DNA of 64,000 nt. Origin: Paraspadella gotoi. Its lineage: Eukaryota > Animalia > Chaetognatha. The position numbers and the translations under genes are program-made. The notes beneath the pieces were generated by a model. It was not told where the DNA came from. It searched no databases and saw only the letters and a program-made list of their open reading frames with translations. Positions 1-64,000 of this stretch are shown one piece after another. The stretch spans positions 9,301,530-9,365,529 of the forward strand of contig CM119270.1 of the NCBI GenBank assembly GCA_051294375.1. The letters are read 5' to 3'. How positions within the stretch are numbered: the first letter of the stretch is position 1; each line of letters starts with the position of its first letter.

Positions 1-9
1 TTTCAACAG

Positions 10-985
10 GACCAACTGATCGAAGTGAATCGCAACGGGATCCTTACCATCAACTCACAACCCAACGTCAACGCCGCCTCTTCCCAGGACAAGCTCGTCG
101 GATGGGGAGACAAGGGCGGCTACATCTTTCAAAAAGCTTACCTTGAATTCTTCATCTCTCAGACGAGACTGGGTGAGTTAATCAATTAATTTGATTAGCG
201 AATTGGGCTTGAAAGGGTTATTGCGACCTGTCCAAAAAAGCTGAGTTTTAGAAAAGAAATTTGAGTTGATTTTCTTCTCAAAAAAAGTGAAAAGGTAAAT
301 TTCTCATTCTCATTTCAAATTTCTCACTTCTCATTGACGCCTCAGACGCCCTCCTCTCCACCCTCGCCTCTTACCCCTCGGTTAACTACCACATCCTCAA
401 CCACGACGGATCCACCGACCTCACCAACTGCGACCGCATGGAACCGGTCGCAGTGACTTGGGGCGTCTTCCCCGGAAGGGAGATCGTCCAGCCTACCGTC
501 GTCGATCCAGTGTCGTTCAGGTCAATCTATCTGTTGTGGTATCTATAAATTTTTACTTAATCTTTAGTCGGGCATTGCATAAAATCACCCCGACTTTAAG
601 CATGACACCTTCAGTCGTGACCCGGTGGCTCATTGAGTAAAGCCCTCAGCTCATGACCACTAATTAATCATTCTATTAACCTTTCAGTCAATCCATCAAT
701 AAAATTACAAATTAATTAATCAATAAATCAATGAGGAATTGAACGATGAGAAAAAATTGATGACAATGACAGCAGAGTAAACAATATTTAATGTCAATTT
801 CCTCCGACAGAGTTTGGAAGGACGAAGCCTTCGCGTTGTGGCTGGAGAAGTGGGAGCGTCTCTACGACGACGCGACTTCGCGCAGCGTGGTACGCGGTAT
901 ACACGACGCTTACCTCCTCGTCAACCTCGTAGACAACGACTTCCCTGGACAGAGCTGCCTCTGGGATTTGCTGCGGAAGGTTTAA
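10..985 (+). CDS. MTHFR: Methylenetetrahydrofolate reductase, last three coding exons (10-172, 346-520, 811-985); 5' part lies outside the window
   Basis: Spliced translation [21 protein letters not shown]...[19 protein letters not shown] / [24 protein letters not shown] / [10 protein letters not shown]...LVNLVDNDF matches the MTHFR C-terminal regulatory domain. GT-AG introns have consistent phases (1, 2). Stop TAA at 983-985. Confidence 0.97.
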
Positions 986-2952
986 GAAGTCATTGATGGA
1001 GTTGATGGAGAGACGAGGTGCTTGGGTGGTTGAGGGATGTTTCACGTGATCGGCGCGAAAGTCACGTCACTGGTCAATCAATCGCGCGACGGTGGTAACG
1101 TAGTTAGATCCGAAATTAAAAACTCCGAGTCACGTTTCGAAAGTTTTTAATTGTTACAACGACATCCATTAAAAGTTGAATCGAATTCCAACAATAATAT
1201 TATTAGTATTTCAACTTTTTTAGCTTAATGAGAAAATCTATTGTTCGGAGGGGAGAGGATGGAAGGGCGGGGGCTGAGACGCTTCTCTTTCTTGAAGCCT
1301 GTTCGCTAGTGCACGAACATAATTTTTAGTTCCAGCTTGACCGTGTGTTGATTTTGAATAACTGTTGTCTTTCTTGTTGCCGAATTATTTTTTAGTCGAA
1401 CTTTTTTGTCGTTCATTCTCTTCGTTTTGATATTGAACATCGAATTTCATTTGATTTTTTTTTCGTTTTAAATTTTGGTAGATTTGATCGTTAAATCGTT
1501 TGATCGTTAAAATTTTTAACTTATATTGCAAATGGTAATTGAGTTTCGATGTCTAGTTTGAACGGAGAATGAACCTCTATTCCATGTCATTTTATCTCGT
1601 GTTCCTTTTGTTAATGAAAATTCAATGCAAAAAGTTCCGTAAAATTTTAATTTAAGCACCCCTGAGTTAAGAGGAGTTTTCAGATATTGTATTGTGTACT
1701 ATGTAGTTAGATAGTAGGCAGCGACGATGTGGGTGTGAGAGAGAGTGTGTGTGTGAGTGAGTGAGTGAGATAGTGTGAGAGAGAGAGAGAGAGCGTTTTT
1801 GTTTTCATCTAAATTTTTTCTATGCTTATTTTTCATCCATTACTTCCTCACATCATTTTCCTCTTCCTTCTCTTCACACTCATTATACAATCAATGTAAC
1901 CATTACAAACGTCTCACGTGGAGAGATCTCCAAAGATCGCAAAAAGTCACAACAATAAGAAACGGATCCCCTCGTTTCCCTTTTTTTTATTTTCTGAATT
2001 CATAAGACTTATGAGCTTTTCGTTTCATTTCCCTCCTCGCTGCGATAAGGTGAGACTATTTTAACACTTTATTTATTTATCTTAGATTTGTAAGGTAACA
2101 TGTAACATATAAAAAGCTTATTCACATTTAAAATTTTGTATAAAAAACTTTGACGGATGACAAAATTGTATTTATTGAATACTTTTGTTTGTAACTTACA
2201 TACTTTTCATAGTTCAAATCTGTTTCTCTCTAAGGAATATGTACATATCTTGTTTTCCTTTTTATTTTTTTTTCACGCCTACGACTTCACGTCTCGAGGC
2301 TTACGACCTACACCCACCAGGGCCACCACTACAAAAGTTCTTTCTTTTACAATCTTTCTCACAGTTAAATTATTTTCTTTCTTTCCCTAATCCTTTTGTC
2401 CATTTTTTTCTCTTTCATTCATTTAATTTTACTTTTTCTTACGCTCACTTTCTCGTTCCTCCCTTTTTCACTATGTTTTCAAATTAATCCTATTTCATTC
2501 TTCTCGACGCATTTACGTAAAAATTTTCATTCGGTTCATCGACCCATCTTGACACCCTTTTGATATGGTAAAAGTAAAATTTGCTTTTCATTTTATTATT
2601 TATTTACTTTTTTAATAGAAAAAGATCCAGAGGAATACGGGTCAAGCTCACCGTGACACGTAACTATTCGATCTTTCGAGATAAATGGTTCACTTTCGTT
2701 CAAGGCCGATTCAAGGCTCTCAGTTATTATCTGCGAAATACGACATCAAGTTGTTAAAACGTATTTTTTGTTTTTTCATTTATATAAATTCGTAATTTAA
2801 TAAAAATAAATAAGGAAATAAACAAGGCCGAAGGGGAATCATAATTTTTTTTTTTAATTTGGAGGTAAAGGGAAAAATACGTATGATACATGGAATTAAT
2901 CGTGAAATTACATTTATCAAAGTTCTCTCGATTTCAGGAAGACTTAGACAAA

Positions 2953-5000
2953 ATGTTTGCTGGGACACAAATCGATTTGGAAGAATCAAATCTCATTTTT
3001 GACTTGAAAAAGAAATTTTTCAATCGGATTAGCATCAGGTAATATTATATTCTCGGTTTAAGTAACGTTAATACATGTATATATTTTTGCGAATGGAAGA
3101 CCATGCGCTTCATTGCTTTTCTTAGATAATCAACTTTTATGTAACTTTTTTGAGATTTTTTTTTTTGAGGGGGGAAACGTCGAATTTACCAATGTATTGG
3201 TACTTATATAATGTTCTCCGGGAGAAACGGACTTTTCTCATCCGTTTAGTAAATTAAAATAAAATAGGATTGACGTGCTTTCCGCCCCTTTTGCAACAAA
3301 GAAATCAAGAAGTACAACAGAAACCCGATTTGGTTTCTAATTCTCGAATTGCAGACAAATCGAATCCACGAGTCGAAGGAAAATCATCGCGGGAATTAAC
3401 TCCACCACTGTGGGAATTAACTCCACCACTGTGGGCTCTTCTCTAACAGAGCGATACGCAAAGGGCCCGTCGGAATCTTCTTCGAATTCGAACGATTTCA
3501 TCTCAAGAATTTTGTCGGCAACAATTTGCCATCCGATTAATATTAAGTATCCGGTCGAAAGGCAAGCTTTGATTGATGTATTCATCGATTTGTTAATGGA
3601 ATTTAATTTTTAGAAAATAATTTTCAAGTTTGTCTGATTAATTTATCGATTGACTGGCTCTCTAATTGATTGATTAATTGATTGATGAATGGATTGATTG
3701 ATTGAAGTTATTAAACATATATCAATCTTCTGCAACTAACCTCGCAGAGATTACCAGCGCCAATTTGTAGACTTATTGCGAAATCTGGCCCCTAACAACT
3801 CTCGCCTCGGGAATTTGTCAACATGTTTGGCGAATGTCGTGGGTGTCCCGGACCACGCCTGCGACGAGATCGACTCCTCCGCCGAATCCCGCGGCTCCAA
3901 CCACTCATTCAAGACCTACTTTTTAGGCGCTGGAGAAAGGAGCGTCACGATGCTGGAGTCGAGGGATTACGTCGACGAAGAGTTCCTCACCACCGGTTGA
4001 CCAACTTTGTATTGAGTCGATAGATGAATACATTTTAAATTAATTCTACTGAATAGTAAAAAAAAAAGATTTAAAATCGTTCAGAATTAATTAAGTCATA
4101 AAATAAAACAATTATTACTTTTTGAAAATATCGTAAACACTATATTTAAATATTCCCTCAACGACCTCCATTTCTCCTAAGGACTGGCCACCACGTCTGC
4201 GTCGACGATCCTTTCCGACTGGCTTCTCCATCACTCCAGCATTCTCAACGAACGCCGGGTGCTGGAGTTGGGGTCGGGCTGCGGATTCGTCGGAATCTCC
4301 GTCGTCACAGAATGTCGCCCTCGGAGTTACGTCTTCACTGATTATCACCAAAAGGTTGTTTCATATTGATACCTGTTCGTTGTCGTTATCTCAAAGATTA
4401 TTATTGTTTAAATAATAGCTTTAACTCTATTATATGCTTATTGCAAACCTTCGTCCCTAACTTTAATCCTTAACCCTAATCACTAACCCAATCCATAACT
4501 TTACTCCTTCACCTAATCCTCAACCTAATCCATAACTTTAATCCTTAACCTAATCCTAAACCTAATCCATTACTTTAATCCTTAACCTAATCCTCAACCT
4601 AATCCATAACTTTAATCCTTAACCTAATCCTAAACCTAATCCATAACTTTAATCCTTAACCTAATCCTCAACCTAATCCATAACTTTAATCCTTAACCTA
4701 ATCCTCAACCTAATCCATAACTTTAATCATTCTCCTAATCCTCAACCTAATCCATAACTTTAATTCTCAACCAAATCCTCAACCATAACTTCTAACCTAA
4801 TTTTAAACCTTTAAAATTAACTTGATTAAAGATGAAATTGAACGCTTTGAGAAAATAAGACCATTCTTCTTATCCGACCGATGTTTTTTTTAGGTTCTTT
4901 CCCGCTGCAGAGAAAATTTCCTTATTAATCAAAAATCTTCTTGTGAAACGAAAGTGGAATTTCGAAAACTTGATTGGAAGAAAATGAAGAAAGAGGAGTG

Positions 5001-5040
<40 letters not shown>

Positions 5041-7486
5041 CTGTCGTTTTGTTTTTTTTCGAGATCAACAGATGTCGCTACCTTAGACCTGAGGATAATT
5101 CTGCAAAAAGAATATCGATAGACAAAAGAATAAAGAGAGCCATATCTCTTTGATTATTAATTTTATTATTTATATTATCAATGAGAGTAAAAGCAGTAAT
5201 AATAAAAATGTTTGCCTCTCCCGAAAATGAGTATCACTTTTTGCCTATATTCCCATATTTTTTTTTTCGCTTTTGCTCTGTCGGTCAAACGAAATTTTAT
5301 CTTCTTGAGAAATTTATTTAAGTTTAGAAATTTGATTCAAGTGATTTGGTTTTTCTTCATGTTAGCTTCGCCGGTCGACCTGATTCTTGGCGCTGACATC
5401 GTTTACGACCCCCTCCTCGTTCCGGATCTCGTTTCTGTCCTCAAACATTTTCTCATTCGACGCCGACAAAACGAAAACAAAAAGGCAAAGGGATTTTTAA
5501 CCGATCGATATACTTTATTGACCCGGTCCGAACGAGAAAAAAAAACTCACTCTATTTACATTCAGGATACTAAGTTGGAGTGCAGACATAGAAATAAAAA
5601 AGTAGACTGCAATGGCGATAATGACGGAGATGTTGACTGCAATGAAGACCACGAGGTCGACCCTCTCGCCGTCTTTGTCTCCGCGATTCGAGATTCAACC
5701 ACGCTCGATTTCTTCATACTTTGTCTCAAAAATTTTGGGTGAGAAATGGTATAAAAAATTTATTATAAAATTGGTACTGACTTTGGATAGGCTATCGTCT
5801 GTAAAGGCCTTTATCCCTCTTACAATATATAAACATAGCAGGGCAGTTTAGTTTTTTTACTATCAATAAAGTTGTAGGTACTCTGGGAGTGAATAAACGA
5901 GACTGTGAGAGACTAGATTGAAAGCTTGCAGGGACCTACTATGTCATTATCTTGTAAGAGTGATGGAGGCCTTAAACCACCAGAGCCTGTCCAAAGTCAG
6001 GGTAAGATTGCTTATTTATTAAATGAATGGATAATTTTTATATTGGTTGTACCAATTCATAAAATTCAGCTCCTTGTATTTTGATTATGGGTGGAGTACA
6101 ATATAGTATTCCCTGATCTAATACTTAAGAGGTGGTCTTTTCATACAAAACATTCTTTGAAACATACCACTTCATTGATAGGGAAGCCAGGTACTCTGGG
6201 AGTGAATAAACGAGACTGTGAGAGAGTCTTGATTGAAAGCTTGCAGGGACCTGCTAGGTCATTATCTGGTAAGAGTGATGGAGGCCTTAAACCACCAAAG
6301 CCTGTCCAAAGTCAGGGGCAAGATAGCTTATTTATTAAATGAATGGATAATTTTTATATTGGTTGTACCAATTTCATAATGTTTCAAAAAAGGTTTCAAT
6401 TATATAAAAGGAACACTCCCTCATGTTTAATTTTAATTCTCTTCATATGAAAGTAAGACTTTTTAAGCCTTTTAAAGTTGCACGTTATTATTTTTTACTT
6501 TAGAGAAGATATAACCACAACGAAACGAAAGGATCATAATGTCTAATATTTTTTACTTTTACTTTTTTAGTCTGGATATGCTCAATGTTCATATTGTTTT
6601 TATATATTAAATACGTTTGAATCATAAAATGAAAAGCTACGTTTTTATCTACATTACTGATCATTTTCGTTTTAGAAAATCATTTGACAAAAAAGTAAAA
6701 ATTTACCTTTCAAATATATTTACCCCTTTACTGAAAAAATAATAATCAACAAAATCCTGTTTTATATTGTAAACTGTAAAGATAAAAAACCGCAAAATGT
6801 AAATTTGTTAAAATTTTCAATCATCGTATCATTTTACCCAATTTTAACAGAGGCCCTCTATTTCTTATATTTTTATATCCGTAATACCACGAGTTCGAGA
6901 GATAAAAAATAACTTTTTATTTTTAAAAATTTGAAGACTTTCGGTGGAGGACTTCGAGGACGATCAGAGCGACGACTGGGAATTCCCGGATCGCGACTTT
7001 TTCAACTTCTCCGATCGAGACGCGGAATTTAAGACGCTCTTTATTCGAGACGCTTCATCGGACGAAGAGATGGAGATGCTGGAAGTGCAAGACATGCTGG
7101 AGAGTGGCGTCGCAGAGGAAGTGGAGAAAAGCTGCGATGGGTTTTATGATGAGGAGGAAGAATCGCTGGCGCCCGTTGCTTTAACAGAGAAAGATGCAAT
7201 TGTCGGAGTCGCCGGAATCGAATCGGACGGAAATTCAAAATTAGGCGATGTTTCAGTTAATGAAGAAGATACAAAGTCGACATCTTTTAGTTTATCTGAT
7301 AAAGATGAGGAATTATCAAATATTTGTAATTCTTCGACTGCTACAAAAAATGATTTGTCCTTTGAGAAAGAGATTATATATTATTCACAAACGCTGACGA
7401 CGGGAGATCACGAATATATGATTGCGTGCAATTCCCTGAGCGTGAATCTTGTCAATGTGGCTACTAAACAAGAAAAGGAATTGTAG
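2953..7486 (+). CDS. EEF2KMT: EEF2KMT/FAM86-like lysine methyltransferase (MTF16 family). Exons ~2953-3038, 3355-3561, 3748-3995, 4182-4354, 4894-5002, 5366-5738 (possible internal intron 5485-5565), 6937-7486
   Basis: FAM86-type N-terminal segment (ILSATICHPINIKYPVERDYQRQF), motif I VLELGSGCG, post-I YVFTDYH, LDW and the MTF16 signature DLILGADIVYD. All junction phases are compatible. The start codon is inferred. Confidence 0.88.
4455..4805. repeat. Intronic telomere-like minisatellite, ~37-bp unit built from ~12-bp subunits (AACCTAATCCTC / AACCTAATCCAT / AACTTTAATCCTT)
   Basis: Directly visible tandem array of degenerate CCTAA(T) hexamers, with one CCCTAA near 4475. Confidence 0.9.
5876..6380 (+). 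repeat. ~320-bp dispersed/tandem repeat family, ~1.5 units in an EEF2KMT intron
   Basis: 5876-6060 recurs at ~6190-6380. The unit junction motif ATTGGTTGTACCAAT is at 6042 and 6358. Confidence 0.9.
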
Positions 7487-8529
7487 CAAATATTTCATAC
7501 TAAATTTGCTGACTGGCTTTACACTTTTTGACAGTGAAGTAAATGCTTTGGCTTCTATCATTCTCAATGCTCATTTTTTTGGGCATAAATAACTTTCTCG
7601 CTTTTGAGTATGCAGTAGTTTACACTTTAACGATTTTATTGTTGACGAGGTCTTTACTTACGAACTAACGATTTACGTTTTAACATTTAAAAGTTTGCTT
7701 TTTTATTGAAATATAATTTTTTAACATTATTTTTTCATGGTTGTCTTTATCAAAAGTTTATTTAGGTATATTTAGTATCATAGGAGACAATTTACTTAAT
7801 GAACTTAATGGAATCGTGTGTGAAAAAAATATTAATTTCACAAAAGACGTAATATAAAATGTTATAAAAATTGTCCAGTGGTTTTGAATGGCGAACGAAT
7901 GAAAAATGGGCTCGAAAGGAAGAGAGGGGAAAACGGAATTGTGAGAGAGCGTGAAAAAAAGTGAAAAAAGAAAAGGAATTGGCTCAGAAAGGGGAGGGGG
8001 AAAGCAAAAAGAAGACAAGAAAAAAACGTGGAGGCATTGAAGGATAAAAAGGACGACGACGACGACGACGACGACGAAGACGACGACAGACGAAGTATAA
8101 AGTCAACGAAAAAAACACCCCCCCCCCATTCCCGATCGAAAACTTAAAAAAGCAAAGACGAGGAGTTGGGTGCCGCAGCGAGGACGACGACAAGGACAAC
8201 GACGACAAGGAACAAGTTTTAGCAAATTATGTCGGATCTGCCCACGATCATTAGCGGTAATTTATTAATTTATTAATTAATTTAATTAATTCCCTAATTA
8301 ATTAATTAAAATGTTTGTTTTTAGATCTTTTCATCACTGATCACGACAAAAGCAACGATGACGATGATGGCGACGACGATTGATTTATTGAATAATATAT
8401 TGATTGATTAATTGACTGATTAATTAATTATAAATTAATTAAATGATTAATTGATTAATTAACTGATTAATTATTTTATTAATTAATACTTCTTGCATCT
8501 ATATATAAAAAGAAAACAAAGCATAATCA

Positions 8530-9175
8530 ATGAGTGAAACAGTTTTTTTGTTTTTTTTCATTTAAACTTTAAACTCATTTCCACTCAAACGATTCCATCG
8601 AAAACTAATTTCCAGCCTCATCACACACTTTACTACCCACATAAAAAAAATAGTGAAATATGTTTTTTTGTTTTTTCCATTTAAACTCATTTCCACTCGT
8701 ACGATTCCATCGAAACTTCATATCCAGCTTAATCACATACTTCCCTTCCCACACAAAATTTCATTCACATCCATCTATCCAATCACGAGCAATTGGAGTT
8801 TTTTGCTAAGGTGGGATGGACGGACAGACAGACAGACGGACAGACGGACATCGTTTTTTCTGCATAATTTATCATAATTCGATGTTCTTATATTATTGAA
8901 TGCCCGACAAGATTGAGGAGGACCGACGGACCGACAAAGTGAATTATGGATGGATGGATGGACAGATGGATGGACAAAATTTTTTTTGGCATAATTTATC
9001 GTTGTAACATCTATTAAAAACTTTCGTTTTTTTCGAAATCGCTAACATTATAAACAACGAAAAGAGAGAAAATACACAATGCATAATTTATCAGATTTTG
9101 ATGTTCTGACATGATCTAAGTGAATGCCGGACAAGATTGGGGGGGTGGACCGACGGACTGACAAAGTGGATTATA
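8530..9175. repeat. Internally duplicated repeat fragments with GACAGACG/GATG microsatellites (DINE/HINE-like remnants)
   Basis: 8530-8650 resembles 8650-8760, and 8860-8950 resembles 9080-9175. Confidence 0.55.
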
Positions 9176-10182
9176 GAGTCGGAATCAGCTTTAAGCAGAT
9201 CTGACTAAAAACCGGTGAGAGGGAAAGTCTCGGGTCAGATTTCCATTCAATAAATGGAAGAATAGCGGAAAGAGATCCGAGTCACAAGGCTCCACGATTT
9301 AATGCTTTAGATATTTAAATATGAAATTTCGTTGCACCCGTTATGAAATTACTACTAGTAGTACAACCAATATAGGAAATAAATTCATTGAAATTAATTC
9401 AATTTAATGTAATTTAATTTAATTCATTATTCAATATAATCCTTTCGTTTGTTGTGTTTTTGATTAGCAAAGAGATTTGTTTTTGGGCAAACAACATTAA
9501 ATAAAATCGTTGTTTGCCAAAAAAACAAATTTCTTTGCTAGTTTTATTCATTAAATAAGGGGTAAAATTTTACATTCATTCATGATATTTCTACTCATTC
9601 CATAATATTCGAAAGTGTCAAAAAAAACCTCCTACTCATCTTTGAAAGGGTCTATTGTAAGGTATACTTTATAAACTAAGTGTTTAAATAAGCTAAACAT
9701 GAAGTAAAATGACTAATTAATTAATTGTTAAAACTGAGGCCGAGCTACCTCGACTCTCCGGTCATTCAACGGGCTTCAACGGGTTTCTTCCGTCGTGGCC
9801 GGAGACACGAGGAACACAACCAATTCAACCTTTCATCCCAATAACATCGTTTTGTCTCTATTTCCCTTTTTATATCATTGTATTGCCTCGCAATTTAAAC
9901 TCTTTTTTTTTTAATATATAATGCTAAGTTTAAATTATCGAAAGAAATAGTAGTTTTTCTTAAGGGGGAAAGTTTTAAGTCAGAACCTTATTCATGTTCA
10001 ATGTTCAGAGCAGGATCCTCTAGCGTGTGGCCCTTCCATTGAACTTCGGTTTGGCTGACCCATGCAATTTCGCCAAATATGGGAAACTCTGGAGCATAAT
10101 TTGTGACAGTGGGGTTTGCGTTCGCGCTAACCCCTTATTATTTTGAATAACTTCTCCTCTCTCTCTCTCTCCTCTCTCTCTC

Positions 10183-10229
<47 letters not shown>

Positions 10230-10531
10230 GTAGCCTCCCCTATTTAGTTCCTCTCTCTCTATCTTTATTTTCTTTTCTATCTCTCGTTTCGAGTCTCCCG
10301 CTTAACAAGTTAAAATCAGTCCAATCCAAAAATGCTAATTAACTTACTCCGTGAAGTCGTCAACGTCTCAAAAAGTATGAATGCAAGTCTTCGCCAAGTT
10401 ACGGATCTAATTGACACTAGAGAGATAAGCTGAGAAGTAAGTACACAGCTGCTGCAGTGAAATGAATCAAAACGTGAATGAAAAGAGGAGAATGGTGTCC
10501 ATACCAATTTAATAATTTTAATATTTTTTTA

Positions 10532-10840
10532 TTATGGTGGTACCAATTTCATAACAGTCAGCACCTTGTATTGTGATGATAGTGCGGAGTAAAAAATAGT
10601 ATTCGCCGATCTAATACGTAAGCATGTGATCCTTTAATACAATTGAAACAATTCTTAAAAACATTATACCACTTTATTTATAGGTTAGCCGGGCAGACTG
10701 GGAGTGAAAAAACTAGAGTGTGAGAGAATCTTTATTGAAAGCTTGCTGGGACCTGCTCTGATATTATCCAAAGCATGTCTAAAATCAGGGGCAAAACACA
10801 TCATTTATTGATCATTATATTGATAGTACCAATTTCATAC
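10532..10840 (+). repeat. Diverged solo copy of the ~320-bp repeat
   Basis: Shares GTACCAATTTCATA at both ends and internal blocks (CTGGGAGTGAA, TTGAAAGCTTGC, GGGACCTGCT). Confidence 0.8.
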
Positions 10841-11096
10841 ACAACATTTTTATTATTATTTTTATTATTATTAATATTATTATTAATTTACTTATTTTCT
10901 TATTTTTAAAGAGATTTATCAAAAACGACGACATTTTGTCTATTGATATTAATTCTTCCATTATGCCAAATTCGATTGAAAAATTATTTTCCTGTTAGTT
11001 AGTTAGTTTGTTTAGTTAGTTAGTGGTTCAACCCAAGTTCAAGTCCGTCGGTCGTAATCATCGTTTCATCTTTCGGAAGATCGATACATGATCACT

Positions 11097-11710
11097 TAAC
11101 CGAGCCAAAATTGAACACTTTTTATAACTTTTAGTTCTCTCAAAAAAATTTCTTTTTTCCTTCTATTACTAAATCGATTTTCAATGCAACTTTTGGAATT
11201 AGTTCATTGGGTTGTTGCACTGAAGCTTTTAAATATTTATTAATATATAAGAAATTACAAAAAAAAATTTTAGATTTTATTTTTTAAGAACTGATTCCTA
11301 TAGAGCTATAAAAGTTAAATGAAAGTTAGTACTATAGTACTACAATCTTTTAAAATTTTGATAATAAATTGGTTAAAGATAGAAAAAACCTTAAAAAATC
11401 ATCATCATAATCATCATTGGCGTAATTTTATAGTTTTTAAAATTTTTTATCAATAAAACAACAAAAATTTAAAAAGTTGTATTAATGAGCCTTATCTAAC
11501 TTTTAAGGCTCTACCAGAATCTATTAAAAAAAATTTGAAAAATTTAAAAAACTTTAAACTTTATATAGTAATAAAATAATCTTTAAATGCTTACGTGCGC
11601 TAATCAATAAGATAAATTTTAAAAATTATTTTTATTTTCATATTCTCTAACAGTCACTTAACCATTATTTATTTGAAAGAACTTCTAGTTTTCAACCTGT
11701 TCCGGCCTAA
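11097..11710 (+). mobile_element. MITE / non-autonomous DNA transposon, copy 1
   Basis: Collinear with 55941-56439 over ~500 bp. Imperfect terminal inverted repeats (CAAAATTGAACACT vs AGTTTTCAACCTGTTCCGGC) and TAA flanks. Confidence 0.7.
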
Positions 11711-12551
11711 TGATCACGCTTATTCACTTTTAATCTGTTATTCATTCGATTATTATCAATATTATATTCTAAGTCATATGACATTATATTATCATTTTTA
11801 ACTGCTATTTTTCTGATTTTTTATCAATATTTTTAAATGTACGTTATAAATTGTCATATCAATTTCGTAAAAATGTTATTCTATAATATTTGGCTTAAAC
11901 AATTATTTTCTCGGTTTATGTTTTAAATTAGTTGTCACATTCCAAATTTAGTTTCTTTCAAAATTGGGGCAGAATTTGAACATTTACTTCAATTATCGTA
12001 TTTTGAAGGTTCGTTAAGTTTTTAACTTCACTCAAATGAATCAGGCTTCAAACCTTTCACGCCTGGACAAAAGAGTTTTTTTTTTTTTTACTTTTTATTC
12101 CAAATATTAATGAAGAATAGTGGATGCAATATAAAAAGTTTTTTAAACAGCTCCTCTTCTAAGTTACTTCTAAGTTTTCGTCTCTCTCTTTATCTCATAC
12201 ATTTTGCCTCGGCTATCTCTTCAACTGAATTTTGACTCTACTTTTTTATACGATTTTTATAAATATGGTCGGAGTCAAGTTACGACTCATTAAAAAAAAA
12301 ACGTTCTTCCTGCTCGAAATCCCGTTTTACGGATTTAATATGTATATTTTTTGATAATCAAGTTTATAAAAACTACAAAATTCTTAATGAAGCGAATTCG
12401 CGAATTCGATTTCCGGAAAAATCAGAACCTCAGGGCTCATCTATCGAGATGCTTTATCGAGCGTTCGTGGTTGCGACCATCCTAGTAGCAGTTTTTAAAA
12501 AAAATTCTTGAAAATCATGTAAAAATTATGGGATCTGTGGAACGTCTTAAA

Positions 12552-12828
12552 AACTGACGGCTGTAGTGACGTCACTATTCGTTAGATACGTCAGTTCCTT
12601 CCATCAACGCACAACGCACTGGGCTTACGCTTCATCTACATGGTCCTGGGTTCTAGCCTTGGTTGGAACGGTCCTTGCAAAGGAGTGTCGGGACGTTTAA
12701 ACCGCAGCATCCGAAGTTCCCGAAAATATCCAATATCCATTAATCATCAGTTACTCAAAGCTGAAGCCAAATGAACGTGCCTCAAGTATACCGTCCGAAA
12801 AGCCTTTCCCCTTGCGGGAGGCGATATT
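12552..12828 (+). mobile_element. tRNA-derived SINE-like or solo-LTR-like element
   Basis: 5' hairpin AACTGACG...CGTCAGTT, B-box-like GGTCCTGGGTTCTAGCC, core GGGACGTTTAAACCGC and a 3' stem-loop-like tail. Confidence 0.5.
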
Positions 12829-13569
12829 TTTTTCATTTATTCAATTTTTCTAGCACTTGACGAGTTGAAGCATGGAGGGCTCGAGTCCTGCTATCAGACA
12901 GCAACCCAGAGCAGAAGATGACGACAAAGAAGAAGATGATTCTCGTATGTTTTTTTTTCGCTGAAGAGAGTAAAGCTGCTTTTCTGGTTTTTCTTCCATT
13001 TTTTTATTTAGTTGTCAAGAATGTTACGAATTTAGTTGATGAGCATTGTGAAATATTGCCTAGCCTTTGATCAATCTTTTCACATGGGGTGGAGTGGGGT
13101 GGGGTCAAATGTTTGATTTGGGAACCTTCAGAAAATATGCGTTTCTGAGAAAAATGGCTATTTCTAAATAAGAAATATTAAAAAAAAATTTTTGTCTTTT
13201 GTTATTTGTTAGAATAGAAAAAAAATTAAAAGAAAGGGGATCGAATATAAGGAAAAGAAAAAATGAAAGAGGGAGGAAAAATATGAAATTGATTATAATT
13301 CTAATATGGTAAATAAAAACCAGATTGATATTAATTTAAATGTCATATAATGTCTTGGGTGAAGGTGAACAGTCCTCCATATTGTAACCCACGCTCAAAA
13401 AATGATATACTGCCTCATACTGCAATACAGCTACAGCATTTTAATAAGAAGTAAAAATTTTATTTGTGGCGATTACACTTTTAACCTATAACAGCCTGTC
13501 ATCTGTCAGTCTTTTTAATAGGTCAATGGAGGGCGCCTCAATGCAGATTATCCCCAGGTCCTAAAAATA

Positions 13570-13775
13570 GAGGCTATCTAATAAACCATTATTAAGTTGT
13601 GAATGAAAGTTTGTAAAGATATTTTTACAAAGATGTGTGCACTTTCGGAATGAAGTGCACGTCAAGAATAAGACTTCTCTACGTTTAGTTTATATTTAAT
13701 ATAAATTTCATTGGTATCCTTCAAACGGTTTAAGAGATATGCATTTATTTGTTAGTTTTGATTCCGAACCCTGTA
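13570..13775. mobile_element. Tc1/mariner-type terminal remnant
   Basis: Ends in CCGAACCCTG followed by TA repeats, with typical MITE subterminal text (AAATTTCATTGG...AACGGTTTAAGAGATAT). Confidence 0.35.
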
Positions 13776-13879
13776 TATATATATACAAACAAAAACAAAA
13801 ATATTGCAGCTGAGGGGATAAAGACGACTACGATGAACGAAACAACATTTTTGTTAGGCAAGTTTATTAAATAAAATCA

Positions 13880-14790
13880 ATCGACATTCATCAATGATCG
13901 ATTATCATCACATTACTGATTGATTGTCATCCCATTGATAAATCCTTATTATCGCTTTGATAAATCCTTATTGATATATCAATAAAAATCAAAGTGGTTA
14001 TCTTTGCATGATTGATCATGCCTATCAATAAATAGTTATCAAAAACTTATCATTTTATCAATAAATGACTATCATCTTATTAATGAATAATTATCATCGT
14101 ATTTATATCAATGATTGATTATCATCATAACCAATGAATTTTCATAATCGAATCAATTATTGCCTATCTATGGCATCACTGATTTACTATCATTGATATT
14201 ACGATTGAATTTGATTGCATCAATGTCTATGCTTGCATTAATGAATGATAGTCATCTTATATCAGCCTGATCAATCTAATCAATCTGAAGCGGAAGTATT
14301 TCATACCCCGCTACTTGTCCGAGAATCAGCAGCACCTACGGCGCCCGATGTAGCACGAGCTTCCTCCCAACCCATAAGGACTCGGGTTTCGCGCCCTGCC
14401 GATTTACACAAGTAAAAGCGGGACGGGCGTCTAACCCACCTGTAGTGACGGACTACAGCCAGATCGAAGTGCGCAACGGACGGTGAACTGCTTGAGGCAT
14501 CGTCTTCCACATTGTAATTCGAACACGCAAACTTAATTCAATCAATCTTATAAAGATTGATAACTTTAATTGATAGATAAGCTTATCTATCAATGAATGA
14601 CTATCATCGCATCAATGAATGTAATACTATCGTTTGCTTTAATGAATTAATGTTTTAAATTAATGTTATGAACTAATGACTATCATCGCAACAATAAGTG
14701 ACTATCATCACATCAATGAATGACAATCATCTCATAAATGAATGAATTACTATGACTATCATTACATCATTGCTTCAATGAATTACTATC
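13880..14790. repeat. Degenerate ~20-bp minisatellite (ATCAATGAATGACTATCATC-like) interrupted by a GC-rich element at 14289-14530
   Basis: Recurrent TCAATGAAT and ACTATCATC words on both sides of the insertion. Confidence 0.65.
14289..14530 (+). mobile_element. tRNA-like-module element (probable solo LTR or fragment related to the TRIM)
   Basis: 5' hairpin, tRNA-like CTTCCTCCCAACCCA...GGGTTTCG segment, and core plus hairpin shared with 20335-20557 (-). Ends CTTCCACA followed by GTAATTCGAACACGCAA, a tRNA-Trp T-arm complement also seen in the TRIM. Confidence 0.6.
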
Positions 14791-15418
14791 ACCGCTTCGG
14801 GAAGTAACTATCGAGAAGTTGTTGCGTCCACAAAGTGTCAATTTAGAATTCACAATTTTTTTTTTCATTGAATTCATTCTAATAAAACTTTTGCAGGCAG
14901 GATCACGATATTTAAAATTTTTGCTGAATGGCTGATTGTAAATAGCTAAAAAATTAATTCAAATTAAAAAAAATTAAAAAAATTCATATAAATTAAAAAT
15001 TATTCACATTAAAAAAAGTTACATAACTAAAAAAAAATATACAATTAAAAAACTATTTAAATATTTTTTCTATTAATAAAACAATTTTTAATTATAAATA
15101 TTATTTATACTGCAGTAATAGTTTAAATATTCCTTAAATACGATTAATATGTATTGGCGCGGCCACTGGTTTGAATGACTGATTGATTAATTGATTTATA
15201 GATTTTTTCATGAATTTATTAAGAAGTCTGTTATTTTTCTTATGTCATCTGATTAGCTGATTACCTCTAAATTATCGTAGGCAGATCCGACATTGTTTTG
15301 CTCGAACTTTTTTTATAAAAAAATTTCTAAAATCGAAGAAAATTGATTGTTCATTAAGTCTCAAAATTTGGAACAGGCGCCTTTGGTCTCCAGGAGCGTG
15401 AGAGTAAACAATCTTTCA

Positions 15419-18037
15419 ATGACGATGACGACCACTACGACGTTCGCTTTGACTACGATGACCGCTTCTTGGTCAGAGTCAACTTCCGGTTTATCGACGT
15501 CTATAACCACCACGCATTCGCCACCTTCACCGCCGACAATGCCACTACCATTAACTCGATCACCAATACCTGCGGCTTCACCTTCTACGCCATTGCTGTC
15601 GCCACTGTCAACGCTGCATCCGCCGCAGCCTCCTGAACCGCTGTCGTCGCCGCCGCCGCCGCCGCCTTTGCTTTCGAGATTACTTTGGCCGCAGTCCAGA
15701 GAACTGCCTCCACAACCCTGGCCGTTCCCGCCCCTAACGCCGCCACTGCCGCTGAAATCGTCCCCAATTGAAAAAATCCGACAATTTTTGATGTCGCTGT
15801 CGTCGTTGGCGTCGCTAGTGTCGCTGGCAATGGCGTTGTGCGGAAGCGTCTGCGTCTATTCGATGATCTTCAGTTTGGCGCCGAAGATGGTCAGGGATTT
15901 TGGGTTCGGCGAGCGGGAGGTCGCAAAGCAGGGCGGAATCCTCACAGGTCAGTCAGAGAGAGGGGCTGGCAGGGGTTTTGGTTTGTTTTGAACCTTTTTT
16001 TGTTTATGGTCTTGTTTTTAAACGCATAGTAGATTTTTGAAAAAAATTAATTACCGGAAAATCGGAAAGATTCTGATAAAATTTACGCTCATAAAGAGAG
16101 GCTCTCTGTTCATATTATTTTTTTCAGAAAGTATGCTAGTAGTAATTAATTATTCTTATTCTTTTTACTTTACTAATAAAAAATGTAATTATCTTGCTGT
16201 ATCCTTAACAACTAAGTAACGTAAAATGTCCCCATTCCCTTAAAGGCGCCTACTACGTGGGTGCCGCCGCGACGAACGTCCTCTGGGGTCGCGCGTCGGA
16301 TCGCTTCGGGCGGCGCGGCGTCCTCGCCGTTTCTCTCTTTGCCGTCGGCGCTGCTTGCGTCGGTTTCGGCCTCAGCGAGACGTTCACGGCGGCGATAGCG
16401 TGGCGTACTGTCAATGGCGCCCTGGACGGCGTCAGATCCGTGGCGCGGGCGGCCGCGGGTGACGCCGCTAACGACGCCGCCTCGCACGCCAAAAACGTGG
16501 CCGTCGTCTTTGTCGGTTCGACGGTGGGATTCTCTCTCGGTCCAGTCGTCGCTGGATACGTGGCTGGTGAGACAAGGGGGGGGGGTGATGAGGGCGGAGT
16601 GTTGACAAGTGGATAAAAATATAAGTGAATGCTAGCGCCGCCTTCAGGAAATCCTAAAACTATAAAGAATAAAAGGCGGAATTTCTATGCAGTGCATGTC
16701 ATAAATACAATTACAATGTAAAGACGTTTGTTTTACATAAATTTCCTCGTCATGTAGTCATGATGTGATTATAGGGAAAAGAAAGTCACTTCGGCGCAAC
16801 ACATTGGATGGACCGATCTTGTTACTTTTCCATTGACCCAATTCGTCTTTCTTATTTCTCTTCATTTTTTCATATTTCTTTTTATTCCTTCTTTCCCTTT
16901 TTTTCTTTCTCCACAGATTCCGCCCCATTTTCCCCTCGTCAGCGCGTTTCCAGCGCCCTCTGTCTCTTCGCATTCTTCCTCGTCCTCCTCTTCCTTCAAA
17001 GCAAAAAAGACGACAGAAAGAAAAACAAAGCAAGCGAACCCAGCGAATCCAGCTCGCTGATCCCGCCTAAAAGTGACGACGACGACGAAAACGACGATAA
17101 CGTCAAACCAAAGAAGGCCGACAACAACAACAACAACAACCCGTGTATAAACAAAACGTCCGACGCGGCCAGCGAGGAAGAAAACCAAAACAAAATAAAA
17201 AACGAACCCAAAAATGTGGTCGCCATGGAAACGGAGGACTCGGAGGACTCCTCCCTATCCTCTTCCTCATCTTCTCCTCCTTCCTCCGAATCCCTCATCG
17301 TCCTCTTCCTCCTCATTCTCCTCAACGCCGTCTTTTCCTTCGCCTTCCTCGGCGTTCGCGACGGCGTCACTCTTTGGGCCGGCGTTGCCGCATCTCACGG
17401 CGGACTTGGAATGACGCCGGCTGACCTGGGCCTCGTCGCCGGCGTAGTGAACATTCCCGCCGTCCTCGTCGGCATCTTCGTACTTCCCCTCCTCACCGCT
17501 AAGGTGGGACTGCGGCGCGGCGCCGTGCTGTGGATTTTTGGATCCGCCATTTTCTCGCTGCTTTTGCCGACGACGAAACTTATGGCGGACTCGACGACGA
17601 CTATGACAACGACGACGACATCTCCGTTCAACTCCACGTTTACGTCACTCAACGTCACAGCCCCACTCCACGCGACAAGAGGATTAAACGAAACTACGCC
17701 GCCCTACGCCATATCGCCGCCAGCAACCAGGTTTCGCTACAAACTCGTCCTCATTCCTCTCTACTGTCTCCAGATCACCTGCGCAAGCGCAGCCTGGCAG
17801 AGTTTCGCGGCGCTGATCAACGAGCGCAGTCCCGCCGGGCAGCGCGGGATTGTCAACGGGGTGGCGCTGACGACGTCAATGGCTGCGCGGGCGTTTGGTC
17901 CGGTCGCTGCCGGTGCCATAATCTCCGCGGCCCTGCGGGTCGGCGTCGACGCCGAATTTCGGCGCTACGGTCTTGTATTTTTCGTTTTCACTCTTGTCTA
18001 CGTGGGTGTGGGCGCCGCATTAGCCGTCTTGAATTGA
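15419..18037 (+). CDS. Major facilitator superfamily transporter, ZIFL/YCR023C-like. Exons ~15419-15947, 16246-16566, 16917-18037
   Basis: MFS motif A WGRASDRFGRR, antiporter-type motif GFSLGPVVAG, C-terminal QRGIVNG...ARAFGPVAAG and ~12 hydrophobic segments. Both introns are phase 1 GT-AG. The start codon is uncertain (Pro/Thr-rich N-terminus). Confidence 0.9.
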
Positions 18038-18256
18038 ATTTGAAAAAATATCCCTTTTTTTATTCTTGTTTGTACGTAATTGTGTAAGAAAAATTTCAAG
18101 ATTACTTGTTTTACTATATTAGACTAAATTGGATTAATAATAAAAAGACATGTAAATGTAAAAATATATATTTCACTAAATATTACATTTAATTATATTC
18201 TTTATATAATATAATGGGGAGAGGGATGTTAGTGTTGTCTCTGGAAATAGAGGGAT

Positions 18257-18960
18257 TATGGCAACGGGAGGATAGCCTGTGATACCCGGGCGCGGGGTAT
18301 CTCACTAACTGGCGTAGGGGCTGCGGACCCTCAGTGACCGCCGTCACATTTAAGCCAGAACCGGGATACCCAGGGATTGAACCCGGGACGCACGGATGGA
18401 ATGAGATGATTTAGCCTGCTCAGCCATTGAGACGAGGCTGAGGACGGACAGCAGTGAGGCAGCTTTAAGTCTTGCTGCCACAGGATCCCCCCACCAGACT
18501 TCTCCACAGGGGCCTCATCCTGAGGAGATGTCTGAGAGAAGGTTTTGATCTCATTGCCATAGTGAGAGCGAGCGGGCGAGCGAGCGAGCGAGTCTGGAGC
18601 GTTACCAGAGAAGTAGGGCATAGGCGTGATATGCATACCCTAAGCGACGTAAGCGTGGGCGCACGGTGCGCAGCGGTTGCGTGTTCGAGAGTAGGGCTCA
18701 CCACTTATGGCAATGGAGGATAGCCTGTGATACCCGGGGCGCGGGGTATCTCACCAACTGGCGTAGGGGCTGCGGACCTCAGTGACCGCCTCCTGTCACT
18801 GGCATGTTTATACCGGCACCGTCACATTTAAGCCAGAACCGGGATACCCAGGGATTGAACCCGGGACGCACGGATGGAATGAGATGATTTAGCCTGCTCA
18901 GCCATTGAGACGAGGCTGAGGACGGACAGCAGTGAGGCAGCTTTAAGTCTTGCTGCCACA
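18257..18960 (-). mobile_element. Complete TRIM (non-autonomous miniature LTR retrotransposon) with a tRNA-like module in its LTRs
   Basis: Direct repeats at 18706-18960 and 18257-18482 with termini TGTGGCA...TGCCATA on the minus strand. 4-bp TSD GGAT at 18253-18256 and 18961-18964. PBS TGGTGAGCCC lies 2 nt after the 5' LTR and a purine tract GGTGGGGGGA precedes the 3' LTR. A-box-like TGGCTGAGCAGG and B-box GGTTCAATCC lie inside each LTR. Confidence 0.9.
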
Positions 18961-19172
18961 GGATCATCTATACAACACAAGGTTAAAAGTTACTTTGTGC
19001 CCTAGTTTTCGAATTAGATATTAGGCATCGTTCTTGTTAAGAAGTCTTTTATTGAAAACTAAAAATATCTAAAAGTCTGAACAGAAAGGGTTGGAGGCCA
19101 TAATTTGTTATGGGATAAGGATTATTTATGATTTACTATTGTTGTGGGTGAAGAGACAGTAATTATTGTTAT

Positions 19173-20316
19173 ATGAAATTGGTACAACCAATATAAAAAT
19201 TATCCATTCATTTAATAAATAAGCTATCTTGCCCTGACTTTGGACAGGCTTTGGTGGTTTAAGGCCCCATCACTCTTCAAGATAATGACATAGCAGGTCC
19301 CTGCAAGTTTTCAATCAAGACTCTTTCACAGTCTCGTTTATTAACTCCCAGAGTACCTGGCTTCCCTATCAATGAAGTGGAAAATATTTCAAAGATGTTT
19401 CAATTGTATGAAAAGACCATCCCTTAAGTATTAGTACTCCGCACTAGCATCAAAATACAAGGAGCTGAATTTATGAAATTGGTACAACCAATATAAAAAT
19501 TATCCATTCATTTAATAAATAAGCTATCTTGCCCCTGACTTTGGACAGGCTTTGGTGGTTTAAGGCCTCCATCACTCTTACAAGATAATGACATAGCAGG
19601 TCCCTGCAAGTTTTCAATCAAGACTCTTTCACAGTCTCGTTTATTAACTGCCAGAGTACCTGGCTTCCCTATCAATGAAGTGGAAAATATTTCAAAGAAT
19701 GTTTCAATTGTATGAAAAGACCACTCCCTTAAGTATTAGATTGGTGAATACTTATTGTACTCCGCACTAGCATCAAAATACAAGGAGCTGAATTTTATGA
19801 AATTGGTACAACCAATATAAAAATTATCCATTCATTTAATAAATAAGCTATCTTGCCCCTGACTTTGGACAGGCTTTGGTGGTTTAAGGCCTCCATCACT
19901 CTTACAAGATAATGACATAGCAGGTCCCTGCAAGTTTCAATCAAGACTCTTTCACAGTCTCGTTTATTAACTCCAGAGTACCTGGCTTCCCTATCAATGA
20001 AGTGGAAAATATTTCAAAGAATGTTTCAATTGTATGAAAAGACCACTCCCTTAAGTATTAGATCGGGAATACTTATTGTACTCCGCACTAGCATCAAAAT
20101 ACAAGGAGCTGAATTTTACGAAATTGGTACAACCAATATAAAAATTATCCTTTCATTTAATAAATAAGCTATCTTGCCCCTGACTTTGGACAGGCTTTGT
20201 GGTTTAAGGCCTCCATCACTCTTACACAGATAATGACATAGCAGGTCCCTGCAAGTTTTCAATCAAGACTCTTTCACAGTCTCGTTTATTAACTCCAGAG
20301 TACCTGGCTTCCCTAT
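19173..20316 (-). repeat. Tandem array (~3.6 units) of the ~320-bp repeat
   Basis: Unit starts ATGAAATTGGTACAACCAAT at 19173, 19473, 19797 and ~20118 (ACG variant). Units are near-identical. Confidence 0.95.
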
Positions 20317-20334
20317 CCCTATTCCCTATTCCCT

Positions 20335-20557
20335 ATGTTAGTGACAGAAACGTTCATATAAGCAGTCCCTGAGCTTCGGATCAGGTTGTAACACCGTGTT
20401 ACAGGCGGGTTAAACACCCCATCCCTCTTAACTGCTAGGCGGCCACCCGGTTAGAACCACGGACCTTTGGGTTGGGAGGCGAATGACTTGCCTCCGTCAC
20501 CAATGGCCGCTGATGAACGGTTGGTGGATTTTATTCCACCATAGGGGTTAAGACTAC
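20335..20557 (-). mobile_element. tRNA(Gly-like)-derived element (SINE or solo LTR) followed by an (ATAGGGA)n run
   Basis: 72-nt tRNA-like segment 20439-20510 with a perfect acceptor stem GCGGCCA/TGGCCGC, TTCGCCTCCCAA anticodon-like region and B-box GGTTCTAACC. The anticodon stem is unpaired, so it is not an intact tRNA. Confidence 0.7.
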
Positions 20558-20706
20558 AAAGTAGAATTGTATGTTCTGATAGGGATACATCCCGAAAGAA
20601 GTTTTTTAAAGAAAGGGGCGTCCTTATATATTACTATCTAGGAAAAAAGTATATAACATAATTCATTTATTCAATAAAAAGTAAACAAAACATGGGTAAA
20701 ATTTTC

Positions 20707-20874
20707 TCAATACTTGGTATGCCCTTCCTCGATATCGACTACTGCCTGCATTTGCCTGGGCATACTCTCATTCAGCAAATTGAGGTATGACAGTGAAATG
20801 TTTTTCCACATCTTTAATGTAATTCTTTTCAGGCCCGATGTTGATGTTGCATGTCTTTCCCTCTTTTCTAAAAG
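20707..20874 (-). pseudogene. Tc1/mariner transposase C-terminal remnant
   Basis: Minus-strand translation ...GLKRITLKMWKNISLSYLNLLNESMPRQMQAVVDIEEGHTKY* matches the conserved Tc1 end SMPxRxxAVxxxxGxxTKY. Confidence 0.85.
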
Positions 20875-22158
20875 CTATAATAGTACTTTTTTGAGCCAAA
20901 AAGAGCTGCAAGGCCTTTAGCATTGCCAAATTAAAAAAAAAATAATTAACTTTATTTGAAATAAAAACAAATAATTAAATACCAAAATTGAGGAAAACCA
21001 AATATGAATTTTTTTGCCATTTTTCATTTGAAGTAACAATATTTTTTGGCCTGTAACACCTACAAAAAAAATGGAAGAAAGCTACTAAAAGAAAATTCAA
21101 AATAGATCCTGAAAAATTCTGATTTTTTTAAAATCAAACAAGTTTTTGAATAGATATCCTTTATTAAAAATGTTATATACTTTTTTCCTAGATAGTAGAT
21201 GTAAATTTATAATAACATATTATTTCGAATTTCAAAACTTAATTTTTAAGTTTTCAGTTAGTACATATCATATGGTAACTTATACAATTTCGATAGCGCC
21301 ACGAGAGTACAATTATAAATGCGATAACAAAATGATAGTGAATAAATAGGAACGACAAACACTGAAAACGAAGAATTGCCGAACGTGAGGAGAAAGAAGT
21401 AAATGCTTAGTGAGAACTGAGAAGGTAAAAAGTTTTTTTTTCTTCTATAACTCGACAAAGGCAGGCAATAAATGGAGGCAAAGAGGATAAGGAGATAGAT
21501 GGAGGCAAATTCTGAGAAATGGAACGAAATGGCACCGAAATGGAAGAGATCTAAAATGATGGATGCACTTTTCTTTTTCGGCTTTGGGGTTTATCGAATA
21601 CTCAGCGAAAAAGAAAGGGATTTGAATATTTTTTCAAGAAAAAACAAAACAAAAGAAGAGAAAAGAAACTATTAGAAAATAGGCTTTTTGCTTTGAGACA
21701 AATTTATATATACATATTTATCTAGCAGATTTTTTGTATGTGGATTTAACCTCGAACCTCATTTCGTCTTAACTACTGGAAAAACCAGGTAATGGTTTGA
21801 TATTTCTTTCTATTAAGTTTTTAACGTATTGGAAATATAAAAATGGCAAAAATAAATGAGAAATAAAAAAAAATAAAAAAATAATAAATGAATTAAATAA
21901 AAGTGTGAATTAAGAGAATCCCAATCATCACTTCAATCAGCAGAAAAATCTCTCCCAGAACCGAATGACGCGAACTGCTCACGTGACTTAATCGGCTTCC
22001 GCTTAATTTTCTTTCTTTTTCAATCCATTTATTATCTTTCTTTTCCGTGACTTTTATCTCGCGAATTTCTTCAGTCGGCTCTTTTTTTAAGAGGCTTTTT
22101 CAGTTCCTTTCTTCCCTCACATTTCTTCATTTTCCATCAGCCAAGGAAAAAGAAAGGA

Positions 22159-23979
22159 ATGGATTTTTTCGCTATCATTCACACGGTCGTCACGGTTTTT
22201 AGCTTTTCTTGTGAGTCGATATCGTCGTCGTCGTCGTCGTCGTCCTCGTCGTCGTCGTCGTTTTTATCGTATTGATAACTTTTGTTTTCTTCAACTTTCG
22301 TCGTTAAAATATTCACTACTTTACTTCAAAATGTGTCAAATTGACCATCACTTTTTTCTCAAATTTTAACTTTTCTCCCAGCCTCTCTATTTTCCTCCTC
22401 CTCCTCTTCCTCCTCCTCCACCAACGCTACCTCCAACGACGCCGCCCAAGTCCCCAACTGGTTGTCGTCGATGGCCGGCGCCGCTTGGAAGGAGCAGATC
22501 CGGGTGGCGTTGTTCCGGCGTCACCGAAACACGAACGACAATGACGCAAGTGATGCCAAAGCCAAAAATGACTCCAAAACCAAAACCGACGTCGAACCCG
22601 ACAGATGGCGCTACGTCATCGAGGATCCTATCGTGGAAATGGAGGACATTTTGGCGTTGCTGACGGAGGAGCAATTGAATGAGCGAATCACGGAGATCTC
22701 ACTCTACTCCTCACTCACGATAAGTGAGAGAAAAATAATTTAGCTTTATTTCAAATTTAAATTGTTATTTTCTATTTTCAAAATCCGAAGTTAGGCTGAA
22801 TGAGTGAATGAATAAATAATTGAATTTAAGAATAGATAATTACTTAAATGAAGGAATGAATAAATATAAATTGATGAATGAATGAATAAATAAATAAATT
22901 AACGTATAAAGGAATGAATAAATGAATGAATGAATGAACGAATTTATAAATAAATGAATTAATGATTAAATTTAGGAATGAATTTAAGAATAAAGAATAT
23001 AAAATAGAAGAATATAACAATGAATGAATGATTGAATCAATAAATGAAGGAAAGAAAAAAGACAAAAAATTCCCACAATTCCATGGTTTCGAGGCAACCT
23101 TGACGGTCTGGTGGGCCACACCATCGCCGCCATCATCAACGCCTTCTCCCATCACGAATTCCTGGTGCTGACGACCTCTTCCGGAGGCGCAGTCTCTATC
23201 GAGAAGTTGGAGGACGGACTCATCCTTCAGTTTAGCGATTCTCCCGAGAAGTTGGTCCAGTGGCAGGTAAAGGAACTGGCATACGCTTTTCTCTTCTCTT
23301 GGCCTTAATTTTGGTGATTTTTAAAATATTTTTATGTCGTTTTTTTGGTCAAGTTTTTGTGCATAATGTTCTTTAAAAAGTGCGTCTTTATTTCTTTTTT
23401 CGTTTTTCTTTTTTCACATTCTGACTTTTCCAAGTCATTTTACGTTTCTTTAGAGTATTTTCCACTTTTTCTTTCTTTTTTTCAATTTCCCCCTTTTCCA
23501 ATTCATTCATCTTTCTTTTGCACCAAATGGTGCCCTTCAAAATTCTACAATATATTCGTAAGTAAAATTTATACAAAGAAAAATTCTACCAATATGTATA
23601 TGGTACACATACAATGATTCTAAGTCCCACACAACTTCTCAATACTCGAATACACTTCCCCCCAACCATTTCCCGTCCCCTCCGTCCCGCGCCACCATCG
23701 CCAAAATGATAGATCGACTTTCGGCGCCGATGCGTCCGTCTAATCGACGCCGGTCAACCGGATTCCGGCCCCAAAGTCACCTCGGTCCGCGCCTTCGTAA
23801 AATTTGTCTTTGCTTCGGGCGAACCGCGCCGCGTCTATCACGTCGTCAACGAAAACTGCACCGACTTCTCGGTCCGGCTGTTGGAAGCCCTGGGGGCGCG
23901 GAGGCTCTACCCAAAATTTGAGGACATGATCGGGGATTTGACTTTCACTTGCGGTGAAGGGGGAAGTTTCGCTGGGTGA
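22159..23979 (+). CDS. Uncharacterised 277-aa protein of the permuted papain-like NlpC/P60 class (PPPDE/DeSI or LRAT-like). Exons 22159-22210, 22382-22723, 23094-23266, 23713-23979
   Basis: Four exons join in frame (phases 1, 1, 0; 834 nt). A His motif HHEFLVLTT...SIEK precedes a Cys motif YHVVNENCTDFSVRLLEAL. Strong C/G third-position bias. Confidence 0.75.
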
Positions 23980-25339
23980 AGGGAAGGAGAAAAGTGGGAA
24001 CCAAGGGGTTAAAATATATCCTGGAGATGTAAACTACTTAGTTTTCGCTTGACATAAGCTATCTTACAAAATTTAAAGAAACAACGTTTGAGAAGTTTGT
24101 ATATTGTTCGGTGAAGAGATCGCCATTTTAACATTTTTATTGCAGCATTCAAACAAAATTTTTAATAATTTGTATTTATTCGATATAAATTAAAATGAAT
24201 CGATACATGGAAGAGAGTTCATGCAAATAAGCACCTTGTAATTTGTACGTAGCTTAAAATTTTCACGTGTTTTTTTTTTATATTATTTTCGATCGGGAGT
24301 AAAAAAATCGAAAACATGGAAACTTAGAAGAATTTCACAAAATTATCGCAGTGTTTGTAATTCATGCAAATAACGAAAGTACTACTAAGTAATTTTTCAA
24401 TTTGTTTCTTTATATTAATCTGTTGTTTGTCTGTTTAGTTTTTTGTTTTGTTTATGTTTCGTGTTGTAACAGATAGATGCTTCGAAAGGTAAAAAAGATC
24501 TAACATACCTTTTTGTTAAGTTAATATGAAGGCTCGTGTGAATATACATAATCGCAAGGTATCACTTAAACCATGAAATATTGGTTATTTACTATTATCG
24601 TAAAGAATTAAATTATCTTGGCCTAATATGACCAATGAGTTTTATCACCAATCCGGACGTTTAAAGATTGTTAGTACTCAAGTTCTTAGCAAGCTTGATT
24701 GGAGATGTTTTACGATTCATCCCAATAAATATAATTACCCGGATGAACCTTTTTAATGTGGATCTTTAAAGAAGTCATTAAATTCTTTAGATAAAACAAA
24801 GCAAGAGGATGTTGTTCCCTCCTACAAACGTTTATTGGGTAATTAGCAAAATCACATAATACTTAAAATATGCTTTTTAAAAGTTGTATGTATGACTTTA
24901 ATTAAATTATTCTTTAGATTAATATTAGGCCAAATGCTTTTTATTTCATCTCAATATTACTAGAGCTAAATAAATTATAGCAGTGCTTGACTAAAATTTT
25001 TGAATGGTCTTAACATGGATAACAAATTAACAAAATAAGGAAAACGAAAAATAGCAAGGCTAATCGTTTTTAATGTGAATAATCGAATTCACACTTTGAT
25101 AACGTGTTTCAAATGTTTCAAAAACAAGAAACCGAACATTTGAATGAGATTAATAAGGTCGTAATACTTATAATATTCATATAACAAAGTACGTAGTATT
25201 GGCCAATGTGTGGTTCATTAAAAAGAATTTATTCAAAAAGTTTTCGAAAAAAAATATACTAAACGTGAGCCTAAGCTCATTTTCAAAGACGAAATAAAAT
25301 ATTTTCGAAGTTTTTGTAGTCCATAAAATGAGGAATGAA

Positions 25340-25550
25340 CTAGTTTATGGCTCTGTGGAGCCTTTCAGCACAGTTCATGAGTTCTGCAAATGCCGACAAT
25401 GTGGGGATAATTGTATTCTTTTTTCAAAGTTTGAGTTTAATTTTCAGAGGTCAGGGTAGTTAGTTAAAAGTTGTCACACTTATATTATAGTTTTTTTATG
25501 GATACATTCTTTGACAGAGGACACAATGTGTTTTCAGTCAATGGTGGTGA
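25340..25550 (+). pseudogene. Possible highly decayed LINE (CR1/L2-type) reverse transcriptase fragment
   Basis: Frameshifted text resembling WIHS(F)LTxRTQCVxVNG near 25500, with a KAFDTVxH-like remnant upstream. Confidence 0.3.
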
Positions 25551-26772
25551 TGAGACAATTTAGTACTAGGAATTTTGAATAAATTTATTATATTTTTTAA
25601 ATCAAATCTTAAAAAAAAAGAAAAAGGAGAACAACACTTCCTAAAATACCATACTTATTCCGCATTTTACTTAATTAATAAATTATGTTTTTCCCTAAAA
25701 ACAAAAAGTTCTATGTGATGAAATATTAATACAATATTCCTCAGATAAAAAGCCAATTGACGGTTAGTACGCAGTTTTAATTAACTTTTATCACGCGTGT
25801 TTTCATTTTGTAACAATCAACCAAGGCACCGCCTAAACAAAATGTCTCAAAAGAGCAAACATAGAAAGCATAATTGCAGGACTTAAATTTTGCGATGGTT
25901 TGTATTTTTGTGAAGATGACAGATTTATTGAATTCGCGCTACGAATTTTTTACGATCAATTTCATTCTCATAATCGTGTTCTGTTTTTTTTTTTTTGTCG
26001 TTGAGTTTGTGAAGTATTTTAATTGTAATTTGTTTCATAGGGTGGCGTATATGTTTGATGAGAGGACACCGACCAAAAAAAAGAAAGGAAATTTATTAAC
26101 TTTTTCGTAGAAAAATGTTAGCGAAGAGGGAAACAATGTTGTAGTTGTGTGTGAAGGGGAAAAAGGTACGAGTCGCACGCAAACGCACACACACGCTCAG
26201 CTGCAAGAGCGAGAAAAGAAGGTAGTGTGTGTGTGTGTGTGTGTGTGTCAGTTGTTTTTGTTATTTTTTTTGTTTGTTTTTGTTCAAGAGAAAAGCTAAA
26301 GAAACACATCTAATAACAATAAGATAAAAAAGAGACTCTTTGAGCCGATCGAGAGAGACACGAAAAAAAAGTATTGCCAAGCAATAACATCTTTAACAAA
26401 AAGGAAAAAAAGAATATTTCGATTCTTAAATTGATGTGCGTGGGGGATTATTGGTTATTATTTCGTTTATTACTGTAGGGAATCGACTTGTCCTTACATT
26501 CCGACTCAACATAGACGTCCCCCAATATAGGGATTCGGAACATCGCGCCTGAAAAGCCCTTTTTTCTCTTCGGCGGTGACCTACCCGATTTTCTCTCGTT
26601 TGCCTCGGGGTGATGATGAGGGAGGAAGTTCGTGAGGGTCAGAGGGAAGGGTCAAGGCAAGGAGGAGGGTCAGAGCGATAGGCGGGTCAAATGTCGGATC
26701 CCATGTCGCGACGTTGGAGTCGAAAACGAACGGGGAGCCAAAGAAGGAAAGGAGAGTTGTGCTTTTACTGGG

Positions 26773-29700
26773 CTAGACGTTCGAAAAAGTCCCGTGTTTC
26801 TCCTTGCAAATGTTCTTGTGTCCCGCCACCCAGTGATTCTTCTGACATTCACGGGAGCAGTACCAGGCGTTCTTGCACCTAAAGAAAACGGGAAATAAAA
26901 AAAATTGTTGTTTTATTTCGTCAAATGAGTTGAAAAAATAATTTTTTTATTGTACCTCGAACACGCGCGGTACGTGGCGCCGATGGGCGTGGCCTTCCGG
27001 TCGCAGTGCGTGCATTTGGTGGCGTCTTCTCCCTCGAACGTGCACCGCGCGCAGCAGCATTCGAAGCCCCACCCGCGGAGGAGCGCCTGGCGCCGCTTCC
27101 GCTTGGGTTGATTTACGTCTAGGAGGGTGAGGTATGGAGTACAGAGTTACAAACGGACAAAGGAGAGATAGATTAAATAGTAGATTGACAATCAACATAG
27201 TAAAAGAAATGTAAATGTTCTGAAAAAGAATTTTTAAAAAAATTACAAGAGAAAACAAAGGTTGTTTTTGTTTACAAACAACGCGTTTTTTTCGGAGTCT
27301 TCTTCAACACAAAGAGACGCGAAAATAGAGTCGAATCATGTCCGTTCACTAATAAAACGTGCTTGTGTTTTTTTTGTGTTTGTAAACAAAAACGAACTAT
27401 ATTTTCTCTTCTAATTCCAAACGCAGGTAATTAAAATTTTACATAATTAAACATATTTAAACGGGGTTCCTTCATTACTGTTTTCTTGCAGTTTTCTTCC
27501 AGTAAGCTGTTAACGGTGTCACTGCTCTTACTGAACACTTTTTTTTCTTTCAAAAAGACGCCATTCCAATGTCACACATTTTCACTCTCCTACCGCCCTT
27601 CCTTTTTCTTACCGATGTATCTGATCGTGAGCTGCTCGCCCTTCTTGATCGGGCGCAGCGCCTGTACGATAATCCCGACCCGATCGTCGACGAAATCCGC
27701 GACGACGCGGCAGTTGTATCCGCAGTCGTGGTTGAGGCAGGCGTGCAGCGCGAACATTCCGCTGAAGATTGGGTCTTTGTCCGGCGCTGATATCAGCCCT
27801 TCCTGCTTCTTCTCGTCGAAGTCCTGGGGAGGGGTGAGGCGCGGGAGTAAGGTGGTTTCGAGGTAAGGGTCGTGAAGGGTCATTCTGGATTGTCTGGCCC
27901 TATTTAAATTTTTAGTTGCGCCGCGAGTACTCGCGGAGCAACTCTATAAGTCACTTTTCGGTCGGTGGTCCGTCAGTCGGTGTGTCCATCCGTCTGGTCC
28001 TTTGGTATGCCTATAGATTGTTGCTCATTTATTGAAAATCAAATTTAAGCGATTACTGGCGCCGCTTTTTGTTTTAATTATAAGTAAAAAGAAAAGCAAT
28101 GCGGCGTAAACACTTGGAATAACCGTTCCTTGTTTTTTTAAAGATTAGTTTATCCGTTATTTGAAAATAATTTTAAGAACCTCAATAAGCAGTAATAGTA
28201 TTTTTGAACTAAATCGTTATGTTTCTCTAAAGGGTTTNNNNNNNNNNTATGTTTCTTTCCGTTTCCACTTCACTTTCTCTAAAGGGTTTTTCATTTTTCC
28301 TGACATTTTCCTAATTTCTACGTTCAAATCTTCTTATAATTTTTAATTTGACTTTCTCTCGTCACCTCTGAGTCTCTGAGCGAATCTTTGAACAGTTTGA
28401 GGTTGTGGGTCGGGGGTCTGAACTCCTGGCAATTGATGGCCGTTTGAGAATATCGCCATTCGAATTCCTCGTCCGAGATGCCAAACTTTAAAAAATTAGA
28501 TAATATTAGATTTAATAATAAAAACTAAATATCTGAAAAATTAAAATAGTGAAACAAGGCTTTTGCAATTTTCATTTTTTCGAACAAAAGAAATTAAATT
28601 TGTAAAAATACTAACAAGATGAGGTGACTTACACACTTACACATTAGGTAAATAAATAATAATTAGTCTCGTCCCATTTTTCTAATCACCTTAATCGGTA
28701 AGCTTTTATCCGTGAAGACCTTTTGAATCATGTTGACGAGAATGCGTGAGTTTTGCGCGTATCCACTCACGTCACACCCAATGAAACCTCTGTCAATGTC
28801 AGAGATCACGTGACTTAGCGATCGATACCATCTTATCAACTTATTCTCAGTCACTTTTGTTTCCCCACCTGAAAGTCTCCATGGCTTCGGTGATCTGCTC
28901 CACCGACGGCTTCTTTCCCTCGCCCGCCATCTTCAAGGCTTTGGACATGACGATGGCCCAAAGTCTCGTGAGGATCATGGGCGTGGCGGTGTTGGAGGGC
29001 GGGATCTCTTCCCTACTCCTGGATCGCATCGCTCGGCAGTAGACGTGCACCTCTTCGGCGCTGCGGTTGGTGCCCGGGCATGTGATCTTGTGATAAGTGT
29101 CCCAGGAGAGATCCCGGCACCGTTCTGAGCAGTATTCCTCGAATTTGCAACCGTTGCAAGGCACTGTTTCCGTCCGAGTCGTCGTCGTCGTCGAGGCAAC
29201 GGTGCAGTTTGGAGGCGACGACCGAATTGTCGAATTCCAAACATCCATTTCATTTTTTTTGTTCGTGCGATTATCATGATTGTTTTTCGTTTTTTGGATA
29301 ATTAGTCGGAGCGCGTGGAAATACGAAAATGAAATATAAAGAATAAACATCGAGGTTACGCAACATCAACGTTACATAAAAACACACGCAATAGACGAAA
29401 AGCAGTTAAATGAAACTTTAAAACTTTGAAATCAATATTTAGAAAATTAAACTTTGTAAATTCTCTTATTAGTGAACACTAATCTGTATTCCATTTTTTC
29501 CTCTTATGTCACTACTCACTAGTATCTCATTCAATGTATTTAGTACGTAATACTAACCCTACAGCATCATCATCATCAGCAATCTCAAGCAGTACATTCG
29601 CCGACAGTACCTACCTATGCGGAAGGCCGGCCAATGTCTCTTTAGAACGTCGTGGAGATCGTCCGGCCAAGCGTCGCAGTCGGGGAAGTGGAAGACGGGT

Positions 29701-30094
29701 AGGCTGAGGTCGGCGCAGCAGAAGGAGCAGGCGGGTACGTAACGGTCCTAGAGACGGGTGGGGTCGGGTGAGGCGGGTGGGGCGGGGTGAGGTGTGATGT
29801 GAATTGAGGCCGTGAACGCTGTGAAAAGAAGAACGAGACCCACGCTTCGTACCTTGTCGATCTTCTGACCCCAGAGAACTGGGATGTCAACGAGCGTGAC
29901 TTCTTTGGCCGCGATGTCCCGTTTGGCGTAGATGCCTGAGGAGGGGGAATTTTGAAATCATAATTTAATATTAAAAAAAAAGTTTTTTAACGATTCTGTC
30001 ATCAGTTTTCTCAGTCGTCCGTTCGTCTATTTTCATGCTTGTCCGCCAGTCTGCCTCTTTGTCTGCCTGTCAGGCCGTCTCTCTTTCTTTTTCT

Positions 30095-30174
<80 letters not shown>

Positions 30175-31213
30175 CCCACTTCACCTTTGAAACTCTCCTT
30201 CGTAAATCCGACTTCAATAGGAAATCTCTCTGCGAGGGCGCTGTAGTTCCGCTGCACGCGAATCTGCTGGAAGAGGATCATGGCTTCGTCGTCCTCACTG
30301 TTGGTGAACTTGGTGGCGTTGCGAGCCCAAAGCTCGGAGGTGACCAGACATCCCACGGCTTGGAGAATACGAGCTGAATGAAGAAATGTATGACTGTATG
30401 AATGAATGAANNNNNNNNNNTCTTTGTACGGCGGGATATTTTATGCAATTCAGTAACAAAGAGTGATTGTGAAATCCGAAATTTTCCGTGAGCCATTCGA
30501 GAAATGTTTTCGATAAATACAAGATTCTTCAGAGGAATTAATACACAAAGAATAGTTTTGTTTTAACGTCGCCGCAAGCGTAAACAATCGCTTCATAATT
30601 GGAAGGCGTATGAAACAAGCTTTGACTTATTTCTCGGAGAACGAGCAAAGATTTATGGTTCGGACAACAAGCAATGACTTGTCGCTCGCCAGGAGTGACT
30701 TTTCTTCTCACCCCCGAGTTTCCAAATCTCCGGACTCCTTTTAGACTCGTGCAAACTGGCGATCATCTTGAAAGCCTCCTGTAACAATTCAATAAATAAC
30801 TTCAAATACTTTCGTCACATTTTAATTTTGTTATGAATATTGCGAGTTGGGAACCTGGTATCCTCGCATGTCGGAGATGATGAGAGCCGCCATGTAGCGG
30901 TAGACCGGGTTGGGCCAGTCCAGTTCTACCGCGCAGGCGATGGCCGCCGCCGCATCCTCCAGCCGTTCTTGTTTGTAGGCGCGTTCTGTATAAAGTTTAG
31001 GTTAAGATTGAGAAGGGTGAAATAAAGCAATGACCGTAATTTTTTTTGGCATGCCGAAACTAACCTGCGATGATCATGTGAGCTCTGGCGGCTTGAACAT
31101 CCTGCTTGACGAGACCAGGTTGCCCGTTGACGCCGATGTCCGGTGTCGCCGATCCGCTCGAAGGGTGTACAGGGAGATCCAGGAACCCTGGCGGTAAAAT
31201 ACCGGGTGAATAA
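26773..31213 (-). CDS. SMYD-like lysine methyltransferase: TPR-like N-terminus, SET split by MYND, post-SET, extra C-terminal MYND. Exons 31213-31065, 30985-30855, 30778-30712, 30373-30185, 29935-29853, 29747-29615, 29163-28869, 28789-28690, 28485-28366, 27823-27613, 27118-26956, 26878-26773; 5' end unresolved
   Basis: KGIYAKRDIAAKE (SET-N); CSFC...CNGC..EEYCSERC...YHKITC (MYND); SGMFALHACLNHDC and IKKGEQLTIRY (SET-C); FECCCARC (post-SET); CTHC...CSRCKNAWYCSRECQKNHWVAGHKNIC (second MYND). All 11 GT-AG junctions are phase-consistent. Confidence 0.9.
27912..28010 (-). mobile_element. Helentron/DINE-1-like 3' end: GACG/GACA-type microsatellite plus terminal hairpin
   Basis: Palindrome AGTTGCGCCGCGAGTACTCGCGGAGCAACT at 27914-27943 next to a T-run. 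An independent copy lies at 35412-35441. Confidence 0.6.
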
Positions 31214-34200
31214 CTAAAAGCGGATCTCAGAAAAACTGATAAAATTAAACTAGGGAGAAAACACGAACGAGTAATACAGAAAAACAGTAAAACAGTCAAA
31301 CAGTAAAACACGAATAGTAAGACACGAGAAAACACGAAAAGTAAAACATTATTTAGATTCTTGTGTCGTGTTTGTTGTTGCAGTAGTTGTGGTTTTTGTT
31401 GTTCGTTTTAGGGATGCGAGCTTGATAAGCCGGACCAATCACCGGAACTAGCCCCCCCCCCGTGCCAAAACACCTTTGTTGCGGAGGTGTTGCTTCTCTT
31501 CTTCCAATCTTCGGTCGTCGTTGGGATAAGGAGCTTGACTCAGGTATTTGAGCGAATTCTCCATCGTCACCTCCGCTTCCGGCGGCGTCGTCGGCGTCGC
31601 CGGAACCGACTTCATTCTCGGCGCCGGATTTTTTTGACGGGACGAGGGGTGGAGGAGGAGGGGTTCTGGAAGAGGGGGTGGTGGTTTTTGAGGGGTTTGG
31701 GACGGGGGGCGGGGGTGGAGGGACGAAAAAATTTCGGTCGATGAGTTGACGGCGAAAAGACAACACTGGTGGGTGGGAGACTTTGTTTAAGATTTTGTGA
31801 AGAGTAGGAACGGATGACTAGAAAAAAAAATAAATTTGAGAACCGTGAGCTGGCAATGGAATTCGATGAAATTTTGAGATAAAAAGAAAGAAAACAGGGA
31901 AAAAGGGAAAGAAAAAAAGGAAAGAAAACTTTACAAGGGGGAACTAAAGGAAAATGGAGGGACAGTGAAAATGTGAGAGAAGGAGACCGCGAATAAAACC
32001 GAGGAAATTAAAAAGGTCAGCCAGAAAGACCAGAATGTTATAAAATAACGTGGAGGGATGAAACGGACTCAAATATTAAGTGCGGCTTATTCGCTTTTAT
32101 AACCTCAAATATAAAATTCAGGCCAAAATTTGAGAAGAAATTCAAAAATTTTTAAAAGAAAAAAAATTCTTTGAAATTCGGAGCGGATCTTAAAAGAAAA
32201 TAAAGAGAAAATGAATGGAAGGAAAATTATCGAAAACTGAGGTAAGAAAAAGAGAAAATATGGCGTCTGGGGAGAAGGAGAAAAAGAGAGAAGGGAACAT
32301 CAAGAATGGAACCAGAGAAAAACCAGAGAGAATGGAACAAAGAAGTTGAAGAACTGGAAGGATTTTTGGACGGATTTTCATTGGCTGCAGTCAAAGGAAC
32401 CACGAAAGGAAAAAGTCTAAGAGTGACAGTGGTGAGCGGTTAGTGATGAGTGGCAGTTGCAGTGGCACCCACGATAGATTCATAGAGGACGACGACACAA
32501 AGAAGCAGGAAAGCACAGTCGGCTTTACCAACGATCAGAGACCAAAGTGTGATCGGGAAGTTCAATGAAAACATGGACTTCGTTTGAACAAAAAGAATAA
32601 AAAAGAACAAACTTCATGTAATAAAAAGAAGTAACGGTAAATGCTGCAAATAAAGAAATGTGAAATGCTATGGTAACGACAGAAAGAAGTTGGTACATAT
32701 TGCGACTGGGGGTGATTAACTTGAACATAACTGAACAAGAAGGCGTGAGATGGAGCGAGATGCAGTGAGATAGAGTTAGATGAAGTGAGATGGAGTGAGA
32801 TGAAATACCGAAGAGGAGAAAGAATTAAGCTCGAAGAAAATAAAAAAGGAATAATGATGGCGAGACAGAGGATGAGGAAAAGAAGGAAGAGTATGAGTAA
32901 GAGAAGGAAGAGGATGAGGAAGAGAAGGAAGAGGGGGAGCAAAAGGAGGAAACGAAGGAGGCGGAGAAAAAAGTCAATTTCTCTGGGAAAAAAACTCAAC
33001 CTTCCTTTTCCTCGGTTCTTCGTTTGAATCACAATCACCCTCAGAGGTGAGTTCATCACGCCCTCTTCCGTGATGAGAAAACAACATTTGATGGAGTTTT
33101 ACTGGTTTGCCTCATGACTGGGATAATTCGTTTTCCGCATTATCTCTTACGATAAACATTACAATTTTATTCCTGAATTTTTAAATTGCAATTTACCTTT
33201 AATTTACGAGTGACGGTAAAGTCGCTTGAGATTTTCACAATGTTAATAATTCGGCTTCATTTTAATTTTTTGGGACTTTTTTTTTTCTTTCGTTTGTGTC
33301 TTGAGCTCGTCAATCAGGACTTTTTTCGTCAAGCCTTTTCGTTTTCGCTGGAAAGAAAACAATGTGAGCTTTGCGAATAAAACAATTCCGTGGGTAAAGT
33401 AACAACAGCATAGTTTTAAATATTTTAATGAAATTGATTCATGGCAAACTACAAATACAAATAAAGTATGCCTGGCTTCGATTTTAAAAAATACTTCGTC
33501 TTCTTTCTATATCACAAGCTCATAAAATCTAATGATAAACGATTGTTTTTAACGACATTGAGAATTTTCTCGTTTAGCATAAAGAAAAATAAAATTTCTC
33601 ACGGAGAATCATAAACGGACTCACCAGAATCGTCAATTCATGTTCACGCCGTCTTAGTTTTATGTTTATATCCTGTTTTTATTATTGCGTTTTCTCCCCG
33701 TTTTATCGAATTCCTGATTTTTTAGCGGACAATTTTTTTTTTCAGTCTGTGTCCGAGGATAGAAAGAGAGAGGGGGAAAGAAGGGAGAGAGAGAAATAGG
33801 GCAAAAAAAGAGATAGACGAACGAGAGAAAAAGACGGGGAGAGAAACACACACACAAAGAGAGAGTGAAGGGCGTTGTGCTGATCACACAGTTTTCTCTT
33901 GATCGTGAATGTGGCGGGATTGGCGAGATAGAGAGAGAGTTAATGGAGTTTTATGAAGTTTGGCCTTGAAAAAGAGAAGAGAAACAATGATGTCGCACGA
34001 ATACCGATGGAACTGGGAAGCTAGCGAGAGAGAGAGAGAAAGAGACAGAGACAGAGACAGATGAAGAAAGAGAGGAAGACGAATCGAAAGTCGAATGAAT
34101 GAGGGACGTTGAGTTAGAGATAGAGATGGCGCGTGCGCGGATGAGCAAAGACCAGTTCGTTTTTAATTTCACTTTTTTCTTATTTGTTTTCACTAATTTT

Positions 34201-34568
34201 CACTAAAAGTTTTTTTTTTCTTTAGCCCCGAATTTCGAGTCGCATCGTCGAGTTGAGAGGACAGATGTACGCATGACAGGAACTCTGTCGACATGACAGA
34301 CGGTCAGACGTCACGGAAGGAAAAAGGAACCGATTCCATCCTTGATCCTCGGAGAGATAGAGAGAGGGAGAGAGACGTCATCTTCTCTTAACGCAATCGT
34401 CTCTCTGGACGTTATCCCGACGTCGTCCTCTGTCGAGGAGCGATTGAGTCGAGACGTTTCATGACGATGGATATTTTTGTTCCTTTGTTTGTTTATTTGT
34501 TAGTTTACATTCGAATCGTTTGCGTTTTCGTGCGTCGGAGGAGAGTTGCCTTCGTTCCGAGAAATGAG

Positions 34569-34624
34569 ATGAGTTTCGGCAGACGGGATGAATGGAAGAG
34601 ATGGAAACGCCTGGAAGCGAAAAG
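34569..34624 (+). other. Candidate first exon of an unidentified plus-strand gene
   Basis: Consensus donor AAG|GTAAGT at 34624/34625, downstream of a CpG-rich UTR-like region and several ATGs. No downstream exon was recognised. Confidence 0.3.
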
Positions 34625-35344
34625 GTAAGTCAGTTAAAAAGAAAAAAGTCACAACAACATTCAACAAGATTCAAGGAACAAACCATTTGGGAATCAATTA
34701 GGGGAACGATCGATAAAAATTGACAAAAACACGAACTGACAAGTTTAAAGTGTTGCGCCTCAGTGACTAAAATGTCTTAGTTGTTAGTACTATATGAATT
34801 ATATCACAATGAAATTATTGTTAGATAATCCTTTTTTTCCGTGATTACACGTGTCCACGAGAACAATTTTTTTTCTTCTGATTGTTTAGGGAACAGTAAA
34901 AAATACAATATGTTTATAGTAAATTTATAATAAAATAGTAAATTTTCAAATTAATTTCTTCACTTTCTTGTAGTAGAAACTAGTATCTGATAAAATGCTT
35001 TAACATAAAAATATCATAAAACATACTTTACAAAAGTTTTTTAGTTTTTTCCGGCAAATGCAAAATCGGTCTCAAAATTGAAAAGAATATTATTCTGAAA
35101 TTTTATGATTTTATAAGGATATTACTATAAAGAAAATTCAATTTATGATACAGTTATGAGATTTTTTAAAAGAGCTCAATTATTTTTTATTCCATATACA
35201 AAGTCAGGAAAAATACATTGTTCAATCGCTCAATCTTTTCACACTCCACTCTACTGTACAAGTATATGCACATTACGTATCTCAGAGTATCTCATATTAA
35301 TACTAAGTATTAATTAAAAGCTATAAGCAATTAAGTTATAAGTG

Positions 35345-35446
35345 GGACAGTCCGATAAAAGACAAACAGGCAAATAGACAGAAACAGACAGATAGAGTGA
35401 GTTACTTAAAGAGTTGCTCCGCGAGTACTCGCGTCGCAACTTAAAA
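35345..35446 (+). mobile_element. Helentron/DINE-1-like 3' end, second copy
   Basis: (GACA)-like repeats, then AGTTGCTCCGCGAGTACTCGCGTCGCAACT and an A-run. Confidence 0.6.
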
Positions 35447-35535
35447 CAGGGAAAATGTGCTGATTGGCCCTAGTTGTCGTTGTCGCAACAATTTGTGAAT
35501 CCCGAGAGCCAATTGGTAAAAAAAAAAGAAAAAAC

Positions 35536-35642
<107 letters not shown>

Positions 35643-36642
35643 TTGTGGGAGAAAACGGAAGCATGAAAAAAAGAACTTGTCTGCTAATGAAGGAAGTGTC
35701 GGAGGAGAAGAGGAAAAAATAAGCGAGGAAAACAACAAATTCTAATCGATATTCTGTTGTATGTAAAAATTTAACTTTAAAACGACACCTCATTGTTCCT
35801 GAATCGATTAATTAAAAAAAACAATTGCCTTTTTTTTATTTAATCTTTTTTTTAATTAATTCGGCGTCACGTTTCGGACTCTCAATGAATAATTATATCG
35901 ATAATGAATTTTCTCGCAAGCTCGTTTTACAATTTTTTCTTTTGCTTTAAATTGGATCCTTTGCGAACTTTGGATTTCCGCGCAGACAGTTTATTTTTTA
36001 ATTTCACCGAAAAAACGACGTCGTCTCTCCTTCCGTTGATACGCGGCAGTTCTCTCGTACCATAGGAGCCCCGGAGCGGTCCGCATTATTCTCGTTCAGC
36101 TGTCCGAGCAAAGATGGTTGAGACCGGCCGTCGATGGCGATGGTTAAAAAATCGAATCTCTCGCGGATTTGAGGTCGGGGTTCAGATCAATTCTCATGAT
36201 CTAATTTACATTGAGAAGAAAACGAGAACCCCCTTCCCTTTCAAAATTTAATAAACCTGTCGAACCCAAAGTCTTTTTCATTTTTTTTTTTCGAGTTTAA
36301 TATTTTAATATTTTTCTGTCCCTCGTTTGCTTTGATAAGAACATTGCTGGTTGTACAATATCATTATAATGATTATTCTTTTTTGCAATTGGACGCCCAT
36401 CGAATGCGCTGCTTTTTTGTTTCGCGCTCAGCGGAGATGTTGATAAACTTTCAGCCAACGGTGAAAAATGATAAAAAATGAAAAATTCACGGAAGCAGTG
36501 AGGTGAGAAAAAAATTACACACTCACATGCGCGCAGAACGTAAAAATTAAACGCTGGGCGCTGTCGTCCGAGCTACCGGCAAAAACCAACACTAGATATT
36601 CACCCGTGAGCCGGGACGACTCGCTCTCTCTACCGCGCGCGC

Positions 36643-36775
<133 letters not shown>

Positions 36776-37047
36776 GGGAGAGGATTTTCGACGGTGAGCT
36801 GTTTTGTGTTCGATTCAAAAAAGATCGAATTAGTTTTCACTAAATCATCTACAGTGTACACGAAATTAAAAAAAGAACAAAGACGAAAAACCTAAAAAAA
36901 AGTTATATGAAATGATTTAATGAGATGAAAAGCAAGAAAGAAAAAGAAACCGGCGCGTTGTTTTCCCTTCTGGCGCCGAGACTCCTTTTCTCAGACTTTG
37001 TTTATTTTCCCATTTTCTCAAAAGGAGCAAAGACGTCCGAAAATAGA

Positions 37048-37092
<45 letters not shown>

Positions 37093-37108
37093 GATGAGTA
37101 AAAGAGAG

Positions 37109-37172
<64 letters not shown>

Positions 37173-37995
37173 GCTTAGAAACAACAGTTGCCTAGCAATG
37201 ATGATCGAAGATTACGATAGCTACAGTTTTACTGAGTAAAAGCCGATCCAAAACAATGATGCAGAAAATATGAGTTACAAATAAAATGTAACGGAAAAGA
37301 TATGTATTAAGATCTTTTTCTAACGAAAAAAATAAAAAAAGAGGAAAATAGAATAAAAACAATGAAATAAAAAGAAAGAACGAAAGAAAAGATTTAAGAA
37401 AAAAAAATTAAGAACAGAAAAAGTTATTCTAATCTTCACGTGAGACCTTGAGTGACGACGACGACAACAACGACAACAACGACGAAGACTATGGAAATGC
37501 AAACGAGGACGAGGAATATTTGAAGTATGAACCCAGTGAAACTGAAGGGCGGGAAAAACGTACCGACCCTGGCGGTCGGAACAGGAACAAGGGCGAAAAC
37601 AAGAAAGACTTTTAGTTATTATAAGTTAAAAGTTATACGGCGGTGGAGAAGACGGAGAAACGTTGACGACGACAACGACGATGTTGATGACAACGAAGAC
37701 GAAGACGACGACAACGACGTCATGAAGAGGGACGATGATGGCGAAGGCGAGGACGATAACGAAAACTTAAGGGAAAAAACTGTCAAGTCTTCAGAAAAAT
37801 TTTTCGGTTCGAAACACAAAACTAAAAGTAAAAGAAAAAAAAAGAAAAAAAAAATTTCATAATGACGATGATGAACGTGAGAAAAGGAAAGTATAAAATT
37901 TAAGGCATCATTTGAAAGTCATCATTTTGAAAATGGCGTCCAAAGTAAAAGAAAAATTGATATAATTAAAACCAGAAGTTCAATTATGTGCATAC

Positions 37996-38217
37996 CTTAA
38001 CGACGAGGACCTCAACGACGAGGACCTCAACGTCAAGGACCTCAACGACGAGGACCTCAACGTCGAGGACCTCAACGACGAGGACCTCAACGACGAGGTC
38101 CTCAACGACGAGGATCTCAACGACGAGGACCTCAACGACAAGGACCTCAACGACGAGGACCTCAACGACGAGGACCTCAACGTCGAGGACCTCAACGACG
38201 AGGACCTCAACGACGAC
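37996..38217. repeat. 15-bp minisatellite (AACGACGAGGACCTC) x~14, mirrored at ~40360-40580
   Basis: Directly visible tandem array with single-base variants. Confidence 0.97.
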
Positions 38218-39250
38218 GACGAAGCAGACGACAAAACCAAAAGGAGACGACGTTAATGACGTCGGGGAAAAACTAACGGGGCGGGAAAGTGAAAGAAATT
38301 AGGTAAGGTCTTAGGTAAGTCTTATCATTGAGAGAAAGAAAGTTATAGGGGTGATGGAAACAATGGCCAAGCGGGTTTGAAGCCAAGCCAACTCAAGACA
38401 GGAAGCTTATAGAAAGTTGCGTCCGAAGCAAGCGCAGTATTGTTGCCAAGAATTGGAGAATGAAGGAAAGGCGGCATGTCGCCGCCTGCTTTCCTGGCTC
38501 TTTGAATTGAAAATGGACGCAAATGTTTTTCCGTGGAATAAAAGTAGGTGAAAGGCAATAGGAATGAACGACCATGCTAAGAGGAAGAAGCATTAATGTC
38601 GAAGAGGGAAAACATTAGGATAAAATCGAAGGAAATTAGTAACGAGGAGTTCGGGTGTCATGATGTGAGAGGAAAAGTGTGAGATGTGACGTTGAGTATA
38701 AAGGAAATAAAACAAAAAGTTTGGGAGATATATGTGGTTCTTTGGAGTTGAACAAAGAATGTGAGACCTTATCGGGGATAAGAGAGAAAAATAAAAAAAT
38801 GAAAGAATGAAAGAATGACAGAATGAAAGAATGAAAGAATGAAAGAATAAAAGAATGAAAAAATGAAANNNNNNNNNNAGAGACGGAAGAGTCTCGCGGG
38901 AAACTGAGATGGCGAAGGGTCTCCGCGTCACGCGGAAGAAGAACGAAGAGGACGAGGGACTCGGGGAACGGCCGGACCCGCCGGACTCGGGACGGCCGAC
39001 CGCCGGACCCGGGGTCAACGGAAATTCGGTTACGTTTCGGGGGCGAAGACGCGCCCTACAATGCTGGGGGCCCTCCGTAGATGAATGAGGGGGATGTGGA
39101 GTGAGGACTGGTGAGGACGCGGGGAATGAGAGAACCTGAATCGAAGCGATGATGGAAGGAAACGAGTCACNNNNNNNNNNNNNNNNNNNNNNNNNCAAGC
39201 CCCCCCCCTTCTACTCACGATCGATTCGCTCGATCCATCTCACTCCCCTC

Positions 39251-41420
39251 GTGATCGTTTCCTTCCATCATCGCTTCGATTCAGGTTCTCTCATTCCCGC
39301 GTCCTCACCAGTCCTCACTCCACATCCCCTCACTCTCTACGGAGGGCCCCCGCATTGTAGGGCGCGTCTTCGCCCCCGAAACGTAACCGAATTTCCGTTG
39401 ACCCCGGGTCCGGCGGGTCCGGCCGTTCCCCCGAGTCCCTCGTCCTCTTTCTTTCTTCTTCCGCGTGACGCGGAGACCCTTCGCAATCTCAGTTTCCCGC
39501 GAGACTCTTCCGTCTCTCGGGTTTCGGCTTTTGCAAAATCTTTTTTATTCTTTTTTCCTTTTTTTCCCCCGGAATTTTTAGGAATTTTTCAATCAAATTG
39601 TAGCTTACAGGATAGAACAATAATTTTGGTTCTACTTACTTTGATTCTACTTTGATTCCTCTACTCTAATTATTTTATGATGTCTTATCTTTATAATCTA
39701 TTTTTTCATATTTTTCTCATTTATTTCATTTCTTATTACTTCTTTCAATTTCTATTTTTCATTTTTCTTTTATTCTTTCTTCTTTCATTCTTTTTCTTCC
39801 TGTCATTCTTTCATTCTTTCATTTTTTTATTTTTCTCTCTTTCCCCGATAAGGTCTCACATTCTTTGTTCAACTCCAAAGAACCACATATATCTCCAAAC
39901 TTTTTGTTTTATTTCCTTTACCTACTCAACCGTCACATAATTTTCCTTCGATTTTATCCTAATGTTTTCCCTCTTCGACATTAATGCTTCTTCCTCTTAG
40001 CATGGTCGTTCATTCCTATTGCCTTTCACCTACTTTTATTCCACGGAAAAACATTTGCGTCCATTTTCAAATTCAAAGAGCCAGGAAAGCAGGCGGCGAC
40101 ATGCCGCCTTTCCTTCATTCTCCAATTCTTGGCAACAATACTGCGCTTGCTTCGGACGCAACTTTCTATAAGCTTCCTGTCTTGAGTTGGCTTGGCTTCA
40201 AACCGCTTGGCCATTGTTTCCATCACCCCTATAACTTTCTTTCTCTCAATGATAAGACTTACCTAAGACCTTACCTAATTTCTTTCACTTTCCCGCCCCG
40301 TTAGTTTTTCCCCGACGTCATAACGTCGTCTCCTTTTGGTTTTGTCGTCTGCTTCGTCGTCGTCGTTGAGGTCCTCGTCGTTGAGGTCCTCGACGTTGAG
40401 GTCCTCGTCGTTGAGGTCCTCGGTCGTTGAGGTCCTTGTCGTTGAGGTCCTCGTCGTTGAGATCCTCGTCGTTGAGGACCTCGTCGTTGAGGTCCTCGTC
40501 GTTGAGGTCCTCGACGTTAGGTCCTCGTCGTTGAGGTCCTTGACGTTGAGTCCTCGTCGTTGAGGTCCTCGTCGTTAAGGTATGCACATAATTGAACTTC
40601 TGGTTTAAATTATATCAATTTTTCTTTTACTTTGGACGCCATTTTCAAAATGATGACTTTCAAATGATGCCTTAAATTTTATACTTTCTTTTCTCACGTT
40701 CATCATCGTCATTATGAAAATTTTTTTTTTTTTTTTTTTCTTTTACTTTTAGTTTTGTGTTCGAACCGAAAAATTTTTCTGAAGACTTGACAGTTTTTTC
40801 CCTTAAGTTTTCGTTATCGTCCTCGCCTTCGCCATCATCGTCCCTCTTCATGACGTCGTTGTCGTCGTCTTCGTCGTCATCAACATCGTCGTTGTCGTCG
40901 TCTTCGTCGTCATCAACATCGTCGTTGTCGTCGTCAACGTTTCTCCGTCTTCCCCACCGCCGTATAACTTTTAACTTATAATAACTAAAAGTCTTTCTTG
41001 TTTTCGCCCTTGTTCCTGTTCCGACCGCCAGGGTCGGTACGTTTTCCCGCCCTTCAGTTTCACTGGGTTCATACTTCAAATATTCCTCGTCCTCGTTTGC
41101 ATTTCCATAGTCTTCGTCGTTGTTGTCGTTGTTGTCGTCGTCGTCACTCAAGGTCTCACGTGAAGATTAGAATAACTTTTTCTGTTCTTAATTTTTTTTT
41201 CTTAAATCTTTTCTTTCGTTCTTTCTTTTTATTTCATTGTTTTATTCTATTTTCCTCTTTTTTTATTTTTTTCGTTAGAAAAAGATCTTAATACATATCT
41301 TTTCCGTTACATTTTATTTGTAACTCATATTTTCTGCATCATTGTTTTGGATCGGCTTTTACTCAGTAAACTGTAGCTATCGTAATCTTCGATCATCATT
41401 GCTAGGCAACTGTTGTTTTC

Positions 41421-41513
<93 letters not shown>

Positions 41514-41840
41514 ACTTCTCTCTCTTCTCTCTCTCTCTCTCTCTCTCTCTCCTCTCTCTCTGCTCTATTTTCGGACGTCTTTGCTCCTTTTGAGAAAATG
41601 GGAAAATAACAAAGTCTGAGAAAAGGAGTCTCGGCGCCAGAAGGGAAAACAACGCGCCGGTTTCTTTTTCTTTTCTTGCTTTTCATCTCATTAAATCATT
41701 TCATATAACTTTTTTTTAGGTTTTTCGTCTTTGTTCTTTTTTAATTTCGTGTACACTGTAGATGATTTAGTGAAAACTATTCGATCTTTTTTGAATCGAA
41801 CACAAAACAGCTCACCGTCGAAAATCCTCTCCCCATTCTC

Positions 41841-41930
<90 letters not shown>

Positions 41931-42931
41931 GCGCGCGCGGTAGAGAGAGCGAGTCGTCCCGGCTCAACGGGTGAATATCTAGTGTTGGTTTTTGCCGGTA
42001 GCTCGGACCGACAGCGCCCAGCGTTTAATTTTTACGTTCTGCGCGCATGTGAGTGTGTAATTTTTTTCCCACCTCACTGCTTCCGTGAATTTTTCATTTT
42101 TTCATCATTTTTCACCGTTGGCTGAAAGTTTATCAACATCTCCGCTGAGCGCGAAACAAAAAAAGCAGCGCATTCGATGGGCGTCCAATTGCAAAAAAGA
42201 ATAATCATTATAATGATATTGTACAACCAGCAATGTTCTTATCAAAGCAAACGAGGGACAGAAAAATATTAAAATATTAAACTCGAAAAAAAAAAATGAA
42301 AAAGACTTTGGGTTCGACAGGTTTATTAAATTTTGAAAGGGAAGGGGGTCTCGTTTTCTTTCTCAATGTAAATTAGATCATGAGAATTGATACTGAACCC
42401 CGACCTCAAATTCCGCGAGAGATTCGATTTTTTAACCATCGCCATCGACGGCCGGTTCTCAACCATCTTTGCTCGGACAGCTGAACGAGATAATGCGGAC
42501 GCTCCGGGGCTCCTATGGTACGAGAGAACTGCCCGCGTATCACGGAAGAGAGAGACGACTATTGTTTTTTCGGTGAAATTAAAAAAATAAACTGTCTGCG
42601 CGAATCCAAAGTTCGCAAAGGATCCAATTTAAAGCAAAAGAAAAATTGTAAAACGAGCTGCGAGAAAATTCATTATCGGATATAATTATTCATTGAGAGT
42701 CCGAAACGTGACGCCGAATTAATTTAAAAAAAGATTAAATAAAAAAAAGGCAATTGTTTTTTTTTTAATTATCGATTCAGGAACAATGAGGTGTCGTTTT
42801 AAAGTTAAATTTTTACATACAACGAGAATATCGATTAGAATTTGTTGTTTTCCTCGCTTATTTTTTCCTCTTCTCCTCCGACACTTCTTCATTAGCAGAC
42901 AAGTTCTTTTTCTTTCATGCTTCCGTTTTCT

Positions 42932-42992
<61 letters not shown>

Positions 42993-42997
42993 TCTCT

Positions 42998-43044
<47 letters not shown>

Positions 43045-46000
43045 GTTTTTTCTTTTTTTTTTACCAATTGGCTCTCGGGATTCACAAATTGTTGCGACAA
43101 CGACAAACTAGGGCCAATCAGCACATTTTCCCGTTTTAAGTTGCGACGCGGAGTACTCGCGGAGCAACTCTTTAAGTAACTCACTCTATCTGTCTGTTTC
43201 TGTCTATTTGCCTGTTTGTCTTTTATCGGACTGTCCACTTATAACTTAATTGCTTATAGCTTTTAATAATACTTAGTATTAATATGAGATACTCTGAGAT
43301 ACGTAATGTGCATATACGTTGTACAGTAGAGTGGAGTGTGAAAAGATTGAGCGATTGAACAATGTATTTGTTCCTGACTTTGTATATGGAATAAAAATAA
43401 TTGAGCTCTTTTAAAAAATCTCATAACTGTATCATAAATTGAATTTTCTTTTATAGTAATATCCTTATAAAATCAGTAAAATTTTCAGAATTAATATTCT
43501 TTTCAATTTTGAGACCGATTTTGCATTTGCCGGAAAAAAACTAAAAAACTTTTGTAAGTATGTTTTATGATATTTTTATGTTAAAGCATTTTATCAGATA
43601 CTAGTTTCTACTAAAAGCAAAGTGAAGAAATTAATTTGAAAATTTCACTATTTTATGTATAAATTTACTATAAACATATTGTATTTTTTACTGTTCCCTA
43701 AACAATCAGAAGAAAAAAAAATTGTTCTCGTGGACACGTGGTAATCACGGAAAAAGGATTATCTAACAATAATTTCATTGTCGATATAATTCATATAGTA
43801 CTAACAACTAAGACATTTAGTCACGAGGCGCACACTTTAAACTTGTCAGTTCGTGTTTTTTGTCAATTTTTATCGATCGTTCCCCTAATTGATTCCCAAA
43901 TGGTTTGTTCCTTGAATCTTGTTCGAATGTTGTTGTGACTTTTTTTCTTTTTAACTGACTTACCTTTTCGCTTCCAGGCGTTTCCATCTCTTCCATTCAT
44001 CCCGTCTGCGAAACTCATCTCATTTTCTCGGAACGAAGGCAACTCTCCTCCGACGCACGAAAACGCAAACGATTCGAATGTAAACTAACAAATAAACAAA
44101 CAAAGGAACAAAAATATCCATCGTCATGAAACGTCTCGACTCAATCGCTCCTCGACAGAGGACGACGTCGGGATAACGTCCAGAGAGACGATTGCGTTAA
44201 AGAGAAGATGACGTCTCTCTCCCTCTCTCTATCTCTCCGAGGATCAGGATGGAATCGGTTCCTTTTTCCTTCCGTGACGTCTGACCGTCTGTCATGTCGA
44301 CAGAGTTTCCTTGTCATGCGTACATCTGTCCTCTCAACTCGACGATGTCGACTCGAAATAAACTTTTAGTGAAAATTAGTGAAAACAAATAAGAAAAAAG
44401 TGAAATTAAAAACGAACTGGTCTTTGCTCATCCGCGCACGCGCCATCTCTATCTCTAACTCAACGTCCCTCATTCATTCGACTTTCGATTCGTCTTCCTC
44501 TCTTTCTTCATCTGTCTCTGTCTCTGTCTCTTTCTCTCTCTCTCTCGCTAGCTTCCAGTTCCAGTCGGTATTCGTGCCGACATCATTGTTTCTCTCTCTC
44601 TTTTTTCAAGGCCAAAACTTTCATTAAAAACTCCATAACTCTCTCTCTCTTCTCGCCAATCCCGCCACATTCACGATCAAGAGAAACTGTGTGATCAGCA
44701 CAACGCCCTTCACTCTCTCTTTGTGTGTGTGTTTCTCTCCCCGTCTTTTTCTCTCGTTCGTCTATCTCTTTTTTTGCTACCTATTTTGTCTCTACCTCCT
44801 TTCTTTCCTCCTCTCTCTTTCTCATCCTCGGACACAGACTCAGCAAAAAAAAATTGTCCGCAAAAAATCAGGAATTCGGATAAAACGGGGAGAAAACGCA
44901 ATAATAAATAACAGGATATAAACATAAAACTAAGCGGCCGATGAACATATAGAATTGACGATTCTGGGAGTCCGTTTATGATTCTCCGTGAGAAATTTTA
45001 TTTTTCTTTATGCAAACGAGAAAATTCACATATGTCGTTAAAAACAATCGTTTAATCATTAGATTTCTATGAGCTTTGTGAATATAGAAAGAAGACGAAG
45101 TATTTTTTATAAAAATTCGAAGCAGGCATCTTTATTTGTATTTGTAGTTTGCCATGAATCAATTTCATTAAAAATTAAACTATGCTGTTGTATTACAGGA
45201 ATTGTTTATCGATCCATTGAATTATACCCTCATTAGAACCGGTTACGGAGTGAAAATGCTGTGAGAGTTTATTACTGCAGAATCTGTATTTCTAGTTATG
45301 AGCCTTAAACCACAAAGTTCAGTAGGAATCTTTATGAATATAATTGTTTCAATATTGTCTTTCAGACGAAAACGAAAAGAGCTTGACGAAAAAAGTCCCT
45401 GATTGACGAGCTCAAGACACAAACGAATGAAAAAAAAACAAGTCCCAAAAAATTTAAATGAAGCCGAATTTTAACATTGTGAAAATCTCAAGCGACTTTA
45501 CCGTTCACTACGTAAATATAAGTAAATTTTGCAATTTAAATATTCAGGAATAACAATTGTATAATGTTTTGTAAGAGATAATGCGGAAATACGAATTATC
45601 CAGTCATGAGGCATACCAGTAAAAACTCCATCAAATGTTGTTTTCTCATCACGGAAGAGGGCGTGATGAACTCCCTCTGGAGGGTGATTGTGATTCAAAC
45701 GCAAGAACCGAGGAAAGGAAGGTTTTGAGTTTTTCCCAGAGAAATTGGACTTTTTTCTCCGCCTCCTTCGTTTCCTCCTTTTGCTCCCCCTCTTCCTTCT
45801 CTTTCCTCATCCTCCTTCCTTCTCTTACTCATACTCTTCCTTCTTTTCTCATCCTCTGTCTCGCCATCATTATCCCTTTTTTATTTTCCTTTCGACGCTT
45901 AATTCTTTTTCTCTTCGGTATTTCAATCCACTCATCTCTAACTTCACCTACTTCTATCTACACTGCATCTCGCTCCATCTCACGCCTTTCTTGTTCATAT

Positions 46001-48663
46001 TACGTTTCAAGTTAATCACCCCCAGTCCGCAATAGTACCAACTTCTTTTGTCGTTACCATAGCATTTCACATTTCTTTATTTCGCAATTACCGATTACTA
46101 TCTTTTTTATACATGATAGTTGTTCTTTCTTTATTCTTTTTGTTTCAAAACGAAGTCCATGTTTTCTATGCAACTTCCCGCATCACACTTGGTCCTCTGA
46201 TTCGTTGGTAAAGCCGACTGTGCTTTACCTGCTTCTTTGTAGTCGTCGTCCTCCGTATGAATAACTATCGTGGGTGCCACTGCAACTGCACTCAGTCACT
46301 TACCGCTCACCACTGTCATCTTAGACTTTTTTCCTTTCGTGGTTCCTTTGACTGCAGCAATGAAAATCCGTCCAAAATCTTCCAGTTCTCAACTTCTTTT
46401 GTTTCCATTCTCTCTGGTTTTTCCTCTGGTTCCCATTCTTGCATGTTCTCCACTTCCTCTCTTTTTCTCCTTCTCCCAGACGCCATATTTTTCCTCTTGT
46501 TTCTTACCTGTCAGTTTTCGATAATTTTCACTTTACACATTCATTTTTCTCTCTTATTTTCTTTTAAGATCGCTGCTCGCGAAATTTCTAAAGAATTTTT
46601 TTTTATTTTTTAAAAATTTATTTGAAATGTTCCTTCTCAAATTTGTGGCCTGAATTTTATATTTGAGTTATAAAAACGAATAAGCCAGCACTTAATAATT
46701 TGAGTCCGTTTCATCCCTCCACGTTATTTTTAACATTCCTGGTCTTTCTGGCTGACCTTTTTAAATTTCCTCGTTTTAATTCGCGGTCTCCTTCTCTCAC
46801 ATTTTCAACTGTCCCTCCATTTTCCTTTAGTTCCCCCTTGTAAAGTTTTTCTTTCCTTTTTTTTTTCCCTTTTTCCGTGTTTCTTTCTTTTTATCTCAAG
46901 TTTCATCGAATTCCATTGCCAGCTCACGGTTCTCAATTTATTTTTTCTAGTCATCGTTCCTACTCTCAACAAAATCCGTTAACTAAACAAAGTCCTCCCC
47001 ACCCTCCAGTGTTGTCTTTTCGCCGTCAACTCATCACAAATTTTCCTCACCCCCCGCAAACCCCTCAAACCACCTCTTCCAGAACCCCTCCTCCACCCCT
47101 CGTCCGTCAAAAAAAATCCGGCGCGAGAATGAAGTCGGTTCCGGCGACGCCGACGACGCCGCCGGAAGACGGAGGTGACGATGGAGAATTCGCTCAAATA
47201 CCTGAGTCAAGCTCCTTATCCCAACGACGACCGAAAGATTGGAAGAAGAGAAGCAACACCTCCGCAACAAAGGTGTTTTGGCACGGGGGGGGGGGCTAGT
47301 TACGGGATTGGTCCGGCTTATCAAGCTCGCATCCTAAAACGAACAACAAAAACCACAACTACTGCAACAACAAACACGCAACAAGAATCTAATAATGTTT
47401 TACTTTTTCGTGTTTTCTCGTGTCTTACTATTCGTGTTTATACTTTTGACTGTTTTGACTGTTTTTCATAGATTACTGTTCGTGATTTTCTCCTAGTTTT
47501 AATTTTTATCAGTTTTTTCTGAGATCCGCTTTTAGTCATTCACCCGGTATTTTACCGCCAGGGTTTCCTGGATCTCCCTGTACACCCTTCGAGCGGATCG
47601 GCGACACCGGACATCGCGTCAACGGGCAACCTGTCTCGTCAAGCAGGAATGTTCAAGCCGCCAGACTCACATGATCATCGCAGGTTCAGTTTCGGATGCC
47701 AAAAAAAATTACGGTCATTGCTTTATTTCACCCTTCTTCAATCTTAACCTAAACTTTATACAGAACGCGCCTACAAACAAGAACGGCCTGGGAGGATGCG
47801 GCGGCGGCCATCGCCGTGCGCGGTAGAACTGGACTGGCCAACCGGTCTACCGCTACATGGCGGGCTCTCATCATCTCCGAAATGCGAGGATACCAGGTTC
47901 CCAACTCGCCAATATTTCATAACGAAAATTAAAATGTGACGCAATAGTATTTTTGAAAGTTTCCATTAATTGAATTGTCTACAGGAGGCTTTCAAGATGA
48001 TACGCCAGTTTGCAACGAGTCTAAATTAGGAGTATCCGGTAGATTTTGTGAAACTCGGGGGTAGAAGAAATCACTCCTGGCGAGGACAAGTCAATGCTTG
48101 TTGTCGAAACATAAAATCTTAGCTCGTTCTCCGAGAAAATAAGTCAAAAGCTTCGTTTCATACGCCTTCCAATAATGAAGCGATTGTTTACGCTGACGGG
48201 ACTTAAAACAAAACTGTCTTTGTGTATTAATTCCTCTGAAGAATCTTGTATTTATCTAGAAAACATTTCTCGAATGGCTACGGAAAATTTCGGATTTCAC
48301 AATCACTCCTTTGTTACTGAATTGCATAAAATATCCCGCCGTACAAAGAGAAAGTCATATTTTTTTATTTATTCATTCAATCATTCAATTCATTCATTTC
48401 AATCATACATCTTCATTTATTCATTCATTCATTCATTCATACAGTCAATCATTTCTTCATTCAGCTCGTATTCTCCAAGCCGTGGGATGTCTGGTCACCT
48501 CCGAGCTTTGGGCTCGCAACGCCACCAAGTTCACCAACAGTGAGGACGACGAAGCCATGATCCTCTTCCAGCAGATTCGCGTGCAGCGGAACTACAGCGC
48601 CCTCGCAGAGAGATTTCCTATTGAAGTCGGATTTACGAAGGAGAGTTTCAAAGGTGAAGTGGG

Positions 48664-48745
<82 letters not shown>

Positions 48746-51088
48746 AAGAGAGACGGCCTGACAGGCAGACAAAGAGGCAGACTGGCGGACAAGCATGAAA
48801 AATAGACGAACGGACGACTGAGAAAACTGATGACAGAATCGTTAAAAAACTTTTTTTTTAATATTAAATTATGATTTTCAAATTCCCCTCCTCAGGCATC
48901 TACGCCAAACGGGACATCGCGGCCAAAGAAGTCACGCTCGTTGACATCCCAGTTCTCTGGGGTCAGAAGATCGACAAGGTACGAAGCGTGGTCTCGTTCT
49001 TCTTTTCACAGCGTTCACGGCCTCAATTCACATCACACCTCACCCCGCCCCACCCGCCTCACCCGACCCACCCGTCTCTAGGACCGTTACGTACCCGCCT
49101 GCTCCTTCTGCTGCGCCGACCTCAGCCTACCGTCTTCCACTTCCCCGACTGCGACGCTTGGCCGGACGATCTCCACGACGTTCTAAAGAGACATTGGCCG
49201 GCTTCCGCATAGGTAGGTACTGTCGGCGAATGTACTGCTTGAGATTTGCTGATGATGATGATGCTGTAGGGTTAGTATTACGTACTAAATACATTGAATG
49301 AGATACTAGTGAGTAGTGACATAAGAGGAAAAAATGGAATACAGATTAGTGTTCACTAATAAGAGAATTTACAAAGTTTAATTTTCTAAATATTGATTTC
49401 AAAGTTTTCAAAGTTTCATTTAAACTGCTTTCGTCTATTTGCGTGTGTTTTTATGTAACGTTGATGTTGCGTAACCTCGATGTTTATTCTTTATATTTCA
49501 TTTTCGTATTTCCACGCGCTCCGACTAATTATCCAAAAAACGAAAAACAATCATGATAATCGCACGAACAAAAAAAATGAAATGGATGTTTGGAATTCGA
49601 CAATTCGGTCGTCGCCTCCAAACTGCACCGTTGCCTCGACGACGACGACGACTCGGACGGAAACAGTGCCTTGCAACGGTTGCAAATTCGAGGAATACTG
49701 CTCAGCAACGGTGCCGGGATCTCTCCTGGGTACACTTATCACAAGATCACATGCCCGGGCACCAACCGCAGCGCCGAAGAGGTGCACGTCTACTGCCGAG
49801 CGATGCGTCCAGGAGTAGGGAAGAGATCCCGCCCTCCAACACCCGCCACGCCCATGATCCTCACGAGACTTGGGCTATCGTCATGTCCAAAGCCTGAAGA
49901 TGGCGGGCGAGGGAAAGAAGCGTCGGTGGAGCAGATCACCGAAGCCATGGAGACTTTCAGGTGGGGAAACAAAAGTGACTGAGAATAAGTGATAAGATGG
50001 TATCGATCGCTAAGTCACGTGATCTCTGACATGACAGAGGTTTCATTGGGCTGTGACGTGAGTGGGATACGCGCAAAACCTCACGCATTCTCGTCAACAT
50101 GATTCAAAAGGTCTTCACGGATAAAAGCTTACCGATTAAGGTGATTAGAAAAATGGGACGAGACTAATTATTATTTAATTTACCTAATGTGTAAGTGTGT
50201 AAGTTCACCTCATCTTGTTAGTATTTTTACAATTTAATTCTTTTGTTCGAAAAAATGAAAAATTGCAAAAGCCTTGTTTCAAACTATTTTAATTTTTCAG
50301 ATATTTAGTTTTTTATTATCAAATCTAATATTATCTAATTTTTTAAAGTTTGGCATCTCGGACGAGGAATTCGAATGGCGATATTCTCAAACCGGCCATC
50401 AATTGCCAGGAGTTCAGACCCCCGACCCACAACCTCAAACTGTTAAAGATTCGCTCAGAGACTCAGAGGTGACGAGAGAAGTCAAATTAAAAATTATAAG
50501 AGATTTGAACGTAGAAATTAGGAAAATGTCAGGAAAAATGAAAAAACCCTTTAGAGGAAAGTGAAGTGGAAACGGAAAGAAACATAATCGATTTAGTTCA
50601 AAATAATATTACTGCTTATTTTGAGGTTCTTAAAATTATTTCAAATAACGGATAAACTAATCTTTAAAAAACAAGGAACGGTTATTCCAAGGTGTTGGGC
50701 CGCATGCTTTTCTTTTTACTTATCATTAAAAACAAAAAGCCGGCGCCAGTAATCGCTTAAATTTGATTTTCATAAATGAGCAACAATCTATAGGCATACC
50801 AAAGGACCGACTTGGATGACACACGACATGACGACCGACCGACCGAAAAGTGACTTATAGAGTTGCTCCGCGAGTACTCGCGGCGGCAACTTAAAATTTA
50901 AATAGGGCCAGACAATCCAGAAATTTGACCCTTCACGGCCCTTACCTCGAAACCACCTTACTCCCGCGCCCACCCTCCCCAGGATTCGACGAGAAGAAGC
51001 AGGAAGGCTGATATCAGCGCCGGACAAAGACCCAATCTTCAGCGGAATGTTCGCGCTGCACCCTGCCTCACCACGACTGCGGATACAA
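39251..51088. repeat. Right arm of the inverted duplication (indel-rich)
   Basis: Mirror of 27714-39170 with many 1-bp indels. Ends abruptly at ...GCGGATACAA inside the SET exon. Confidence 0.97.
47535..51088 (+). pseudogene. Frameshifted, 3'-truncated mirror copy of the SMYD-like gene (probably artefactual)
   Basis: Same exons as 31213-27714 with scattered indels. Lacks the SET end, post-SET and second MYND. Confidence 0.8.
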
Positions 51089-52035
51089 GGGGCAGGACCG
51101 GTGATTGAGGATGGGCGCCACGGAAATTGCCAATAGAGGTTATTACGGACGAGAAAGAGGCTGAAAGGAAGGCCTTAGCGAATGGAATGGCTGGATCCCG
51201 ACGAAGGGAAAATTTGGGAAGACAACATGAAGTTAAAATGAAAGTGTGAAGAGTAAAATGGAAAAAAATGAAGATTGAAAAAAGGTAAAGGACGGATGGT
51301 GAGATTGAAGAGGAGAGGAAATACGTGATGTCGAAAGTGATGGAGTGATGGAGGATGTTTACGACGCTCAGCAAGAATCCATGTGTTAACGAGTGCGAGG
51401 TCAACTCAAGATCGGAAGAAGTATTCAGTATTCACCAGCGTTACCAAAACTTTCCTTTGATCTTTCATATTATGAGAATTTGAGAATTTCTTGGAATTAC
51501 GAAAAATCGTCGCTGACGAATAAATATTCCATATTTCCATATTATCGCCAGACTAATTACACTTTTCCGCGCACTGTCAATGTTATGATAAAATCACTAA
51601 ATCCATTTTCTTTCCTTTTGTTTTCTTTTCCGCTCAAAATGTTACAAGCGTCTTTTTCAATTTTCTCACCCAACTTCACCCAAGTCTTCTCCCTTCACTT
51701 TTAACCTTTTACTTTTTTTCCACAAATATTTTCCTTTTTTCCCCCACAATGTTTTTTTTTTGCTTATCTTGTTAGATGTCTTGTCTTGCTTTTCTTACTT
51801 AACACTTCAACTCTAGTCTTTTTTTGTCACTTTTTCCGCCATTTTACTCGAATTTGAACATAAGTTTTTAGACTCTAAGTAAACTTCCAATTTTCGCCCT
51901 TGCTCTCTTAGAAAGCCGTTCGGTTTTTCTTTTCTCCTTAACAATTGTTTTCATTTTTTTACATGATCTCGTGAGCTTGAAACTTTCAAAAACCTTTGAC
52001 TCTCAAAACTTCGTTTGCTAAATACCATCACGGTG

Positions 52036-52069
<34 letters not shown>

Positions 52070-53171
52070 CTCTCTCTCTCCCTCTTGTGCTCTCTTCTCT
52101 CTCTCTCTCTCTCTAATCATTCTTCGCCTCATGCATGAATCTTATTCTTATACTTTATTTCTTGGAATTTTCTTCTCTCGGCAACAAGAAGTTTAATCAA
52201 ACCAAATAACAAAATTCAATTTTGGAAATGTTTTTGACGTTTATTCATTCTCAAACTCAAACTTAAAATTACAGCAGAGGCACCGAGCAATTGTAATAGT
52301 ACCCTCAGAAAAAAGCATTTTTGAAAAAAAAAATAATACAAGAATCTATGTTCATGATAGATTATTTTAACGCTGTATACATGAGCATTTACATTTCATC
52401 GGCTATGGCTAATTAAAGTGTTGAAGCAACTAGCGCCGACCGGAAGTCCTGCCCTCCGGTGGTCTAAGGTGATCGCAAATATCTTTTTTTAAAAACTAAA
52501 AATACTCGGTGTGTCGCATCATTTTTGTCGACAGGACCAATATTATAAATGCAGCCCTTTCATATAATCATTGCAGACCGACTGCGCGTCAATTTCCATC
52601 CAGATGATGACGAAGATCCCAGGAAAATATAAATAAATTGTAACGGAAGGCTTTTAAAGCGTCAAGGCCAGCAATTGCAACGAACGCAAGAGAAAACAGA
52701 CGTTGAGAATGATAAATACATAAGACCAGGAAATGTGAGTCACAATTCATACCAAATGTCATGTGAACGCGGTGAAAGTTGAAGGGAGAGATGCATTGCA
52801 GACGCCGCGTGTGAACGTCAAAGAATCGCCTTTATCCTGTTTCTCGTCAATGTTGACTACGACGACGACGACGATGACGACGACGAGGAAAACGACGTTA
52901 TCTGAGACGACGTCATATCCGGTTATTCGTGGGAGGACAATCGATTGCCAACCGCAATTTCCTTTCTCATCAACTGATTCAAGCGCGCTCGTCACTACAG
53001 TTTATAAATTTTAAAAAAATATATAAAGTTCACTTGTTCAGTTTATATTTAACAAAAGGAACTATTACGTTGTAAAAACGGCTCTTTTTACACCAAAATC
53101 GCAGATGGCGTTGAAGTTAAATGGGCAGAAAAGGGAGGAAATTTCGGAAGAGATTTACAATCGCGTGAGAG

Positions 53172-53220
<49 letters not shown>

Positions 53221-53347
53221 TAGCCACTGGAGAAAGGAATGATGCAACTGAGAGGAAAGTTGAGGAAGTAGAAAACGAGTCGTAGAAATATGAGAGAAGG
53301 AGAAGAGGAAAAAGAAGAAAAGAGGAAAGCGATGACTGAGTCAACTA

Positions 53348-53572
53348 CAATAGCGATGAGAAGGACTGAAAAGAAAAAAATGATAGCAAAGAGAAGGACT
53401 GAAAAGAAAAAATGATAGAGATGAGAAGGACTGAAAAGAAAAAAATGATAGTAAAGAGAAGGACTGAAAAGAAAAAATGATAGCGATGAGAAGGATTGAA
53501 ATGAAAAAATGATAGCGATGAGAAGGACTGAAAATACAAAAGTGATTGCGAAGAGAAGGACTGAAAAGAAAA
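53348..53572. repeat. ~32-bp minisatellite (GATAGCGATGAGAAGGACTGAAAAGAAAAAAT) x~7
   Basis: GAGAAGGACTGAAA recurs at ~32-bp spacing. Confidence 0.92.
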
Positions 53573-53753
53573 ATCATCATTTGAACATACAAACACTGTT
53601 GACAAAACGAAACAAAAGAATCGAAAAGAGGAAAAAAAATTCTGGTCGGAAAATATCTCGTCGCCAGAGGAATTCGGCAAAGAGGATCAATCGACATCTG
53701 AGCCGAATTATTTCCACGATTCCAAACAAAACCTTCCCCCCCAGGGGTCGATA

Positions 53754-53789
<36 letters not shown>

Positions 53790-54536
53790 NNNNNNNNNNN
53801 NNNNNNNNNNNNNNNNNNNNNNNNNNNNNNNNNNNNNNNNNNNNNNNNNNNNNNNNNNNNNNNNNNNNNNNNNNNNNNNNNNNNNNNNNNNNNNNNNNNN
53901 NNNNNNNNNNNNNNNNNNNNNNNNNNNNNTCTCTCTCTCTTTCTAAAGAATCTCCGGCGGCCATTTTGGGCTCATTTATAGGATTTCGGATTACAAATGG
54001 ATGGCGACGCTCAATAGAGTTCGCGTCGCCGTCGGCACGCGATCGAGTCACGATCGGGCCTTCGCCGCTGCGTGCGCTGCAGAGTGCGGAGCTGTATGCG
54101 AAGCTGCATGCGCCGTTCTCAATTCTTAGAGAGTCAATTGCGCGAGCACTTTGCGTTTCCGAAACGCTCACGTGCCGGTTTCGCGGGATGGCTCTCGAAA
54201 TAATTGGCACAGCGAAATAGTCCCTCAGACTCACGTGAATTTAATTGTTCCATTGCTTATAAAAATTTTACAGCGTGTGATACAAACGATCTTGAATGCT
54301 ATGAAAAAATTAATGGTTTTTCCTGTTCAAATATTCAACGGGCACCCGATGGATTATGAAGGCTTTTTTTTCCAGCCGCCATTACGCGGCCGATGGCTCC
54401 GAGCCCCCCCCCCCCCCCCGGCCCCCCCCCGCCTTCCCCCCTCCAACTCTTCCCCTTCTTATCGCGTTCCGCTCTGCTTGCTCGTAGAAATTTATTTGAT
54501 CCCCAAGAACGCTTCTCTGTCTACTTTTCTTCTTCT

Positions 54537-54610
<74 letters not shown>

Positions 54611-55064
54611 TCTCTCTACTCCTTCCTCGCCTTTCCTTTCCTTTCCTTCTATTCTACGCTCTCTCTTTTCCTTTCCCCTCCTCGTTTTTCTTTTACTCTC
54701 ACGAAGCATTTTTTTAGTAAAAAACCAAATTGTCAAGACCTTTTGTTTAGAAAGCAATTCGTTTCATTTTTCCTCTTCTTTTGTTTCAAGGCCCCCGGGC
54801 CGGGTCGAGCGCCACTTCAAAATTCATCCTCATTTAAATTTTCCCGCTCCCTTCACATTTCAGTCCCCCCCTCCTGCTCCCAGTTACTTCGATACCTCCT
54901 CCTCAAATTCTCTTCACCGTTTTTCCCCGAGGCTCTAATAGTTGCTCCCATCGGATCGAGACCAGCTGCTGCTAAAATTCCTCCTCTACTTCCGCAACTG
55001 GTCCGCAGCACTCCCCTCCACTTGCTGCAAAGTGTCGCTCCAAGCTGCCACAGTAAACCTTTGT

Positions 55065-55099
<35 letters not shown>

Positions 55100-55236
55100 A
55101 GACGAGGGAGAGAGAGAGAGAAAGAGTGAAGAGAGAAGGGAAAGAGGAGAGAGAAGAGAGAGAGAGAGAGACGAGAGGAAAAGGAGAGACGAGAGAGGAG
55201 AGGAGAGAGAGAGAGGAGAGGAGAGAAAGAGGAGGT

Positions 55237-55270
<34 letters not shown>

Positions 55271-55589
55271 TTTTTCTTCTGATTACTTTTTGCAGCTGAG
55301 ACCGACCGACCGACTTGGCCCAAGACTCGCGAATTTAATGAATTTAAAAAAGGAGAGAAAGTCTTGAACTAAGAATTCGAATTAAGATGGAATTAAAATT
55401 ATCTAAAATAATTTTTAAACAAAGGAAAAAGAAAAAAAAAGCCATTAAAACTTGGTCTATTTGAGTGATTTCCAAATATTAGGTTCGACTTTTAATTCAG
55501 CGTAATTCCAGTAATCGCTTTTCCCGTGTTCAGTCAATGTAACAATTTGAGTACTTGTTTCGAATTTCGGTTATTCGACACTACAAATG

Positions 55590-55627
<38 letters not shown>

Positions 55628-55805
55628 NNNNNNNNNNNNNNNNNNNNNNNNNNNNNNNNNNNNNNNNNNNNNNNNNNNNNNNNNNNNNNNNNNNNNNNNN
55701 NNNNNNNNNNNNNNNNNNNNNNNNNNNNNNNNNNNNNNNNNNNNNNNNNNNNNNNNNNNNNNNNNNNNNNNNNNNNNNNNNNNNNNNNNNNNNNNNNNNN
55801 NNNNN

Positions 55806-55839
<34 letters not shown>

Positions 55840-55940
55840 CTCTTTCCTCTCTATCTTTTCCATCCTCTCCCTCAACCTCGCTCTTCTCTCTCCTCTATTC
55901 TCTTTTTTTAGGATATCGATTCCTATTATATAATCAATAA

Positions 55941-56439
55941 GGCGGGCAAAAATTGAACACTTTTTGTTCCCTCAATTTTTTTTTTTCCTTTTATTACTAA
56001 ATCGATTTTCAATGCAACTTTTCGAATTAGTTCATTGGGTTGTTACACTGAAGCTTTTAAATATTTATTTTATTGAAATAAAAGTTAGTACTGTAATTTT
56101 TTAAAATTTTGACATTAAATTGGTTAAAAATAGAAAAAACTTTAAAAAATCATCATCATCATCATCATCATTGGCTTAATTTTATGGTTTTTCAAAATTT
56201 TCATTATAAAACAAAACGATTTTAAAAAGTTGTAATAATAACCTTTATATAACTTTTAAAGCTCAATCAAAATTTTTAAAAAAATTTAAACTTTAAATAG
56301 TAATAAAATAATTTTTAAATGCTTCCATGCGCTTATAAATAAGACAAATTTTAAAAATTATTTTCATTTTCATATTCTCTAACAGTCATTTTACCATTAT
56401 CTATTTGAGAGAACTTCTAGTTTTCAACCTGTTCCGGCA
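55941..56439 (+). mobile_element. MITE / non-autonomous DNA transposon, copy 2 (PIF/Harbinger-like ends)
   Basis: TAA|GGCGGGCAAAAATTGAACACT ... AGTTTTCAACCTGTTCCGGCA|TAA; collinear with 11097-11710. Confidence 0.7.
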
Positions 56440-56894
56440 TAATAATCAATATTAATTAACGATTCGATAAGCCCAAAATTGAACAGATATTCAATAATTC
56501 TAGTACATACACGCAAACAAATATTAAAGAAAACAAAATATCAATACGTATTTTATACATTTGGTAGTTTTTTAAACAGTCAAGGTAGTTTTTTGAAGTT
56601 TTTTAAAATATTCTTTATCGAATAAATTAACAAGACTTTAAAAACATCCGGAGAGGGCGCTGCACCAGGATGTAATCAACATTCCATCGAGAAAAAAAAA
56701 AATTCTGTATCGATTTTCGATTCTCCCACGAAATTAATTCCCCATTGGATTCAATTTTACCGCGGGGTGAAGGAGCGAACGCTCATTGCCTTTGAGTTGT
56801 TGTCGTTGTTATCGTTGTTATTGTTGTTGACTTTGTCGTTGATTCCAAACTTGAATTTTTCGGCCGCCACCTTGACACTCAGCACCTAGTCGGT

Positions 56895-57131
56895 TGTGGA
56901 GGTCAGAGTTAAAACCGCCTCACAACCTTTTCCCTCTGGCTTCGTCTCAATGGCTGAGCAAACTTCGTCTCCTTGTCTCAAGTGAAAGATCTGTGAATTA
57001 TATTTTTCTGTGACGGAATCTCTTCCGAAGCATCGGACCCCTTAAGATGCCTCATGTGTTACGGTCATGAGTTGACACGACCGTCGGACCCGACGACGGG
57101 AGGGATCCGAGTCGTGCCTCCCCCGTTTCAT
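56895..57131 (+). mobile_element. Old solo LTR related to the TRIM at 18257-18960
   Basis: Starts TGTGGAGG...TTAAAACCGCCTCAC (TRIM: TGTGGCAG...TTAAAGCTGCCTCAC). Shares TCGTCTCAATGGCTGAGCA and TGTGACGG, and ends CCTCCCCCGTTTCAT (TRIM: CCTCCCGTTGCCATA). Length is similar; no TSD is preserved. Confidence 0.7.
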
Positions 57132-57535
57132 GCGAAGAGAATTCGATCCAATGTGATCATGATCATGATCATGATTATTTTTAACGTTAGAAACGTCCAG
57201 AGAGAGAGAAATTGTGTCTCTCGAAAACCCGGACGTTAAACGCTTTTAACTCAGCGTTGGTGGTTGAAATTTTAAGTGTTTTTAAGCTCACGTTTTAAAC
57301 TTTTTCATTCGGAAATTAAACTCATTAATTTCACCATCGTTTTTACTTTTTATAGACTCATTCTCGTCGCCGTCTTATATTTTTCAAAATAAACTTACCA
57401 ACCAGTTCCAAATTCTTAGCGTCCTTAATGAAACCAAAAGGCAGCCAACAAAAAAGTACAACGAATCGAGAGAGGCACAAACACCATGGATTCCAGTCAA
57501 TTGCACTTATAACATACATAACATATATAACATAC

Positions 57536-57864
57536 ATTGGTTGTACCAATTTCATAAAATTCAGCTCCTTGTATTTTGATGCTGAGCGGAGTACAATATA
57601 GTATTCCCGATCTAATACTTAAGGGAGTGGTCTTTTCATACAATTGAAACATTCTTTGAAATATTATATCAATTCATTGATATGGAAGCCAGAAACTCTG
57701 GGAGTGAATAAACGAAAGTCTTGATTGAAATCTTGCAGGGACCTGCTAAGTCATTATCTTGTAAGAGTGATGGAGGCCTTTAACCACCAAAGCCTGTCCA
57801 AAGTCAGGGGCAAGATAGCTTATTTATTAAATGAATGAATAATTTTTATATTGGTTGTACCAAT
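57536..57864 (+). repeat. Solo unit of the ~320-bp repeat, bounded on both sides by ATTGGTTGTACCAAT
   Basis: Motif at 57536 and 57850. The interior matches 6042-6372. Confidence 0.92.
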
Positions 57865-58779
57865 ACAGATTGTAAATAAAATCGAATCGACGACTCAGGT
57901 TTTGTTCCGTAAAACTAATTTTTCCTACTTCGTCTCTTCCCAGGTCATTCGCCAAAATCGGAATTCTGGGAAAGAGAAAGATTCCAGTTTCCAATATCTG
58001 GATATCGGATATATTTGCATATTAAATAAAAATCATCAATTTAATTACTAAGTTAAAGTCAAATTAAGCTTGAAAGAATAGTGTTTAATTGTTAAACAGC
58101 AAAATTTTACAAAAGCGGTCACGCCATCCTTACATTGTTACAATTTCGAGCCCCATGTGTTTGGTGGCGAGTTGACAGTGCGGGTTTTGGGGATCTTCCT
58201 CAATTAAACTATGTAGAGCTTTTTTAATATATAAATATTACCAACATATATCTATTTCAAGTAATAATTCTGGAAATTAAACATAATTTTTTCCCTTTAT
58301 AACAGATTTAAAAACACACAAACATGAATTATCACCGTGTACAACAAAGTTTATTGCTTACATATTTGGATAGCATCGTCCGGAAAAATATCGGTGCCAG
58401 TATTTGCGGCGTCCAAACCAATGGGTATTTTTTAGAAACGCGTTTACGAATTCTTATTTATGCTTGATACGAGATTGTTATCACTGAATTAAAAAAGTTT
58501 TGACGGTTTTCTTCGCATTAGTTTCAAAATATGTCAACCAAAAAAAATACTGTAAAACATTATTTTTATAGCAAAATTACCTTGATATAGTATCTTAAAA
58601 ATAATATGAAGTAAAGAAAAACCAAAACCCAAATAGGAAAAGTAAAAAAGAAAAGGCGAGACTTTGACGGAAAAAGTCCACTCATCAAAATCTCGTGAAA
58701 ATCGCGTAAAAAAGTGAGATTTTAGCGAAGAATCGCGATAAACCCGGAGGTAAACAGATTCAACGGACGATTTGTCGCC

Positions 58780-58888
<109 letters not shown>

Positions 58889-61800
58889 ATAAACGTACAT
58901 ACACGTCGGTATTTTGAAAGCGGAGCAGTTTTTCACGACAGGCGTGCGGGAGGAGGAGGAAGAGTGGGGAAGTGAAGGGGGGTGGACGAGAAGGAGGAAG
59001 AAGAGGAAGAGGATCGGCCCAAGGAGAAGAGGAGTTGCATCAACGGCCATGGTGCTGATGGCAGCACGAGAAAGGCAACGATGAATCCTGGGCAACGCAA
59101 TATGGGCGAGAGGAAGTCAGATGAGGAATAAGGAGGAGGATCAACGAGCGATACAAACGTTTTACTTTTTTTTCTTTTTTTTCTTTCTTTTTTTTCATAT
59201 TTGTTTTTGATGAAATTAATTGCCAATTAAATATTGACGTTTTAGAATAAAAATTCAATGCATTTGATAATTTAAAGATTTAAAAAGAAACTTCATGTTT
59301 TGGTTGTTTCTCACGGCGTCATTGTTCCGCTGGGGAAGGAGAGGGAAACTGACCTATTACTTACTGAAAGATGTTTTTATTAAGTATTTCTAGTCCATAT
59401 CAAAAACATTAAATAAGTGTAGGACTGCAATTTTCATAAATTAAATATTGTGTTAAGCTATTCAGCTACTGTTTTAGTTCTACTTGAGCGGGTTCCCGAG
59501 AGAAATGTTCATCTATAAACATTTATATTTGTACTAAAAAATTATAAAAATTTCAAATAAACTGTTTTCCTAAGTCCTAAAACAACGAAATTGAAAGTCT
59601 ATACATAAAAAATTTCAAAGAAATTTGATAATAGAAACAAAAGATTAGAGCGTTTTATTTTACGAGAAAGAAGAGGTCGCCGTCGCATTCTTTTAGTAGA
59701 GAAACAAAAGCCTAGGCGCTTTGGATGAAACGATAACTTTCGTCAAACAAGTTCGTAATGCAAACTCATGGCAAACTCACTAATCACCAGAACCATGGTG
59801 ACTTTTTCCGACTTTTTAATGTAAGGCTATCATTCAAACAACACTTTCTTTACTAGCGTGAGATTATTTCTGATTGACGTTTTGTTTTGATCTAATTATT
59901 TATGATAAGAAATCCCTCATTAAATTTAAACTGACTCAAATCATGGAAGTAAATAAAGAAAAACATTTGTACACTTATAACACCCAAGGAGTTATTTTTA
60001 ATCGACTAAACAACATGCATGGTCGCATATACATGGCCATTGTTTTTATCGAGTACAACCTTATTTACAAAACACCATGTATATATATTTCATTCCTACG
60101 TTGTTCGTTTTGGTGAGGAAGCAAAAAGAAAAAGCCTCTTTGAAAAAAACTCTTTTTTGCGAAAGTTTTTTTTTTTTCGTTTTCTAAAAGCGGCTTAAAA
60201 GTTGGACTGCATGCATGATAGAAGATGAAATTAAAAACATAGTGAAAATTAAACGCCTCAATTCGCCAACATAATGCTTCAATAATGATGAGTTTTCTTT
60301 TTTTGTTCATTTCGTTCTTTTCTGATGTGTTTGTCTCTAAAAGCATAAAATTACGCAACAATATACTGTAAAGTACACGATGGAGAAAATAGTGTACAAA
60401 AGATGTAGTAAATAAACGTAATTATGGCGGCGCATGAAGAACAGACAGAGATAAAGTATTTTTCTTTTAGCAAGTAAATAAAGTGGAGGACAAATGGGAC
60501 ACAGTCTTATTCAAACTGATTTCTTGTTTTGTTTTAGCTGCTGTAATACCCAGCGGAAAATTTGGCCGTAAAAAAATGATATTTAAAAAATATTAGCTTT
60601 TCATTTGATGAGCAAAAAATGTTGGACATTTTCGACCTTTTCCGCCGTGTTTAAAGTAAAAGTACGCAGTTTACAAGATGACAATAGTTAATGAAACAGT
60701 TTGAAGCGCTAAGAAAGCTGAATCAAATTTTCGCTTTTCTTAGTGAAATAGACTGTTTCGTACTATTTATTTAGGTCCTTTGTCTTGTTAAGGGCGAATA
60801 GATGATTTTATAGTCAATTGAAAAGCATATTTAAACTCAATGGAACGGAATAGCCAGGTTTTAGGATAGTAAAGCGAATATTTTATATCAAAATAATCTT
60901 TCACTGCCGTTAATAGTTGTATTTATAATTATTTTAATACATATTTATCCCCTCAAATTCATTCTTAAAAAAAAAATTTAACTGAAATTCAAGTTAATAA
61001 AAAAAAAAGTTTATTTGCTAAATTGCTACCGCGATGCAAGCTTAACGTTAAATATTTAAACACTTTATCTTTTCAAAGGACTAACAACTGTATTTCAACT
61101 GAACAATTTTTTTCTAATTCTAAAAGCTAGTACATACACTACTATTTTTTTCACTGACAGCTCATGAGATAAACCAAAGAATCTACAGTATAACATTAGT
61201 ATGTTAGATTTTTTTCATTGATACCACATTAGGACTGTAGGGAATCTATGATCGGTACTCTCAAGTAGGAACCTTGATAGACCGACATGAGCTTGTTGCA
61301 GTGAATTTGCTGAGCAGAGAATGCTGCAATGCTGCAATGCAATTCGCCGCAGAATTTTGGGGCGAAGAACTTCGTTAAAGAATTTGTTTTTGGTTTAGGG
61401 ATTGGCATTCGTTGAATTTTTTGGGTTTTGGGTCTTCATTTTTTATCAATTTTCCGTCTTCAGTTTTTTTTTTTGGTTATATTACATTCATAAATTAAAA
61501 TGCTTGTATTCATATGAATATTCAATATTCATCAGCCAGATAAGTCTGAGCTCCACGTAAAACATTTCTCTCCACAAAAGAGCGTAAAAAAAAACTCCGC
61601 TTTTTTTACTTGCTACGAACTACTTTTTCGGGGGATTCAAAAAAATAGCAAAATCCACGAAATATCCATTTCGGTTTTCATTTTTCCTGTTTTTTTGTTT
61701 CGTTTTAAAAAAACACGCACTCTTTGAGTATTGCATAGATGTTTATCATCCTGTATGGTGCCCTTATGGGTTTAACTTATTCAATGAATTTTGCCAAGAT

Positions 61801-63960
61801 GCGTGCAAAAAGGGTACGTGCGCGCAAGAAAAAAGTGATTATAATGCGCGCAAGCAAATTGCATGCATTGCTAACGTCAGGATCCGTTTTGTTTCTCGCA
61901 GAAAAGTGGAAAAGGAAAAGAGATTTGACCTTTTCCTTTTTCCGTTTCTTGTGCTTTAGGTTTGTTTAATCCTAAAAATGTTTAATTTTATATTGTCTTT
62001 CGCTACATTATGAACCCGCTTCGCGCTTAGTTCGAGAGAACGTCGTTCGCCTCTTATCTTCGAAGTGTAGTTGCGTTTTTAGCGAAAAGTCAAAAGTTTA
62101 CTTTTTGTTATTTTAAATCAATAAACCCCTCATCGATTGTAGCGTAAGAACCTTTCCTGCGTTTTTCTTGAATATCATGTACAGTTTAGTTCGTGTATGA
62201 CGAGATTTTGGGAGATATAAAATTTTTTAGGCGTTACACGGATTTTAGTAATAAACTACGAATTACGGGGTTGTTTTAACATTTTTTTCTCGTTAAAATC
62301 GAACAATACTGTGAGTTGATGAAGTCTCTGTGGGCTCGTATGCGTTTTAATAGCGATAAAAAAAATGCGCCTGCTTTTATTATTATTTTGTCTTTTCTTT
62401 TTTCTATAAGCTTCACAGTAAAATGTGTAAAGCGGTGAAATATATAAACTAAGGGCGTTACTAGCGTGTTCAAGATAATATATCTACGACGTAACATTTT
62501 GTTTTGGACATCTAAAAATGTTTCCTGCTCTTTTTTGGCAATGTATAGATATAATACGTTGTTGAGATACACATGAGAGCGATCTAAAATGGAAATGCTA
62601 AAATGATGATCGGCGAGTTCTTTTTCTTTTCTTTTCTTTCGTTTTTTGTTATTAATGCGTATTAATGCAATCAAGGAAATCCGTTGTAAGGAAATATTTG
62701 ATGTAACGATTTGCACGTTTTTCGTGATAAATTTATTTTTTGTCCTGTCGATGGGATGATATTTTTATTTAAGAGTTACAATGAAAATCGGATATTAACC
62801 CGATGATGTCTAAAAAAAAAATAAGAGCATCAGAACTAAGCTTTGAAGTGACACACGATTTTATAGACGTACAATCTGGTCAGCAACTTGTTATTTGTTA
62901 TTTTTATTTTTATTTATTTCCCCTAAAACCTGTAAAATGTACGACAAACGTTGAACTAGACGAGATCGTACGCTTTTACACAAATGATGAAAATATTTCG
63001 TTTCTTTTTTTTTTTTTTTTTGCCTTAATCATTTTTTAATAAAGCTTGAACATGATTATAAATGCAATATAGAGAGAGAAATGACATTGACAATAACGCT
63101 TCAAGTCACGAAAGAAGGCGGGGGAGATGTGGACTCCTCCCGCCATGAGAGCCTCAACGATATGTCAGCCTCCCTAGCCGACAGCGGAAAAGGGCGGATT
63201 AACCTTTAATTAATCATCGATTAACGTATTAATTAATCACTGATTAATCATCGATCAATCATTGATTGGCTTTAGACATGGCATCCAAACTCAGGATACA
63301 TGTTTTAAAAAATAAACATTCCTTTATTTTCTAATAAAAAAAACTAAAAGCATGATGAAAAAAAATTATTATGACAAAACTAATATACCGATATAAATAA
63401 AAAAAGTTAAAGTGAATATAGATTTATTTATTTCAATATTCGTTCATTTAATTTGACTAACTGCAGCTCTTAACCTTCGAGAATTCACTCCGATTTTTAA
63501 TTTGCCAAACAAAAAAAAATTCTCACTTTCTATTTTGTATTTAGGACTATACTTGTTTTAAAGAAATTTAAAATTCGCTTATATTTCATGTTTTCCTGAA
63601 CTTGTGGTTCGCCATGACGTAAATATATCCTTTAAATCTATACGGGCGGTGTTTTTTTTTTAGTAGCGCTAATATTTTTTCAGCACAAATAGAGTATATT
63701 TCGCTCATGTTTTCATATGGAAGATGGAAGTTGGAATTATCACGGCTTTTAGTTGTTGGCGACGGAAAAATAGTTTGTGTGCGTGTTGCCTTTTTTTTTG
63801 GAGATTAATGTTACCGGCTCTTAAATAAAAATTTTTTCGTATAAACTGTAAGAATGAGTCGTTTTTTTTTTTACAAAAAATAAATTAAGAACCGTCAACT
63901 AATGAACGTCAACAGTCAATCGTCATTCGAAGTAAAAACGATTCTCTGTTCAGTGTTTCG

Positions 63961-64000
63961 TCTCTTGCAGTATTCATCGATCACAATTTAGCCATCGGCG
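63961..64000 (+). other. Possible splice acceptor and exon start at the window edge
   Basis: Pyrimidine tract TCTCTTGCAG followed by an open frame (FIDHNLAIG). Too short to identify. Confidence 0.25.

What the first reader, a model, noticed from the sequence alone, without database searches (positions are those of the whole stretch)
18655..18705. Primer-binding site extended into an antisense copy of most of tRNA-Trp, minus the anticodon arm
Seen on the plus strand: CGTGGGCGCACGGTGCGC-AGC-GGTTGCGTGTTCGAGA-GTAGGGCTCACCA, ending in CCA 2 nt from the LTR. Recalled metazoan tRNA-Trp: ..CGTGGCGCAACGGTAGCGC-[anticodon arm]-GGTTGCGTGTTCAAATCACGTCGGGGTCACCA. The element RNA is therefore complementary to the 3' acceptor strand and also to the T-arm and D-arm. 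Inference: either a multipartite PBS that unfolds and captures the primer tRNA (cf. the extended tRNA contacts of Ty1/Ty3), or a read-through copy of the primer tRNA fixed during reverse transcription. The same T-arm complement (TCGAACACGCAA) follows the diverged element at ~14519-14530, which suggests it is conserved.
Basis: partly seen in the sequence, partly recalled or inferred. Interest (0 to 1): 0.75.

Follow-up and report, generated by a model that had tools for sequence, protein, structure and literature searches.

The report
Split tRNA docking site in mini-retrotransposon
A small non-coding jumping element carries, beside its normal 10-base primer site, a second 12-base match to the T-arm of the same tryptophan tRNA, which likely helps the tRNA dock much as in yeast Ty1, while the claimed third (D-arm) match is weak and is not seen in a sister family.

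Summary
The sequence is as described. It lies in a 704-nt non-coding LTR element (TRIM) on the minus strand, 18257-18960. Its TGT...ATA ends, 4-bp target duplication and PBS variant match the CsRn1 Gypsy clade; its LTRs carry tRNA-like A/B boxes (Helenus-like) and a predicted twister motif. Against a tool-derived tRNA-Trp (another organism's), the PBS matches 9 of 10 and the T-arm block 12 of 12 (0/2000 shuffles). The D-arm block is only suggestive (p 0.011-0.15 by scoring). A sister family shares only the 39-nt core of T block, spacer, PBS and LTR end, and shows no D block. Folding predicts a buried PBS and an open T block; scrambling the T block cuts predicted binding from -14 to -3 kcal/mol. 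Most likely a Ty1-like split primer site that began as an over-copied primer: 8 distinct unrelated loci show unbroken 32-50-nt tRNA-Trp copies. The 14.5-kb match is real (19/21) but not the same family. Function is untested. This scan earlier noted the twister/Helenus element type in this genome, and over-copied tRNA-Trp primer sites in other genomes.

The parts
18253..18256 (.). Target-site duplication, left copy (4 bp)
   Evidence: Same 4 bases at 18961-18964
18257..18482 (-). 3' LTR (226 nt, TGT...ATA); lacks 30 nt present in the 5' LTR
   Evidence: 228 of 263 columns identical (30-nt gap, 2 substitutions, 3 one-base indels); loose ends at 18255 and 18482 in host contigs
18483..18505 (-). 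Purine-rich tract (putative PPT) abutting the 3' LTR
   Evidence: Sequence directly
18549..18566 (-). Internal inverted complement of the U5 end and first PBS bases; predicted to bury the PBS
   Evidence: 0 of 1000 shuffles reach the pairing energy; pairing probability 0.83-0.89 in four folds
18654..18671 (-). D-arm-like block (weak match to tRNA-Trp 6-24; itself a small GC hairpin)
   Evidence: p 0.011-0.15; best of 18 tRNA 5' halves, 25 vs 19 or less; not seen in sister family B
18675..18688 (-). T-arm block: complement of tRNA-Trp 44-55 (exact 12-mer, plus 2 T-loop bases in the L017 variant)
   Evidence: shared with sister family
18689..18693 (-). 5-nt spacer in place of the 8-nt complement of the rest of the T loop and T-stem 3' strand
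   Evidence: T core at offset 17 instead of 20 from the PBS start; predicted unpaired 0.98
18694..18703 (-). Primer-binding site for tRNA-Trp, 9 of 10; the position-7 G is a documented CsRn1-clade variant
   Evidence: PMC2582038 passage
18706..18960 (-). 5' LTR (255 nt, TGT...ATA)
   Evidence: loose ends at 18960
18765..18827 (-). Predicted P5-type twister-like motif; predicted cut near 18810; P4 one base shorter than in the 3' LTR
   Evidence: Own descriptor relaxed after a first miss: only hit in the window, 2 of 3000 shuffles; Rfam gave no twister hit here
18852..18861 (-). B-box-like motif of the LTR's tRNA-like segment
18893..18904 (-). A-box-like motif, 43 nt before the B box
   Evidence: ARAGORN calls a tRNA here only at 70% threshold
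18961..18964 (.). Target-site duplication, right copy
14514..14534 (+). Separate unbroken complement of tRNA-Trp 41-61 after an unrelated GC-rich island; not part of this element
   Evidence: 19 of 21; only window site with a 16-of-17 match to the L017 3' tRNA copy

Best explanation
This is the leader of a 704-nt non-coding LTR element whose RNA is predicted to bind its tryptophan-tRNA primer at two separate sites, the 10-base PBS and a 12-base T-arm block, with the open T-arm block likely serving as the first docking point because the PBS is predicted to be folded away. Shown: element anatomy, the two matches, and retention of exactly T block + spacer + PBS + LTR end in a diverged sister family. 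Predicted: the PBS is buried by an internal inverted repeat and the T block is open; the tRNA acceptor stem and T arm unfold while the anticodon hairpin stays folded; the D-like block, where present, may add a third helix but looks optional. Inferred: a CsRn1-clade Gypsy element supplies Gag/RT/integrase; the block arose when plus-strand synthesis ran past m1A58 and the longer tRNA copy was fixed, then eroded; it is now inherited through the element RNA rather than recopied each cycle.
For: T block exact 12-mer, 0/2000 shuffles. Predicted binding -24.6 native vs -12.8 with T region shuffled (0/300); in the longer RNA -14.4 vs -3.4 (0/60). P(unpaired) PBS 0.27, T block 0.72 in 4 of 4 fragment choices. 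The cofold gives separate helices with the anticodon hairpin intact. Family B leaves the alignment exactly at 18675 (11 contigs in X1, 1 in X10; X9 at 18677) and at 18713; in run X9 this core is the only internal stretch with raised depth (about 12,700 vs 970). Unbroken 32-50-nt tRNA-Trp complements in 10 of 37 loci (8 distinct), 2 of the 8 with RT or retroviral-type protease domains downstream, against exactly 18 nt in 9 of 14 viral-collection loci. TGT...ATA, 4-bp TSD and G/C PBS variant are CsRn1-clade features (PMC2582038). Ty1 precedent (PMC4974528, PMC3592414).
Against: No binding or priming experiment. The tRNA is not the host's and was folded unmodified, without chaperone. The spacer is as well shared between families as the blocks, so selection on the T block alone is not shown; recent recombination could also give a shared core. 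Family B was seen only through 30-nt loose ends and was found because it shares this core. The D block is weak; in Ty1 the analogous Box 2.1 pairing was not confirmed in particles. The two wasp Trp-primed Helenus families show no such block in the supplement search (line breaks could hide a match). The 32-nt lower bound was built into the search pattern, so the frequency of long PBSs is unknown; 8 of the 9 18-nt controls have near-identical flanks.
Confidence: 0.55

Rival explanations
1. Neutral fossil: an ancestor over-copied its primer tRNA once, the extra sequence has been decaying since, and only the 10-nt PBS matters.
For: Colinear order and near-native spacing with tRNA-Trp; unbroken 32-50-nt copies occur elsewhere, one (L033) continuing into the D arm after a short gap; unmodified primers are copied to their 5' end (PMC13191261 passage); the D block is eroded or missing; the spacer is shared as well as the block.
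Against: The boundary of the stretch shared with family B falls on the first base of the T match, while the flanks are only about two-thirds alike by eye; the T block is perfect while the adjacent 8-nt complement is gone; without it predicted binding falls to about -3 kcal/mol.
Confidence: 0.27
2. The T block is a landing pad for over-extended plus-strand DNA at the second strand transfer, like the lentiviral primer over-extension sequence, and does not pair with the tRNA at initiation.
For: Such a sequence lies just downstream of the PBS in lentiviruses and spumaviruses (PMC13191261 passage); long tRNA-Trp copies imply that read-through happens.
Against: A landing pad should be contiguous with the PBS, yet the first 8 bases beyond the PBS are replaced; no unbroken variant appears among listed differences (tables cut); the family-wide position-7 mismatch suggests the PBS is not routinely recopied; if the RNA circularises after twister cutting, the transfers differ anyway.
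Confidence: 0.1
3. The plus-strand tRNA-like stretch is a captured tRNA/SINE head acting as an antisense Pol III promoter (D block as A box, T block as B box).
For: It reads in tRNA sense on the plus strand and holds the arms that carry the A and B boxes; a T4 run occurs on the plus strand at 18543, which is upstream of the blocks.
Against: It ends in CCA exactly 2 nt from the LTR, the PBS position; neither box pattern matched there; loss of the anticodon arm shortens the box spacing to about half that of a tRNA; family B shows no A-box part.
Confidence: 0.04

Closest known systems
Ty1 multipartite PBS (10-nt PBS plus Boxes 0, 1, 2.1; PMC4974528 and PMC3592414, passages read)
   Same: 10-nt PBS followed 3' by short blocks complementary to the T and D arms of the primer; the D-arm pairing is the doubtful one in both.
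   Different: Ty1 is an autonomous Copia-type element using tRNA-iMet, with tested function; this is a non-coding Gypsy-dependent TRIM using tRNA-Trp, untested.
Helenus / TRIMp3 (Kojima 2024, PMC10886601; main text parts 1-5 of 6, supplement parts 1 and 10 of 11 plus a term search)
   Same: Under 1 kb, two LTRs with tRNA-like A/B boxes, PBS, PPT, 4-bp TSD as in animals; Trp-primed families exist in wasps.
   Different: No T-arm block or ribozyme in the parts read; this family's LTR start and PBS motifs had 0 hits in the supplement.
CsRn1 clade of Ty3/Gypsy (PMC2582038, PMC3630058, PMC3587641; passages read)
   Same: tRNA-Trp PBS including the position-7 G variant, TGT...ATA termini, 4-bp TSD.
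   Different: Those are autonomous with CHCC Gag and Pol; this element encodes nothing. No extended PBS is mentioned in the passages; the PBS figure of PMC2582038 is an image and was not seen.
Ty3 bipartite PBS, Drosophila Gypsy second tRNA-Lys site, ASLV U5-T-arm pairing with tRNA-Trp, lentiviral primer over-extension sequence (PMC5371799, PMC1635307, PMC13191261; passages read)
   Same: Extra pairing to the primer's T arm outside the PBS; ASLV uses the same tRNA.
   Different: The second site is kilobases away (Ty3, Gypsy), upstream in U5 (ASLV) or contiguous (over-extension sequence). In Gypsy the second site was dispensable for cDNA synthesis.
Plant LTR retrozymes (PMC4918200; passages read)
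   Same: Non-coding LTR element, 4-bp TSD, ribozyme motif in the LTR, conserved box of LTR end plus PBS.
   Different: Hammerhead and tRNA-Met there; predicted twister and tRNA-Trp here, with a longer (39-nt) shared box; cleavage untested.

Membership tests
Helenus (TRIMp3) | TRIM shorter than about 1 kb with two LTRs, no coding | tested here: met
   704 nt, LTRs 255 and 226 nt, internal 223 nt; longest stop-free frame over it 102 aa
Helenus (TRIMp3) | tRNA-like segment with A and B boxes in the LTR | tested here: met
   A-box-like and B-box motifs 43 nt apart; ARAGORN call only at 70% threshold; the A box ends AGG rather than the YGG of most families
Helenus (TRIMp3) | PBS and PPT flanking the internal region; 4-bp TSD in animals | tested here: met
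Helenus (TRIMp3) | Pol III transcription from the LTR boxes | not testable with these tools
   No run of 4 or more T on the element strand is compatible only; also unvalidated in the paper
Ty1-type multipartite PBS | Short PBS plus downstream block complementary to the primer T arm | tested here: met
   (non-host tRNA-Trp)
Ty1-type multipartite PBS | Further block complementary to the D arm | tested here: inconclusive
   p 0.011-0.15; not seen in family B
Ty1-type multipartite PBS | Blocks needed for primer packaging or initiation | not testable with these tools
   Only folding predictions
CsRn1 clade (as helper) | tRNA-Trp PBS, TGT...ATA/AAA ends, 4-bp TSD | tested here: met
CsRn1 clade (as helper) | CHCC Gag and Pol phylogeny of an autonomous partner in the host | not testable with these tools
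   The element is non-coding and no host genome is held
LTR retrozyme | Self-cleaving ribozyme in both LTRs | tested here: inconclusive
   Twister-like motif in the 5' LTR only, by a descriptor relaxed after a first miss; Rfam negative; the 3' LTR of this copy lacks the predicted cut site
LTR retrozyme | Circular unit-length RNA | not testable with these tools
   Only contigs were laid

The most novel reading that the evidence does not exclude
A ribozyme-cut, probably circular parasite RNA gates its own reverse transcription: the PBS is locked in a long-range helix, and the primer tRNA-Trp is captured through an open T-arm toehold (plus a D-arm helix in some subfamilies, with the anticodon hairpin looped out). 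The toehold was made by fixing and trimming an over-copied primer, a general route by which Trp-primed Gypsy-type elements build multipartite primer sites.
Probability: 0.22. Interest if true: 0.68.

Novelty: new variant of a known kind. Interest (0 to 1): 0.42.

Why it matters
Extra primer contacts are known from a few models (Ty1, Ty3, HIV, ASLV), but how they originate is rarely visible. Here unbroken over-copied tRNA-Trp sites in other elements, an eroded three-block form and a two-block sister family suggest a series from copying accident to split primer site. A 130-nt non-coding leader makes the idea cheap to test in vitro, and a shared 39-nt core marks a candidate for what a parasite must keep to use its helper. 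If the block is neutral, this is an ordinary Helenus-like TRIM with a fossil.

Tried and rejected
No host genome is held, so no host tRNA-Trp and no copy-by-copy alignment. ARAGORN found 0 tRNAs in the window; Rfam did not call the region tRNA-like. Viral-contig scans for the T block gave 0 hits. The metagenome scan found 0 of 37 loci with this element's short spacer: 26 bacterial-type tRNA-Arg genes, 1 tRNA-Trp gene, 10 unbroken 3' copies. An unbiased sample of related Gypsy elements failed (no relatives). Host lineage stays unresolved: homologue searches gave unnamed or generic JGI proteins and the Atlas only eukaryotic SMYD clusters. No RNA holder is listed; runs X9 and X10 are only guessed to be RNA, so expression was not assessed. 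Run X12 laid nothing on the region. The 11-mer near 26956 lies in an ORF with a SET-domain hit and is treated as chance. The first twister descriptor found nothing and Rfam found no twister in either LTR. The Calliphora CsRn1 sequence was not found in the two readable supplements. A by-sequence look-up of earlier findings was blank. 'Antisense copy of most of the tRNA' and 'conserved at 14.5 kb in a diverged copy' were rejected as stated.

Full report
The element. The flagged bases sit inside a 704-nt non-coding LTR element on the minus strand: 5' LTR 18706-18960, internal region 18483-18705, 3' LTR 18257-18482, with a 4-bp target duplication. The LTRs differ by 2 substitutions, 3 one-base indels and a 30-nt gap. 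Contigs from public runs cover it far deeper than its flanks (about 1e5-6e5 against 1,049 and 3,562 in the end bins of run X1) and break off at the LTR edges into unlike flanks in 20-25 contigs each. It is therefore a dispersed repeat; the tool warns that depth is no copy number. The LTR holds A- and B-box-like motifs 43 nt apart, and the element strand has no run of four T, the layout of Helenus TRIMs (PMC10886601). Prompted by earlier notes on this genome, I looked for a twister motif. Rfam found none in either LTR and my first descriptor missed. A relaxed descriptor hit only 18827-18765 in the whole window and 2 of 3000 shuffles. The 3' LTR of this copy lacks the predicted cut site.

The observation. 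No host genome is held. Against it the PBS is 9 of 10 and the T block (18675-18686) is an exact 12-mer to positions 44-55, the longest exact match to tRNA positions 1-57 in the window; 0 of 2000 shuffles reach its duplex energy. Between them 5 unrelated bases replace 8 (offset 17 instead of 20). The D block (18654-18671) aligns with 17 identities and 3 gaps. No other place among 25,330 window tiles reached its score, though several came within 1-2 points, and it fits tRNA-Trp better than 17 other tRNA 5' halves (25 against 19 or less). But the shuffle p runs from 57 to 771 of 5000 over six scoring schemes and is 109 of 2000 by duplex energy. It is suggestive only.

Conservation. On 18596-18722 the main family is very uniform: 6 substitution rows at 1% or more. 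A sister family (B) matches only 18675-18713, that is T block, spacer, PBS and 8 LTR bases, with one difference at 18689. It leaves the alignment at 18675 in 11 contigs of X1 and 1 of X10. In X9 depth rises from about 970 to 12,700 on this core and nowhere else in the internal region. The 30 bases shown upstream in B resemble the leader further upstream in the window copy and show no D-like hairpin. Their last four letters extend the tRNA match to 16 nt, but similar letters occur in a third lineage, so this may be chance. Rare diverged copies (C) change the D block at 18658, 18662 and 18668; the last gives the tRNA's letter and a small hairpin remains, a mild hint of real D-arm ancestry. The spacer is shared too, so 'blocks more conserved than spacers' is not shown. 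At 14514-14534 a 19-of-21 unbroken match to tRNA positions 41-61 is real, but the island before it is not detectably related to this element.

Origin. Of 37 loci, 26 are bacterial-type tRNA-Arg genes, 1 is the tRNA-Trp gene, and 10 (8 distinct) are unbroken 32-50-nt complements of the tRNA-Trp 3' end with CCA. Four of the 8 follow a CA-T end like an LTR. L005/L027 has an RT domain and L006 a retroviral-type protease downstream; the L002 ORF is NADAR, not Gag-Pol. L033 continues into the D arm after a short gap, and L005 has a second T-arm copy upstream of its PBS. The pattern forced at least 32 nt, so this shows existence, not frequency. In the viral collection 9 of 14 loci have exactly 18 nt and 5 have only the 16 searched for; 8 of the 9 are near-identical in flanks. 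Read-through past m1A58 is documented for HIV (PMC13191261 passages). Over-copying is thus a plausible origin. None of the listed variants of our family is unbroken, and the position-7 mismatch is shared by A and B, so I infer the site is now passed on through the RNA, as reported for the Ty3 PBS (PMC5371799 passage).

Mechanism. Cofolding gives three helices with the anticodon hairpin left folded. An internal inverted repeat (18549-18566) pairs with the U5 end and first PBS bases (0 of 1000 shuffles). In 4 of 4 fragment choices the PBS is mostly paired (unpaired 0.27) and the T block mostly open (0.72). Predicted binding is -14.4 kcal/mol native, -3.4 with T block and spacer shuffled (0 of 60) and -10.3 with the D region shuffled (3 of 60); the shorter leader gives 0 of 300 and 35 of 300. 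I commit to a two-site, toehold-assisted primer capture (0.55), ahead of a neutral fossil (0.27), a plus-strand landing pad (0.10) and an antisense promoter (0.04). All energies use an unmodified, non-host tRNA and no chaperone.

Comparison and novelty. It works like the Ty1 split site (PMC4974528, PMC3592414 passages), where the D-arm box was also not confirmed in particles. Related contacts exist in Ty3, Drosophila Gypsy (second site dispensable), ASLV and lentiviruses. The primary papers by Friant, Muthuswami, and Morris and Leis were seen only as citations. Searches listed no paper describing a T-arm block behind the PBS of a TRIM or CsRn1-clade element. The library omits most subscription papers; 9 of 11 parts of the Helenus supplement were only term-searched; the PBS figure of PMC2582038 and a .doc supplement of PMC3630058 could not be seen and may bear on this. 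PMC3587641 and PMC4918200 were read as passages. Earlier scan notes report similar things on other DNA; they are leads, not support. Verdict: a real feature, overstated as 'most of the tRNA'; a new variant of a known kind; interest 0.42.

Noticed in passing
window 18765-18827 (-): P5-type twister-like motif with a near-palindromic 6-8-base stretch in place of the first helix in the 5' LTR; the 3' LTR lacks about 18791-18820 of it.
   Followed up: partly
window 19233-19274 (-), in the about 300-320-nt repeats at 19170-20343: Weak Rfam Twister-P5 hit (24.2 bits, E 0.072, below gathering) in a different repeat family with copies near 5.9-6.4 kb and 57.7 kb.
   Followed up: no
window 14289-14534: GC-rich island with TG...CA-like ends followed by an unbroken tRNA-Trp T-arm complement lacking the acceptor part; either an LTR with a deleted PBS start or a 5'-truncated tRNA-derived SINE on the minus strand.
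   Followed up: partly
window about 56895-56975 (+): Diverged, truncated fragment of the LTR 5' end including the A box (score 65, 0 of 300 shuffles).
   Followed up: partly
L001, L002, L005, L006, L010, L017, L027, L029, L033, L037: Unbroken 32-50-nt tRNA-Trp complements with CCA, several at LTR-like ends; L005/L027 and L001/L029 also carry a second short PBS copy about 44-50 nt downstream, and L005/L027 a T-arm copy upstream.
   Followed up: partly
window about 29100-49700: Very large inverted duplication centred on an N gap near 39 kb, arms often 95-100% complementary; possibly an assembly artefact.
   Followed up: no
window 18483-18486 and 18961-18964: The last four bases of the PPT side equal the target-duplication bases of this copy, so the LTR repeat looks 4-5 bases longer than it is; host contig loose ends fix the true edge.
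   Followed up: yes
window 15347-18037 (+); 27593-29365 (-); 5206-5742 (+): The element inserted about 220 nt after an MFS transporter gene; SET and MYND exons (SMYD-like) and a weak lysine-methyltransferase hit lie nearby.
   Followed up: partly
window 18609-18644: Hairpin in the leader containing an 8-base palindrome, and a near-repeat of the PBS-spacer letters at about 18609-18619; a possible dimerisation or alternative-pairing site.
   Followed up: no
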